Origin: an uncultured Planctomycetota bacterium | GTDB lineage: Bacteria > Planctomycetota > Planctomycetia > Isosphaerales > Isosphaeraceae | Assembly: GCA_963823665.1 (NCBI GenBank) | Contig: CAWGMQ010000010.1 | Coordinates: forward strand, 2,592,001-2,656,000 | Reading direction: 5' to 3' | Length of the DNA stretch: 64,000 nucleotides | Shown: positions 1 through 64,000 of the stretch, in pieces | Position numbering within the stretch: the stretch's first letter is position 1 | How the letters are laid out: every line of letters begins with the position of its first letter | Position numbers and translations under genes: made by a program | The notes under the pieces: generated by a model | Databases searched by the model: none | What the model saw: only the letters and a program-made list of their open reading frames with translations | Told to the model about the DNA's origin: nothing

Positions 1-545
1 TGCTCTACCAAGGCGTCGCGCGCATCGGAATAGTCTGCGCCGGGGTCAAGCCACGCGTGGCGAGCCAGCACCCGGTACGTCACGCGGTCAACCGGATACG
101 ACGGTCGCTCGAGCGCAAAGAGCAAGATCGCGTCGGCGGCCGCCAGACTGATGCCGGGAACCGCCGCCAGCTCTCCCCGCAGCCAGTCGGTCGATCGATC
201 GGGGTTCAACAGCGATTCAACCCGCCCGTCGTGATGCTCGACGATCCACTGGGCCAGTTGCTTGATCGGCATGATCAGAAAAGGTGACGCCGCAACACCA
301 TGCTCCAACAATGTCTCGCGGATCTCGAGCACGTCGGCGCGGGCCAGCCCATCGGGGGCGAGCAGGCCCGCTTTCTCGAGCGCACCCAGTGCCAACGCCG
401 CGCTCGCCGCCGTCAGCTCGCGGTCCAAGAGCACGCCGATCATGGCCTCGAACGGACCGCGCCGCTCGACTTCGGGCCGAGACCCGCCGAAGTCCTTGAC
501 CAAGACCTCGTGAACCGTCGAAAAGGCTTCTTCGAGGGTCGGCAT
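1..545 (-). CDS. HhH-GPD / endonuclease III-related DNA glycosylase family protein (runs off the window edge)
   Basis: Manual translation from ATG at 545 is open to position 1: MPTLEEAFST...PFEAMIGVLL...ELAAVPGISLAAADAILLFALERPSYPVDRVTYRVLARH. This matches the HhH motif plus the conserved VD. Confidence 0.8.
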   Translation of the reverse strand, partial: MPTLEEAFSTVHEVLVKDFGGSRPEVERRGPFEAMIGVLLDRELTAASAALALGALEKAGLLAPDGLARADVLEIRETLLEHGVAASPFLIMPIKQLAQWIVEHHDGRVESLLNPDRSTDWLRGELAAVPGISLAAADAILLFALERPSYPVDRVTYRVLARHAWLDPGADYSDARDALVE

Positions 546-677
546 GAGCAGATCGATTCCGCGTGGTACCGGCATCCGGGCCGTACGTCCCAAAATATCC
601 CTACGGGTCGATCACGCGTCCTGACCAGCAAAATGAAACAAAACAGACAGCAGCGAAACCGCCCCGAGCAGGCTCGT

Positions 678-959
678 TCACGCCTGCTTCGACTTGGTCA
701 GGGCAGCGAAATACGCCCGAGCCAGCTTGCTCTTGCGGCGAGCCGCCGTGTTTGGATGCAGCACCCGGCGTGCCCCGGCCTTGTCGATCTTCGATGCCGC
801 GGCCTTCATGTCGGTGAGTGCCTGGTCGAAATCCTTGGCGGCCAGCGCCGTCATGGTGCGCTTGCTCAGAGTCTTGATGGCTTTTTTGCTGATGCGATTG
901 CGCAGTCGCCGCTTGGCGTTCTGCCGCATCCGCTTGGCTGCAGAGGGTGAATTTGGCAT
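678..959 (-). CDS. rpsT: 30S ribosomal protein S20
   Basis: MPNSPSAAKRMRQNAKRRLRNR...IDKAGARRVLHPNTAARRKSKL, the classic S20 motifs. Confidence 0.97.
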   Translation of the reverse strand: MPNSPSAAKRMRQNAKRRLRNRISKKAIKTLSKRTMTALAAKDFDQALTDMKAAASKIDKAGARRVLHPNTAARRKSKLARAYFAALTKSKQA

Positions 960-1078
960 GGTTCCCTAAACTTGCTCGCAATTCGTGAGAAAAACCAGAC
1001 CCATCTGCGCCAGGCGCAGTGCGCGTGATTCCGCATTCGCAAGGGCAAGAGGCCCCAAGCATAACATCTTTGCCCGAG

Positions 1079-2471
1079 TCAGATCAAGCGTTTCAGCCGT
1101 TCGGCCACGTCGAGATAGGAATAATCGATCGCCGCGACCTCGTTGTAATGCTCCTCCGCAGCCTCGTTGTTCCCGAGCGATTCGGCTGTCCGCCCCAGAC
1201 GATATTGAATGGACAGAAACATGGCCTGGTCCTCGGGGTCGAGAAGCTTGAGGGCCTCTTTGTAATTCCGATCCGCCAGCTTGTGCGCGCCGTTGGCCTC
1301 GAAGCTGAGCCCCGAATGGTAGAGCGCCTCGATCTTGGTTGTCGCGACGGAGCTCGTCCGGGCTTGCTGAAATTCGGCGATCGCTCCGTCATGATCACCC
1401 ACGCGTGCCAGCACCTTGCCGAGCTGAAGATGCAGCGCTCGCGTCGTCCGCATTCAATTTGGCGCGACGGCGAAACGCTCCAACCTCATATTTATTAAGC
1501 ATTTCGTTCAATTGGTCGAGCTTCGCTTTGTGGCCGGTGTCCTCGGGATGCTGAAGCACTTTCTGTGCCTGTGCGTCAATCGCTCGCTTCAGGCGGTGGA
1601 GCTGGATGTCTTCGTAAACCAGCATCAGCGACGGCTCGTCCGGGTTGGCCTTGAGTCCCTTCGCGAGCACCTTCTCAGCCTTGTCGAAGTCGCTGTGACG
1701 GCGATAGATTTCGGCCAGGTCGAGATACGAATGGACCGCCTTGGGGTCGGACAGGATGTCTTTGACCAGGCGCTGCTCGGGTGAGAGCTGCTCGTGCTTG
1801 AGGCGTGCCAGGTCGGCTGCCTTTGACTCGGCCGACTCGGGCGCCGCGGCCGCGGCTGCCCGATCGTCGAGGGCATCGTCCAGCTTGGCGCGTTTGATCG
1901 TCGAGCTGGCCGAAAGGGCGTTGATTTGCCGGTTCGCGTCCTGGTCGTTGGGATTGAGCTTCTTCACCTTCTCCCAGCAGAGGATCGCCTTCGCCCAGCT
2001 CTCATTCGCCTCATGTACCCGCGCCGCGTATTTGAGAAAGTCGACGTCCTTGGTGACCACCTCCACCGACTCTACGAACCACTCGGCGAGCACCAGAAGC
2101 TCCATGCCTTCCGCAGATTCCGCGGCCACCCTCGCTGCCCCCACGTCCCACGGGTTGTTCAGAAACGCGTCTTCACACAGCGAGATCGCTTCCGCGAACT
2201 TCTGCTTCCCGCGAGCATTCTTGGCGCGAAACAGGATCGGCTGATTCTTGGCACCGACCAGCATGCCCACCTTGCCGGGATCGTTGTTGAACTTGCGCCG
2301 CTCAATTCCCCGCAGAGCCTGCCGGTACACGAGATTGTCCACGCAGATCTGGCTCGCCTGCTTGTACATCGTGATGGCATAGTCGTGGTTGCCTTTGAGC
2401 GCAGCATCATTACCGTACTTGAAGAACGTTTGCGCTTTCTGCACATCGCCAGAATGCGACTCCTCAGACAT
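1079..2471 (-). CDS. Tetratricopeptide-repeat protein (one frameshift near 1425)
   Basis: ORFs 1395..2540 and 1079..1453 join into one TPR solenoid ending in the typical ...YNEVAAIDYSYLDVAERL tail. Confidence 0.8.
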
Positions 2472-2744
2472 CGGGGGCGCTCCTCCGGAAATCCAGACTG
2501 GAACCTGCTCGCGACTGTCGCTCACCGCACCATCGGCCAAAGAACACTACGCGCGTGCCCGCGCGCCGGGACACTCGCCGCGATTCCTCACCCAGTGCCG
2601 CGCGAGCGGTTTAGACGCGAGCTCGATAACTACTCTTTACATTCTAACATCACGCCACCGCCAGTCACCACGTACGAATGCCCGACTTTAAAGTCTTGCC
2701 GGATCGCTCTTGATTGCGGGCTGAGCGTAACCGAAACTGCGCTC

Positions 2745-3638
2745 ATGACACCGATCCTGCGTGACCGTGGACTTTCGATGCTGGTCGGCGAGGCCGAGCT
2801 CAAGCCGCTTTGCCACGGTTTTCAGTTCACGGAAGGGCCCCTTGCAGTGAGCGACGGCTCGCTCCTCTTCCAGGACATCCGGGCGGAGCGGACGTTTCGC
2901 CTTCTACCCGATGGAACGCTCCAGACGCTTCGTGAGCAGACGAAGGCCGCCAACGGGCAGACGTGGCTTCCGGACGGGTCCATCGTTTTTTGCGAACAGA
3001 ATGGCCGGCGGCTCGCCCGGATGACTGCTGATGGCTCTGAAGTGACGTCTCTGGCCGAAACCTGGTCGGGCGCCCGGCTCAACAGCCCCAACGACGTCGT
3101 CTGCCGGACCGACGGCCTGGTCTACTTCACCGACCCTCCTTACGGGGTGCAGCCTTCGGAGCGATCGCTTCATTTTCAGGGAGTTTACGCCCTGGATCTC
3201 AAACACAGCGGCCAGGCCGGGCTGCGCCTGGTCGCCGACGACTTCGAGAAGCCCAACGGACTGGCGTTCTCGCCCGATGAGCGAACGCTCTACGTCTGCG
3301 ACACCGCCCGATACCACGTCCGGGCCTTCGAAGTCGAGCCCTCAGGCGCCTTGAGGCCGGGTTCGAGCCGGGTCTTCGCGCGTTTTGACCCCGAACGGCC
3401 CGGGGGTCCTGACGGAATGAAGGTCGACAAGGCCGGGCGAGTTTACGTGGCCGTCGCTCTGGGAGTCTGGGTTTTCGATCCCGATGGAACCCTTCTCGGT
3501 ATCCTGGCGGTTCCGGCCCGGCCGGCCAACCTGGGGTGGCGCGGACCCGACGGCGGGAGGCTGGCGATCACTGCGGTCGACACCGTTTACGAGATCGAGC
3601 TTGCCGTCGAGGGAATCCTGCCCCCGTTCCTGGCCTGA
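2745..3638 (+). CDS. SMP-30/gluconolactonase/LRE family protein
   Basis: Motifs GFQFTEGP, RLNSPND, YFTDPPYG, PNGLAFSPDE, GPDGMKVD. Confidence 0.93.
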   Translation: MTPILRDRGLSMLVGEAELKPLCHGFQFTEGPLAVSDGSLLFQDIRAERTFRLLPDGTLQTLREQTKAANGQTWLPDGSIVFCEQNGRRLARMTADGSEVTSLAETWSGARLNSPNDVVCRTDGLVYFTDPPYGVQPSERSLHFQGVYALDLKHSGQAGLRLVADDFEKPNGLAFSPDERTLYVCDTARYHVRAFEVEPSGALRPGSSRVFARFDPERPGGPDGMKVDKAGRVYVAVALGVWVFDPDGTLLGILAVPARPANLGWRGPDGGRLAITAVDTVYEIELAVEGILPPFLA

Positions 3639-3860
3639 TTTCTTTCGTTGCAATGGCTGTTCAAGTCTGAAACGATCGATTATCCTGAGACGGCCTGGAG
3701 GCGATCTCACCGAGCCCCGGTGCGGCCCTCCTCAACTCGACCGGCCTGGTTCCGGCCCGAGCCCGCGGGATGCGAGGTGACGTGAGATTGTTCGATTCTA
3801 ATCCGATCCGCAAAACGCCCGACCAATCGCGGCCCGCGGTGGTCGATTCAGGAGCTCCGA

Positions 3861-4080
3861 GTGGCCAAAGAGGAACCGATTCGCACCGAGGGACGCATCG
3901 TCGAGGCGCTTCCCGAACACTCAATTCATGGTTGAGCTGGAGAACGGACACCGAATCCTCGCGCACATCGCCGGCAAGATGCGGAAGAATTTCATCCGGA
4001 TCGTGCCCGGCGACCGGGTGACCGTCGAAATCACCCCGTACGACCTCACCAAAGGGCGGATCGTCTACCGCGAGCGCTGA
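3861..4080 (+). CDS. infA: Translation initiation factor IF-1 (one extra base near 3913, probably a sequencing error)
   Basis: GTG start after [22 protein letters not shown] / [54 protein letters not shown]. The span is 220 nt, which is 219+1. Missing from the ORF track because of the frameshift. Confidence 0.95.
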
Positions 4081-4166
4081 CCGCCCGGCCACATTGCAGG
4101 AGCCGGCTCCGTCCGGCAATCCCTGCTGCGCACGGCGAAGAGATCAACTGACGGATAACCCGTCCC

Positions 4167-5555
4167 TCACGGCCCGCTCCCCCGGCGAGTACGCCCCACA
4201 ATCGATCGAAAACCCATTCCGGCCAGTGTTGCTGCGACCATCTCACCCGGAATCCGATAGCGTATCGAGCTGACGAAGACGAGATGGATCGCGCAAAAGT
4301 AAAATAGCGGACCCGCTAGAAGCACAATCGTCCGCACATCGCGCCGCCGGTCCCAGAGGCCCGCGATGATCAGGCAATAAACCGGAATCACGATCGCTCC
4401 ACTCAGTACAGCCACCCAGGGCGATCGAATCTCCTCCGCATTGGGCCATGGGCTAAAATAACGCCCGAATTTGACGACCGCCAGTTCCAGGACTCGTCCG
4501 GGATTCTCACGAGCAAATTCGACCGCTCGCCGGGTCAGTGTTGCATCCTGTTCCACCTCGCTCCGGGTGCGGATATCGGCTTGCTCGCGGAACCTCATGT
4601 CGCTCGCGCCGGTTGCATTCGGATTCAAGCCGTCGTACAGACTCGCACCGAACCAGGCCGATGTGGCTACAAACCGGCCGTATGTTTGCGCGTTGCGAAC
4701 CCACCACGGGCTCATCACCAGTGCGGTGCTAACTGCGATCAATAGCGCGCTGCGAAGAGCCTCCCGAAGCAACTGCCGGTCGCGTGAAACGGCACTCGCG
4801 GCGACCCAGCAAACGAGCATACTCGGAAGGAACAGCGCGAACGACGGCTTCGTCAGAATTGCCGCGCCGCCCGCCGCGCCGGAGGCCGCCGCGACAAGGA
4901 GACGTTGCGCGGGCGAGAGCGTTTCCACTTCGGGTGGCTTGCGCCAGAGCAAGGTGATTCCACAGAGGGTCGCGAGCAAGAGCGGGATAAAGAGCGCTTC
5001 CGAGAGAATCAACTCCGAGATGGCGACGTAATAAGGATTGAGCGCGGCCAGCGCCGCCGCCGCCAGAGCGGCCGTCCGCCAGCGTGTTCCGCCCGCGGGT
5101 CCAGACTCAAGGGACGGCTCCAATCGCCGGGTCAGCAAATAGACCAGCCCGACGCTTGCGGTGCCGAGGGCGGCCTGCACCAAGCGGATGCCGAGCGGCC
5201 ATTCGCCCAGTATCAAATGGCACGCCGCCAGGAACAGCGGATAGCCCGGCGTCCGCAACGCCTTGAACGAAATCGTGCCCCACTCCACGATCTCGTATGG
5301 CCCGCCGTGGCGAATCGTCCGGGCCAGCAACCAGTAATAATTTGTGTCAGGGAAGATGAAGAGCCGCGGCGGACGCAGCCGCGCGACATAGGACTGAAGC
5401 ACACCAGCAGCAATCACTCGCGATAAGAGCGCCGCTGCCAGCACGGCTGCCGGCGCGGCCAGCCGGCGTAGGGGACCTGCCCATCCCGGCCGCGCAGACC
5501 CGTTCGTTTGCCTCGGTGCCTTTTCGGAAGCGGTCAAACGTCCTCCGCCAAACAT
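4167..5555 (-). CDS. ArnT/PMT-like (GT39/GT83-type) membrane glycosyltransferase
   Basis: Multi-TM protein with FPDTNYYWLLA, RTPGYPLFLA, LSEALF, PWWVRN and RYRIP motifs. Confidence 0.8.
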   Translation of the reverse strand: MFGGGRLTASEKAPRQTNGSARPGWAGPLRRLAAPAAVLAAALLSRVIAAGVLQSYVARLRPPRLFIFPDTNYYWLLARTIRHGGPYEIVEWGTISFKALRTPGYPLFLAACHLILGEWPLGIRLVQAALGTASVGLVYLLTRRLEPSLESGPAGGTRWRTAALAAAALAALNPYYVAISELILSEALFIPLLLATLCGITLLWRKPPEVETLSPAQRLLVAAASGAAGGAAILTKPSFALFLPSMLVCWVAASAVSRDRQLLREALRSALLIAVSTALVMSPWWVRNAQTYGRFVATSAWFGASLYDGLNPNATGASDMRFREQADIRTRSEVEQDATLTRRAVEFARENPGRVLELAVVKFGRYFSPWPNAEEIRSPWVAVLSGAIVIPVYCLIIAGLWDRRRDVRTIVLLAGPLFYFCAIHLVFVSSIRYRIPGEMVAATLAGMGFRSIVGRTRRGSGP

Positions 5556-5574
5556 GTTCTCCAGCCACTCGGTG

Positions 5575-6579
5575 TCACTTGACCCGCCACCAGAGCGATG
5601 GGTCGCACTTCTCCGCAGCGGCCGCGGCCTCGATCTCTGTGCGGAATCGCTTCGCGTCCGTGTGATAGCCGGCCGTCCGCTTCAGGCCGGGCATGCGGTC
5701 GCACCAGTACTCATTGAACACGTCCATCCAGAGTTCGCGAATCGTCTTGCTCACGATCGAGGCCAGCGCCACCAGTCCGTCGTTTTGATCGGCCCTCGGC
5801 TCCAGGCTGATGTGCATTTGCCGGGCAGCCTCGCGCACGGTGTAGCGGCTCGCCTCAGGCCCCTCACAACCGCGGTCGATCCAGGTTCCGGGGAACGAAC
5901 GAGTCAATGGTGCGTAATAGTAGTGCCGCCCGCCGTGCTTGTCGCCGACGACCTCCGTACGAACGCCGTCCGTCGTGCAACCCCACACCCACGCGAGCAG
6001 TTGCTCGAACGCTTCGTAGTGAACGACCGACTTGAGCCCGTGGTCTTCCAGCCCTCGGTTGAACCGCGCAGGGCCTACCACAACGCTGCGCACGCCCTTG
6101 ATCCGCCACTTTCCGTCCGACGGCACGAGCGGGCCTTGCGCGAGCCGGTCTTCCAGCCCCGGCTCACCGTCGATCGGCGGGCCGAGATTCTCGGGTCCGG
6201 AACACCTGAGCCAGCTCGATAGCTCCACGTCGTCAAACGTTCCGGCACCGACCGTCTCCAGCAGCGCTCGAAGCGACCGGGGACACGCCGCAGCGGCCGC
6301 ATGAATTGCTGCCAGAGCCGACGTCTCGAGCCGTTGACGCCCCTTTCCCCCGCTGTAGATCGCCTTCGAGTCGTCGACCCAGAGCCGGTCAGGATCGCCC
6401 CCCGCGCGATCGACTGTCGCGCAGAGATCATCCCAGAGGTCGAGGGACGCGGCGCCTTCATCCCACGATCGCTCAACCGACGATTCGGCCATCACGGCCG
6501 TCATGACGAGCGGACCCAGGTTCGGTCCGTACCCGGCTTCGTCGATTCCCACCCACCGCAACGTGAAGTCCCTCCGCAA
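5575..6579 (-). CDS. Ribonuclease HII-like protein
   Basis: GIDEAGYGPNLGPLV, DDSK, DKHGGR, VALASIVSK and AGYHTDA; the RNase HII-fold acidic residues are present. Confidence 0.8.
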   Translation of the reverse strand: MRRDFTLRWVGIDEAGYGPNLGPLVMTAVMAESSVERSWDEGAASLDLWDDLCATVDRAGGDPDRLWVDDSKAIYSGGKGRQRLETSALAAIHAAAAACPRSLRALLETVGAGTFDDVELSSWLRCSGPENLGPPIDGEPGLEDRLAQGPLVPSDGKWRIKGVRSVVVGPARFNRGLEDHGLKSVVHYEAFEQLLAWVWGCTTDGVRTEVVGDKHGGRHYYYAPLTRSFPGTWIDRGCEGPEASRYTVREAARQMHISLEPRADQNDGLVALASIVSKTIRELWMDVFNEYWCDRMPGLKRTAGYHTDAKRFRTEIEAAAAAEKCDPSLWWRVK

Positions 6580-6703
6580 GATTATTCCGCACGCGCACAG
6601 CTTATACTATGCTTCTTGCGGAACGGAAGCTTCTACCGCGCACGAGCCACCCGGCATGCCGCCGGGCAACGCTTCCGCGCCGATTCCCGGGGGAGCAAAC
6701 GCC

Positions 6704-7540
6704 ATGAAGTCGGCTCCGCGAAACCACAATCGGCGCCTCCAGGTCGAATCACTCGAAGGCCGGGCGCTCATGAGCGGGATGACGCTCGAATCACCGCATT
6801 CACCGTCTGCCGCCATTCTGGCGCGAATCCACGTGCCGAAGATTTCATTTCCCGCGGCCGGGAAGAACGCCGTGCTGAACGCGATCTTCGGCGGCGCCGG
6901 TCACGAGTTCGTCACGCTCGCCGAGAAAGAGATCCCCAACCTCCTCTCCGTCGTCAGCGGATTCGAATCCGGCACAATCACTCAATTCACGGCGCGCGGG
7001 CTCGTCTTCAAGAAGCCGAACTGGCAGAGCGGCTACACCGGGTTCCCGCACGACACCGAGGCGGGAACGATCGCCGGCGGGATCTTGCTGAAGCGAAAGG
7101 AGATCGAGCTGGCGGCGATCACGCGCGGGCCGTTCTCGACGACACCGTTCACAACCTACGTCGTCTTTGCCATTAACCGCGGAGCGGGGGCACGTCTCGG
7201 CCCCGTGTTCCTCGAGCGCCCATCACTCACGCCGGATGCCCTCGTCACCGTGGCCGTCGGCCCGGACGGCCAGGGAAATTCCGCGACCGTCACCGACTTG
7301 ACCACCGGAACAACCGTGCCGCTCAATCCCCAGCTCATCCAGGTGCAGGGCCCGGTCGTCCGGGTGCTCGTCTCCGCGAAGCAACTTCCGTCCGAGGGTT
7401 TCAAACTTCAGAACTACACGTTCGGGGTTTACACCCAGCTCTTCGCGAACGCGCCTTACCAGGACACCGGCAGCTTCCTTCCTGAGAATTCGATGATCCC
7501 CATCGGCGTGGAAACCAACGTGGCGCCGCCGCGGCTTTGA
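6704..7540 (+). CDS. Hypothetical exported protein with planctomycete extracellular N-terminal motif
   Basis: N-terminus RRLQVESLEGRALMS; beta-rich body. Confidence 0.7.
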   Translation: MKSAPRNHNRRLQVESLEGRALMSGMTLESPHSPSAAILARIHVPKISFPAAGKNAVLNAIFGGAGHEFVTLAEKEIPNLLSVVSGFESGTITQFTARGLVFKKPNWQSGYTGFPHDTEAGTIAGGILLKRKEIELAAITRGPFSTTPFTTYVVFAINRGAGARLGPVFLERPSLTPDALVTVAVGPDGQGNSATVTDLTTGTTVPLNPQLIQVQGPVVRVLVSAKQLPSEGFKLQNYTFGVYTQLFANAPYQDTGSFLPENSMIPIGVETNVAPPRL

Positions 7541-7578
7541 TGGATCGGGTCTGGCTGGGATGCGCCAAGCAGGTCCCA

Positions 7579-8445
7579 TCACGCTGCCGAGGCCGAATCA
7601 GGCCCGGAGCCCTTTCCAGTAGCCGTGCTTTCTTCGTTGTCGAGCCAGATTGCGGCCGGCGCCTGGCCCAGGACCTCGGCCGCCAGTGACGCGTAATCTT
7701 CGGCCCCCCGGCTGGTCGGCGCGTACTGGAAGATCGACTGGCCGAAGCTGGGGCACTCCGCGAGCCGGATGTTCCGGCGAATTCGCGTGCGAAACAGTTT
7801 TGCATCGGCCCACGGTGCGTCGGCATTGCGCCGGCCCGCGAAAAACGTCTGAAGGTCCTCGACGACCTCGCCACCGTGCCGTGTGCCTGCGTCATAGAGG
7901 CACAAAACGATTCCACCCACCTTCAACTCGCGATTGACCCGCTTCGAGACCAGATTCACGGTCTCGAGCAACTTCGAGAGCCCATGCAGCGCCAGGAAAT
8001 GAGCCTGCAATGGAATCAACACTTCGGTGGCGGCACACAAGGCGTTGAGCGTAAGGACGGAAAGAGAAGGGGGACAGTCCATCAGCACGAAATCAAAAGG
8101 CTCGGTGTCGGCGGTAAGCGCGTCACGCAGGATGACCTCGCGTCCGACCGTGCCCAGGAGCTCGAGCTCTGCGCCGGCCAGATCGATGTGGCTGCCACAG
8201 ACGGCGAGGTTGGGTGTGATCGACCGCCGCACGGTGGCCATCGGCGTCCCCTCGGTCAAGACCTCGTAAAGCGTTGGCCCGGATCGACCCGGCAACAGCC
8301 CCAGGTGCAACGTCGCGTGCGCCTGGGGATCGAGATCCAGCACCAAGGTCTTGTGCCCCGCCATCGCCAGCGCGGCCGCAAGGTTCACGGCGGTCGTCGT
8401 CTTGCCGACGCCACCCTTTTGATTCAACACCGCGATCCGTCGCAT
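7579..8445 (-). CDS. ParA/Soj family ATPase
   Basis: NQKGGVGKTTT deviant Walker A, DLDPQ, DCPPSL, IRLAECPSFG. No adjacent parB. Confidence 0.93.
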   Translation of the reverse strand: MRRIAVLNQKGGVGKTTTAVNLAAALAMAGHKTLVLDLDPQAHATLHLGLLPGRSGPTLYEVLTEGTPMATVRRSITPNLAVCGSHIDLAGAELELLGTVGREVILRDALTADTEPFDFVLMDCPPSLSVLTLNALCAATEVLIPLQAHFLALHGLSKLLETVNLVSKRVNRELKVGGIVLCLYDAGTRHGGEVVEDLQTFFAGRRNADAPWADAKLFRTRIRRNIRLAECPSFGQSIFQYAPTSRGAEDYASLAAEVLGQAPAAIWLDNEESTATGKGSGPDSASAA

Positions 8446-8881
8446 CGAACCCCTCCCTGGTTGTTCCTCTGAACCGCTCGACCCACTTCATTGAATCAAG
8501 GCCGGGGCGATCCCGGCGGAAGTCTAACCTTTCCGCCGACATGCGCAAAGCCGAAACGGGACATGGCAGCACGCACGCCGTTCGACTCTTGCTGTCATTG
8601 GAGATCGACGTGACGGTCACCTTTTCGGCGAAGAACTGATCGCTGCATCTGTTGACGTGCTATAGACTTTCGATCCGCGAACGCCCGCCCCACGATCGCC
8701 TTTCGCTCCGCGAAAACGCGCCCCACTCGCTCTACCGTTGCCACTCACTTTGCGGCAGGACGCACTTTCGCGGAGCGAAAGGCGACGATCGTTGGGCCGA
8801 TGCCAGAACTGACCGAGCAAAGTGATCGCGTGCGGTGAACGCGGAACACGACCACCGTCCGCACCGATCGTGCCCTCGCAC

Positions 8882-9544
8882 CTAGCCCCGCCGAGGCCGC
8901 CGGCCGCGGTCGAGGAAGTCGGCGAGGGGCAGGACAAACCCCGGTAAGACCGCACCGCCGTCGAGGGATTGGTCCGCACGTACCAGGGTCGACTTCTCGA
9001 CCGTCGAGAACACGCGGGCGGTGCGCTTCCTGGGATCGATCAGCCAGACCAGGACGACGCCGGCGTCGAAGTATTCCCGGACCTTGCGATCCATCTCGGC
9101 TTTGGTGTTCCCTTCGCTAAGCACTTCCACTGCCAGATCGGGCGCCAGGTCAGGAATCGGTTCTCGGGGGCTTTCACGGCCAGGAAGCCTGTCCCAACTG
9201 ATGAACGACAGGTCGGGGATCCGCACCAGGCGGGGTGCGATCCGCATCATCCCGTCGGCCCCAACGCAGACGCCGAGGTCGTGTTTCTCAAGATAAGCGT
9301 TGACGAAGTACAACAGCCTGCCGGCGAGCCGAGACTCCTCGAACCCCATCGCTTTTTCCACCAAGGTACCGTCAACCAGCTCGCAAAGACGATTTTCTCG
9401 TGCCTCGGCCGCAATGACGTCCTTTTCCGTGGCCGTGCCGGGCGCAGGATAGAACCAGATCCGCTCGAGCGGGATTCCGCCTAGCCGTTGCCGCAGGTCG
9501 GCCAGAGTCTTGATGTCGGGAGGAGCAATCGTCGCTTGAGACAT
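8882..9544 (-). CDS. Uma2 (DUF820) PD-(D/E)xK endonuclease-like protein
   Basis: CELVDGTLVEKAMG, RIPDLSFI, APDLAVEVLS, K..EYF.AGV.LVWLIDP. Confidence 0.92.
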   Translation of the reverse strand: MSQATIAPPDIKTLADLRQRLGGIPLERIWFYPAPGTATEKDVIAAEARENRLCELVDGTLVEKAMGFEESRLAGRLLYFVNAYLEKHDLGVCVGADGMMRIAPRLVRIPDLSFISWDRLPGRESPREPIPDLAPDLAVEVLSEGNTKAEMDRKVREYFDAGVVLVWLIDPRKRTARVFSTVEKSTLVRADQSLDGGAVLPGFVLPLADFLDRGRRPRRG

Positions 9545-9651
9545 TACGGCTTCCCCGCGGTTCCGGTAACCTCGATGCATCCAACCGCTATTCTGACACG
9601 TGGCGTATTCCTGGGCAAGCGACGGCAGCCGAGGCCCACGACCGTTGTTGA

Positions 9652-9720
9652 CGCACGAAAGAGCCTCAAGGACAACATCCCGCCGAACCATGCCAGCAGC
9701 AGCGCGATGAAAGTGCGGCC
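9652..9720 (-). pseudogene. Orphan duplicate of the 3' end of the 10826..11440 membrane-protein gene
   Basis: Translates GRTFIALLLAWFGGMLSLRLFRA versus GHTFIALLLAWLGGMLSRRLARA at 10874-10942. Confidence 0.75.
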
Positions 9721-9754
9721 CCTGACTTAACGACTCGACGATCCGATGGTCGCT

Positions 9755-10219
9755 CTACATCTTGGGATTGATGATGATGAGCGCAATGAGCGCGAAGATA
9801 AAGAAAATGGAGAGACCGAGCCCAATCTTGCTGGCGATGCGGGGCCAACCAATTGACTTCCTGTTGAGAAAGTACGCGATGAGTGCGACCGTGATCCCCA
9901 TGCCTGGAAAGAATGACAGCAAGATCGACGCCACCGCCCAGAACTGCCTGACGCCCCCGACCCGCGGAACGACGACTCCCACGAGCTGATCGGCCGTTCG
10001 CTTCGCCAGCTCGGATCCCGAAACCTTGGAATAAAGCCGTGCCTTGCAGCCGGAGCACACAACCCACCAGGTGGTGTGTGTGCTCATGTGGACGACAAGC
10101 ATCTCCGTGACCTTCTCGGAGTGCTCGATGATCAGCGCTTCAACATCGCGGGCGCGACAGGCCGGGCAGTGAATTCGCGTCGTTCCGAACGGCTTATCCT
10201 CGGCAATAACGGTCGTCAT
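9755..10219 (-). CDS. Zinc-ribbon (CxxC..CxxC) protein with C-terminal TM helices, paralogue 2
   Basis: CPAC...CSGC followed by hydrophobic helices; tandem paralogue of 10242..10700. Confidence 0.8.
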   Translation of the reverse strand: MTTVIAEDKPFGTTRIHCPACRARDVEALIIEHSEKVTEMLVVHMSTHTTWWVVCSGCKARLYSKVSGSELAKRTADQLVGVVVPRVGGVRQFWAVASILLSFFPGMGITVALIAYFLNRKSIGWPRIASKIGLGLSIFFIFALIALIIINPKM

Positions 10220-10241
10220 GGTGATCACGGCCTCAAGGTAT

Positions 10242-10700
10242 TCAGCGAGCAATAATTATGGCTAACATCATCAGCACGAAAAGGAATCCGGATATGCCGA
10301 GCCCGATCTTGCTGACGGTACGGGGCCAACCTACTGACTTTCTGTTGGCGAGGTATGCGATGATCGCGACGATGATCCCCACGAATGGAGCGATCGCCAG
10401 CAGAATCGACGCGACCGCCCAGAACTGCTTGACGAGCCCGACCCGCGGTACGACCACGCCCACAAGCTGATCGGCCGTTCGCTGCGCCAGCTCGGATCCC
10501 GAAATCTTGGAATAGAGTCGCGCCTTGCATGCCGAGCACACCACCCACCACGTGGTGTGCGTGCTCATGTGGACGACCAGCATCTCCGTGACCTTCTCGG
10601 AGTGCTCGATGATCATCGCTTCAACATCGCGGGCATGACAGCCCGGGCAGTGAATTCGCGTCAATCCGAACGGCTTGTCCTCGGCAATAACGGTCGTCAT
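10242..10700 (-). CDS. Zinc-ribbon (CxxC..CxxC) protein with C-terminal TM helices, paralogue 1
   Basis: CPGC...CSAC followed by hydrophobic helices. Confidence 0.8.
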   Translation of the reverse strand: MTTVIAEDKPFGLTRIHCPGCHARDVEAMIIEHSEKVTEMLVVHMSTHTTWWVVCSACKARLYSKISGSELAQRTADQLVGVVVPRVGLVKQFWAVASILLAIAPFVGIIVAIIAYLANRKSVGWPRTVSKIGLGISGFLFVLMMLAIIIAR

Positions 10701-10825
10701 GGCGATAGAACTCTCCCGGGGGAACCGCTTCGCCGCTTGCGCGGCATCAAGGCCTTTTCACACAATGCCCGCAGGGCGACGGCCGCCGGCCCACGCCCGT
10801 TCGTCGCTGAAGAACCTCGTCGGTT

Positions 10826-11440
10826 TCATGGCTCAGAACCGGCGATCGGATCGGGAATTGGCGCCGTGACCGGCGCACGGGCGAGCCGCCGCGACAACAT
10901 TCCGCCGAGCCACGCCAGAAGCAACGCGATGAACGTATGGCCGATCTTGACGAAGTTCTCCGGCGTTCCGCCCCACCAGTTCAACCGCTTGCCGGTGGTG
11001 GCATTCCAGAGCTGGACCGATCCGTTCTTCATTGTCGCGAACTGGGTGCCGGTGGGACTGAGCGCGATCGTCCCGTTCTGCAGGTTGACTGGCGAGGACG
11101 GGGTTGTCGTGACCGTGAGCACGATGTTCTGCGACGATTGTCCCGGCAGCCTCGAGTAAACGTAGCTCAGCGCCTGCGACGTGATCAGCCGGGTTTCAAT
11201 CGGCCCAATCAACGTGAGTGACAGATACACGAAGCCGAACAACGCGAATCCCAGCCAGAACGCTCGCCGCGCCCCCTCACGGTGAATCGCCAGGAGTACG
11301 GCCGACAGGAACACGAGCACCAGAAGCGTGAACGTGCCCTTCTCCCACCACTCGTTCGATTCCTTGAATGCCGCGAACGCGACGCCGCAGATCAGAATGA
11401 ACCCGATCAAGCTCGCGATGCTGAATCGAAATCGCTTCAT
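10826..11440 (-). CDS. Planctomycete membrane protein containing a single WD40-like repeat
   Basis: MKRFRFSIASL N-terminus, 3-4 TM helices, and an ALSPTGTQFAT..NGSVQLWNATTGK repeat. Confidence 0.75.
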   Translation of the reverse strand: MKRFRFSIASLIGFILICGVAFAAFKESNEWWEKGTFTLLVLVFLSAVLLAIHREGARRAFWLGFALFGFVYLSLTLIGPIETRLITSQALSYVYSRLPGQSSQNIVLTVTTTPSSPVNLQNGTIALSPTGTQFATMKNGSVQLWNATTGKRLNWWGGTPENFVKIGHTFIALLLAWLGGMLSRRLARAPVTAPIPDPIAGSEP

Positions 11441-11449
11441 GATGAGTGC

Positions 11450-11866
11450 CTAGCCCCCAAGATTCGCCGGGCCAAACGCAATCGGCAATAGCGCATCGAG
11501 CGGCGTCTCGAGTATGCCCGCGCCGTTGCAGATGGAGATCACTTCGGCATGCGGGCCGAATTCGTTCAACACCTGCCGGCAGGCACCGCACGGGGCAGTG
11601 GGGCTCTCCGTCGGCGTGAAGACCACCACCGCACGAATCGCGAGCGGACCGGCCGCGCCCGCCACGGCGTTGAAAACCGCATTCCGCTCGGCGCAGATCG
11701 TCAATCCGTACGACGCGTTTTCGACGTTGCAGCCCGCGAAGATCTCGCCTTGGCCAGTGAGCACCGCGGCGCCGACCGAGAACCGACTGTACGGGCAATA
11801 CGCTCGCGAAGCGGCCAAGCGGGCCGCGGATTGAAGCGATGCATACTCATCCGCAGAGATATTCAT
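11450..11866 (-). CDS. cdd: Cytidine deaminase (homotetrameric type)
   Basis: AYCPYSRFSVGAA, GCNVENASYGLTICAERNA, PCGACRQVLNEF. Confidence 0.95.
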   Translation of the reverse strand: MNISADEYASLQSAARLAASRAYCPYSRFSVGAAVLTGQGEIFAGCNVENASYGLTICAERNAVFNAVAGAAGPLAIRAVVVFTPTESPTAPCGACRQVLNEFGPHAEVISICNGAGILETPLDALLPIAFGPANLGG

Positions 11867-11892
11867 TTTTTCCTCACCAACAGCCGTCCGGG

Positions 11893-13678
11893 TCACCCGC
11901 CGGCTTGTTGCTCGGCCGGTTGACTTTTCAACAGCTCGTCCACCCCCAGGCGATCGCAGAAATCTCCGAACGATTCACCCGGATTGCGTTCCTCCTTGAA
12001 CCGCGCGAGCACGGGCACCAGCTCGGCCACCACCTGGTCGTACGGCACGTAGTCCTTAAATTCGATGTTCAGCCGGTCGCCAACGGTCCTGCCGCCCAGG
12101 AAGATCGTGTAGGTGCCCGGGCCCGGTGTCCCGTCTTCGCGCACGTGCGCCGATCGCCCGACCAGGCCGATGTCCGAGTTGTAGGGGCGGGCACAGCCGT
12201 TCGGGCAGCCCGTCATGCGGACGGTGAACCGCTCTTCGGCCAGCCCCAGCCGGTCGAGCTCGCGCTCGAGCTGATCGAGCAGGGCGGGCAAGGCCCGCTC
12301 GGCTTCGGTCACCGCCAGTCCGCAGGTGGGCAGGGCAGGGCAGGCCATCGACCATCGCCGCACGGTCGAGATCGACTCGACCGCGGCGATTCCATAAGAT
12401 TCGAGCCAGCCCTCGACCTCGGAGCGGCTCGATGGCTCGATGTCGGCCAGCAGGATCGATTGCTGGCAGGTGAGCCGTGCCGGGGTCTTGTACTTCTGGA
12501 AGAAGGCACGCAGGCCGCTCGCAAGCCGGTAGCCGTCCACGTCGCGGATACGCCCGTTCTCGACCGGGATGCCCAGAAAAAGCTTGCCGTCGCCCTGAGC
12601 GTGCCAGCCCAGATGATCGTCGACCTCGCGAACCGTGACCGGCAAGGGATCAGCCAGCGTGCGCCCCAGATATTCCTCGACCTTCGAGCGGAAGGCCGGC
12701 AAGCCCCAGTCGTGGATGATGTACTTGAGCCGCGCCCGCTTGCGGTCGGACCGGTTGCCGAAATCGCGGAAGACCTTGAGGACTGCCTCGCCGATGCGCA
12801 GGACGTCGTCCCGTAGGACGTAGCACAGCGGCACGGCCAGGAACGGAAACGTCTTCTGCGCGCTCGGGGTTGTGCCCAGGCCGCCGCCGACCAGCACGTT
12901 GTAGCCGACGAGCGTGCCCCCGCTTCACGATCGCCAGGAACCCGAGATCATTCGCATGAATATCCGTGCAATTGTCTTCCGGCAAGGCGAATGCCGTCTT
13001 GAACTTGCGGGGAAGATAGGTCTTGCCGTAGAGCGGCTCGACGGAATCGTCGCCGGAGGTCGCTTACGAGCGGAGGCTCAGGCGGCGGCAGCGATTCGAT
13101 CTTTTCACCGTCGACCCAGATATCCCAGTACGCGGTCGAGCGAGGGGCGCAGTGCCCGGCCCAGCGCAGGGCGTCGGACTGAAGGTCACGCATGCAACTC
13201 GCCGTTGATCGGGGCCGGGCAGCAGAGCACGTTCCGCTCGACGTCGCCGCAGGCGGCGAGGGTCGAGAGCAGGCATTCGTTGATGCGCTTGATCGTCGTT
13301 TTCAAGTCGTGCTTGAGCACGCCGTGAAGCTGAAACTCCTGACGGGTCGTGATTCGCAGGCTGCCGTTGCCGATCGTTCTGCGCCGCCAGGTCGCAAGCC
13401 AGATACTGGCCCGCGGTGAGCTTTCCGCCCACGATCCGCACCCGCACCATGAACTGGTAGGCGTGTTCCTTGCCTTCCTTCTTCAGGGCACGGCGCAGGT
13501 CGCGATCATCCTGCTGGTAGGAGCCGTGGAACTTGAGGATCGATGCGGCGTCTTCGGTGAAGTGCGTCCGGCCGTTGTCGAGCTCGTCGGCCACGAAGGT
13601 CTTCAGATACTCGCTCGCTAGCTTGGTCAGCTCGACCTTGCTCGGCTTGGCGCCGGCCGGTTTGTTGGTGGACTCCAT
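11893..13678 (-). CDS. Assimilatory sulfite/nitrite reductase hemoprotein subunit (CysI/Sir-like), split by several frameshifts
   Basis: [50 protein letters not shown] and [13 protein letters not shown] siroheme/4Fe-4S motifs across ORFs 13064..13678, 12948..13193, 12650..12985 and 11893..12897. Confidence 0.9.
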
Positions 13679-13762
13679 CTCTCGGTGCTTTCTTCTCCGC
13701 TTTCGTCAAGACGCCTGCGAGCGCAGGAACGCCTGGATCGATCGCTCACGGGCCTGGCTTGA

Positions 13763-14831
13763 TCATCCTTGAGCGCCGGCGGGAGCGGGAATCTCGATCT
13801 GCTGGTCGAGAATGGCGCCATCCTTGTTCACGGCGTCGCTCTTCTTCTTCTGTGCGCTGTACTCGAGCTGACGATCGAGGTGTTTGACGAGCAGCTCCGT
13901 GTCGTCGGCCACGTTGGCGTTGGCGGGAGCCTGAAACACAAATTCATCGTTGCGGATCGGGCCATTCAGCTTGACGTCGAAGTATCTGAGCACGATCTTG
14001 CTGCGGGGAATCTTCTCCATCGAGGCCTTCGAGCCGATCGGCCGGCCGTCCGGACCGAGCCGGCGCGTCTCCTGCAAAGCCGACGAAGCGCGCCCTTCCA
14101 GGGTCAAGTAATACGGCCACCCGTCGTCGATGCCGAGATAGAGGTTTGCGTCCATCGGGATGTAGGGGGGCAGCATCCCGATGGGATTGACCTGTCGCGA
14201 GTCGAACATGCAGCCCCTGGCGGGTCCGCCACGTTCCGTGGATTTTCCAGACCTTCTTGCCTTCGAAGACGATCGCTTCCTTGATGTCGAAGCGGATGTT
14301 TCTGCGCAGCCCGATCAGCAGGGTTTCCGGCCCCGCCATGCCCAATTGGGTCTTGACCTTCATTCGATCTTCCGGTCCGAGGTCGGGCGAATCGAGCCGC
14401 TCGAGAATCCCCTTGATCGCCCACCGGCGATAGAGCGGCTGGTCGAGCACGATTTGACAATCCCAGAGCGTTTCACCGTCGCAGACCTGGTAGAACCGGC
14501 CGCTCGAATCGGCCAGCCCGTGCGCGAGATCGAGCAGCATCGAGATTCGATTGTTGGGTGCCTTCTTGAATTCGCCAGTGATCTTGAACTTCTGATTGAG
14601 CATCTCGACGTCTTGTTCAAGTTTCGCCTCGACCGAGACGAGCTTGGTGATCTTTTCGATCGCAAGGTCAATCGTGCGCTCGGCTTCTGTCGGCGGCTCT
14701 TCCGCAGCCGCGTCAGGCGCCTTTGGAGCGGCATCTGCTGCCGGCTGCGGAACTTGCTGCGCATCCGACCGCGAGAAGCCGGTCAACATGGCCGCTATTG
14801 CTAAAGCAAGCAAAAGAGAGCGAATAGGCAT
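13763..14831 (-). CDS. LolA-like exported protein (frameshift near 14215)
   Basis: Signal peptide, QVCDGETLW and F.FQAPANANVAD LolA-fold-like motifs; ORFs 13944..14867 and 13763..14209. Confidence 0.65.
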
Positions 14832-15229
14832 GGTCCGGTTATTGAGCATAATTGGGATGTCGGGCAATTCCTCAAGGGATTGGAAAGCAAAGCCCGATCA
14901 TAATCGCTAGGCGTCTGGAGACGCAAGTCCGGCAACTGGTTCGGAAACCGCGAAAATCGCTCTTCGGCTTCGATTTTACGAGAAGTAGCGTATCGTTTAA
15001 GATGCGCCAGGAACCATCGAGACTGGAAGAGTTTATCGGTCAGGCGGACGGATTGGTTGAGTCGACCTTGGTTTTGGAGGTCGAACAGGCGGGATCGAAG
15101 GAACTCGACGGCGGCCAAACTCACTGGCCGCGATGGCACGCAGGAAGCAATAACATCTCCCGGATCGGCGGATCGGTGCGCGCGAGGCATCGGGCCGGCC
15201 GGCTTCGTCCGAGGGAGCTGGAGGATATT

Positions 15230-16255
15230 ATGCAAGCGATCGGAGTGCTGCTCTTGGCGGCAGCGACCGCCGGCGACGGATTCGGCTACTCGGCCCCTGG
15301 CGTGGGCCTCAAGAAATGGCTGCGCCCGCACGCGGAGGTAACAGCCGACGCCACCGGCGCCCCGCCGTACACGGCGGCGTCTGTGGCCGGTCGTGGCACC
15401 GGGCCCGCGAGCGGCCGGCGGTTCACCGTCACCAAGAGCCAGATCCATTTCCTTGACACCGACCACTCAGGCCCCGGCCACATGCAAATCGGCTGGCAGA
15501 CCTCCGGCGGCAATGGCGAACGGATCTACCCGCCCCCACAGCTCGTCGTGCCCGCTCGCTACAACTTCAATCAAGGGCTATATCTACCGGCTGAAGATGA
15601 CCAACATTCCCGGCCGGGCGAATCGGTCGCTCTATCCGTCGATCGAGGTCGCTCCGACCACCCCGGTGACCGACGCCTACCTCGCCCATAACGCGATTCC
15701 GGTTCAGTTCACCAACGAAGACTTCGACCAGGTCATCGACGGCGGCAATTTCGTTACCAAGGTGATCTACCTTCCCGACCCCAAGTACCAGGAGCTCGCC
15801 GTCTCCGGCGTCGAGACGCTGGTTTCGACCCGGCTCGAGCCCGGCATCGATCCCATCCTCGAAGCCGACAAGCGCGGCACGATCCTGTTGATCATCCGCC
15901 TGGGTGCCATCGACCTCGAGATGCCCGGACCGGGCAGCCGTTGGCGGCACGGTTGCCGGCGCCTGAGCTGGCCCCCAACTCGCTGCCGCCTGGCGTTATG
16001 CCGGCGCAGGCACCGGCGGGGACCGTGATCCTCGACCCGACAACGCCACCGCCGCCGGCAGCCGCTCCGGCTCCGGCCCCGGCGCCATCCACGACTCCGC
16101 CGGCTCCCCAGCCCGGCGTGGTTCCGGCGGCACCTAAGCCCGCATCAGCCGACGCGGGTTCCACCGACCTAACCGTTCCCACGACGGCCCTGGCACCGAT
16201 GCCCGAGCCGCCCCCGGTGCAAGCACCCGCACCGTCGGCCCCGGGTGAGAACTGA
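15230..16255 (+). CDS. Conserved planctomycete exported protein with Pro-rich tail (frameshifted)
   Basis: ATG after GGAGGA; signal peptide; [18 protein letters not shown]...[10 protein letters not shown] domain; ORFs 14852..15691, 15393..16028 and 15941..16255. Confidence 0.7.
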
Positions 16256-16431
16256 GAAAACGACGCCACGCGGGCGTTCTTGCGCAACCGGCCGCGACTC
16301 AAATCGCGGCCAGTGCGAAAGCGCTTGCCACAGCACCCCGGCGAAATCGTGTCAGGAACACGTTTCGCCCGGGGTCTTTCCATTCGGCCGTGCCCCAAAC
16401 CGAGATCTCGTCCGAGTCAGGGAATGACGCG

Positions 16432-18286
16432 ATGAGCCGCCAAACTGGAAAATGCAGCCGGGTTGGGCCCGCATGCACTTTGGGCCGCGCGGCCGGACTG
16501 CTGCTTGCGATCGCAGCCTGGTCCGGCCCAGGCGCCGCGGCCGCGCAGGGCCCGAGCACGCCGCCAGAGCGAGGAACCGTGGTATCACAGCCGATCGGAG
16601 TCGCGCCCACGGCACCGGTGGTCCAGCCGGCTCGCCCCCGGCATCGCGGTCTCCGGCCCGGGAGAAGCCTCAAGCGACGCCGCAGCGGCGCCGCCGGGCG
16701 CTGCCGCTGCTCGAGCCCGACGTGCAGGTCGTCCGCTTCCAGGGACCGCCGGGATTGACCGTCGAAGTGCTCTCGCCGGCGCCCGAGCCAGTGCCCACCG
16801 GCGACGGCGGCGGTATCATCACCGTCGGCCTCAAGCGCGGAGTGGGTTACCGGCTCAAGGTAAGCGGCATTCCCGAACGCCCGGGCCGCGAGCTCTATCC
16901 GGTCATCGAGCTCGTCGGCCACCTGCATCGGCCCCAGGGAATCGACCCGGCCAAATACCCGATCCGCGTGGTCTTCAATCAGGATGACCTGAACGACGAC
17001 GATCGACCAGGGCCGGCTGGTGACCAAGGTCATCTACCTCGAGGATCCTGACCAGGCCATTCCATTCCACTCTGCCCAAGGACGAAGTGCCCGTCTTGAC
17101 GCTCGGCCCGACCGAGCCGCCGCTGCGGGTGGCCGCAGGCGCTGGGCACGGCCGATCGCAATCGTGCGGCTGGGCGTGCGTCAACCCACGATCGACGAGA
17201 TCCAGTCCGGCCCCGGCGGCGATGTCGGCCTCGACTGGGCCGCCAGCATCGGATCCGGGCCGTGCCCGTACCTTTCCGCCTCGGGCGGCCGGTGCGGCCT
17301 GCCCAGCGGGCCGGTCTGCACGCACCGGCCCCCAAGCCCCAGCAGCCCTCGCTGCCGCCCTCGCTGCCGCGCGACGAATACCTCTGCGACGGCGGCGACC
17401 GCGGCACGCCGGCGGCCGCCGGGATGACCGGCCGCGTGGGCGGCGTCGACCCGCGCGATACCGATCGTCGCCTTCGACATCGGCCGGAAGGGCCGCGTCG
17501 AGCCGCGGGTTCTGCCCACCAACGTCGTCTGCATTTACGCACCCCGGTTCGCCGAGGTGCGAGTGAGCACCGGGACGAATCAGACGGTCGAGATCCAGCA
17601 TACCAATACCGACAAACATCTGACCAAGTACTTACAATATGACAATCGCGCCTTGGCGAAGAAGCTGGTCCAGAACCAGGACGCACAGATCACGCGCGAT
17701 CGATCGCGGGCCATGGCCGAGCAAGGGGCGGTTCTTTGCGGACGAGAAATCGAACAACCGCGGGGTGAGTGCGTTTCGCGGCGACGCGATGACCGTCACC
17801 AATCTCCAGCACCAGAGCTCCGAGCTCGCCAGCAACCGCCAGAATCCCGGCCAGCTCAAGGAGAAGATCCGTCTAGACGGCATCAAGACCGCCGAGGGAC
17901 CGGTCATCGCCGGGATGACCGAGAGCCCGAGCGAAGCCGTGCGGGTGTGGGCGCCGCACCAGATGAACGGCGTCGAGGTCCCGCCCGATCGGCCGGGCCT
18001 GGCCGTCATCAAGCGAGTGAGCGCGGTCGAGGCCGAGCCGGGCGATACCGTCACCTACGTCATCTTCTACCGCAACATGGGCAACACGCCCATCACCAAC
18101 GTGTCGATCGCCGACAGCCTGCTGCCGCGGCTCGAATACAAGAAGGGCACGTCTCGGGGCCCCGAAGGAACCGCCTTCAGCGCCGCGATGAATCGCGTCG
18201 GCTCGACCGAGCTGCGCTGGATGCTGCCGGGGACACTCGCCCCGGGAGCCGTCGGGCACGTCTCGTTCGACGCAACCATCCGCTAG
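16432..18286 (+). CDS. DUF11-domain exported protein (multiply frameshifted)
   Basis: Signal peptide; YRLKVSGIPERPGRELYP...TKVIYLEDP domain; DEYLCDGGD; C-terminal AEPGDTVTYVIFYRNMGN..ITNVSIADSLLPRLEY DUF11 domain. Confidence 0.75.
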
Positions 18287-18311
18287 AAATTGATCAGTCG
18301 GAGGAACTGAC

Positions 18312-20257
18312 TTGGAAACCCGCACGACGAAGTGCCCGGACGTGCAGCCAACGACGCGGCCGCACCGGCTCCGCCGGCTGATTCCCATGCGCGCCGCGTC
18401 CGCCCCCGCGACGCCCGCGACCGGATTCCGCCGTTTCAAGGCGCGGGCGATCCTGGGCGTCATCGTGCTGGGATGTGTGGTCGCCGGCGTCGTGTGGAAG
18501 ATCCGTCAAGCAGCGGCGGCGCCCAGGCGCGAGCCCGGTCAGGTCGTCGCCGAATTCGCAATCCGGGACGTGCGCACCGGCCAGATCCATCGCCTGTCGG
18601 ATCATAGCGGCCGCATCCTGGTGGTCGTCTTCACCGGCACCCTCTGCCCCATCGGCGAGCTTTACCTCCCGCGCTTGAACGCCCTGGCCAGGAAATACGA
18701 AAGCCGCGGCGTCGATGTGCTGGCGATCAACTCCAACGCAAGCGAGCCCGCCGAGGACGTCGCGGAGCATGCGAGGCGCTCGGCAATCTGGTTTCCCGTG
18801 CTCAAGGATCCCCAGAATCGCGTTGCCGACCAATTAGTTGCCGAGCGCACCTGCGAAGCACTCGTGATCGACGGAAGCGGCGCCTTCGATATCGCGGCGC
18901 AATCGACGACCAGTACGCCCTGGGCTCGCGCCGGGATGCCCCGGCCCAGGAATTCCTCGCGCGAGCCATCGACGCAGTGATCGCGGGCAAGCCGGTGAGC
19001 CCGGAGATGACCCAGGTCTTCGGCTGCCCGATCGAGTGCACCCGGCCTCCGAGAAAGTCCCGCGCGACTCTCGCTGCTGCGACGTCCGCTCCGGAAGGTG
19101 CAAAGGCCGGTGACGCTGCGCAGGCAACTGCATCGACCGGACCCGCGGTGACTTATTCGGCCAACGTTGCGGCCATCCTGCACAGCCGTTGTGCAATCTG
19201 CCACCGGCCGGGCCAGGTTGCCCCGTTTTCTCTGCTCACCTACGACCACGCGCGCCGCTGGTCGACATCGATCGCCGAGGTCCTCGGCGATGGGCGTATG
19301 CCGCCCTGGCATGCCGATCCGCGCTACGGCCACTTTTCCAACGACCGCCGCCTCTCGGACCAGGAACGCTCCCGGCTCCTCGCCTGGGTGGAACAAGGCT
19401 CACCCCCCGGAGACCTCTCTCGGGCACCCGTGCCGCCCAAATTCCCCCAGGGCTGGTCGATCGGTACTCCGGATCTGGTGTTCGAGGCGCCCGAGGTCTT
19501 CAAGGTTCCCGCGGAAGGCACCCTGCCTCTCATGAAATTCCAGATCGCCGCCAACGTGAAGCAGGATCTCTGGATCCAGGCGATCGAGGCGCAGCCGAGC
19601 GATCGAGCGGTTGTCCACCATATCATTGTATTTAGTCGCGTACATGATAAATCGAATCCGAAGCAGCACAAGAAGATCTTTCTGGCGGCTTACCTGCCTG
19701 GCGATGTGCCCCAGGTTTATCCGCCCGGAGTGGCCAAGAGAATACCGGCCGGCTCAAACCTGGAGTTCGAGCTGCACTACACTCCGATCGGCAGAGTGCG
19801 ATTCGACCGGCCGTCGGTCGGTGTGATCCTCTCCAAAGAGCCACCTCGCCATGTGGCCGTGACGCGCGGCATCGCCCAGCACAACCTGCGGATTCCCCCG
19901 GGAGCTACCGATCACGTGGAACGCGCTGACTGGACGCTCAAGCACGATAGCCATCTCCTCTCCTTCTCGCCGCACATGCACCTTCGCGGTAAGAGCTTCC
20001 GCTACGAGGCCCATTACCCTGACGGACGAGTCGAGGTCCTCTTGTCCGTACCCAGCTACGACTTCAACTGGCAGAGCGTCTACAGGCTCGTCGAGCCGAA
20101 GGCACTACCCAAGGGGACCAGAATCCACTGCGAGGCGCATTACGATAATTCCTCGGCGAATCTCGCCAACCCGGATCCAACTCGTGAGGTGCTTTGGGGC
20201 GAACAAAGCTGGGACGAAATGCTGATGGGATACCTGGACTACTACGAAGACGCCTGA
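18312..20257 (+). CDS. Redoxin + cytochrome c (CxxCH) + copper type II monooxygenase-like fusion (frameshift near 18885)
   Basis: VVVFTGTLCP redoxin domain; CAICH heme motif; VVHHII, PHMHLRGK and DEM copper-ligand motifs. Confidence 0.85.
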
Positions 20258-20349
20258 GCACCAATTGTTGAATAATCCTCCAACTCAGGCTAAGCTACCA
20301 TTGCGTGATTGGATCAGAACGGGTCGCCTCGAGGTGGGAGGGGCGCCGG

Positions 20350-21865
20350 ATGCTGCGAGTGCTGGGCGGGCCCAAACGATTTTGCGACGGAATCACGCGC
20401 CGCGAGCTCCTTCAAGTTGGCTCACTGGCCGCCGCCGGGCTTCCTCTGCTGCCATTTGTCCCGGCAGTACAAGGCCGGACGACTGTGCCCGGGCCTTCGG
20501 CAAGCCTGCCCGGCTTCGGGCGGGCGAAGGCATGCATCCTCCTGTTCATGTACGGCTCGCCGAGTCAGCTCGAGACATTTGACCCCAAGCCCGACGCTCC
20601 GCTCGAGATCCGCGGCGAATTCGGCTGCATCCCGTCCAGCGTCGCCGGCTTGAACGTTTGTGACCGGCTGCCCAGGCTGGCCCAGGTGATGGACAAGATC
20701 AGCCTGATCCGCTCGGTCACGCATCCGTATCCGATCCATGGCGTGGCCTATGCCACCACGCGGAATCCCGCGGATCGAGATCCCGATGGAGCTCAATCCG
20801 CGCGACCCAGCCCACTGGCCGTTCATCGGGTCGGTCGTCGATCATGTCGACGGCAAGCGGCGGCCGGCTCTGGCCGAAGGGCGCCCGACCGTTCCCGGCA
20901 ACGTCGTGCTTCCCTGGGCATTCAGCAGTCGCCGGATCGGCGAGGTCGCCCGCGCCGGGCCCTACGCCGGATTTCTCGGGCAGGCATTCGACCCGGTTTG
21001 CACCGAGTTCGTGGGCAAGGGCACGAAGACGGCGAAAAAGACTCTCTTGGCCAACGTCTGGGAGGATCTGGAGCCTTATCGCGGCATCACGCCGGAAAGC
21101 CGGTTCCAGTTGAGCGCCGTAACCCAGCTCGAAGCCGACCTCACGCTCGACCGCCTCAACACGCGTGCGACCCTGCTCGAGCAGCTCGAGCAGCTTCGCC
21201 GCCAGCTCGATCAGTGTAAACGCACTCAGGTCCTTCGCCACCGCTCGATGGCTTTCGACCTGCTCCGCTCCGGTGAGCTTCGGCGTGCGTTCGACCTGGG
21301 CGAAGAATCCGACGAAACCCGCGGCCTCTACGGCATGACCCTGTTCGGTCAAGCCGCCCTCACCGCCCGCCGCCTGGTCGAGTCCGGCGGCCGGTTCGTG
21401 ACCGTGTTCTGGGACGAATACGGCCTGGCCGGAACCGGGTGGGATACGCACGTGGATCATTTCCCGCGGATGAAAGACGAGCTGCTGCCCGGCCTTGACC
21501 TGACTCTCTCCGGCCTCCTGGTCGATCTCGACCGCCGCGGCTTGCTCGACGAGACACTGGTGGTGCTGCTTTCCGAGCACGGGCGCACGCCCAAGCTTCA
21601 GTCGGTGCAGGGGGGTGGCCGCGACCACTGGTCAAGGTGCTACTCGGTCGTGATGGCCGGCGGCGGCATCGCTCGCGGCCAGGTCGTCGGCCGATCCGAC
21701 AAGATCGCCAGCGACCCGCTCGAGCGGGCGGTCTCACCCAAAGACATCCTCGCCACCATCTATCACCTTCTGGGTATCGACCCGACCGCCACCATCACCG
21801 ATGTTCAGGGAAGGCCGATGGTGATCGCACCAGACGCCGAGGTGATTCGCGAAGTGCTTGCGTGA
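20350..21865 (+). CDS. DUF1501 domain protein (frameshift near 20765)
   Basis: CDGITRRELLQVG, GSPSQLETFDPKP, ARRLVESG.RFV, WDTH, SEHGRTP, GRDHW. Confidence 0.9.
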
Positions 21866-21967
21866 AACACGGTCGCGACGGCTGAAGCGAAACTCTGGCC
21901 CCCTCGCCCGCCGGGAGAGGGCCGGGCGGGCGAAGCGCGCACCCCCCCAGTTCCATGAACCACGCCG

Positions 21968-22931
21968 GAGCTTCTCTGCCTCCAAAACCACCGATTTGCG
22001 ACACATCCTTACCACCATTGGGTTTAAGTGTGACGATGGAATAATCGGAACCCGGGGGTTTATCGTCGTAAACACCTGTTCGGCTGGCATTTAGGGCGTG
22101 ACGATGGAATATTCGGAACCATGCCGATTTTGGATGTAAAATCATATGGCGACTAAAGTTATGGCGTGACGATGGAATATTCGGAACTCTGGCTTCTCTA
22201 TATTGGCACTGAATCCGGCGCCTGGTGTGTCCATTTTTCGGGCTCCCGCCCAGAGAGGAGTTCGTTTTGTAGATTTGTCGTGCGCCCTTACGCCACAAGG
22301 ACTACGGGAACGCATTCGCTCGCTCCAGCAAACGAGTCATGGGCCGAACTCGAGGCCTGGTTCAAAGGAACCACGGGTAGGGTCATACCCGCGATGGATC
22401 GCAGCCCGTAGGGTGGGTGCAACCCACCGGCCTCTTTGGCTGTCCGACGGACCGCCTGAGGGGTCCAAAACATAGTGAACAACGCGAGAGATTCCCGGTG
22501 GCGCTTTTGTGTTACCCGCGCCACGAGGTATTCTTGATCGTCAGAAGGCATCGAGATCATATCTTATCCCCTGGCACCAATCCGACTTGTGGATCGACGT
22601 AGCCCATCGTTTATGAGCATTCACACATGGCGCATTGTGGCGCAAAGTGGCGCTTTTTGGACGGTCTCGAGCATCCGTGCACAGGTGTAAATCCTGGATT
22701 CCGAAAGCGGCCAACGGCCGCCAGCCGTCACCCGTTGAAAGCAGCTCAATGGAGTCGGAATCATGCTCAGCCCTCGAAAGTAGGTCAGGCTTTCACCCTG
22801 ACGATCAGTACATCGTTCGCCTCGCTCAGGACGACTTTGCGCGTCGATTTCCCGGTTGTTGCCGTTGATCCCCCGGTTGAGGCACCGCCCAGCCGGCGCA
22901 CGCACGCACGGCTCCTATCTAGATGATCTAC
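21968..22931. repeat. Non-coding module copy A (homologous to 36867-37593), starting with a 68-bp-period triple repeat
   Basis: Core GTGACGATGGAATA(A/T)TCGGAAC at 22030, 22098 and 22166. Further blocks shared with copy B: CCAAAACATAGTGAACAAC, GAGCATCCGT.CAC..GTGTAAA and ATCTACAA. Confidence 0.8.
22408..22428 (+). repeat. REP element (GTAG + hairpin)
   Basis: GTAG-GGTGGGT-GCA-ACCCACC, the canonical GTAG-family REP architecture. Confidence 0.7.
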
Positions 22932-23147
22932 AAAACCCCGGTTCCATTTGCCAAAAAGATGTGAAATTCGTCCATTTCGAGTGAGATTCCTCCGCCCTCC
23001 GTCCTGATTTGTGCATCGCGGCCGACGCATCATGACGATCTCGACAGTTGGCAGAGCCCTCCTGAGAATTCCCAAAGAAAATCTGCGCCGCGGTCCGGGT
23101 CGGACGCACATTGATTATAGTGCGTAGGCACGAGAGGACTCCGACAC

Positions 23148-26100
23148 ATGGCCATTGAGACACTGGGCGTGGCCCTGCGACAGCTCAGGGGCTTGTTCGC
23201 CGACGGTACGATCGCGGGGCTGTCCGACGCGCAGCTCCTGGAGCGGTTCCTCAGCCTGGGGGACGCCGGGGCCTTCGAGGCATTGGTGGGGCGGCACGGA
23301 CCGATGGTCCTGAGCGTCTGCCGTGCGTTCTTGCGCGATCCTCACGATGCCGAAGACGCCGTGCAGGCCACGTTCCTGGTCCTGGTAAAAAACGGAGGCG
23401 CAATCCAGCGGCGAGACGCCTTGGCGGGCTGGCTGCACATGGTCGCGCATCGCGTCGCGATCCAGGCCAACAAATCCCTGGCTCGCCGGCGCAGGCTCGA
23501 GAGAGAGGTGGCAGAGATGGCTGTCGCGACATCCACGAACGGCCAGGCAGCCGGGCATGATCTGCTGCCCGCGTTGCACGAGGAGATCGCCCGGCTGCCC
23601 GAGAAGTACCGGCTCGCGGTCGTCCACTGCGACCTGGAGGGCATGACCCAGGCGCAGGCCGCCGGGCAATTGCACTGGAGCAGACGGACGCTCCAGCTCC
23701 GGCTGGCCCAGGCGCGCACCCGGCTCAAGCGCCGACTGGCCCGACGCGGCCTGGCGCCGGATAGCGCGACGCTCGGTGTGATACTGCTGCGCGAGGCGCG
23801 AGCGGCTGTTCCGCAAGCCTGGTGCGAAGCGACCGTTCGTGCCGCGGTCGCCACGGTCAATCACGCAGTGACCGCTGGCGTCGTCTCGGCGGTGGCTCAG
23901 CAATGGGGTCAGGAGGTGTTCAAGGTCATGCTGCTTCGAAAGCTCACATGGGTGTCGGTCACTCTGCTGGCGACAAGCTTGATCGGCTGGGGGGCGTCGG
24001 CCGCCTTCCTCTCTCTTCGTGAGCAGGCCCCGCAGGGGGCGGGAGCCGGGGCGGCCGCGCGCGCGGCGGCGCCCTCCCGGCCCAGGGCGGAGACCATCGC
24101 TCCGCAGGTGGAACCGGGCTCCGCTCTTGCGGCCGGCACACTTCCGGCTCGCGGCCGTGTGCTCGACCCCGATGGCAGGCCCGTCGTCGGCGCCGGGGTC
24201 TACGTGCGCCATTATGTCGAAGCGCGCTGGAACCCGATCGACACGATCGCCGCGCGGCAGAAGGGCGCGTGGCCGTGACGGACGCAGACGGTCGGTTCTC
24301 TTTCGAGTTCGAGAAACGCGCGAGCGATGGCTCTTACTACAGCAGCCAGACCGGTTGGCACAACGCCCAGATCGCCGTCGCCGCGCCCGGATTCGCACCG
24401 GCCTGGGTTGAGGCCGGGGATATGGTCAAACGCGGCGAGATGCCGCTCCGGCTGGTCCGGGACGACGTACCGGTTTGGGGGCGCGTCCTGGATTCGCAAG
24501 GCCGGCCTGTCGCCGGGGTGACAGTGCGAATCCGAGCGATCTGGGAGGTCAAGGACGGCTTTGACCTCGATGCCATGCTTGACTCGGGCGCGGTTCCTGA
24601 AAATATGTGGCAGATCGCGCGAGTGTACGGCAAAGTGCTTGGCGAGGCAGCCCCGGCCTGGCAAGAGGATCCGGCGCCGCTCTGGCCGGGCGGCAAGAAC
24701 GTTTGGACCAGCGGCGCCGACGGTCGGTTCGAAGTTCAGGGGATCGGGCGCGACCGCATCGCCCGCCTGGAATTCCACGGCGGCGGAGTGGCAGACGGTA
24801 CTCTCGACGTCATGGCCCGACCTGGGAAGGGACCGCCCAAGGCCCGGCCGCTCCCCAACAAGCGCAGGGAAATGGGAATCAAGGACCGCGAAGCCGCGTT
24901 CCTTGGCATGTACCCTCAGGGTACGCAGCTCGTCGGTGCGACCTTCGACTTTATCGCGGGCCCGACCAAGCCGATCGCGGGCGTCATCCGTCTGAAGGGC
25001 TCCGGCAAGCCGGTCGAAGACGCCATTGTCAGCGGCGCCGACGTGGGAACGCATACCGCTGTCACTGCCCGGACCGATGCGTCGGGCCGCTTCCGCCTCG
25101 ATGGGGTGCCCAAGGGGGAGTACTACCAGATCCAGGTCAACCCAAGGCAAGGAATCGACCCGTTCCTCCGCCGCTGGGATATTATCGATGACACGGAGGG
25201 GCTCAAGCCGATCGAGACGGCGATCGAGGTGCCCCCGGGGGTGATCGTGACCGGACGGTTGATCGACAAGGTGACGGGCCGGGTCGTCCCGCCTGCGGAT
25301 GTGGAATACACCAAGGCGCCGGATAACCTGGCCACCGGAGACGCGTTGGCATTCTCCCGCCTCGCCGACGGGGCGTTCGGACTGACCGTCCCACCGGGAC
25401 GCGGGATGATTGCCGGGGCCGCAGCCGTCGAGGGGAAGGATGACCCGTACGTCGCCGCTCACCTGAAGGCAGCGGACCGAAGCCAGAAGGGGATCGAGGC
25501 CAGGTTATATCCACACAAGCTCGTCGGTCATCACACCTATCGATTCATCGACGTCCCAGCCCGCTTGGGACCCCTGGCTGTGGACCTCGAGCTGACCCGC
25601 GGCGCGAGCCGCGCGGTCCGACTCACCGGCCCGGACGGGCTGCCCGTCGTCGGCGCCCTGGCTTACGGCGCGAGTGCCCGCGACTGGTCAGGGACCGAGC
25701 GCTCAAGGGCGCTCGACACCGATACCTTCGAGGTCGGGGGTCTGGAGCCGGGCCACCCTCGGCTGTTGGTGTTCACGCACAAAGCCCGCAAGCTCGTCGG
25801 AGCGGCCGTGCTCAAAGACGAAGACCTGAAATCCACCGAACCGCTGGAGATCAAGCTCTTCCCGGCGGGCGCGATCACAGGACGGCTCCTCGACCAGGAT
25901 GGCCTGCCGTGGGCGGGGGCCACGCTTCATGTCTGGATGACCGACCCGGACCGGCCCCCAAGCTTGGGCTTCGGATGTGCCTTCGGCGAGGCGGTCACCG
26001 CCGACGCGCAGGGTCGCTTCCGGCTCGAGGCGTTCGTGCCGGGCGTTGAGACTGAGATTATCATCTCAGTCCCGAATCGCATCGGCGTCCAGCTCGACGG

Positions 26101-26188
26101 CGGCAATGCCCTCCGGAAGCCCGCCCTGAAACCGGGTGAGCTCCGTGACCTGGGCGACGTGAAGGCCAAGGAAATGCATCAACAATGA
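23148..26188 (+). CDS. ECF sigma-70 factor with long TM-linked C-terminal extension of carboxypeptidase-regulatory-like repeats (frameshift near 24270)
   Basis: DAQLLERF..GD..AFEALVGRHGPMVLSVCR, DAEDAVQATFLVL, region 4 LPEKYR; then a TM helix and GRVLDPDGRPV.GA / TDADGRF repeats. Confidence 0.88.
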
Positions 26189-26225
26189 CCGCTTGGAGGG
26201 GAGGGGGCCGGTGCGAGCGCACGCC

Positions 26226-27558
26226 ATGCGACGGATTTCGGGCGATTACTGGGCGCCCTATGTCCCCGACGAAACCCTGCCTTGGGACCTGCGACGGGTG
26301 GTCCACCTGCACCGCCGGGCCGGCTTCGCCGCCACCTGGGACGAGCTGCGGCGCGATCTGAACGACGGCCCCGAAGTCTCGATCAACCGGCTCCTGGAAG
26401 GGAAGTCCCGATCCTGCGGCATCCCTGCGGAGTTCACCGAGTTCGCCGATCGCCTGGCGGACCGGGCGGTGGCCGCTCCCGCGTCCAATCGCCTCAAGGG
26501 TTGGTGGGTCTACCGCATGCTCTTCGGTCCGGACCCGCTGACCGAACGCCTGACGCTCTTGTGGCACGGACACTTCGCCACCGGCAACCTCAAGGTCAAT
26601 GACCTGGGCTTGATGCGCCGGCAGAATGAGAACCCTGCGCTCGCTCGGCCGCGCCCCGTTCGGAACGCTCCTGCGTGCGATGCTCCGCGAGCCGGCCTTG
26701 CTCATCTGGTTGGACGCGCCCGATAACACCAGGGACCACCCCAATGAGAACCTGGCCCGCGAGCTGATGGAGCTCTTCACGCTCGGTGTCGGTGCCTTTT
26801 CCGAGGACGATGTCAAGCAGGCGGCCCGCGCCCTGACCGGCTGGCGGCTCGCGGGCGATCAGGTCCGGCTTATTCCCTCGCGGCACGACCCGGGCACCAA
26901 GACCATCCTCGGCCGCACCGCCGCCTTCGATACCGACGGCCTGACGGAGTTGCTCCTCGACCATCCAGCCACGTCCCGCCGCGTGGCCTGGCGGCTGTGC
27001 CATGAGTGTTTCGGCGAAGAGGCGGTTGACGATCGGGCAATCGACGCCCTCGCCGAGGGGCTGCGAGCCCACCACCTTGACATCGGCTGGGGCATCGCGA
27101 CGGTGCTCCGATCGCGCCTCTTCTTTGACATCGCCAACCTGGGCCGGCGCATCGCCAGCCCGATCGATTATGTCGTGGGCACGGTGCGGGCACTCGAGAT
27201 GTTCGACCCATCACCGAGCACGCCGGTGCTGGCCGACTGGTGCGGCCGGCTGGGCCAGGACCTGTTCGATCCGCCCAATGTCGGCGGCTGGAGCGGCGGG
27301 CGAAGCTGGATCACGACCCGCTCGGCCATCGGGCGGGCCAATTTCGCCGCGGCCCTGGTCGACGGCGCGGAGGTCGGGCTCGGCAAGTCGTTCGACCCGA
27401 TCGCGCTGGCCGACCGCCATGGCCAACGTCGCAACCCGTCGTTCTACGCAAACTTGCTGCTCGGTGCCGTTGGCCCCAAGGTCCCGCTCGATGCGCCGGG
27501 ACCGGCCCGGCAGGCCCTCATCCGACTGTTGGCATCGTCCGAAGCGCAGCGGATTTGA
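26226..27558 (+). CDS. DUF1800 domain protein (frameshift near 26635)
   Basis: HLHRRAGFAA, PLTERLTLLWHGHFAT, PNENLARELMELFTLG, PPNVGGW. Confidence 0.9.
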
Positions 27559-27580
27559 CCATTTCTCAGGAGGTGAGATC

Positions 27581-28787
27581 GTGATCACACGCCGAGGCTT
27601 CTTCGCCCGCAGCCTGCGGGATTCGTCGCTGATCGCGCTGGCGCCGGCGCTGCCCGGATTCCTGCGCGCACGGCGCGCGCCGCCGGCCCGGCGAAAGACG
27701 GCCGCATCCTGGTGGTCGTCCAGCTCAACGGCGGCAACGATGGCATCAATACGGTCGTCCCGTTCAAGGACGAGGGGTACGCCAGGCATCGCAAGGCCAT
27801 CCGACTGCCCGAGGGGCGGCTGATCAAGGTCAACGGCGAGGTTGGTCTGCACCCGGCGATGCGCGATGCGGGGAAGCTGCTGGAATCGGGCCGGCTGGCG
27901 ATCGTTCCGGGCGTCGCCTATCCGAACCCGAGCCGTTCGCACTTCCGCAGCATGGCGATCTGGCAATCGGCCCGGCTCGACGCCCGCGACCACACCGGGC
28001 TGGGCTGGGTCGGCCGCGGCCTCGACGAGGGTCCTGCGACTCACGACGGCGCGCCGGCGGCCATGCTGATCGGACCCAACGACCTGCCGCCGGCCATTCG
28101 AGGCCAGCGCTCGATCGAGCGCCGCGCTCGACCGGCTCGACGACTATGCCTTGAGCGACAAGGAGGCCGCGGCCAAGCCGACCGGCTCCTCCACAGCCGG
28201 GGACGACCTGGGGCTGTTCCTGCACCGCAGCCTGCTGGACGCCTACACGACCGCGGACCGTCTCGAGGCCGTCAGCGAAGCCCGCGGCGATGCGGCTTAT
28301 CCCGAGTCGGGAGCTCGCCCGTCGGCTGAAGCTGACGGCGCGGCTGATCAAGGCCGGGCTGGGCACGCGCGTCTATTATCTCGAACAGGGCGGATACGAC
28401 ACCCACAGCTACCAGGTCCCGCCCCACGCCGCGCTGCTGGAGGAGCTCTCGGCCTCGCTCCGGGCGTTCCTCGACGATCTGGCCGCGGCGCGGCTGGCCG
28501 ACAGGGTCCTGGTGCTGGTCTTCAGCGAGTTCGGCCGCCGCGTCGCCGAAAACGGCTCGAAAGGAACTGACCACGGCACTTCCGGGCCGGTGCTCCTGGC
28601 GGGGCCGTCGGTCCGGCCGGGCCTGCACGGGGCCTACCCGAGCCTCACCGATCTGGTCGACGGCGACCTGAAGATCGCGGTGGACTTCCGCCGCGTCTAT
28701 GCCACCGTCCTCGAGGATTGGCTCGGCCTGCGATCGAAGCAATCCCTGGGCGGCGCCTTCGAGTCGCTGCCGCTTTTTGACTCGTGA
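27581..28787 (+). CDS. DUF1501 domain protein (DUF1800 partner type; several frameshifts)
   Basis: GTG after AGGAGG; twin-Arg-like TRRGF; LVVVQLNGGNDGINTVVP, PSRSHFRSM.IW, GGYDTH, FSEFGRRV.ENGS.GTDHG. Confidence 0.9.
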
Positions 28788-28920
28788 GCTCGCCTATACG
28801 ACAGTATCAACCACGCCCGATCATGGCCTTGATCGCACCCGATCGTGCCGTTGCTCCGATTCGGAATACACGGCCGCCCGAATCGGCGAGAATCGTCGGC
28901 GAGCCCGGCCAGAATCCCTG

Positions 28921-28987
28921 CTTGCCGTGTACACGCTCGATCGCGACGTAAGCGGCGGAGCCCTTCACATCGGTCATACCTGTTAAC
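28921..28987 (-). pseudogene. Internal fragment of a DUF3224 gene (copy of 35408-35474)
   Basis: 62/67 nt identical; identical peptide LTGMTDVKGSAAYVAIERVHGK. Confidence 0.85.
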
Positions 28988-29410
28988 CCGAACTTACCGA
29001 TCAATTGCATTGTAATGTGAAGTGAAAGCATTACTTACGCGCGCGCTGCGCGCGCATTTCTGGCTACAGGGTAACGCTGAGCAGGTCTAAGGCTCGCTGC
29101 TGCTGCAGCGATGGCTGGGTTAACTCGTAGAATTCCGAGCCGGTTTCCCCTTCTAGCCGCACTTTGTTCTTGGCCAGCGTCCCCAGATCGACCAGCAGGG
29201 CGCGGAAGCTGTGAACGGGCAAGCTGTCTGCTTGGTCTTATCTTTGGCTCGGGCGGCGTCGGAACGTGGAGCCGGCTCTACAATCGAGGTACGCGCCGCC
29301 TCCGCCGCCTCCCGATCATGATCTTCGAATAAGAGCGGAGCAAGTTTCTCACGCATGTGCCACTCGACATACTAGGCCAACATAAAAAGAAATACATGTG
29401 CTCGGGTTCG
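28984..29410 (-). mobile_element. IS1634-like transposase 3' remnant with IS right end
   Basis: HVFLFMLA..., MREKLAPLLFEDHD, PVHSFRALLVDLGTLAKN and QQRALDLL, typical of the IS1634 C-terminus. Ends ...AAGTTCGGGTTAA at the junction with the DUF3224 fragment. Confidence 0.75.
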
Positions 29411-29461
29411 GTCATCTAAGGCCCGTGAGTAGCAACGGAACAGAACACTGGAATATGGCTT

Positions 29462-32441
29462 CTACTCCGGCGGTTTCTCGGCCCCCTTGCCTGCCACCAG
29501 TTCCTTGTGCCACTTCGCGGCTTCGTCGGGCTTGTCCATCGCCTCGTAAAGTTGGACGAGACGCTCCAGGGCTTCCATCAATCGATTCCTGGCCTCTGGC
29601 GGGATCGTTGCCTCCTGCTGGTTCATCCCCTCATAGCCGGCCAGCAGCAGCGGCTCGGCGGCCACATACTTCTTCTGGCCCAGCAGCGCCCCACCGAGCG
29701 CCGATTTGGTGTTGGACGTTGACCAGGCGTCAGGCTGCGTCTTCTCACGGATGGCCAGGCACTCGAAGAGCAGATGTTCGGCGTCCGTCCATTTCTTTTG
29801 GTTCAGCAGAATCCGACCGAGTAGTGCCAACTCGTCGGCATAGGCCGGTGTGTCTCCACCCCATTTCTGTTTCTCCAAGGGTAGTAGCTCCCGCTGAAGA
29901 AACTCGGCTTTGTCGAACTGCTTGACCTGATTGTAGGCAGCGACGATGAGTTTCATGCTTTGGAGTGTGTGGGGATGTTCGGGGCCGAGCTTGGCTTTCC
30001 GGAGCTTCAGCGTCTCCTCGAAGAGCGGCAGGGCCAGGTCCCGCTTCCCGGCAGCCTGATACGCCCCGGCGAGGTTGTTCATGCTTTGGAGTGAGTCGGG
30101 ATGTTCGGGACCAAGCTTGGCTTTCCGGAGCTTCAGCGTCTCCTCGAAGAGCGGCAGGGCCAGGTCCCGCTTCCCGGCAGCCTGATACGCCCCGGCGAGG
30201 TTGTTCATGCTTTGGAGTGAGTCGGGATGTTCGGGACCAAGCTTGGCTTTCCCGAGCTTCAGCGTCTCCTCGAAGAGCGGCAGGGCGAGGTCCCGCTTCC
30301 CGGCATCCTGATACGCCCCGGCGAGGTTGTTCATGCTTTGGAGTGTGTCGGGATGTTCGGGACCAAGCTTGGCTTTTCGGAGCTTCAGCGTCTCCTCGAA
30401 GAGCGGCAGGGCCAGGTCCCGCTTCCCGGCAGCATGATACGCCATACCGAGGTTGTTCATGCTCATGAGCGTGTGGGGATGTTCGGGGCCGAGCGTGGCT
30501 TTCCGGAGCTTCAGCAATTCCTCAAGGAGCGGCAGGGCCAGGTCCGGCTTCCCGGCATCGTCATACGCCAGGGCGAGGTTGTTCATGCTAATCAGCGTCA
30601 ACGGATGTTTGGAGCCCAAGGTGCGTTGCAGTCCCTTGGCGGCCGTTTCCGCCATCGTCAGGACCTCGGCGTCTTGTCGACCACGGTGGCGAAAAATGTG
30701 CGCGAGTTCGCCTTGAGACCACAAGGCGGCGGCCGACTGCGGGTCGCGTTTCCGCGCCGCATCCACCATGGCCCGCCACTGCTTTTCGGCCTTAGCCCAT
30801 GACGCCAGGCCGTGATACGTGTCCGCGATCGTCTGGCGGAGGGCGAGTTCGAGTTCCGGCTGGCCCACGAACCTCGTTCCCACCTTCTCTGCCGCGCGGT
30901 CGAGCACTTCCAGCATCGTAACATGATCCTCGATTGCGTTGTTTGCCGGCTCAGCCTGGGTCAGCAGATCCTGCGTCAAGAACTCATTGATTGTCTTGGT
31001 CTTCGCCTCGGCTGCGATCGCTTTGTCGCGCTCCACGACTGCCATGGCGCAGTTGCTCGGCTTCCGCTTTCTGCGATGCCAGCGCTTGCAGCTTGGCCTG
31101 CCTTTCACCTTCCGCTCGCGCGGATTCGGCCTGTTGCGCTTGCAATGCGGCTCTCTCCGCCCGCGTCGCCCGCACCGCTTGCCAGGTGCTGACGGCCACA
31201 CCCGCCACGAGGAGCAGCGCGATCGCCGCCGCTGTCGTCAAGGCCGCCCGATGCTTGCGCACGAACTTCCACAGCCGGTAGCGAGCGCTGGGCGGCGCCG
31301 CCAGCACGGGCTCGGAGGCCAGGTAGCGCTGAATGTCCATCGCGAGGCCGTTGGCGGTTTCGTACCGGCGGGTGCGGTCCTTTTCCAGGGATTTCATCAC
31401 GATCCAGTCCAGCTCGCCGCGCACCAGCTTCGCCAACCTCGCCGGCTCCGTATGCCGGCCAGCGGCCAGCGACGGCAACGCCTGGCTGGAACTCAGCCGC
31501 GCGCTCGGCCGGGGCGGCTCTTCCTCCCGAATGATCCGGCGGACCTCGTCCCAGGCCGCCTGCTTGAACCGCTGCTTCTCCAGCGGCGTCGTCCCGGTCA
31601 GCAGCTCGTAGAGCAGGACGCCCAGGGAGTAAATGTCCGAGCGCGTGTCCACGTCGAGGTTGTTGAACTGCGACTGCTCGGGGGACATGTACTGCGGCGT
31701 GCCCAGCACCGTCTCGTGGGCCGTGTGCAGCGTCCGCTCGGTCAGCGATTGGTGCATCGCCTTGGCCAGACCGAAGTCGATCACCTTGGGCACCGGCGTG
31801 TCGTCGTAGGGAGCAACGAGAATGTTGGAGGGTTTCAGGTCGCGGTGAATGATTCCCTTCTGGTGCGCGTGCTGGACGGCCCGGCACACCTGTACGAACA
31901 AGGTGAGCCGTAGAGGCACGCTCAGCCGGATGGCGTCGCAATACTCGGTGATCGGTACGCCCTTGACGTATTCCATGACGAAGAAAGGCCGGCTGGTTTC
32001 GGTCAACCCACCGTCGAGCACCTTGGCGATGTTGGGATGGTCCATGACCGCCAGGGCCTGCCGCTCGGCCTCGAAGCGGGCCAGGACGGACTTCGAGTCC
32101 ATGCCGGCCTTGATGAGCTTCAGCGCCACTTTGCGACGAACCGGTTGCGTTTGCTCGGCGACCCAAACCGTGCCCATGCCGCCTTCGCCGATCGCTTCGA
32201 GCAGCTTGTAGCGGCCGGCGATGACCGTGCCGGGTATTTCCATAAAGGGCGGATCATCCACCGTGGCCGTTGTTCGGGCGATATGACTCTGAAGAAAAGG
32301 GCCGGGCTGGTCGTGCGCCTTCAACAGCGACTCGACCTCCCGGCGCAGCTCGTGGTTCGTCCCACAGGCCCCGTCGAGATACGCCGTGCGATGCTCCGGA
32401 GACAATTTAACGGCGGCCTTGAAAATTCCAGATTCGGTCAT
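29462..32441 (-). CDS. Hanks-type Ser/Thr protein kinase with TM helix and 42-aa TPR repeats (frameshift near 31050)
   Basis: IGEGGMGTV, VALKLIK, HRDLKPSN, DFGLAK, GTPQYMSPEQ; then HPxxLxSMNNLAxAY TPR units. Confidence 0.93.
29955..30607 (-). repeat. 126-bp tandem repeat (about 5.2 units) encoding TPR units
   Basis: For example ACGCCCCGGCGAGGTTGTTCATGCTTTGGAG recurs at 30061, 30187 and 30313. Confidence 0.95.
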
Positions 32442-32489
32442 GGCGTTCTCCCTCGATCGGATGGCCTCTCATCATCTCACAGCTCCCTC

Positions 32490-34088
32490 TCAAAAGATTT
32501 CGTGTCCCCTTTTTCCGGGAGGAGGCAGCGGAGTCTTTTTGACAGGTGGGGTTGGTGGGGATTTCTTGGAAGTCGAATGGAAAGTGAATGAGAATTCCGG
32601 CGCGGCTGTGTTGCCATTGCCATCCTGGTCGCGTACGGTTTTCTCCGGAATGTCGACCGTCGTCGGAGAGCCGTCTGTTGGCCCAATCAGGGTGAAAGAA
32701 GACGTCAACGCCGCGGTACTGTCGGGACTGGCGCTCGGGTCGGGAGGCGAGAAATTGCTGATGACGCCGCCTTTGCTGACGATGAGGTCGCCCGCCGTGA
32801 AATCGGTCACGGGCTCGCTGAAGGCCACGTTTACCGTGATGGCCCCCGCAGGTTCAGACGGCTTCACAGGACCCCCCACCTGGAGTTCTCGTTGCCGTGT
32901 CATGAACACGTTCAGCGCCGATTCTTTGTGAAAGAGGGAGGCCGCCCATTTGAGAGCGGGCTGCAAGTCCGCAGCCTCCACATCGGCCGCATGGACCTCG
33001 ATATAATCGACGTGCTGGTTGTCCGCGTTCAGCACCATGCCGTTGTCGATGGATCGCACCAAGGCCAGGGGCGGATCTCCGTCGGCGCCCATTTTGTCGG
33101 ATGCCGTTTCGCATGAAGACCCCAGTTGATACCCGGTGGTATCCGTATCCGTTTGCGTGATCACCGAAGAAATGGCCTCCGCGTGATACGACAAGTCTCC
33201 GGTAAGAGCGCTGCTCTGATAGGAAAACCGGGCTCCCAGTGTCGTCGATGCCTCCGTGAGCAAGTCTTGCCTCGTCTGGTCTGGGTCCGAGATGCCGTTC
33301 CCGTGTGAAAGAGAAACATACTGCTTCGGGAAGTCCGTGGCGTAGTCGCTAAAGATGGTTTGCCAAGCATTCTCGTAGATTTGCAGTGAATAACCGTAGT
33401 CGCTCCAGGTAACATTTTTTGGCGGGTCCGGCTCAGTGAATTCATCGGATACCGATGTCGGCCCGGCTGCGGCGATCATTCTAAATTGAGAGTCGCCCCC
33501 GTACTTTTTCTCAACGAGTTGCAAGAAGTCGTTCCAGTCCGTGAGGTACGTCGTATCCCAGGGCATAGGCAGCGGCAATTTTCCACTCCCCTTGCTTCCA
33601 CGCCCGTATTGGGGATGGAACGGGTGATATACGACGCCGCTGCTCTTGGCAAAGATCCATTTGGGAGACCAGAACCCGGGCATGATGAGCAACTGCACCC
33701 ACTTTCCTGCTGCATCGGCAGCCTGAAACACCTGATCAAGCCGGCTCCATTTCGGTTTGAATGAAGGAGCCGGCCCATCCGGCTCGATGTCCCTCCAGTT
33801 GATTTGGAAGGCGACACCGCTGATGTACGGAGCGGAGATGGTCGCGAGATCCTTCTTGAAGTCCTTTTCTGACACCGGCTCGGCATCGGAACCGTCGTAC
33901 GGTATGACAGTTGCCAGACCCGTTGGTGGCGAGGGAAGCAGAGGAATACTGATCACACCTGTGAGTAGGGTTCGTGCCTCCAACACCTCCGGGAACAGGC
34001 GCGGCCGGCGGCGGGCACGGACAGTCTGGCTGGTGCCATCTTGTTGAAAACTGTGACGCACGTTGTCGACCAGGTTGCGGATGCCCAT
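32490..34088 (-). CDS. Exported GH-A clan (GH42/beta-galactosidase-like) TIM-barrel protein with C-terminal Ig-like domain
   Basis: RRRPRLFPEVLEARTLLT planctomycete motif; QINWRDIEP, WSRLDQVF..A...GK.VQL, PMPWD; C-terminal FSEPVTDFTAGDL..DQDGNGN Ig-like domain. Confidence 0.7.
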   Translation of the reverse strand: MGIRNLVDNVRHSFQQDGTSQTVRARRRPRLFPEVLEARTLLTGVISIPLLPSPPTGLATVIPYDGSDAEPVSEKDFKKDLATISAPYISGVAFQINWRDIEPDGPAPSFKPKWSRLDQVFQAADAAGKWVQLLIMPGFWSPKWIFAKSSGVVYHPFHPQYGRGSKGSGKLPLPMPWDTTYLTDWNDFLQLVEKKYGGDSQFRMIAAAGPTSVSDEFTEPDPPKNVTWSDYGYSLQIYENAWQTIFSDYATDFPKQYVSLSHGNGISDPDQTRQDLLTEASTTLGARFSYQSSALTGDLSYHAEAISSVITQTDTDTTGYQLGSSCETASDKMGADGDPPLALVRSIDNGMVLNADNQHVDYIEVHAADVEAADLQPALKWAASLFHKESALNVFMTRQRELQVGGPVKPSEPAGAITVNVAFSEPVTDFTAGDLIVSKGGVISNFSPPDPSASPDSTAALTSSFTLIGPTDGSPTTVDIPEKTVRDQDGNGNTAAPEFSFTFHSTSKKSPPTPPVKKTPLPPPGKRGHEIF

Positions 34089-34163
34089 GGCGTTCTCCCT
34101 TGCGTTGGATGGTCTCTCAACATCCAGTGCGAGAACGGAGAACAAACCCCCGGTGACTTTTTT

Positions 34164-34748
34164 TTAGCCGGGCGGATTTCTTTCCTCATCCCGGAGCCAC
34201 CGCCTGCGCAGCCAGGCTTTGGCGTAGGTCCAATCCTCTTCCGCCGTCGCCGGCGCGACACCCAGAATTTGGGCCGCTTCGTCGATCGTGCAACCGAGAA
34301 AGTAGCGAAGTTTGACCAGCTCCGCCTTGCGAGGCGACTTCTCCGCCAGACGATCCAGGGCCTCATGAACGGCCATGACTTCGAGCGGGTCGCGAGGGTT
34401 TGCCATGGGGAAGTCATCCGGGTCCGCATCTCGGTGGACCAGGCCGCCGCCGTGTTTGTCACTCAGTTTGCGGCGCGCGTTGTCGATGAGGATGCGGCGC
34501 ATGGCCTCGGCGGCAGCGGCGAAGAAGTGGCCTCGGCTGTCCCAGTGCCGCTGCTCCCCTTGGCCGACCAGGCGGAGGTAGGCCTCGTGGACCAGGGCGG
34601 TGGCCTGGAGGGTCTGGCCCGGCTTCTCGCGTGCCATCCTCTCGGCCGCGAGCCGCCGCAACTCGTCGTAAACCAGCGGCAAAAGCCGCGACCCGGCGCA
34701 GGCGTCGCCTTGCTCGATGGCCTCCAGGATGCGTGTCACCTCATTCAT
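34164..34748 (-). CDS. ECF sigma factor, TIGR02999 (kinase-associated) type
   Basis: MNEVTRILEAIEQGD...LLPLVYDELRRLAA...QTLQATALVHEAYLRL..HFFAAAAEAMRRILIDNAR..WTYAKAWL. Confidence 0.93.
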   Translation of the reverse strand: MNEVTRILEAIEQGDACAGSRLLPLVYDELRRLAAERMAREKPGQTLQATALVHEAYLRLVGQGEQRHWDSRGHFFAAAAEAMRRILIDNARRKLSDKHGGGLVHRDADPDDFPMANPRDPLEVMAVHEALDRLAEKSPRKAELVKLRYFLGCTIDEAAQILGVAPATAEEDWTYAKAWLRRRWLRDEERNPPG

Positions 34749-34889
34749 CGACCGTTCCGTTCGACAGGCGAATCCCGGCGGGAAAGACACGCCGAGATCA
34801 TTCAGACAACTACGGAATCTTTCGTCTCCGTTCACGTCTCACTTGTGAAAGCCCATGGGTATAGTGACTGCCTGGCCCTGATGCCGCGA

Positions 34890-34991
34890 CTACTTCCGTA
34901 CATCGTCACGAACAATGGCCTGCCGCCCGTTGCCGCGAGCCGTGACATGGTAAATCGCACCGGGATATTGGACACGCACGCTTCTTGCCAT
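34890..34991 (-). mobile_element. REP-associated tyrosine transposase (RAYT, Y1 HuH) N-terminal remnant
   Basis: Manual translation MARSVRVQYPGAIYHVTARGNGRQAIVRDDVRK*, the canonical RAYT N-terminus (YHVTxRGN). Confidence 0.8.
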
Positions 34992-35066
34992 GTCCCCTAT
35001 TGCAATCATCTCTCAGGCGAAACGCAAGCAATGGGACGCGCACTGGGATCATTTCCCCGCATGAGG

Positions 35067-35156
35067 ATTGACCCGGCTTCCACCATTGCCGATTTTCAAG
35101 GAAGGCCCATGGCGATCGTGCCCCACGCCGAAGTGATTCGCGAAGTGCTCGCGTAA
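35067..35156 (+). pseudogene. Orphan 3' end of a DUF1501 gene (paralogous to 21776-21865)
   Basis: IDPASTIADFQGRPMAIVPHAEVIREVLA* versus IDPTATITDVQGRPMVIAPDAEVIREVLA* (22/29 aa identical). Confidence 0.85.
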
Positions 35157-35212
35157 CCAGCTTTGTCGAGATTTCGGCCCGCGAGACGCGGCTCGAACAG
35201 CCCGCATTCCGG

Positions 35213-35692
35213 CTACTTCTCACCGGCAAGCGTGTACTCCAATCGATAGGAGTGCTTGCCGCCAGCGACCTTGATGTGCATCTCTCCCTCGATCCCGGCG
35301 AGGTCACCGGTCCCTGAGTCGGGCACGATTCGAATGACCAGCGATTGCACTCCTTTGCTCATGACTCCCGTGTGGTGCACGAGAAACGTTCCCTCGCGAT
35401 CCTTCAACTTGCCGTGTACGCGCTCAATCGCGACGTACGCGGCGGAGCCCTTCACATCGGTCATGCCCGTTAACATGCGGCCCTGGCCGGTGGCATTCAG
35501 GTCGCCGTGATAGTGCTTCTCGACGGTCATCATTCCCATCTTGTCATCGCCCGTGTCGTGGGGAACAATTTTGACGTCAAACTCGCCGGTGACTTCGTTC
35601 ATGAATTTCTTCTCCTGGGGGTGATTCTTGAGTGGCGGATCGGCACGAACGACATTAGCGGCGAACAACGCAACCAGGAATGCCGTCGTCAT
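35213..35692 (-). CDS. DUF3224 family protein
   Basis: GEFDVK...EKHYHGDL..SAAYVAIERVHGKL.DREGTF...IVPDSGTGDLAGIEG. Confidence 0.88.
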   Translation of the reverse strand: MTTAFLVALFAANVVRADPPLKNHPQEKKFMNEVTGEFDVKIVPHDTGDDKMGMMTVEKHYHGDLNATGQGRMLTGMTDVKGSAAYVAIERVHGKLKDREGTFLVHHTGVMSKGVQSLVIRIVPDSGTGDLAGIEGEMHIKVAGGKHSYRLEYTLAGEK

Positions 35693-35836
35693 CAAGTTTG
35701 CACCGGGCATGCCGGCGCGAGGTGGACATATCGGCGATGTGATGTGTCGCATACGATGTTTCCTGTGAGACGCGATGAGTTGATCGACAAGCAAAGTCTA
35801 TCGCGGGCCCAGACTCGTTGATTGAAGAAACGCGAC

Positions 35837-36634
35837 ATGCTGAAACGAAAGTCCGAGCCACGACACGGAGTCCTGCATCTCGCCGAGGCTGAATTCGATC
35901 TGCGGTTGGAGCGATTTGAACCGGGCGAGACACTTCGACCGTTCGTCGAACATTACTGGGCGGTTACGTGGGAAGCCCAGCCGCGCGTGACGCGCGAAAC
36001 GGTGCCTCACCCCTCCGTGCACTTGGTTCTGGAGCCGGGCTGCTCCAAGCTGCACGGTATCTATCCGCGGCGATTTTCTCGAATCATCGAAGGTTCGGGA
36101 CGCGTGCTGGGAACCAAGTTTCGGCCCGGTGGATTTCGCGCGTTCGCAAGCGAGAGCGTCGCGCGATTCACCGGCAAAATCGTTGCCCCGTCGGCGATCT
36201 TCGGGGCATCGATCGACAAGCTCGAAGCCGAGGCCACCAGGTGTGCGCAGGCGGGTGAGGCGTTCGAGCTCGTGGACGCGTTTCTGACTCGATTGAACCC
36301 GACCACGACGCCCGAATTAGCCAGGATTTCCGAGATCGTCGAGGCGATCGCCGGCGACCACTCCATCACGCGCGTCGATATGCTCACCCAGCGGTTCGAC
36401 ATCGGGCTAAGACAGCTCCAGCGGATTTTTCGAGACTACGTCGGCGTAAGCCCGAAGTGGGTCATCCAGAGACACCGTCTGATCGAGGCCGCCCAGCGCC
36501 TTGGTCGTCGCGACCACTCCATCGACTTTGCCGCGCTGGCGCTCGAGCTCGGCTATTCCGATCAGCCGCACTTCATCCGCGAATTCAAGCAGATGGTCGG
36601 CATGTCGCCGGCCGACTATCAGAAGTCGCTTTGA
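35837..36634 (+). CDS. AraC family transcriptional regulator, divergent from DUF3224
   Basis: LRPFVEHYW..GTKFRPGG; C-terminal RQLQRIFRDYVGVSPK..LALELGYSDQPHFIREFK. Confidence 0.92.
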   Translation: MLKRKSEPRHGVLHLAEAEFDLRLERFEPGETLRPFVEHYWAVTWEAQPRVTRETVPHPSVHLVLEPGCSKLHGIYPRRFSRIIEGSGRVLGTKFRPGGFRAFASESVARFTGKIVAPSAIFGASIDKLEAEATRCAQAGEAFELVDAFLTRLNPTTTPELARISEIVEAIAGDHSITRVDMLTQRFDIGLRQLQRIFRDYVGVSPKWVIQRHRLIEAAQRLGRRDHSIDFAALALELGYSDQPHFIREFKQMVGMSPADYQKSL

Positions 36635-36639
36635 GCCGC

Positions 36640-36840
36640 GAGACTGAAGTAGCCAAGCGGGCTCGAATCCTACTGCTCGCCGACGATGGACACCCGCACG
36701 GGCGTCGACCGGATCACGTGATCGCCGGGACTGTCGGCCTATCCGAACGGCAGATCGTCCGGATCCGCGAGCGGTTCACAGACGTCACGGAGCCACTGCC
36801 GATGCGGTCTGGCACGCTCAAGCGGGTCGACGACAAGATC
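36640..36840 (+). mobile_element. Internally deleted IS630-like transposase remnant
   Basis: KRARILLLAD.GHP.GRRPD..IA..VG.SERQIVRIRERF (HTH) is joined directly to EPLPMRSG..KRVDD, a pre-DDE segment. Confidence 0.7.
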
Positions 36841-36866
36841 ACGCAACCCCACCGAGAGTGGAACCA

Positions 36867-37593
36867 GGACTTCTCCGCCCGCAGAACCACCGATTTGCGT
36901 CACGTCCTTACCACCATTGGGTTTAAGTGTGACGATGGAATAATCGGAACTCGGGGGTTTATCGTCGTAAACACCTGTTCGGCTGGTATTTATGGCGTGA
37001 CGATCGAATATTCGGAACGCTGGCGATTTCGGATGTAAATTCCCAGGGTGACTAAGGTTATGGCGTGACGATCGAATATTCGGCACATTGGCTTCTTCAC
37101 GGGCACTGAATCCGCATCATCGTCATTTTCATGGCCGCTCCGATAAACCCAGAAACTGCTCGGTCGCACCATGGAAAGGCTCCCTTCCAATGCCCTGAAA
37201 TTCGGCCCAAAACATAGTGAACAACACCCGGAAAAAAAAATGGCAATCTTGCGTGACCATTGCCAAACGGTTTTGCCATCGCCGAAGCACGCTTGCCTCT
37301 ATTCTCATTTCGTTATGTTCATTGCACTTACAGAGTAGCCACTCGACCAGAAGCCATGTCCACGCTCATCGCGAAAATGGCAATAAGTGGCAATCCTACG
37401 GGCCCCTTAGAGCATCCGTACACGAGTGTAAACCGGCCACTTCTTGGTCCCGACTTTTGATTTCATATCTAGCTCGGACTCCGAGAACCCAACGGCCGTC
37501 ATCATCCGTCGCACTCCTCCCATAAACGCCCGGCACGAACTAGCTCCCGCCGGCTGCAAAACCCCGAACGTGCAGCGCACTACCTCATCTACA
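36867..37593. repeat. Non-coding module copy B with a 68-bp-period triple repeat
   Basis: Cores at 36929, 36997 and 37065 (GTGACGAT(G/C)GAATA(A/T)TCGG(A/C)AC). The first ~130 nt are nearly identical to copy A. Confidence 0.8.
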
Positions 37594-37970
37594 ATATGCG
37601 CGGACTTTACGATCTGAGGGCGCCGGCGTCGGGGACGTTTTCAGAAAGTTTCCGGGTTCGAGCGATCAGACCGATTAGCGCACAGAATTCATCCTGTATG
37701 CGCACGGTCGCAGGCGAAACGCCGGCCGCCACAGCCATGTCGCCCAACCCGCGGCTACCGTCCTGCCCTTTGTTGACTTGGTTAGCTTCTGTTGAAGACC
37801 CCTCAGGGAAAGCCAGACACCCGAAAGCCAGACACCCAGCGATCGACGGACTGCTACCTTCGTGGAATCTCGGACGCCCACCTTCCCGAGGGCCTCGCCG
37901 ACAGCAGCGGTTGACCTTATCCTGGGATTGAAGAGAAGAAGAAATTGCCGGAGCCCGTGGGAACGGTGCC

Positions 37971-38669
37971 ATGAACCGTCGCCGGAAAACGATCGCGATC
38001 GCCGCGCTGCTTTTCTTCGAGCACGCAAACATCGCCCTGGCCGGAATGCCGTCGATCACGCTTTCCGACCTGGCCCGCATGCGGATCCAGACGATCTCGT
38101 TCTTCCTGGTGGTGTTTCTCCTCTGCTCGTGGGTCGTGCGCCGCATCTGGAACGGTCTGCGGAAAGACTTCTCCTGGCTGCCCTTCCTGTCTTTTCGCCG
38201 GGCGATGGGACTCGTGGGTCTTTGGGGACTGCTGTTCGTGCTGGTGCTCACGATGATTTCCGGCGCGCGGGAGCTGATGACCCCCGGTGCATGGAAGAAG
38301 GAAGGCTTCACTTACAAGCTCAAGGATGAAGCTGCAACAGTGAAACCAGCCGAGATCGACCACGAGTTCGAGCGACGCGCGGCGCTCGACCGACTGAAGG
38401 CCGCGCTCTGGACGTACGCCAGGCATCATGACGGGCACTTCCCGCCGGATGAATCCGCACCGGAAATCCCAGAAGCCGCCTGGCGAATTCCGGACCCTTC
38501 GGGAATGCGCTACGTCTACACGCCCGGCCTGATCGCGGAAAACGGTCATGCCCTGCTGGCATACGAGCCAGCCATCTTCGGCGACGAGCGTTTTGTGCTT
38601 CTCTCGGACGGCAAGATCGTCTTCATGACTCACCGCGAGCTGGCATCCACGACGCGAAAGGCACCGTGA
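37971..38669 (+). CDS. Conserved hypothetical membrane protein (DUF1559-gene partner)
   Basis: AGMPS..LSD.A.MR.QTISFFL..WNGLRKDF..LVLTMISGARELMTPGAW; its stop overlaps the next start. Confidence 0.75.
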   Translation: MNRRRKTIAIAALLFFEHANIALAGMPSITLSDLARMRIQTISFFLVVFLLCSWVVRRIWNGLRKDFSWLPFLSFRRAMGLVGLWGLLFVLVLTMISGARELMTPGAWKKEGFTYKLKDEAATVKPAEIDHEFERRAALDRLKAALWTYARHHDGHFPPDESAPEIPEAAWRIPDPSGMRYVYTPGLIAENGHALLAYEPAIFGDERFVLLSDGKIVFMTHRELASTTRKAP

Positions 38670-39721
38670 TGCGCCCCAACGCCCTGTTGATCAGCATCTT
38701 GAGTGCCGCGCTGGTTCTACTGACCTGCATGGGATTTGCCCTGCCCGTCGACTTCGCGGTTGCAGTGGTCCTCGGCTGGCTCTGGTATCTCGCCAGAACT
38801 TATTCCGAGGTGCAGGTGGCACCGGAGGGGCTCGCGACCGCGGTCGTCTGTCTCATCCTCTTCGTTGTCGGGGCGCACTTCTTTCTCAACTGGATATTCA
38901 CGGCGATCCGTAGTCACACCGGTACCAAGTCTGCCGAGAGCAGCGACCGCTGGAAATGGCGCTGGACGCTCAGCCTGACAGCCGTGATCGTGCTGATGTT
39001 CGTTTCCGGAATGTCGGTCGTGGGCATGACCCATCAGCTCGGATGGCTGCTCAGGTCGAAGGAGCCGTGGGTTAGCGACTCGTTCGGTTCAACCGGCATT
39101 GCCGCGAGGGCGCAGTCGGCGAACAATCTGAAGCAGATCGGCCTGGCGCTGCACTGGTACCATCAAGCCCACCAGTCTCTACCGCCCGGCGGCACGTTCG
39201 ACCCGGAGGGCCGCCCCCTCCATAGCTGGCAGACGTTGATTCTGCCCTACCAGGAAGTATCAGACCTCTACGATCAGATTGATGTCTCGGTCCCGTGGAA
39301 CGACTCTCGCAACGCTGCGGCTTTTCAGACCAAGGTCCCCCACTACCTTCGTCCCGGCATCCTCGCGACCAGGAATGCTGCCGGCTACGCCTTGAGCCAT
39401 TACGCTGCGAGCGTTTATATGCTTGGCGGTGACCATCCTCGCAAATTGAGCGACGTCTCCGACGGCACGTCCAATACGCTCATGGCCGGCGAGGTCACGG
39501 CGGAGTTCAAGGCCTGGGGTGATCCCACGAACTGGCGAGATCCCACGCTTGGGCTGAATACGAATCCCCGCGGTTTCGCCAGCCCGGCTCCCGGCGGAGT
39601 GAATTTCCTGATGGTCGACGGCTCGGTGCGATTCATCGAGAACAACGTCGACCCCAAGATGCTCAAGCTCCTGTCAACACCCGCCGGGGGTGAAACGATT
39701 TCTTCTCACCTCGAGTACTGA
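38669..39721 (+). CDS. DUF1559 domain protein with N-terminal TM helices
   Basis: ARAQSANNLKQIGLALHWYH..LPPG..HSW...ILPY, DGTSNTLM.GE, GGVNFLMVDGSVRF. Confidence 0.9.
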   Translation: MRPNALLISILSAALVLLTCMGFALPVDFAVAVVLGWLWYLARTYSEVQVAPEGLATAVVCLILFVVGAHFFLNWIFTAIRSHTGTKSAESSDRWKWRWTLSLTAVIVLMFVSGMSVVGMTHQLGWLLRSKEPWVSDSFGSTGIAARAQSANNLKQIGLALHWYHQAHQSLPPGGTFDPEGRPLHSWQTLILPYQEVSDLYDQIDVSVPWNDSRNAAAFQTKVPHYLRPGILATRNAAGYALSHYAASVYMLGGDHPRKLSDVSDGTSNTLMAGEVTAEFKAWGDPTNWRDPTLGLNTNPRGFASPAPGGVNFLMVDGSVRFIENNVDPKMLKLLSTPAGGETISSHLEY

Positions 39722-39726
39722 TCAGC

Positions 39727-40608
39727 GTGAGGAACATCCCTGTGCCCGCTCTCGAACCCTACATCGACGCCCACTCGCACGTCTGGACGCCCGACGTTGC
39801 GCATTACCCGCTGGCCGCCGACTTCACGGTCGCCGACATGCAGCCCGAATCGTTCACGGCGCAGGTGCTCTTGGCTCTGTGCCGGGCGGCGGGGGTGGGC
39901 CGCGTCAACTTGATCCAGATGAGCTATTACGGCTTCGACAACCGCTACATGCTCGACATGATCAAGCTTTATCCCGATCGGTTCGTCGGCACGGCGATCG
40001 TCGACCCGCTCGCGGATGATCCGGGCAAAGCCATGCGTGAGCTGGCACCGCTGGGGGTTTCCGCTTTTCGCATCCAGCCGCGCTACAGCAAGCAGCCGCC
40101 CGGGAGCTGGCTTGCGCCGAAGGGTTATGAAAGAATGTTCGCCACGGCGGCCAGGACCGGTCAAACGCTTTCGTGCTTGATCGACGTCGACGGCTTTCCC
40201 GAAGTCGAGCGGATGTGCACCAAGTATCCCGAGACATCGGTGATCATCGACCACCTGGGCCGGATCGGGGCCGGGCCTGACGGTGCGATCCGTGACGCCG
40301 ATGTCGAGGCCTTGTGTGCGCTTGCCAAGCATCCGAAGGTTGCGGTGAAGGTTGGTGCGTTCTACGCCCTGGGCAAGAAGACGCCGCCGTATCTCGATCT
40401 TGTTCCGCTCATCAAGCGGGTCGTGCAGGCCTTCAGCCCGAAGCGTTGCATGTGGGAGAGCGACTGTCCGTTCCAGGTTGTCAAGGATCGTTACACCGAC
40501 AGCCTCGCGCTGGTGCGCGATCATCTCGAGTTTCTGTCGAAAGACGACCGAGACTGGCTGCTGTTTCGGACCGCGGAGCAAATCCTGTTCAAGAAGCTCG
40601 CACCATAA
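39727..40608 (+). CDS. Amidohydrolase_2 family protein
   Basis: IDAHSHVW, IIDHLG, RCMWESDCP. Confidence 0.9.
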   Translation: MRNIPVPALEPYIDAHSHVWTPDVAHYPLAADFTVADMQPESFTAQVLLALCRAAGVGRVNLIQMSYYGFDNRYMLDMIKLYPDRFVGTAIVDPLADDPGKAMRELAPLGVSAFRIQPRYSKQPPGSWLAPKGYERMFATAARTGQTLSCLIDVDGFPEVERMCTKYPETSVIIDHLGRIGAGPDGAIRDADVEALCALAKHPKVAVKVGAFYALGKKTPPYLDLVPLIKRVVQAFSPKRCMWESDCPFQVVKDRYTDSLALVRDHLEFLSKDDRDWLLFRTAEQILFKKLAP

Positions 40609-40619
40609 GAGGATCGGCC

Positions 40620-43327
40620 ATGCTCATTCGCTTGATCTGCGGTCTAATCCTCCTCAACCTTTCCGCGGAATTCGTCGAACTGACTGATCCAGCGCCTCAA
40701 GCTCCGGCGCCCGCTAAACCCGATGATCTCAAGCCCTTCACGATCGCGGTGGTTGACAAGCAGACCCGCAAGCCTGTTTCGGAGTTCTATTACGACGCCT
40801 TCTACATCGCCGCGGGGCCGGGCACTGCCCGGAAAAGCGAATGGCATCACGTCGAATCGCCGTCAGGCACGTTCATCCTCCAGGCTCCGGCGACGTGCCT
40901 CGTGATCGTCCGAATCGAGTCGCGTGAGTTCCTGGGCCAGGGCTATCCGTCCGACTCGAGGTTCGAAGTCCGTGCCAATGACAAGGATCGCCACCGCGTG
41001 GTCGAGCTGGAGCGGGGAATAACCGCTCATGGAACAGTCCGCGACGCCGACACGCGGCGACCGATCGCCGGTGCAACCGTGAGGCCGCGAATTCTGTACG
41101 GCGTCCACGGTGAGCATGCCCCCCCGGGTCCGCTGAACCGGGAATCCAAGAGCGACAACGACGGTCATTACGAGCTGCATGGGGTTGACCCCAAAATCGG
41201 AGTTTTTGCTTACAACCCAGACGACGAACAAAAGCACTACAGCGTCGAGGTGACGAACGGCGAAGGAACGCGGTTCGATGTTGCGCTACCGGGCCTTGAG
41301 AAGGCCACTCTTCGCGGAAACGTCCGGGATGGAAATGGGCAGCCGCTCGAAGGGGTGACGGTTCAGTACAACGGACGTGAAATCGAGTCGGCGCGAGACG
41401 GAGCCTATGCGTTGAGTTGCGTGCTGGGCTGGCGGGGCCAGCACGTGCGCCGGAGCTGTGGTACATGAAGAAGGGTTTCATCGCTCGGCATTTCGGGAGC
41501 GAAGTAGGAAAAGAGGCCCAAGTGGTACTGGAGCGCCAGATCCCTCTCGAGGGACAGGTGGTCGGTCCGGAAGGCCAGCCGGTCAAGAGCTTCGCCGTGT
41601 GCGCCGTGCCACGGAGCGAGGATTTTCTAAATCCGGGCAGCAATGCCATCGAACTAGCCGTGATCGACGCCGGCGGCCGGTTCAAGCTCGGGCTCGATCG
41701 CGACGGCCCCACCTGGGTTGGCATCCGCGCCCCGGGATATCAGAACTCAGAGATGGTGACCGACGTTCCTCGCCGCGGCGGCTCCGTGGTCGCGCGTTTG
41801 GCATCCGGTGTTCGCGTCGAGGGAAAGATCATTGCCCCAGCCGTCGCGCTTTCGAAGATCGAAGCCCGGCTCGTCCCTCGGCGCCATCGATCTGATGGCC
41901 GGGAATTCGGCTCCGGCTCGAAAGCCGTGGAATGGTTGACGCGGACGACGAATGTCGCCGACGACGGCACCCTTAGCTTTGATCACGTGCGGCCAGACCG
42001 CTACACGCTCTTGCTCAAAGGGCCTGGAGTGACCTCAAGGTTGCTGGCGCTCGATGTCCCGCCCGGCGGCCTTGACCTCGGCCAGGTTCGCCTGGCCGGA
42101 AAGGGCCGCATCCAGGGGCGTGTCTTCGAGTCGACGGTGCGGCGGCCCCCCGGGCAAACATACGCCTTCGGCCTGGTCGACTTCTATCCCGCGATCAGTT
42201 CATCCATGATGAAGTATAAAGAAGAAATCAAGTTCATGACCGACTTCGAGGGCCAATTCTCAATCGCAGATGTGCCCGTCGGACTCGTCCTCGTCGCATT
42301 CCCGGACACAATGGTCCACGTCGTCATTATCGATGGGCCTTGGGTCCGTGTATGCGAAAACCAGACAACCGAAGTGCGACTTCCTGGCCAAAAGGGTGCT
42401 CGGCCCCTTGCCGTCGACATCGTCATCGGAGACGGGTCCATAGCTCAATCCCGGTCTGGAAAAGGGCTCTCCGGCAAGATCGAGAACAAGAACAGCGACA
42501 CCAAGCCGCCGGAGCCAAAAGCCGTGCCGCTCCCCGACGTCGCTGGAGTGTTGGTCGAGACGAGCGAACGAGACGTCGAGCGCCAGCTCCAAGTGGAATT
42601 GATCCCCGGCCCGGGCCAACCGCTCTCGTCGGTTCGATCGGATTCGGCCGCGATCGACGGGAAGGGCCAACTCGTGGTCCCCGACGTGAGCCCCGGCAAA
42701 TACCAGCTCCGCGTTGAACAAGGCTTCTTCCGACCAGGTGGCATCGGCTTCATCGAGGTTGTCTTCGAGCGTGACATCGCGGTGACGGCGGACGTATCAA
42801 CGATCAAGATCCCGCTCGGTGGCGGATCAATCACGGGGCGAACGGTTAAATACAGCGCAGTCATCGCGATGGCAAGAGGACGACCAGGCCCGCTACGTCG
42901 CACGCGATGTGACAGTGAGGGGTACTTTTGCATGCCCTTCCTCGATCCCGGGACCTACACGCTCTTCATCCACAGCCCTGATGACGGGTCTTGGTGCCGC
43001 GTCGACAACGTAAGCGTGGCCTCAGACGTGAAAGACATCGGCGAGCTTCGTCTGGCGCGCGGCGGAGCGATTCGCGGCTCGATTTCCTTCCCTCGGGCTT
43101 GTCCAGTTCCGGACGAAGTCATCGCGACGGGGCCATCACAAGTCTCGGTGGAACCGATGAAGCACATAACCGATTTCGATCAATTTGAGCTGGGCGGCCT
43201 TTGGCCCGGCCGATGGACGATCACCGTTCGCGGGGGCGGAGAGGCGCTCGCGACCGCCGCGATCGAGATCAAGGGAACGGAGATCGTGACACTCGAGCTT
43301 GCCGCGGAAACTGGTAAACGACAGTAG
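40620..43327 (+). CDS. Exported protein with carboxypeptidase-regulatory-like (transthyretin-like) repeats (frameshift near 41430)
   Basis: Signal peptide MLIRLICGLILL; repeated G.V.D..G.P.GA / DG.(F/Y) modules. Confidence 0.75.
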
Positions 43328-43572
43328 AACGCCCGTAACGATCAACCGAACCGAGATTCGTTGGGTCGCGCCTGACCCACTTTTGCGACGCGATTGAGTA
43401 GAAGAATGCCACTGACAACCTCGAAGCCCTTCGACTTCATTGGTTTTCTGGCATCGGTGACACCGTCCAAGCGGGACCCTGGGAACAACAGAGCCAACTA
43501 GGCGGCTAACCTCCGCCAGCAACGATCGATGGCCGCCGAACGCTCGGCCGAAGTGCGAGGATCCAGAATTCG

Positions 43573-45645
43573 ATGTCGCATCTGTCATCATCGCTGTTGC
43601 TCGGGGCGTTGGCACTGTTCGCATTCGAGAACTCCACTCAGGCTTCCGACCCCTTCCGGGACACATTCACCGACGGCAACCTGGATCGGTGGCGCATCAA
43701 GGACGGGACCTGGCACGTTCGGGATGGACGGGCCATCGCGGAGGGGGGGTTCTCGATGCTCCTTCAGAGGGGAGTCGCTCTTCGTGACGTCGACGTTACT
43801 GCGGACGTAGGATACTCCCACGACGAGGCCCACGCCGCCGCAGGCATCGCGTTCCGCATTGGAGAGGATTCGACCGGATATGCCATCGGCCTCAGGGAAA
43901 TCGAAAAGGGGCGAGATCCGGTATACGGCCCGTGGGAGAGGCCGGTCATCCAGCTCTGGCGCCTGGACAGGGACGGTTGGAGACTCCTGCAGGAATCCAA
44001 AGTCATGGGGTGCCGGTCGGGCGTCCTGCGTCGCCTCAGGGTCGTCTGCCGCGGACCGGCAATCTGGGCGTATTTCGGCGACATGGCAGCGCCGATTCTG
44101 AACGAGTTTGACGACCGGTACGACCGGGTTGGAGCGGTCGGATTGTGGAAGGACCATCGGGGTTCGGGGCTCTTCGACAACGTTGAGATCACCTCCACGA
44201 GCTCCGAGCCGGCGCCCCCACTCCGCACAGACTGGTCGTGGGTGCGAGGGGCGGTCTACGTGCGTTCCGACGCGGTCAACGCGGTGCAGATGTGGCACGA
44301 CTACTGGGGCCACACCGATGTCATTGACCGCGAGCTCACCTGCGCGTCCCTCTATGGATTCAACATGGTGCAGGCCTACCTGCACTGGATCGTCTGGGAA
44401 CGCCACGGCGAGGACTATCTCAAGAGGATCGACGACTTCCTGGCGCGGGCATCCAAGGCCGGCCTGAAGGTGAACTTTGTCTTCTGGGACGACTGCGGCC
44501 ATGTCGAGCCGAGCCTGGCGTTCGCCGACCCCGTGCCGGGACGTCACAATTCGCAGATGATGCCGAACCCGTCGCATCGGACCAGGGACAACGAGCCGGC
44601 GCTGCTTGCCCACGAGGCCCGGTTCCGGGCGTACGTCGAGGGTGTGGCCCGCCGGTTCAAGGACGACGAGCGAATCGCATTCTGGCAGCTCTACAATGAG
44701 GGCATGGGCCCGAAAGAGAAATACCGGGACGGCGTGGGCGATGCCAACCTCAATAGACTCCTCGCATGGACGCGCGAATGGGTCAAGGGGACCGGCACGC
44801 GTATCCCGGTCACGGCCACCGGAGGTGGCTTCTACGGACCCAAGTATTCCGACTTCTACACCTACCACTCGTACGGTGAGGCAGGGCAGCCTCTGCCGAA
44901 CGCGGATGGTGGCGCTGAGCACCTCTGCACCGAGACGCTCAACCGGCCCGCCAAGGGGCTCGCGGACTGCTTGCGCGACCTGGCGGGGAAGGGGAACGGA
45001 TTCGTCGTCTGGGAGCTGATGATCGGGCGCGACAACTGCCGCTTTCCCTGGGGCCATCCCGACGGCTCAGACGAGCCGACGCAGCCGTTCCACGGTGTCG
45101 TCTACCCGGACGGGCACCCGTGGGACATCGGCGAGGTCAAGGCCCTGCTGGGCGATTCTGCCTTCGCCGCGCTCGAGACGAAAGTATTCCGCGCCGAGTA
45201 CTTTGACGGTCTGTTCAAGACGAAGAAGAAGACCTCCCTCGCACCACACATCGACTTCGACCTTGGGGATGAGCCCGGCTCCAGCGCGCCGGATGCCTCT
45301 GCCGGGATCGGCAAGGACGGTTTTGCGATCCGCTGGACGGGGCGCCTGGTCGCGCCTCACACGGGGATGCACACGCTGCACGGCGATTGCGATGGCACCC
45401 TGCGGCTCTGGCTCGACGAGACGCTGGTGCTCGACAAGGGCGACCATCGCCGTGGCAACGTGCAGAGTAAGATCGAACTTGCGGGTGGCCGGTCATACCG
45501 GATCACGATCGAATACATCCACAGCGACGGCCCAGCGAGCAACCACGTCTACTGGAGCGGCCCAGGTTTTGATAAACGTGTTCTCACGCTAGACGGCATT
45601 GACGCGGCGAAGCGAAACGGCAGTTCCAGGCGCTCGCCGCAATAA
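43573..45645 (+). CDS. Exported DUF1080-like + GH5-like glycoside hydrolase + PA14 domain protein
   Basis: Signal peptide; concanavalin-like N domain; WQLYNEG acid/base and CTE nucleophile motifs; PA14 FAIRWTGRL.AP.TG..DG.LRLW. Confidence 0.8.
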   Translation: MSHLSSSLLLGALALFAFENSTQASDPFRDTFTDGNLDRWRIKDGTWHVRDGRAIAEGGFSMLLQRGVALRDVDVTADVGYSHDEAHAAAGIAFRIGEDSTGYAIGLREIEKGRDPVYGPWERPVIQLWRLDRDGWRLLQESKVMGCRSGVLRRLRVVCRGPAIWAYFGDMAAPILNEFDDRYDRVGAVGLWKDHRGSGLFDNVEITSTSSEPAPPLRTDWSWVRGAVYVRSDAVNAVQMWHDYWGHTDVIDRELTCASLYGFNMVQAYLHWIVWERHGEDYLKRIDDFLARASKAGLKVNFVFWDDCGHVEPSLAFADPVPGRHNSQMMPNPSHRTRDNEPALLAHEARFRAYVEGVARRFKDDERIAFWQLYNEGMGPKEKYRDGVGDANLNRLLAWTREWVKGTGTRIPVTATGGGFYGPKYSDFYTYHSYGEAGQPLPNADGGAEHLCTETLNRPAKGLADCLRDLAGKGNGFVVWELMIGRDNCRFPWGHPDGSDEPTQPFHGVVYPDGHPWDIGEVKALLGDSAFAALETKVFRAEYFDGLFKTKKKTSLAPHIDFDLGDEPGSSAPDASAGIGKDGFAIRWTGRLVAPHTGMHTLHGDCDGTLRLWLDETLVLDKGDHRRGNVQSKIELAGGRSYRITIEYIHSDGPASNHVYWSGPGFDKRVLTLDGIDAAKRNGSSRRSPQ

Positions 45646-45661
45646 TGTAAGGGCAGTACCG

Positions 45662-46657
45662 ATGAATTCCCACAGAACTGCTTCGAGCACGAGATCTCTG
45701 CTCATCGTCACAATCATTATCTATTCGAGCCTCATCGGTGGTCATTTTGAAACCCCCGCGCAAGAGAAAACCAGCGGGTCAGAGCGCGCCGGGCGCCTTC
45801 GCGAGACCGTGTTGCGCGCTCTTCGGGCAAATGATGAAAAGCTCGGCGCGGTCGAGTTCTATGTGCAGGATGTCATGGAGGATCTGACCGTGACCAAGCG
45901 CGAGGAGAAGATCTTTCAGCCCGACAGCGACACAAGAGTCATTACCGTCCGAGAGCCGCGGCGAGCCATGCTTTCGCGTGTACGACTCTTCGGCGATAAA
46001 CTACGATACGACTACCTGAATTCGGAAGAACTATTGTCCAAAGCTTTCTCCTTTGACGGAGCCCTTTGGACTGAGCTGAAGCAGCTTGGCCCAAACACCC
46101 AGGTGTTAATTCGTCGCCCAGATCAGATGGCGTCGATGTCTCCACTGGATCCTCGACAAGTCGCTGTTTTCGACGTGCGCGAGCGACTGTCTGAGTTGCT
46201 CGACCAAAGCACCTTCAGCGATCAGGCCGGCCCATCCGGCAAAACGCCGCTAATCACGGCGGAGACAAAGGTCGCCCTGGGAAGGGCTCGAATGGTGATT
46301 TCCTTCGATCCTTCTGTCGGGACGCTTCCAGTCGAAACCGTTGCCTACAATCGCGATTCGACCGTCTCGACGCACACGCGCATTTCTTATCACAAGATCG
46401 AAGCCAGACATGCCTGGGTGCTCGATCAAGCCGTGACACACGCATACAAACCGGGTGAGACTCATGACTCGACGTCACCCAAATTCCAGCAGAGGTGGAC
46501 GAAGACTGTGAGGAATGTGAAGCTCCTCGCGGACCACGACGATGCACTCTTTGCGATTGATCGTCCAGCCAAATACCTCCTGCACGATTTCACCAAACCA
46601 GGCGGTCAGAAACCAGTGGCTGTTGGATACCCGTCCCGACGTGGGAAGCCAGACTGA
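45662..46657 (+). CDS. Hypothetical exported protein
   Basis: N-terminal hydrophobic helix and a 331-codon open frame; SFDG.LW suggests a LolA-like beta fold (weak). Confidence 0.65.
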   Translation: MNSHRTASSTRSLLIVTIIIYSSLIGGHFETPAQEKTSGSERAGRLRETVLRALRANDEKLGAVEFYVQDVMEDLTVTKREEKIFQPDSDTRVITVREPRRAMLSRVRLFGDKLRYDYLNSEELLSKAFSFDGALWTELKQLGPNTQVLIRRPDQMASMSPLDPRQVAVFDVRERLSELLDQSTFSDQAGPSGKTPLITAETKVALGRARMVISFDPSVGTLPVETVAYNRDSTVSTHTRISYHKIEARHAWVLDQAVTHAYKPGETHDSTSPKFQQRWTKTVRNVKLLADHDDALFAIDRPAKYLLHDFTKPGGQKPVAVGYPSRRGKPD

Positions 46658-46693
46658 ACTGATCCGCTGCATGTCACGGGTGACAAGACTGAT

Positions 46694-49600
46694 TCATGAA
46701 GAAACGCGCTGTACCCAGGTTTCCGCCACGCGCTTCAAGTCGACTGATTCGCCGTTTGACTCCGCGAAGTAGTGCCGCTCGATGGAATCAATCGAGCCGG
46801 CGAGCTCTTGCAGCGCAGCGGCGGGCAAACCGTTGTTCTGCTGAATATCACGAAGCAGGCCCAGCACCGAGAAAGGCGTGACGACGTCGGGAACCTGGAA
46901 CCGCGAGGCAGCGGCTCGCTTGGGCCTGGACCTCAGGATCCGGATCGCGACGACTCCGAATGTTAGCACAAGGAGCCCGCCGCCGAGCCACCAGAGCCAC
47001 GCATAGCGCGCCTGCTGGTATCGCTCTTCGAGCGCGACTTCTGCGCCAACCTTGGCCAGGTCGGCGTCAACGTAGCGCTGAAAGATCTGCTCCGCGCCGT
47101 CAACTTTGGCGGAGGCGAAGCGGAACAGACTTGGCGGCTTCGCCTGACCGGGCGCTGCGTGATAGGTGACCAGCCAGGTGCGCTCCGAGTCGATCACTGT
47201 CGCGGGGCTCTCCTGATCGAATTTCGTGACCGAAACACCCTGGTCGTCGATCTTCTCGCGTTCGAAGCCCGGTTGATCGAGCGAGACGAGCCCGTCGAGG
47301 TCGGGAACAAGTCCGTGTGCGGCGGCCTTGATCTCGACAATCAGTTTGCCCTGGCCAGCCTGACGCTCGTCAAGCGTTTGCGTGAGCTGGAGCTTCTCGA
47401 ACGGGCGGATTGCGCCCTTTGCCGGCGATGCGTCGACTGGAATCGTCGGCGACTCGACCGGCAGCACGACGTAGCCGGATGTGTCCATGAAATCGAGGTC
47501 GAGCCGGAGCGGAGGCACCTTGTCGACCTTGGGGCCGCGCGCCTTCAAGAGCAGGTATGCATACGGCGTCACTCGCCAGCCATATTCGCTCGTCGCCTTC
47601 GAGTTGACCTTCTCGTCCTGGAAGGTGACCGACATGACCTCAAAGTGCTCGCCCAGCGCCTGCTTGGCGGCATCCTGGAACTTATCGCGATAGTTTTCGA
47701 GGGGCCGGCCGAAGTTGTAGGAGAAGTAAGACCCGGAGTTGTTCTGGTTCTGAAGATATCGGCCAAACCCGCCCGACTCGCGCTCGATCTCGCGCGTGTG
47801 GCGAAGGTTGACGAAGAGACCGAACGGCTGCTCGTGGCCGATCAGATCGGGACCGTCGACCTTGGTCTCGAGCTGAATTTCGGTCACGAGGTCCTTGTAG
47901 TAGGCAAAGACCTTGCGGGCTTCATAAGCCTGGGGATGCTCGCCGACGATCTCGATTCCGGCTTTCAAGTAACGGAACTTGATCGACGGCTTGACCTGGG
48001 TCAGCCGGGTAAAGATCGCGTTTGCAAACTTGCTCATATGCCGCTCGCCGGGCTCGCCGGCAATGGACGCGATGGCCTCGCGGATCAGCTTGGGCTGATG
48101 CAGGTCTGAAAGCGTTTCCTCGGTGATGTGCTGGGGGTCGCAGGCGCCCAGGCCGGCGCAATACCAGTAGTCAAAGACCTGCGTGGTTTCATCGTTTTGT
48201 TCGAGGCCGGGCGCTTTCGCAACGTAGAGCGAAGCGGCGCGGCGGAATTCGGCAAACGCCTTTTGGCGGCGCGGAGCGAATTCGGGTGATCGCTCGATCT
48301 CCTGGAGGTAGTTGTTTTCGTCGTGCATGAACGTCGGCACGGGCCAGCACGAGCGACCACTCGTCAGGGTGCTTGGCCAGACCGCGATCGATGACGGCGC
48401 GAGCCACCTCGTAGCCGCGCAAGACCTCCGCCCGGATATCTTTCTCACGCCGTTTGGTTTTGCTTTTTTCCTGCTCGGCCGGCTGTCTCCAGACACCCAT
48501 CAGGTTGCCCCGCATCTGCTGACAAAGCTCGGCGAGAATCTTGGGCTTGAGTGCGTCAAACGACCCGAATACTTTTTCAATCGCGTCCAGGCGATAAACT
48601 TCCGCCGAGCTGTGGCAGGTCGTGAACGCCTTGGTCAAAAGCGTCTCGTCAATCTCGCCGATCGGCAGTGCCCGCAGCTTCTTTACCCAGCCCGACAGCT
48701 CGACCAGGTTCCGCTCTTGCTTGGAGCGGGTCAGCGGAATTCCCTCCGCCCGGTTTTCAAATCCGTAGACGTAAAAGAAGCGGCTGCGGCGAAGCTGCTG
48801 TGAGTTCGGATCGTGGTTCTTGGTCCAGACGCGGACGAATTCCTCAGCCAGGTCCTTCGCAGTGCGGGGATTGGTGCGTGCGAGCCGCTCGATATAGGGA
48901 AAAGCTTCGTCTTCCTCGTTGACCTTCAAGTAGAGCTTGGCGAAGACGGTCGCGAACTTGGGCTTGATCCCCTGGTCGACGAAGGCGACCCACTCATCGC
49001 GCGGCCTTTCCCTGACCAGGTCGGCCACCTTCACGGCCATCGGCAGGCCGCGCTGGCGGGCCATCATCTCGGGCGAGAATGGGTCGTAATTGGAATAGTA
49101 GGAATTGCCGTAAGGGTCGTAATACATCCGCGGGCCGAGGCTGGTGGAATAGTCGTAGTAGTACGAGAACTCGGCTTCGCGGAGCCAGGCTTCAGCCAGA
49201 AGCGCGAGGGTGCTGGACCACTTCTGTGCGAGCTGTGGTGCCTTCCGCAAGCAGCGCCTCGACGGCCAGTTTTTGAAGCCCCAGCGATTTCAAGCGAAAA
49301 TCGACGTCGAACGCCCGTGTCTGCAGGCCCTGGGCCGACCCGGCGCCGATGGCAGCGATGATTTCCATGCCACGCTCCGGGCGGCTCGTGAAGCTCTCTT
49401 CCAGCCATGCCTGGCCGAGCGACTCGCGGATCTTCGGTGTCAGCTCGACGGCGCGGCGGATCGCTTCGTCCTTTTGCGCTGCATCAACCTTTCCGGACGC
49501 CAGTGCAGCCTGCGTGACCTGCCAGGCCCGCTCGAGCTGCACCGTCTTCTTGTCACGCGCATGGAGTGCCAGGTAGTGGCGGGCGAGCATGTTGAGCGCC

Positions 49601-50697
49601 TCGCGATCGTTGTCTTTCTCGGCCTTTTCGGGCGGGGGCAGAAAGCTCACCGGCCTCGATCATGCAGTCGGCGGCAATCAATAGCTTCGCGGCCTGGCGC
49701 TCGGAAAGTGGTGGCTTGCCCTGCGGGGGCTTGAGCGCTTCCCGAAGGCGCATCACGAAATCTTCGATCACGCTGCCCGAATCGAGGGCCAGGCGGAGAA
49801 TTCGCCCCAGGCCATTTGCCCGCTCATCGTCCACACCGTGTGGCGCAACCCGAGCCAGCTCGATCAAGTCCTGATTCGAGATCGAATTCCGCTCCATCAT
49901 GAACTGCTGCGGATTGGGCGGCGCCGCGCGCGCCCTGGCCAAGCGACATCCCCATGTTCATCTGCATTTGCATCTGCATTTGCTGCATTTGCATTTGCTG
50001 CTGCATCTGAGCGTTGCCCTGCATCACCGGGGGGTTGCCCAGACCTTGAATCAGTTGCTCAAAGGCGGCCTTGCCCTCGTCCTCGGGTAGTTTCGCCAGA
50101 AACGTCTTCACCAGCGGCCAGTTGCCGACTGTGACGTCGTACTGGAAGCCGCGCAGCTCGCCGTCGAATGGGTCGGGTACTGCGGTCGCAGCGGCTGAGC
50201 CCGGCTGCATGAGGGACGCGGCGTCCGGAGTTGGCCCGACATTTGGGATCGTCGTCGTCACGACCACGCCGTTCACCACCCGTCGCGACGTCCTGACCGG
50301 CCCAGGCACGGCGCCGGCGGCGAGCGTCGCTTGCGGATTCAATCCGTTCTTGATCGCTTCCTCGCGCGGCGTCGACCAGGCTTTCAAGATCGCTGTGGGA
50401 CGCCGGTCAAACGTGAGCTGGCGGATTTTTTGGAGCCGCTCTTGTTTCTTGGGATCGACCGCGGCTGCCGCAATGGCCTGGTTCTTGGCAGCCGCGGGCT
50501 CAGCAAAAAGCTGCGCCGGGAGCTCGTCCCGCGGCCGACTTGGCGGTGACCGAGCCGCTCAGTTTTGCCTGGGCCGGCGCCGCCCGCGACGTGACAGTGG
50601 CGGGAGCCGTCGCTGGCCCCTGGCCTTGCGCCGTGCCCAGCGCGATCACAGACGCTGCGCCGAGAAACAGTGCGGCCAATCGACGAAGAGCGCTCAT
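46694..50697 (-). CDS. Very large (~1300 aa) exported/membrane-anchored hypothetical protein of the MoxR-VWA operon (5+ frameshifts)
   Basis: ORFs 50500..50709, 49824..50387, 49553..49942, 49192..49650, 48189..49250 and 46694..48496 chain in order; signal peptide, helical middle, BatD-like beta region and C-terminal TM helix. Confidence 0.7.
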
Positions 50698-50818
50698 GGC
50701 GGTGCTCAACTACGAGTTGTGAATGCCTGGTTTACGAAGCAAGCCGGCGCCGGTCAGGGTTTACCGGCGCCGGCTTGAAGGTCGGGGAGCGAGGCGTGCA
50801 ATCGCGGGCAGCAGGCGA

Positions 50819-51535
50819 TCACGAGCCCGACTTATCGGGCGGAGGGCCGGAGCTGGCGCCGCGAGCGTCTTTCTTTTGCTCGCTCTTGCTGTTGCTCGGC
50901 TTCCGGCCGGGCTTCTTGCACTGGCCGCTCTTGCATCCCTGGCATTGCGTGGGAATGGCGAGCCCTTGAAGCTCGCCCACATCCAGTCGGGCGAGGCGGA
51001 TCGCGCTTTCAAGATCCTCACGGTGCCGCCGCGCGGCCACTTGATCGCCGGCAGATTCGGCTTTCTCGGCTAGCAGGCGATAGGATTGCCGCGCGCTTTC
51101 AATATCGGGCTCCCACTCTGGCGTGCCGAGGCCCTCGAGCCGCTTCAGCCATGTGATGTAATACTGGGCGCTGGCCTGGGCCTCGCGGGCCTCATCGCGG
51201 AGCCCGGCACTCGCGGACTTGTCGTCCTGCAACTGTTCGACCAGATCCTGGAGAGCGGCGCTGGCCTCGGGCAACTGGTGGGCGAACATCTGGGCCTTGG
51301 CGCGCTTGAGCCGGATGCGGCGAACGTCTTCAACCCGCCCTTCCGGCAACATCGCCTGGGCTGCGTCATACTTCGCGACCGCGGACTGCCAATCTTGCGC
51401 GGCAGCAAGGCGATCGGCGTCGGCGAGCACGGTCGCCGCGTCATCCAGCCGCAAACGCTCCTGGCCCGGGCCATAATGGTATGCCCCGAAAGCGACCGGA
51501 ACCAGCAGCCAACCGAGAAGCACGAGCGTTCGCAT
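50819..51535 (-). CDS. TPR-like protein with Cys-rich and basic tail (BatC-like position)
   Basis: N-terminal TM helix, helical repeats, CQGCKSGQC tail. Confidence 0.7.
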   Translation of the reverse strand: MRTLVLLGWLLVPVAFGAYHYGPGQERLRLDDAATVLADADRLAAAQDWQSAVAKYDAAQAMLPEGRVEDVRRIRLKRAKAQMFAHQLPEASAALQDLVEQLQDDKSASAGLRDEAREAQASAQYYITWLKRLEGLGTPEWEPDIESARQSYRLLAEKAESAGDQVAARRHREDLESAIRLARLDVGELQGLAIPTQCQGCKSGQCKKPGRKPSNSKSEQKKDARGASSGPPPDKSGS

Positions 51536-51711
51536 CGGTCCACCTCTCGAATCGTCAAACCGCAAGCAACATCGTCGGTCCACCCGACGTTTGTCACGGA
51601 ACCGTGGTGTAGCTTACCCGATCCGGCCGTGCGGTGGAAACGGGATCATTTATTTTCTGGAAGTTTTTGCTCGCCCGGCCGGTGCGTCGCCGGATCACGC
51701 TGGAGTCTGCC

Positions 51712-52743
51712 TCACCTCCGGGCCGAGCCAATCATGCGAGTTCGACCTCGAGCGCCGGCCGCTTCGCGCATCGCCGGCGAACGCGGCACGCCCGGCCTCC
51801 AGCGCGTGCCGAACTGATGCAGCAAGACCGGCAGCACGGCCAGCAAACTCGCGCCAATCCCACAGGCCAGCAGTGCGTATTCGCGGCGGGAGAGTCTTTC
51901 AAACGCGGTCTTGCGAGGAATGACGGTCATCGCGTTCAGCGTGGCGGTGCTGATCTGTTTGGTATTTCCATCGTGGTAGACGCCCCCCAGCCGCGCCGCA
52001 ATCTGCCGGAGCGTCGAGGTGTCTTGCCGCGACATCCGGCCGTCGATGAACGAGCCCTGGCGCGGGTCGCCCACGCCCACGATCAGCACGTCGGCCACCG
52101 ACGCCGGCAGCTTGGGCATGCCCGTGGCCGGGACTGTGTCGCCGTCGGAGAGCATGAGCAGAAGCGTGCTTTTGGGCTGCCAAGGCCGCGCAATCTTCGC
52201 GGCTTCGGCAAGCCCTGAAAAAAGATCCGTCTTGCCGGCGCTGAAAGCGTAGTGCATCGGCAAGTCGCCGAAGATGTTGCGCACGACTTCGAGATCCTTC
52301 GTGTCGACGACGACCGGCTTCGAGCCGTTGTAACAGGCAACGACGGAAAGAAGGTAAAGCTCAATCGGGACTCTCTGAAGAAATGACTCCATCACGACCG
52401 ACGCTCGCTTCATCCGGCTTTCATCGGCATTTGGGCCGGCGTCCTTCAGTCGCATGCTCGGCGAAACGTCGAGCACGATCAGGACATGCCGGCGCTCGTT
52501 GTCCGGAATGGTCTCCGCCACGTGCACCTTGGGCGGCAGCTCGAGCAGCGTGATCAATCCCCAGCAAAGTGCCGCGAGCGCCATCACGCGAAGCACAGGC
52601 GCCATCCTCGCCCAGGCCGCCGGCTTCTGCCCTGGCCCGAATGCCAGCCGAGCCAGCCGCCGGGTTCGTGCTGCGTGCAACGCCTCAGCCGCAAGAGCCA
52701 GGATCGCCACGGCCAGGGCGGCGAGCTCAGCGTGCATCACCAT
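51712..52743 (-). CDS. VWA-domain membrane protein (BatB-like)
   Basis: LDVSPSM MIDAS motif, TDL, LSDGD, VGVGD; TM helices at both ends. Confidence 0.88.
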   Translation of the reverse strand: MVMHAELAALAVAILALAAEALHAARTRRLARLAFGPGQKPAAWARMAPVLRVMALAALCWGLITLLELPPKVHVAETIPDNERRHVLIVLDVSPSMRLKDAGPNADESRMKRASVVMESFLQRVPIELYLLSVVACYNGSKPVVVDTKDLEVVRNIFGDLPMHYAFSAGKTDLFSGLAEAAKIARPWQPKSTLLLMLSDGDTVPATGMPKLPASVADVLIVGVGDPRQGSFIDGRMSRQDTSTLRQIAARLGGVYHDGNTKQISTATLNAMTVIPRKTAFERLSRREYALLACGIGASLLAVLPVLLHQFGTRWRPGVPRSPAMREAAGARGRTRMIGSARR

Positions 52744-53652
52744 GGGGTGTACCTCAGGCCAAAGAGCGCGCACCCCGAAAGACCCAGGAGCGACAGACCC
52801 GCGATGCACACCGGCACAAAGTTGTCCAGGAGCTCCGACGCCGTCTTCTCGAGCTTCGTCTCGCGCATGGCGTCGATTCGCTGAAATACAACTGTGAGAG
52901 CACCGGGATCATCCACCGCAAAGACCTCGCCGCCGGTGAGCGCGGTGACGTTCACGATCGTCGGCGGCGCGGGCCGGTCCGAAATGTGGATCGCGTAGAC
53001 GGCGATGTTGCTGCGCTTCAGCGTCTGGGCGATTGACTCGTCGTTGCCGCCGGCCAGGTCGAAGCTCTCACCATCGGATACCAGAATGATCATCCGGTCG
53101 CCCTCCTCGCGACTGGTCAAGATCTCTTTGCAGGCCAGGAGGGCCTTGCCGATCATTGTCCCCCCCATCCAGTAGGGTACGTTTTCCGGCTTCATGAACG
53201 GAGGCGCGCAGCGGATCGCCGAGGGATCACTCGTGAGCGGCACCCAGTGCAGCACGTTGTTGCCGAAAAACGTCAGCCCGAACGCGTCTCCTTTGCGAAT
53301 GTCAAGGAAGCTGTCGATGGCCTTCATCGAGCCGTCATAGCGCGTGCCGTCGCCCAAGGGCGACATCATGCTGCTCGAGACGTCGACACAGAATTCGATA
53401 TTCGTGAGCACACGCTTCGTTCGCGGGGCGCTCAACTTCTGCGGTCCGGCCAGGAGCACGATGACCACGGCCAGGATCAGGGCCGGCATCGATCTCGGCG
53501 ATGCCCAGCGTCACCGCCCAGCCTCGGCCGCGGGATTGGCCGCCGTGATCCAGCGGCAGCGCGATCCGCCCACTCTCGCGCCGCCAGACCCACGCAATCA
53601 AAAGCACCGGCGCGGCCAGGAACGCGAGCACGGAGGGATAGGCGAAGCTCAT
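52737..53652 (-). CDS. VWA-domain membrane protein (BatA-like; frameshift near 53490)
   Basis: MSFAYPSVL BatA-type N-terminus; VDVSSSM, GGTMIG, LVSDGE. Confidence 0.88.
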
Positions 53653-54546
53653 CGTGTGTGCTCCTTGATCGCACTCGATCCTGCTTCCGGCCGGGCCGAA
53701 GCGGGCGCCGCCTCTTCGAGCTCGTCGGCCGCGATCGCTTGATACGGCTTCAAAAGGGCCGTGACGTCGACCGGCCCGGCGGTTCCGGCCGGCCGATGCA
53801 GCCAGTCTTCGAGCCGGCGCAAGAGCGGGCCTGCCTCGTCGTGATTTCGCAGCAGCGTGATGAGCTTCGCCGGCGGCGCGTCTTCCAGCTTGAGCCGGCG
53901 GCGCCAGTAGCCGATCAAGAGTCGCTCGAGCTCCGCTTGCTCGCCGGCGCCGAGCTCACCGGCGACAGCCTCGTCGACCAGCGGTTTGAGACGGTCGGCC
54001 AGCGTCAAGGCGCGGCCTGCGGCCTCGCCCGAAGCGACGCGTTTCCCTCGGCGGACAAGCAGAATCGCCGCCAGCCCCAAAAGCCACGCCACGCCGCCGA
54101 TCAGCATGTAGAGGCGATACCCTCCCAGCCACGGCGATTCAGAAAGCGAAAGTGGATGCGGCTCGAGCTGACCTGGCGGGAGGAGCGGTTCGATCAGCAC
54201 GGGAATCGGCGGCAAGCCGGCTGTCGATGAGCCGTCTTTGCGCCGCAAGCAAGTCTTTGAGGTCATACGTACCCGGATCAAGGCCGTAATAGACGAAGTC
54301 GTAGCGAAACGCCGTACCGTGAGGATAGACACCCAGGATCCGGAGCACGATCGGTGCCCGGCGGTCATCAATCGGACGCACCTCCAGCTCACTTCCCGGC
54401 AGCACACGCTGCTCGATCCGCGCGGGCATGCCGACCGTCGACTTTGACGCTGGCGGCGCATCGTCGGCATGCGCGGCCGGCGCGGCAAGGAGCGCGATCA
54501 GCAGCAGTCGCATCGACCATCCGTGCCTTGAGACGGTTTGCTTCAT
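53649..54546 (-). CDS. Exported/membrane hypothetical protein of the MoxR-DUF58-VWA operon (frameshift near 54250)
   Basis: Signal peptide, YGLDPGTYDL, TM helix and helical C-terminus; ORFs 54139..54546 and 53649..54488. Confidence 0.75.
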
Positions 54547-54548
54547 TG

Positions 54549-55430
54549 TTAGCGAGCTCCTTTGCCAATCAAGCCGCGAAGCTTGAAAAACTGGCGGAGC
54601 TGTGAGACGAACGGCTGATCGGTCGGGATCAGCAGATAGTCGACGCCGGCCCGCTTGAGCTCGCGCTGGGCCAATGCCGGGTCGGTGCCGCGAAGCTGGC
54701 CGCGAATGACGAACTGACGTCCGGTTTCCGCCTCGCGGGCCCGGACAAACCCCACACCGCGCAGCCGGTCTTCGGCGGGATCGCGCAGTTGCAGCACGAC
54801 GCAGTCATGCTCCTGCGAGATCCGCTTGAGCGCAAGAACGGCAGTGGGATCGTGCAGATCGGAAAGCACGATGACCAGCACCCGTTGGGGGAGGCTCGGC
54901 GTCAGCTCAAACAAGCGCGAGCCGAGCGATGTGGACTCGTCGTAGCGATACGTGCGGAGCGTGTGCAGCCACTGGAGGATCTGGTCTTTTGAGAGGCTCG
55001 GCCGCACGTGCAAATTCTGGCCGCCCACTCCCAGCATACCAACCGGGCTGATCCGATCCAGGCACGCCAGGGCCAGGCCGCCGGCGATGAAGACCGCTGT
55101 CTCGTACTTGCTGGGGTGGTGCGAGCTGATGGTCATCGAGGCCGACGTGTCGACCAGCAGGTAGACCGGCATTCGCTTGGGCGCTTCATATTCCTTGACG
55201 TGGACCTTGCGGGTGCGAGCGGTCACGCGCCAGTCGATGAGCTTGATCGGATCGCCATACTGGTACGGCCGCGACTGCACGTATTCGACCCCGGCTCCCA
55301 GAAACGGCGAATGGTCCGTGCCGTAGCTCAGTCCGTCAGCAAGCCTCTTGACGGCCAGATAGAACTGCCGGGAGTCGAGGACGTCGTGATGTTCGATTCG
55401 GCCTTGCACGGCAGATCCCAGTTGCAACAT
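54549..55430 (-). CDS. DUF58 domain protein
   Basis: G.GVEY..SRPYQYGD..KLIDWRVTAR..VKEYE, LVDTSASM, VLSDL. Confidence 0.93.
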   Translation of the reverse strand: MLQLGSAVQGRIEHHDVLDSRQFYLAVKRLADGLSYGTDHSPFLGAGVEYVQSRPYQYGDPIKLIDWRVTARTRKVHVKEYEAPKRMPVYLLVDTSASMTISSHHPSKYETAVFIAGGLALACLDRISPVGMLGVGGQNLHVRPSLSKDQILQWLHTLRTYRYDESTSLGSRLFELTPSLPQRVLVIVLSDLHDPTAVLALKRISQEHDCVVLQLRDPAEDRLRGVGFVRAREAETGRQFVIRGQLRGTDPALAQRELKRAGVDYLLIPTDQPFVSQLRQFFKLRGLIGKGAR

Positions 55431-55459
55431 GAAAGATCAGAATGATTCGTCGACCGCCC

Positions 55460-56591
55460 TTACCCTGTTTCTCCCACAGAGCGGATGCGCTCAGCGGGCT
55501 CGGCCATTCGTGAGCAGGCCGGCTGTCGAGAGCGACTGGGCGCACGACCCGGGCCCGCGCCGAATGGCCCCAGTATCTCGCGCAGGAGCGAGGCGCCCGT
55601 GAGTCCGTCAGCAAGCGCTTCATACGTCAAGCGGATGCGATGAAGGATGACGTCTTCAGCCAGGGCAAACAGGTCTTCCGGAATGACGTAATTGCGGCCA
55701 TGGATCGAGCGCTCGAGCGCGCGAGCCTTTGATCAGCGCGATGCCGGCCCGCGGGCTCGCCCCCAGCTCGATGCGCGGGTGGTTCCGCGTGCGACCAACG
55801 ATTTCAACGACATGGTCGGTGAAGGTCTCGCTCACATAGACGTTGTGGACTGCCTCCATGGCGCGAACAAGCTCTTCAGTCGTGGCGATCGGCCCCCCTT
55901 CGAGCACGTCGAATTCGGTGCGGGCAACTGCTCCGCGGTCTTCGCGGCGAATGCCGAGCGAAGCGTTCCGCCGCAAGATTTCCTTCTCCTCGGCTGGCTC
56001 GGGATAGACCAGGCGGTGGCAGAGCATGAACCGGTCAAGCTGCGCCTCGGGCAGCTCGAATGTGCCGCTCTGTTCGATCGGATTCTGGGTGGCAATCACC
56101 ACGAATGGCGCGGGCAGCTTGAACGTCTCGTTGCCGATCGTCACCCTGCGCTCTTGCATGGCTTCGAGCAACGCGCTCTGGACCTTCGGGGCCGCGCGGT
56201 TGATCTCGTCTGCCAGCAACAGGTTCGTGAAGATCGGCCCCTTGTGCACCCGGAAGTCATTGCTGCGCTGATCCAGGATCTCCGACCCGATGATGTCTGA
56301 AGGGAGCAGGTCAACCGTGAACTGGATTCGCGCGAAATGAAGGTCGATCGTCTTCGAGAGAACCGCGACCAGCAGCGTCTTGGCCAGGCCGGGCACGCCT
56401 TGAAGCAGCAGGTGGCCGCCCGTGAAAAGTGCGACCAGCAGCCGCTCGACCACCACGTCCTGGCCGACGACCACTGTCCCGACGCGCTCGCGCACCGAGC
56501 GGATGAATTCGAGCGTCTCTGCGGGAATCAAGCCCGAGCCGTGATCGATGCCCTCGCGGTGTTCAGCGGATTCTGTGGTCTTGTGATCCAC
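55460..56591 (-). CDS. moxR: MoxR family AAA+ ATPase (frameshift near 55710)
   Basis: HLLLQGVPGLAKT, RIQFT.DLLPSD, LADEINRA.PKVQSALLEAMQE, ATQNPIEQ.GTF.LPEAQLDRF, GASPR. Confidence 0.93.
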
Positions 56592-56668
56592 GAGGACTTC
56601 CCTTCGGCGGGTTATTCGACCGTGACCGAATCGATCAAAGTGCGGCTTCGAGCCGTTTCTATCCCATA

Positions 56669-59114
56669 CTATTGGGGCGGTTGCAAGTTCATGCAAGTGT
56701 TTTCTCTGCATTCTCTCGGAGTGCGCTGCATCTGCGAAGACGGCCTATTTCTGAGCTTGCGCGGTGTTAGAGTCGCGCGCGAAGACATGCCTTCGACTTC
56801 CCACACGACGATTCGTCCGTCTCCCAGACCGGCTGCGAGCAGAGAGCGCGACCGCAGAGTGAAGGCGGCAAGTGATTGCACAGAACCGGAAGAAGTGAAT
56901 TGACACAACTTGCGACTGCGGCCGGTCTCGATTGTCCGGACTTCCCAGAGACAGACCCGACCGTCATCGCCGCCGCTGGCCAAACCCACGCCTTCACCAC
57001 ACCACTCCAGGGCCGGTACGAAGCCGCCGTGTTCGAGCGTCAGCCGGGGCTCGCAGGTTTCCAGGTCCCACAGCCGCACCTGGCCGTCGTCGCCGCTGCT
57101 GGCCAGGCGAGCACCCTCGCCGCACCACGCCAGAGTCCTGACCCAGGCACCATGGTTGAAAGTCACCTGCGGCAAACGACTCTCGAGGTCCCACAAGCAG
57201 ACGCGGCCGTCTTCCGCCCCGCTGGCCAGACCTCATCCTTCGCACGACGCAAGAGCAATGCCCCGGGAGCCAAGCTTTCCGAGCTCCCAGCAGGAACCGG
57301 ATCGCGGGCTGCAGATGCGAATTGAACGCGATTCGTCGGCGAAAGCGATGTCTCCGTTATTCAAATCGGTCATCGCGGTCACGGCGGAATGCGTCTTGAA
57401 AAGCGCGAGCCGGGCGCCTGGCCTTCCTGCGACAAGCCGCAACCAGGCGCGCGACGTGGCCGCCAGACCGTCGCTCAATCTTAGCGCGAAAGCCCGCGCG
57501 GGATCGCTTTGGCTCTGGTACAGACAAGCGTAGGCTTGCGCCGGCAGCTCCTCGGGTGAGCTACTGTAGAACGAGCCGCGGTCTACCATCATGCGATGGA
57601 GCGCCGTCGCAACCGCTGAGCGGCCGCTGTCGCCGCGCGAGCGACTCGAGCAGCCTGCTCCACTCCACCGGCGCGTCGTCCACCAGGAGGAACGCCATCA
57701 GCAAGGATTCGATCTGTTCCGGCGTGAGCAATCCTCCGAGGAATTCGAGAGCGCAAAACCATCCCGAGGGATCCGCACGGACGCTCGCAACGACCTCGTG
57801 CGCCCATCGCGGGTCGAGGTCTTCCGCCATGCGCACCGCCTCCAGGCCGAGATGCGCATGAAGGTCTCGCGCCTGGAAGTAATCGAGAAACGAGTCATGC
57901 ACCAAGGCCATCCGCGCCGGGCCGGACCGCATTTCCCCCGTCTGGTGCGGCGACATGCCGTGCCGGCGTTCTTGCCCGGCGAGCAGCTCTTCGGTCACAA
58001 CCCCGTAGAGGTCGGCCAGAGACTCCACCTGGCTCATCCGCCCGGCGTCGAGCACTGCGAACAGGTGCATGACCAGCGGCGTCGAGATCAGCCCGCCTTT
58101 TCCTCGACCGTGGCGCGAGAGGAAACGCTCGAGCTTGGCGCACTCGGCATCGACGTCGCGGTCGGTCCGGCTGCGACCCAGCTCGCTATCGACCTGCTGC
58201 TCGAACCGCCGGTAACGACGAAGGTAGCCGACGGCCCGGCCGGGCTCGATCGTCGCCAGGTCGTAGGCTCGGAAGACCGGCTCCGCGAGGGCGCCCAGGA
58301 TGTCGTCCCCGTCCTGGCTCGAGCGGTACGCGGCAACGCAACGGACTCGATCGGCGTTTGTAGCTTGAAAGAGACGGAGCGACCTGGCCACGGCGTAGCG
58401 CACCGCCTCGGAGGAAATCTCGTTGAGGTCGATGAAGATCACGAGTCGGAGTCCGTCGGCCAGTTCACGCGAAATCAGCCCACTATTACCCGCGTCGAGC
58501 CCTGCCGCCTGTGCGAGCAGCTCGTGGACGATGAGCGGGCCCGCGACTTGATCGGCATCCTCCAGGGCGAGCTCCGGGGCGGTCCTCTCTTCGTCTTCCA
58601 GCTCGGCGAGCGCCTGTATGCAGGAAGCGCTCGTCCGCAGCCGAACAGGGAGCCACTTTGGCTCCGCCGAACGGACCGAGGGACCACCGCAGATAGAAAG
58701 CGCGCTCGCCACATCACGAAAAGCCCGAATCGCGGCCAGCGTCTTGCCCGCGCCCGCTGGCGCGGCGAGCGCGATCCCCGCCGGTTGGCCCGCCGGCACC
58801 GGGGCTTGCAACGCCAAGGTCAACGAGCTCCAGCCCCGAGCGCCTTTCACCTTTTGGACCGGCTCGAGGGATAGGGGCAAGTGGAGCTGGTCGTCGCACT
58901 CGCCAATACCGAAGAACTGGTCGAGCAATCTCCGCCGATCCCCGTCGGAAACCACGCAACCGAACCCGGCCAGTCGATCGAGAATTGCCTGCACAGGCAA
59001 GTCTTCGCCCGCACAACCGTGCTCGGCCGCGATGTGGGCGCCAAAAAAGGCCGGGCAATATTCGGCGGTAGGGGACGGACCTTCCTCGGGATGCGGTTCC
59101 TTGCTCATCGTCAC
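56669..59114 (-). pseudogene. NACHT/STAND NTPase with APAF1-like helical linker and WD40 repeats, fragmented and apparently internally shortened
   Basis: APAGAGKT Walker A, VIFID-LNE degenerate Walker B, STPLVMHL, HDSFLDYF (57561..59114); PEELPAQ..WLR linker (57233..57592); LASSGDDGQVRLWD WD40 repeats (56669..57196). Confidence 0.7.
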
Positions 59115-59384
59115 TCACCATTCGCGCTTCGGCGCGCCGCGGATATCGAGCGTTGAAAGCGAACCACGCGGCGTGTGGAGCGGCGGACCGAACGTCCGGA
59201 TCGATCGAAACAATATGACTGTCCCAGCGCCTACCGGCAACCAGCCGCCGCGGCCGTCGCCACACTTGAAAAGTAAATCGCGAAGCCGCAGTCAGATATC
59301 GGGAGCAGTGCTGTAGAAGAGTCGGCGGAGGTCCGAACGTCGCGGACGTGCTTCACAACCTCTGAAAAAGGGAAAGAGTGCCCC

Positions 59385-60524
59385 ATGTCTCACAGCCATA
59401 ATAAGTTACGTCAGCTCGTGAAGCTGGCCGTTGCCTTGGCAATCGTCATCGAATGGGCCGCCGTTGGGGAGAGCCGGGCCGACGAGACGCAATATGAGCG
59501 CGCGCTGCCGTCGGTCGCGCTCGTGATGTCACCTCATCCCGGCTCGGACCAGGCCAGTATCGGCACAGGCGCACTGCTGGAGGTCCGGCGGAAGCTGATC
59601 CTGACGGCGTATCACGTAGTGGGTGAGCGAGCCGCAGTGGTCGTATTCTTCCCGCACACTGAAGCGGGAAAGACGATCTCGGACCCGAACTACTACCTGG
59701 CTCGACGCCAGGAGCTCGGTATCATCGGAACTGTCATCGCGAAAGATCGGGGGCGTGACCTGGGGCTGATCGAGCTTGAGAGGCTGCCGGCGGGTGCGAA
59801 AGCCATGCCACTTGCCGCGTCCAGTGCCAAACCGGGGGAGACGATCTTCACGATCGGCAACTCGGGAATAGCAGCCGGTGTCTTGTGGAGGTTCATGGAC
59901 GGGAAAGTCCGTCAAGTCTATGCAGGAACGAAAGGTCTCGACACGGGAGTCGAATTGATCGCACGGTTTGTCGAAATGACTGTTCCGATCAACGAAGGCG
60001 ACAGCGGTGGCCCGCTGATCAACGGCGCCGGTGAGCTCGTGGCGATCACCTGCGGCGGGAATCAGAAGCAGGAATTGGTGCAATACGGTATTGATGTTGA
60101 GGAGATCCAGGCAATGCTTGGACATCATCTCCCGATGAACGGCCGGCTGGATTCAGTCGCCCAGCGGGAGCGCACCAAAGAACGCTCGTCCCGCCTATCC
60201 TACGGCGACGCCGATTATGTGCCGGGCCCACCTTCAGACTTCGCGAAGTTCTACCGGCCGAGAACGGAGATCAACGGCACGCAAGAACCCGCGGCGAGGT
60301 CGCCGCGACCCGCGACAAGATGGTCGATCCCGACGGACTGGTCCGCTTCCCGGCCGGCTTTCGGGCTTGATGCTCCGGGAGCCCGTCAGATCGGGGGCAT
60401 GCGTCCGTCGATCTGGGACGAAGTTTACAGCGGCAGCCCTTTCACTGGCTCTGCCAGTCGGTGGCGCAGCTCACTCGAACGTGATATTACGGGGACGGGC
60501 AATGCAACCGCGCGAGGACAGTGA
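59385..60524 (+). CDS. Exported trypsin-like (S1, Trypsin_2) serine protease
   Basis: Signal peptide; LTAYHV (His), DLGLIEL (Asp), GDSGGP (Ser). Confidence 0.9.
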   Translation: MSHSHNKLRQLVKLAVALAIVIEWAAVGESRADETQYERALPSVALVMSPHPGSDQASIGTGALLEVRRKLILTAYHVVGERAAVVVFFPHTEAGKTISDPNYYLARRQELGIIGTVIAKDRGRDLGLIELERLPAGAKAMPLAASSAKPGETIFTIGNSGIAAGVLWRFMDGKVRQVYAGTKGLDTGVELIARFVEMTVPINEGDSGGPLINGAGELVAITCGGNQKQELVQYGIDVEEIQAMLGHHLPMNGRLDSVAQRERTKERSSRLSYGDADYVPGPPSDFAKFYRPRTEINGTQEPAARSPRPATRWSIPTDWSASRPAFGLDAPGARQIGGMRPSIWDEVYSGSPFTGSASRWRSSLERDITGTGNATARGQ

Positions 60525-63500
60525 AGAGTTCCACCCACCGCGAGCCCCCAGGTTCCCGGCCTTTGATGGGTTCGAGATCCAGGGCGAGCTCGGACGCGGG
60601 GGCATGGGCATCGTCTACAAGGCCCTTCAGGTCCAGTTGAAGCGGGTTGTGGCGCTGAAAATCATCCGTAGCGGCGAGCTTGCGTCGCCCTCGGAACAGG
60701 CTCGCTTTCTTGCCGAAGCCAAGGCCGTTGCCAAGCTGCTGGACCCACGAATCGTCCAGATCTTTCACGTCGGCGAGGCGCATGGATTGCCGTTCCTGGT
60801 GCTGGAGTACGTTGAGGGGGGAAGCCTGGCAGACCGGCTCAAGCACGGACCGTTGCCGGCCAACGAGGCGGCCAAGCTGGCCGAGACCGTCGCGCGGGCC
60901 GTTCACGTCGCTCACCAGCGCGACATCATCCATCGCGATCTCAAGCCCTCGAACGTGCTCTTGACGACTGACGGCGCACCGAAAATCAGCGATTTCGGGC
61001 TGGCTAAAGCGCTCGGCGATCCCCAGCTTACCGCGAGCCGAGACGCCGTTCTGGGAACGGCCCGGTACATGTCGCCCGAGCAAGCCTGGGGGTTCCACCG
61101 CGCCGGGGAGCTCGGCCCGCCAACCGATGTCTATTCGTTGGGCGCGATTCTCTACGAGCTTCTGACCGGTCAGACCCCGTTCGCAAGCGAATCGGACCTC
61201 GAAGTTCTGGCGCGGCTCTGGTCGGAGGAACCTCAGCCGCCAAGCGCTCTCCGTCCCGGCGTGCCGCGCGACCTGGAGACGATCTGCCTCAAATGTCTCG
61301 AGAAGGAGCCGGCGCGTCGTTACGCGAGTGCCGAAGGCCTGGCGGCAGACCTCGAGAATTATCTTCGCGGCAAACCGATCGAGGCACGCCCGGTGGGGCG
61401 GGCGGAGCGTGTGCTCAAGTGGGCCAGGCGCCACCCGGCGGTCGCGGCGCTTTCTTCGGGACTGGCCACCACGATCGTTGCGAGCTTCGTGGGGCTCTTG
61501 ATCTTTCTCCAGGTCGTGCGCCACGGGAATCAAGACCTCGCGAAGGCTAACATGACGGAACGGGCAGCGACCAAACGGGCGGAGAGCGCGCAAGAGGAAG
61601 CCGAGCGCGGGCTTTACCGTGCGAGGATGAACCTTGCCTCGGTTGCCCTGATCGAGAACGACGGCGCGAAGGCTCGCACGCTGCTGTCGGCGCAGTTCCC
61701 GCGGCCCGGACAGCAGGACTTCCGACGCTGGGAATGGTACGTACAGTGGCGATTGTTGCACCAGGAGCGCCGGGTGCTCCAGACGCCGGGGACTGGAAGG
61801 GCAGCACCGACGCTCGCGTTCTCTCCGAAGGGCCGGACATTGGCGACCGGCTGTCGCGACGGCAGCGTGCTGGTCTGGAACCTGGACAAAGAAGAACGAC
61901 TCACGCTGGTCGATCAAACCCACGTTGCTTCTGAATCGTCGCTCACGCTCGACGGCAAGGCCTTGGAGCTGATCCATCCAACCGCAGTGGTTCCTGAAGT
62001 GGCGTTCTCGCCCGACGCCGAGACCCTTGTTTCGACGGGAAACGACGGGAGGATCAACGTTTGGAACATGAAGACAAATGGTCCGCCGAATCGCATCACT
62101 GGCCCGAAGCGATTGTATATTGCGTTGGCCTACTCACCTGACGGTACTTATCTAGCCACTGCCGGAGCCGACGGCACCGTGCGGCTCTGGGACGTCGCGA
62201 AACAACAAGAGCTTGCCATTCATTTGGAGCAACGGAACACGATCGTCCCCTCGGTGGCGTTCTCCCCGAGTAGCCGATTCGTGGCCTTCTGCGGAATTGA
62301 CGGTTCGGTGCAGCTCGTTGACCTGCAAAACGGCAGGCTGCTTCAGATTGACCTTAAAGTCTTGGCGACTTCGATCGCTTTCTTCCCGAACGGCAAATGG
62401 CTCGCAGTTGCCAACGGGATCTCAGGTCTGCGGCTGTTTGACGAAGAACTTCGGGAAGCGTTCTCCTGGGGCACTACTGATGTCGTCAGCTCCGTGTCCG
62501 TTGCCCGGTCCGGACGCCTGATCGCAATCGGTAAGTCACCCGCCGGCGTCACGGTTTTCGCCGTCTCTGCGAATGCGTCGGGCAGGCCGATCCTGGGCGC
62601 ATCGAAAGATCTTTGGCTGCAGGGAGGGATCGCTTCTTTGGCGTTCAGCGCAGACGACAAGGAGCTGGCAACAATTGACGTTGAAGGCCGATTGACCCTT
62701 TGGCGCACAGACGAGTTGGAGCCACTTCACCTTTCCGGACATGCGACAAAAGGTGCACCATATGATGGAAAGTCCCCGCTTGACTCGGTTGACCAGCTAT
62801 TAACTGACCAAGCGGTCATCACCGTTGCGTACTCGAGCGATCACAAGATTCTGGCCTCGGCTTCGAAAGGATCGATCATCCTCCGCGATGAGACCGGGAA
62901 TGTCCGAACGCATCAGCCCCACGCGGGTCGAACGATGTCCATGGCCCTGTCGCCGGACGGTAAGCTTCTCGCGACAGGAAACGAGCACGGAGTAATCTTG
63001 CTAGCGCGGACTACGGACGGGAAGACACTTCACCTCCTGGCCGAACTGGGAGTGCCATACACTAGCTTGGCGTTCTCCCCCGACGGTGCGACCCTGGCCT
63101 TGGGGTCGGAGGGCGAGACCGGCAGCGTTACGCTCTGGGATCCGAACCTCGGAACGAAATTGCCCCCGCTTCCAAACTGCTCGTTCGACACCGCCGCACT
63201 GGCGTTCTCCGCTGACGGCCGGAACGTGGTGGGTCTCGGCAAGCGCGGGGTGATCCGGATCTGGGATATCGCTGCACGAAAAGAGACCGCCGTCTTGCTC
63301 GATCCGACTGTGGAATTCGCGCGCGTCGCGATGACGCCGGACGGTCGTACGCTGTTCGCGGGAACAGAGGACGGCACAATCCAAGCGTGGGACCTGGCAA
63401 CCCGGCAGTGTTTTGCCGCTGCCCGGGCCCACGCGGGTAGAACCTCTGGAATGGCCGTCTCTGGGGACGGCTCAACCCTGGTGACCTCGGGCGATCGGCG

Positions 63501-63918
63501 TCTCCGGTTTTGGGACACAGCGACGCTGCAAGAACAAGCCTCCATTCAGTGCAGTCACAGCATATTATGCCTCGCCTTTTCCCCGGACGGCCGTACTCTC
63601 TGCGGAGGGGGCGGCGACGGGATTGTGAGGCTCTGGCGCAAGTGCACCGATCAAGAGGTCTATGAGGGCTGCCGGCGTCGCGCCGAGCAGATCCCGACTG
63701 ACGTCGCGGTCCTGGAGGATTTCACCCTCGCATGCTGGTCGCGTTACCTGGACGTGCTACGGGGCGAGAGTGCGCCGCGCGCGGGCGCCGTTCGCGTCCT
63801 TCAGGAGGGGCTCGACCTGCTCGATCGCACGAAAGACGCCGCTAGCTGGGGTGATCGGGCCTACTGGACTCGAACCTTCGAGGCGACCATCGATGAAGCG
63901 AAGCGCCAGCGACTCTGA
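60502..63918 (+). CDS. Ser/Thr protein kinase with TM helix and WD40 beta-propellers
   Basis: LGRGGMGIVY, VALK, HRDLKPSN, DFGLAK, GTARYMSPEQ; TM helix; many AFSPDG..LA WD40 repeats. ATG at 60502 overlaps the protease 3' end. Confidence 0.93.
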   Translation: MQPREDSEEFHPPRAPRFPAFDGFEIQGELGRGGMGIVYKALQVQLKRVVALKIIRSGELASPSEQARFLAEAKAVAKLLDPRIVQIFHVGEAHGLPFLVLEYVEGGSLADRLKHGPLPANEAAKLAETVARAVHVAHQRDIIHRDLKPSNVLLTTDGAPKISDFGLAKALGDPQLTASRDAVLGTARYMSPEQAWGFHRAGELGPPTDVYSLGAILYELLTGQTPFASESDLEVLARLWSEEPQPPSALRPGVPRDLETICLKCLEKEPARRYASAEGLAADLENYLRGKPIEARPVGRAERVLKWARRHPAVAALSSGLATTIVASFVGLLIFLQVVRHGNQDLAKANMTERAATKRAESAQEEAERGLYRARMNLASVALIENDGAKARTLLSAQFPRPGQQDFRRWEWYVQWRLLHQERRVLQTPGTGRAAPTLAFSPKGRTLATGCRDGSVLVWNLDKEERLTLVDQTHVASESSLTLDGKALELIHPTAVVPEVAFSPDAETLVSTGNDGRINVWNMKTNGPPNRITGPKRLYIALAYSPDGTYLATAGADGTVRLWDVAKQQELAIHLEQRNTIVPSVAFSPSSRFVAFCGIDGSVQLVDLQNGRLLQIDLKVLATSIAFFPNGKWLAVANGISGLRLFDEELREAFSWGTTDVVSSVSVARSGRLIAIGKSPAGVTVFAVSANASGRPILGASKDLWLQGGIASLAFSADDKELATIDVEGRLTLWRTDELEPLHLSGHATKGAPYDGKSPLDSVDQLLTDQAVITVAYSSDHKILASASKGSIILRDETGNVRTHQPHAGRTMSMALSPDGKLLATGNEHGVILLARTTDGKTLHLLAELGVPYTSLAFSPDGATLALGSEGETGSVTLWDPNLGTKLPPLPNCSFDTAALAFSADGRNVVGLGKRGVIRIWDIAARKETAVLLDPTVEFARVAMTPDGRTLFAGTEDGTIQAWDLATRQCFAAARAHAGRTSGMAVSGDGSTLVTSGDRRLRFWDTATLQEQASIQCSHSILCLAFSPDGRTLCGGGGDGIVRLWRKCTDQEVYEGCRRRAEQIPTDVAVLEDFTLACWSRYLDVLRGESAPRAGAVRVLQEGLDLLDRTKDAASWGDRAYWTRTFEATIDEAKRQRL

Positions 63919-64000
63919 CCTCCCACGAGGCTAGCCCGCGCCTCGCCCGGCGATCGTTTTTCGCGCGACTCGGGCGAGCGCTCCCAGCAACCTCGCGCGT

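Follow-up and report, generated by a model that had tools for sequence, protein, structure and literature searches.

A dispersed, gene-less repeat array of Isosphaeraceae that is linked to a stand-alone predicted helicase and likely represents an origin-like element

In this study, we describe a short repeat array that lies between two ordinary genes in a window of 64,000 nucleotides (the whole stretch of DNA analysed) from an uncultured Planctomycetota bacterium of the family Isosphaeraceae, whose genome comprises 16.5 Mb in 12 contigs. The left neighbour is a gene of the DUF1501 family (20738-21865, plus strand) and the right neighbour encodes an ECF sigma factor (23148-24278, plus strand); both are syntenic in a congener. 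Comparison with this congener places between them an insert of about 1.2 kb (insert A, 21866-23056; right edge at 23056-23062) that is missing in relatives. The congener (G001) has 27 bp between the stop codon at 21865 and position 23063, and a contig from an independent sequencing run (X7), which is short and has a depth of 2.6 and a short side of 26, joins 21865 to 23057 by 22 other letters and represents the empty allele. The filled allele has lost 22-27 bp of the empty one, and no target duplication was seen. Since the flanking genes are ordinary and syntenic, the array belongs to a small insert and does not mark the border of an island, the role given to it in the first-pass annotation. 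Elsewhere in the window, the 3′ end of the DUF1501 gene (21771-21863) is duplicated 13 kb away at 35062-35154 with 81% identity, and this duplicate lies at the edge of a 6.4-kb block (28806-35206; kinase, TPR and Ig-like genes) that is missing from the congener and has a 67-bp direct repeat as its boundary. In the regions 23148-26188, 26626-27823 and 29462-32441, several genes (a sigma factor fusion, DUF1800 and kinase-TPR) are divided between two frames, which probably reflects sequencing frameshifts in the assembly.

The array reads on the minus strand. Its three 22-bp cores (22030-22051, 22098-22119 and 22166-22187) are spaced exactly 68 bp apart, as had been reported, and no chance match to the core was obtained in 100 shuffles. 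Core 1 is composed of the hexamer GTGACG, a predicted iteron, and a GAATAATCGG box. The segments between the cores (spacer 1, 22052-22097; spacer 2, 22120-22165) do measure 46 bp, but there are two of them and not three; the presumed third lies before core 1 and contains an inverted hexamer at 21999-22004 that had been overlooked. With its 25-bp spacer, which includes TTA at 22024-22026, this hexamer makes up the inverted-iteron pair that closes the array (21999-22029, minus strand); it reads CGTCAC in most copies, and the CGACAC of copy A has a mismatch. Both GTAA-N19-TTA segments noted earlier are present, with TAA at 22069-22071 and TTA at 22091-22093 in spacer 1, where the TAA-N19-TTA stretch is conserved among copies, and with TAA at 22137-22139 and TTA at 22159-22161 in spacer 2. 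The AT content of the array is 52-54% versus a background of about 37%. A second copy on the minus strand (copy B, 36898-37086; inverted CGTCAC at 36898, cores at 36929, 36997 and 37065) lies within insert B (36637-37944), at which place the congener has 1.14 kb of unrelated DNA. Copies A and B are 89% identical over 227 bp, "spacers" included, and neither has a helicase gene.

The spacers had been described as variable, which the other copies of the subfamily contradict: 13 of 14 of them match the window copy at 70-93% identity in spacer 1 and at 72-85% in spacer 2, the spacers of the one divergent copy being 41-46% identical. This bears on the proposal that the array is a Cas-less CRISPR-like or processed small-RNA array. 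A repeat plus spacer of 22 + 46 is within the CRISPR length range, and Cas1 is encoded elsewhere in the genome. However, cas1 is found only far from arrays (contig C8 at 1.24 Mb and contig C10 at 0.18 Mb), the hexamers co-vary with their inverted partner, and the spacers are position-specific, carry fixed motifs and are common to loci and species, which excludes a CRISPR-like array. Folding of both strands was no better than that of shuffles (z 0.48 and 0.18), and an Rfam search of 20000-40000 returned one sub-threshold match, outside the array, and no known CRISPR repeat family, so that we find this whole line of explanation barely credible. The "double IHF" sites fared no better: with the IHF consensus WATCARN4TTR, 4 matches at ≥7/9 were counted versus a shuffle mean of 4.2, a comparison to be read with the reservation that the planctomycete IHF/HU consensus could differ.

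The remainder of insert A contains other repeated modules in the orientation of the array. The "cleaner 11-7-11 palindrome" previously assigned to 22279-22307 pairs at 6 of 11 positions only, and its sequence is part of a different and commoner module with more than 30 separate BLAST matches. This leader module (22229-22357, minus strand; TTCGTTTTGTA at 22261) matches loci L254, L258 and L262 at 78-93% identity, and three stand-alone helicase genes of this genome have it 150-340 bp upstream. A second co-oriented module (22470-22682, minus strand) consists of ACATAGTGAACAA followed about 200 bp on by AGCATCCGT, and recurs upstream of two helicase genes (L256 and L262). It has two copies in the window (22470-22682 and 37212-37423), the distance between its two motifs is always about 200 bp, and it carries 10-bp-period repeats of both orientations (TGGCAAT or GTGGCGC). 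The TAGTGAACA repeats also occur in a tRNA-linked island (L297), where they separate the integrase from the last gene. This second module may be the origin of another element. Insert A further holds a GTAG-type REP-like hairpin (22408-22428, plus strand; the label follows PMC3733652), a second REP-like hairpin at 22780-22803 and another hairpin at 21899-21921.

Far from being limited to two loci, the core is dispersed genome-wide, with 42 matches at ≤3 mismatches and, for a degenerate (relaxed) pattern, 70 matches at ≤1 mismatch (controls 0 and 0). The exact relaxed pattern is present in 9 of 121 Isosphaeraceae genomes: five genomes, which measure 10.8-16.5 Mb, have 44, 26, 37, 30 and 5 occurrences, and the remaining four have a single one, in two cases apparently by chance (the single matches in G067 and G131 were set aside as unrelated or chance). 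A two-unit pattern identified 56 loci in a species-representative collection, all in four uncultured Planctomycetota/Isosphaeraceae records, and 11 loci in metagenomes, from which two matches (L195 and L196) that look unrelated or due to chance were left out; viral contigs scanned with two patterns gave 0 matches. The expected 68-bp period holds as a fixed spacing inside subfamilies but differs among them, being 63-66 bp in two-unit arrays, 67-68 bp in three-unit arrays of the window type, and 65, 78, 77 and 64 bp in a five-unit subfamily. Similarity between copies falls off gradually at both ends of the array, so the ends are ragged. At one locus (L060, G000:C6:822200-822520) a five-unit array has arisen via tandem duplication of the second unit, and at another (L069, G000:C4:1836000-1838100) six repeats of the leader module, with a period of about 285 bp, adjoin an array.

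The array is also a site of insertion. At five loci, distributed over three genomes (L111:8015-9880 (G049); L122, L125, L091 (G012); L174), the GAATAATCGG box of the core is interrupted by an IS with terminal repeats AGGGATCGTCCCAAA that measures about 1.77 kb, or by its 180-bp miniature, and about 6 bp are duplicated on insertion. The transposase of this IS has no Pfam or NCBIfam match, and the IS may target origin-like arrays. As for candidate partners of the array that were discarded, an IS beside the core in G049 was rejected as the source of a transposase for the array, since it generates duplications of AATCGG when it inserts and this query did not detect it in the present genome (G000), and the STGP protein family was represented by one broken fragment only.

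The partner gene of the array is a stand-alone predicted helicase. At a metagenome locus (L190), an ORF on the opposite strand terminates inside the second core, and at two loci of genome G068 the helicase gene likewise terminates inside the core. Homologues of the L190 protein occur in 28 of 121 Isosphaeraceae genomes, with 10-11 matches in the genome studied here, where an intact 564-aa gene on contig C5 (L052:6182-7876) is followed within about 5 bp of its stop codon by an array of three units with 86% identity to each of the window copies. In this gene-bearing copy, the stop codon lies a few bases past the equivalent of core 3. The array lies directly downstream of the gene at L052/L254, L255, L190, L272 and L273, and the gene of the window copy has been deleted. 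Several stand-alone genes (e.g., L257 and L261) show no array. The companion modules share the orientation of the array in 30/30, 15/15 and 5/5 cases and recur upstream of helicase genes, and the complete unit thus appears to comprise leader modules, helicase gene and array.

The helicase family has at least 3178 members among 7997 candidates scored, and in a sample of the phylum it was found in 16 of 300 other genomes, mostly as a single long gene. Profile and sequence searches gave no significant Pfam, NCBIfam, PHROG or PDB sequence match. A structure model of a homologue that is 87% identical (P0001; pLDDT 83, pTM 0.78) matched hexameric replicative helicases in Foldseek, namely AsfvPrimPol, SCCmec Cch, poxvirus D5/E5, NrS-1 and the SaPI5 primase-helicase, at E 4e-8 to 1e-5 and with modest TM-scores (0.35-0.51), and it aligned with the helicase of phage Zeta1847 at a TM of 0.79. 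Its C-terminus has a strand-helix-strand pattern, a predicted winged-helix topology. The family protein is therefore predicted from the model to belong to the SF3/SF6 AAA+ helicases and to carry a winged helix at its C-terminus. Most stand-alone genes have Walker A/B, motif C and arginine-finger motifs as in the island homologues; a subgroup (L285, L287 and L289) and some others did not match all of these patterns. Some possess an N-terminal Cys/His cluster, which we take to resemble a primase zinc finger. With dN/dS of 0.15-0.34 in 6 of 6 pairs, the stand-alone helicases evolve under purifying selection. In a quick, midpoint-rooted tree of 35 proteins, in which the other tips are island and plasmid homologues, all 24 stand-alone helicases, from eight genomes, form one clade (SH-aLRT 100).

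When seven island proteins were searched for, none of 30 stand-alone helicase loci was matched, as against 7 of 9 island-type or other loci, and no integrase, excisionase-type HTH or primase homologue lies beside the 30 stand-alone genes tested, which sets them apart from PICI/P4-like elements. Several stand-alone helicases occupy syntenic sites in both congeners, which indicates that the gene-bearing form moves rarely. At one orthologous site (L052 versus L269/L318), the N-terminal three quarters of the protein are 77% identical and the C-termini and repeat types differ, suggesting that winged helix and origin were exchanged as one block. A 2-kb element (L052:9247-11295) occurs in at least seven other places of this genome with 93-97% identity and identical flanks; it sits in a non-coding module of roughly 800 bp that precedes the helicase gene, an apparent targeting of that module, and its transposase is IS110-like by eye.

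Most arrays have no such gene. Among 34 array loci examined in this genome, which include a few weak single-core matches, 31 are without a helicase, and helicase homology within 5-6 kb was found at three (one intact, one frameshifted and one C-terminal remnant). Insert A maps to the gene-bearing locus in two pieces: 21971-22173 corresponds to the sequence immediately after the gene and 22229-22357 to the sequence immediately before it, and about 1.85 kb between them, including the helicase gene, is missing at a deletion joint (22188-22228, minus strand). This joint is common to six copies, four in this genome and two in the congener, at 77-88% identity. One joint in six copies of two species means that the gene-less form has itself been copied. 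In these six copies, variation is seen in 11 of 69 motif columns versus 56 of 120 other columns (Fisher p 2e-5), and in 3 of 21 when the motif columns are limited to those not covered by the search pattern (p 0.007). Moreover, in 13 orphans (15 aligned copies minus the gene-bearing one and one divergent one), the 21 motif columns outside the search pattern are 98.5% conserved versus 85.6% (permutation p 5e-5); these p-values overstate independence because the copies are related. The orphan arrays also differ in presence between species. Of eight loci compared, five were orphan loci with both flanks aligned, and the array is absent from the orthologous site at all five; two more (L054 and L055) are syntenic on one flank only and were kept outside the empty-site count, and where this genome has the gene-bearing copy, the congener encodes a helicase of 77% identity with repeats of another type behind it. 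Inspection by eye of three empty sites revealed no target duplication, and 22-67 bp of the empty allele are missing from its filled counterpart. A second inverted end of the array was not found. A DDE transposon end or MITE was discarded as an identity for the array, as the ends are ragged and no target duplication was seen.

The way in which the arrays have been multiplied can be viewed differently. Arrays could be inert remnants of helicase origins, copied with their flanks by Y1/REP/TIR-type transposases and with no involvement of the helicase. The REP-like hairpins inside insert A, the ragged ends, the empty sites without duplication and the cargo ORF carried by one insert (L057) would suit this, as would a candidate Y1-transposase-linked 8-mer downstream of arrays, found in the same orientation in 8 cases versus 1 in the opposite. 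However, insert A itself does not have this 8-mer, which is nearby in only a minority of the 34 loci, and inert passengers would not preserve motifs over spacers once the gene was lost. We therefore consider passive copying unlikely, although it has more in its favour than the other alternatives.

A further possibility is that the array is a recombination or transposon-end site, with arm-type or transposase-binding repeats, for another recombinase, since fixed spacing, inverted hexamers and strict co-orientation with modules (30/30 and 15/15) also suit recombination complexes. The surroundings of the arrays speak against it. No conserved recombinase gene was found near 32 loci, the helicase being the sole conserved neighbour, and a screen of the proteins encoded up to 6 kb away from the first 32 loci yielded no conserved one tied to the array; this screen missed the single gene-bearing locus because clustering required two loci. 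The seven island proteins matched 1 of 34 array loci, and this match belongs to an island that a tRNA-like gene separates from the array. Tyrosine integrases have 20 matches in the genome, the nearest to copy A about 56 kb off; one lies 0.8 kb from an array, within the island beyond the tRNA-like gene, and two lie 8-11 kb from a helicase gene. A recombination site is accordingly very improbable in our judgement.

The arrays could also be of service to the host. Helicases and arrays might have been domesticated as auxiliary origins or restart sites for a chromosome of 10-16 Mb, or as decoys against incoming islands. In agreement with this, many-copy arrays were seen only in genomes of 10.8-16.5 Mb, and the helicases retain their Walker A/B, motif C and arginine-finger motifs under the purifying selection described above. 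However, other 12-16 Mb genomes of the family gave no match, array positions differ between congeners, and dnaA and dnaB are present in the genome. A switch of GC skew was absent as well, with the expected direction at 19/33, 24/41 and 6/13 loci (all p >0.3); this is a weak test with 3-4 kb flanks, and it cannot show young or occasional origins because these would leave no switch. A host function of this kind thus seems rather improbable to us.

The explanation that we prefer, and regard as probable, is that the array is a gene-less helicase-linked repeat, likely a loading and melting site (origin) by analogy with known initiators, which likely spreads non-autonomously via a helicase encoded elsewhere. 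The geometry of the repeats is consistent with this. The arrangement X6-N3-TAA-N19-revcomp(X6) follows 19 of 61 helicase rows, versus 1 of 61 control stretches inside genes, and its strict form is missing in the other 42. Fourteen of the 19 are perfect (one locus counted twice) and present six compensatory hexamer pairs (CGTCAC, CGCCAC, CGTCAT, CGTCAG, CGTCCC and CGCCGC, each with its complement); five carry one mismatch, and two of these five are probably chance. No winged-helix residue that tracks the hexamer variant was visible by eye. The earlier idea of a fixed core that is bound by protein within a phased nucleoprotein array stands in outline, in that spacing and motifs are conserved and vary less than the remainder, but the candidate binding protein is a predicted helicase-initiator encoded in trans and not a tyrosine recombinase.

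It is possible to sketch a mechanism on the SaPI model. The C-terminal winged helix would bind the GTGACG hexamers, the DNA would open at the inverted pair around the 25-bp spacer, and a helicase encoded elsewhere in the chromosome would act on the gene-less arrays in trans. The constraint on orphans would be most easily explained if duplication still needs recognition of the copy by the helicase, the recognised copy being duplicated, e.g., via local over-replication and then end joining. The weakest steps are that helicase loading would lead to local over-replication and that the extra DNA would be joined elsewhere by host repair or by resident single-strand transposases; Y1 transposases may do the joining. 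More tentatively, the whole system might be selfish DNA free of integrase and transposase, in which a self-loading helicase gene and its origin fire in place and re-insert, with the gene-less origins as MITE-like parasites. If so, the chromosome would contain dozens of helicase-dependent origins besides oriC.

Rep-ori modules are known from plasmids and integrase-bearing islands. What is new here is a multi-copy helicase clade, free of integrase and primase and present in about 10-25 copies per chromosome, with gene-less, probable origins that keep their motifs and change place between species; no description of such stand-alone cassettes was found in the literature searched, which left most subscription papers outside. 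If the helicase loads on the arrays, these chromosomes have dozens of potential non-DnaA origins that spread without a dedicated recombinase, and the six compensatory hexamer pairs with their cognate helicases make initiator specificity directly testable in vitro. If the arrays are mere passengers, the finding reduces to a tidy annotation of intergenic repeats.

MITEs and REPINs are non-autonomous, internally deleted, multi-copy and polymorphic and depend on a protein in trans. The gene-less arrays resemble them in being internally deleted, multi-copy and polymorphic, and would likewise be dependent in trans; in contrast, the arrays show no terminal inverted repeats or target duplication, and their parent gene encodes a predicted helicase-initiator instead of a transposase. 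CGTC-tagged REPs have an 8-9 bp stem, a 4-5 bp loop and an adjoining unpaired CGTC tag (PMC3733652); this identity was rejected for the array, in which the hexamers are 25 bp apart and CGTC belongs to the inverted pair. The Streptomyces plasmid pFP11 (NC_006911) encodes a 34%-identical homologue (WP_011265226) with short direct and inverted repeats about 550 bp downstream, which unlike the stand-alone genes is plasmid-borne and preceded by its own Prim-Pol gene. The RepA of pFP11, possibly not this homologue, is stated to bind its iterons (PMC3583192).

Other Isosphaeraceae islands carry a helicase homologue beside genes for a tyrosine integrase, an HTH_17 protein and a primase-like protein; one case shows a fusion to Prim-Pol. 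Islands L274-L281 share the helicase family with the stand-alone clade at 40-50% identity and also have short repeats in both orientations at the 3′ end of the gene, including hexamers of the GTGACG/CGTCAC type; they differ in having integrase, HTH and primase genes and mostly one copy of the helicase gene, whose C-terminal extension contains the repeats.

The closest parallel is to the Rep-ori of SaPI/PICI elements. In these elements the origin follows rep directly, and its penta- or hexanucleotide iterons, to which the C-terminal winged helix binds, have opposite orientations on either side of an AT-rich segment; the 15-17 bp between inverted iterons may melt early (PMC9371898; bioRxiv 10.64898/2026.10.17.759575). 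The SaPI/PICI-type definition has at least two iterons on each side of AT-rich DNA; around the inverted pair, the 68-bp subfamily has three hexamers on one side and one on the other, and the other subfamilies two. Unlike SaPIs, the arrays have repeats 63-78 bp apart with an extra GAATAATCGG box, in place of closely packed repeats, and, with an AT content of no more than 52-54%, they are without the long central AT tract of SaPI5 (roughly 100 bp). Unlike SaPIs and PICIs, the stand-alone genes (30 tested) have no adjacent integrase, excisionase or primase homologue, and about 10 genes and more than 30 gene-less arrays share one chromosome. Nevertheless, as with PriRep5 (PDB 7OLA), a predicted SF3/AAA+ helicase with C-terminal winged-helix topology is followed right downstream by a repeat array, in which hexameric repeats form an inverted pair around a short AT-richer spacer. 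By this analogy, the layout of the array is that of a SaPI-type origin.
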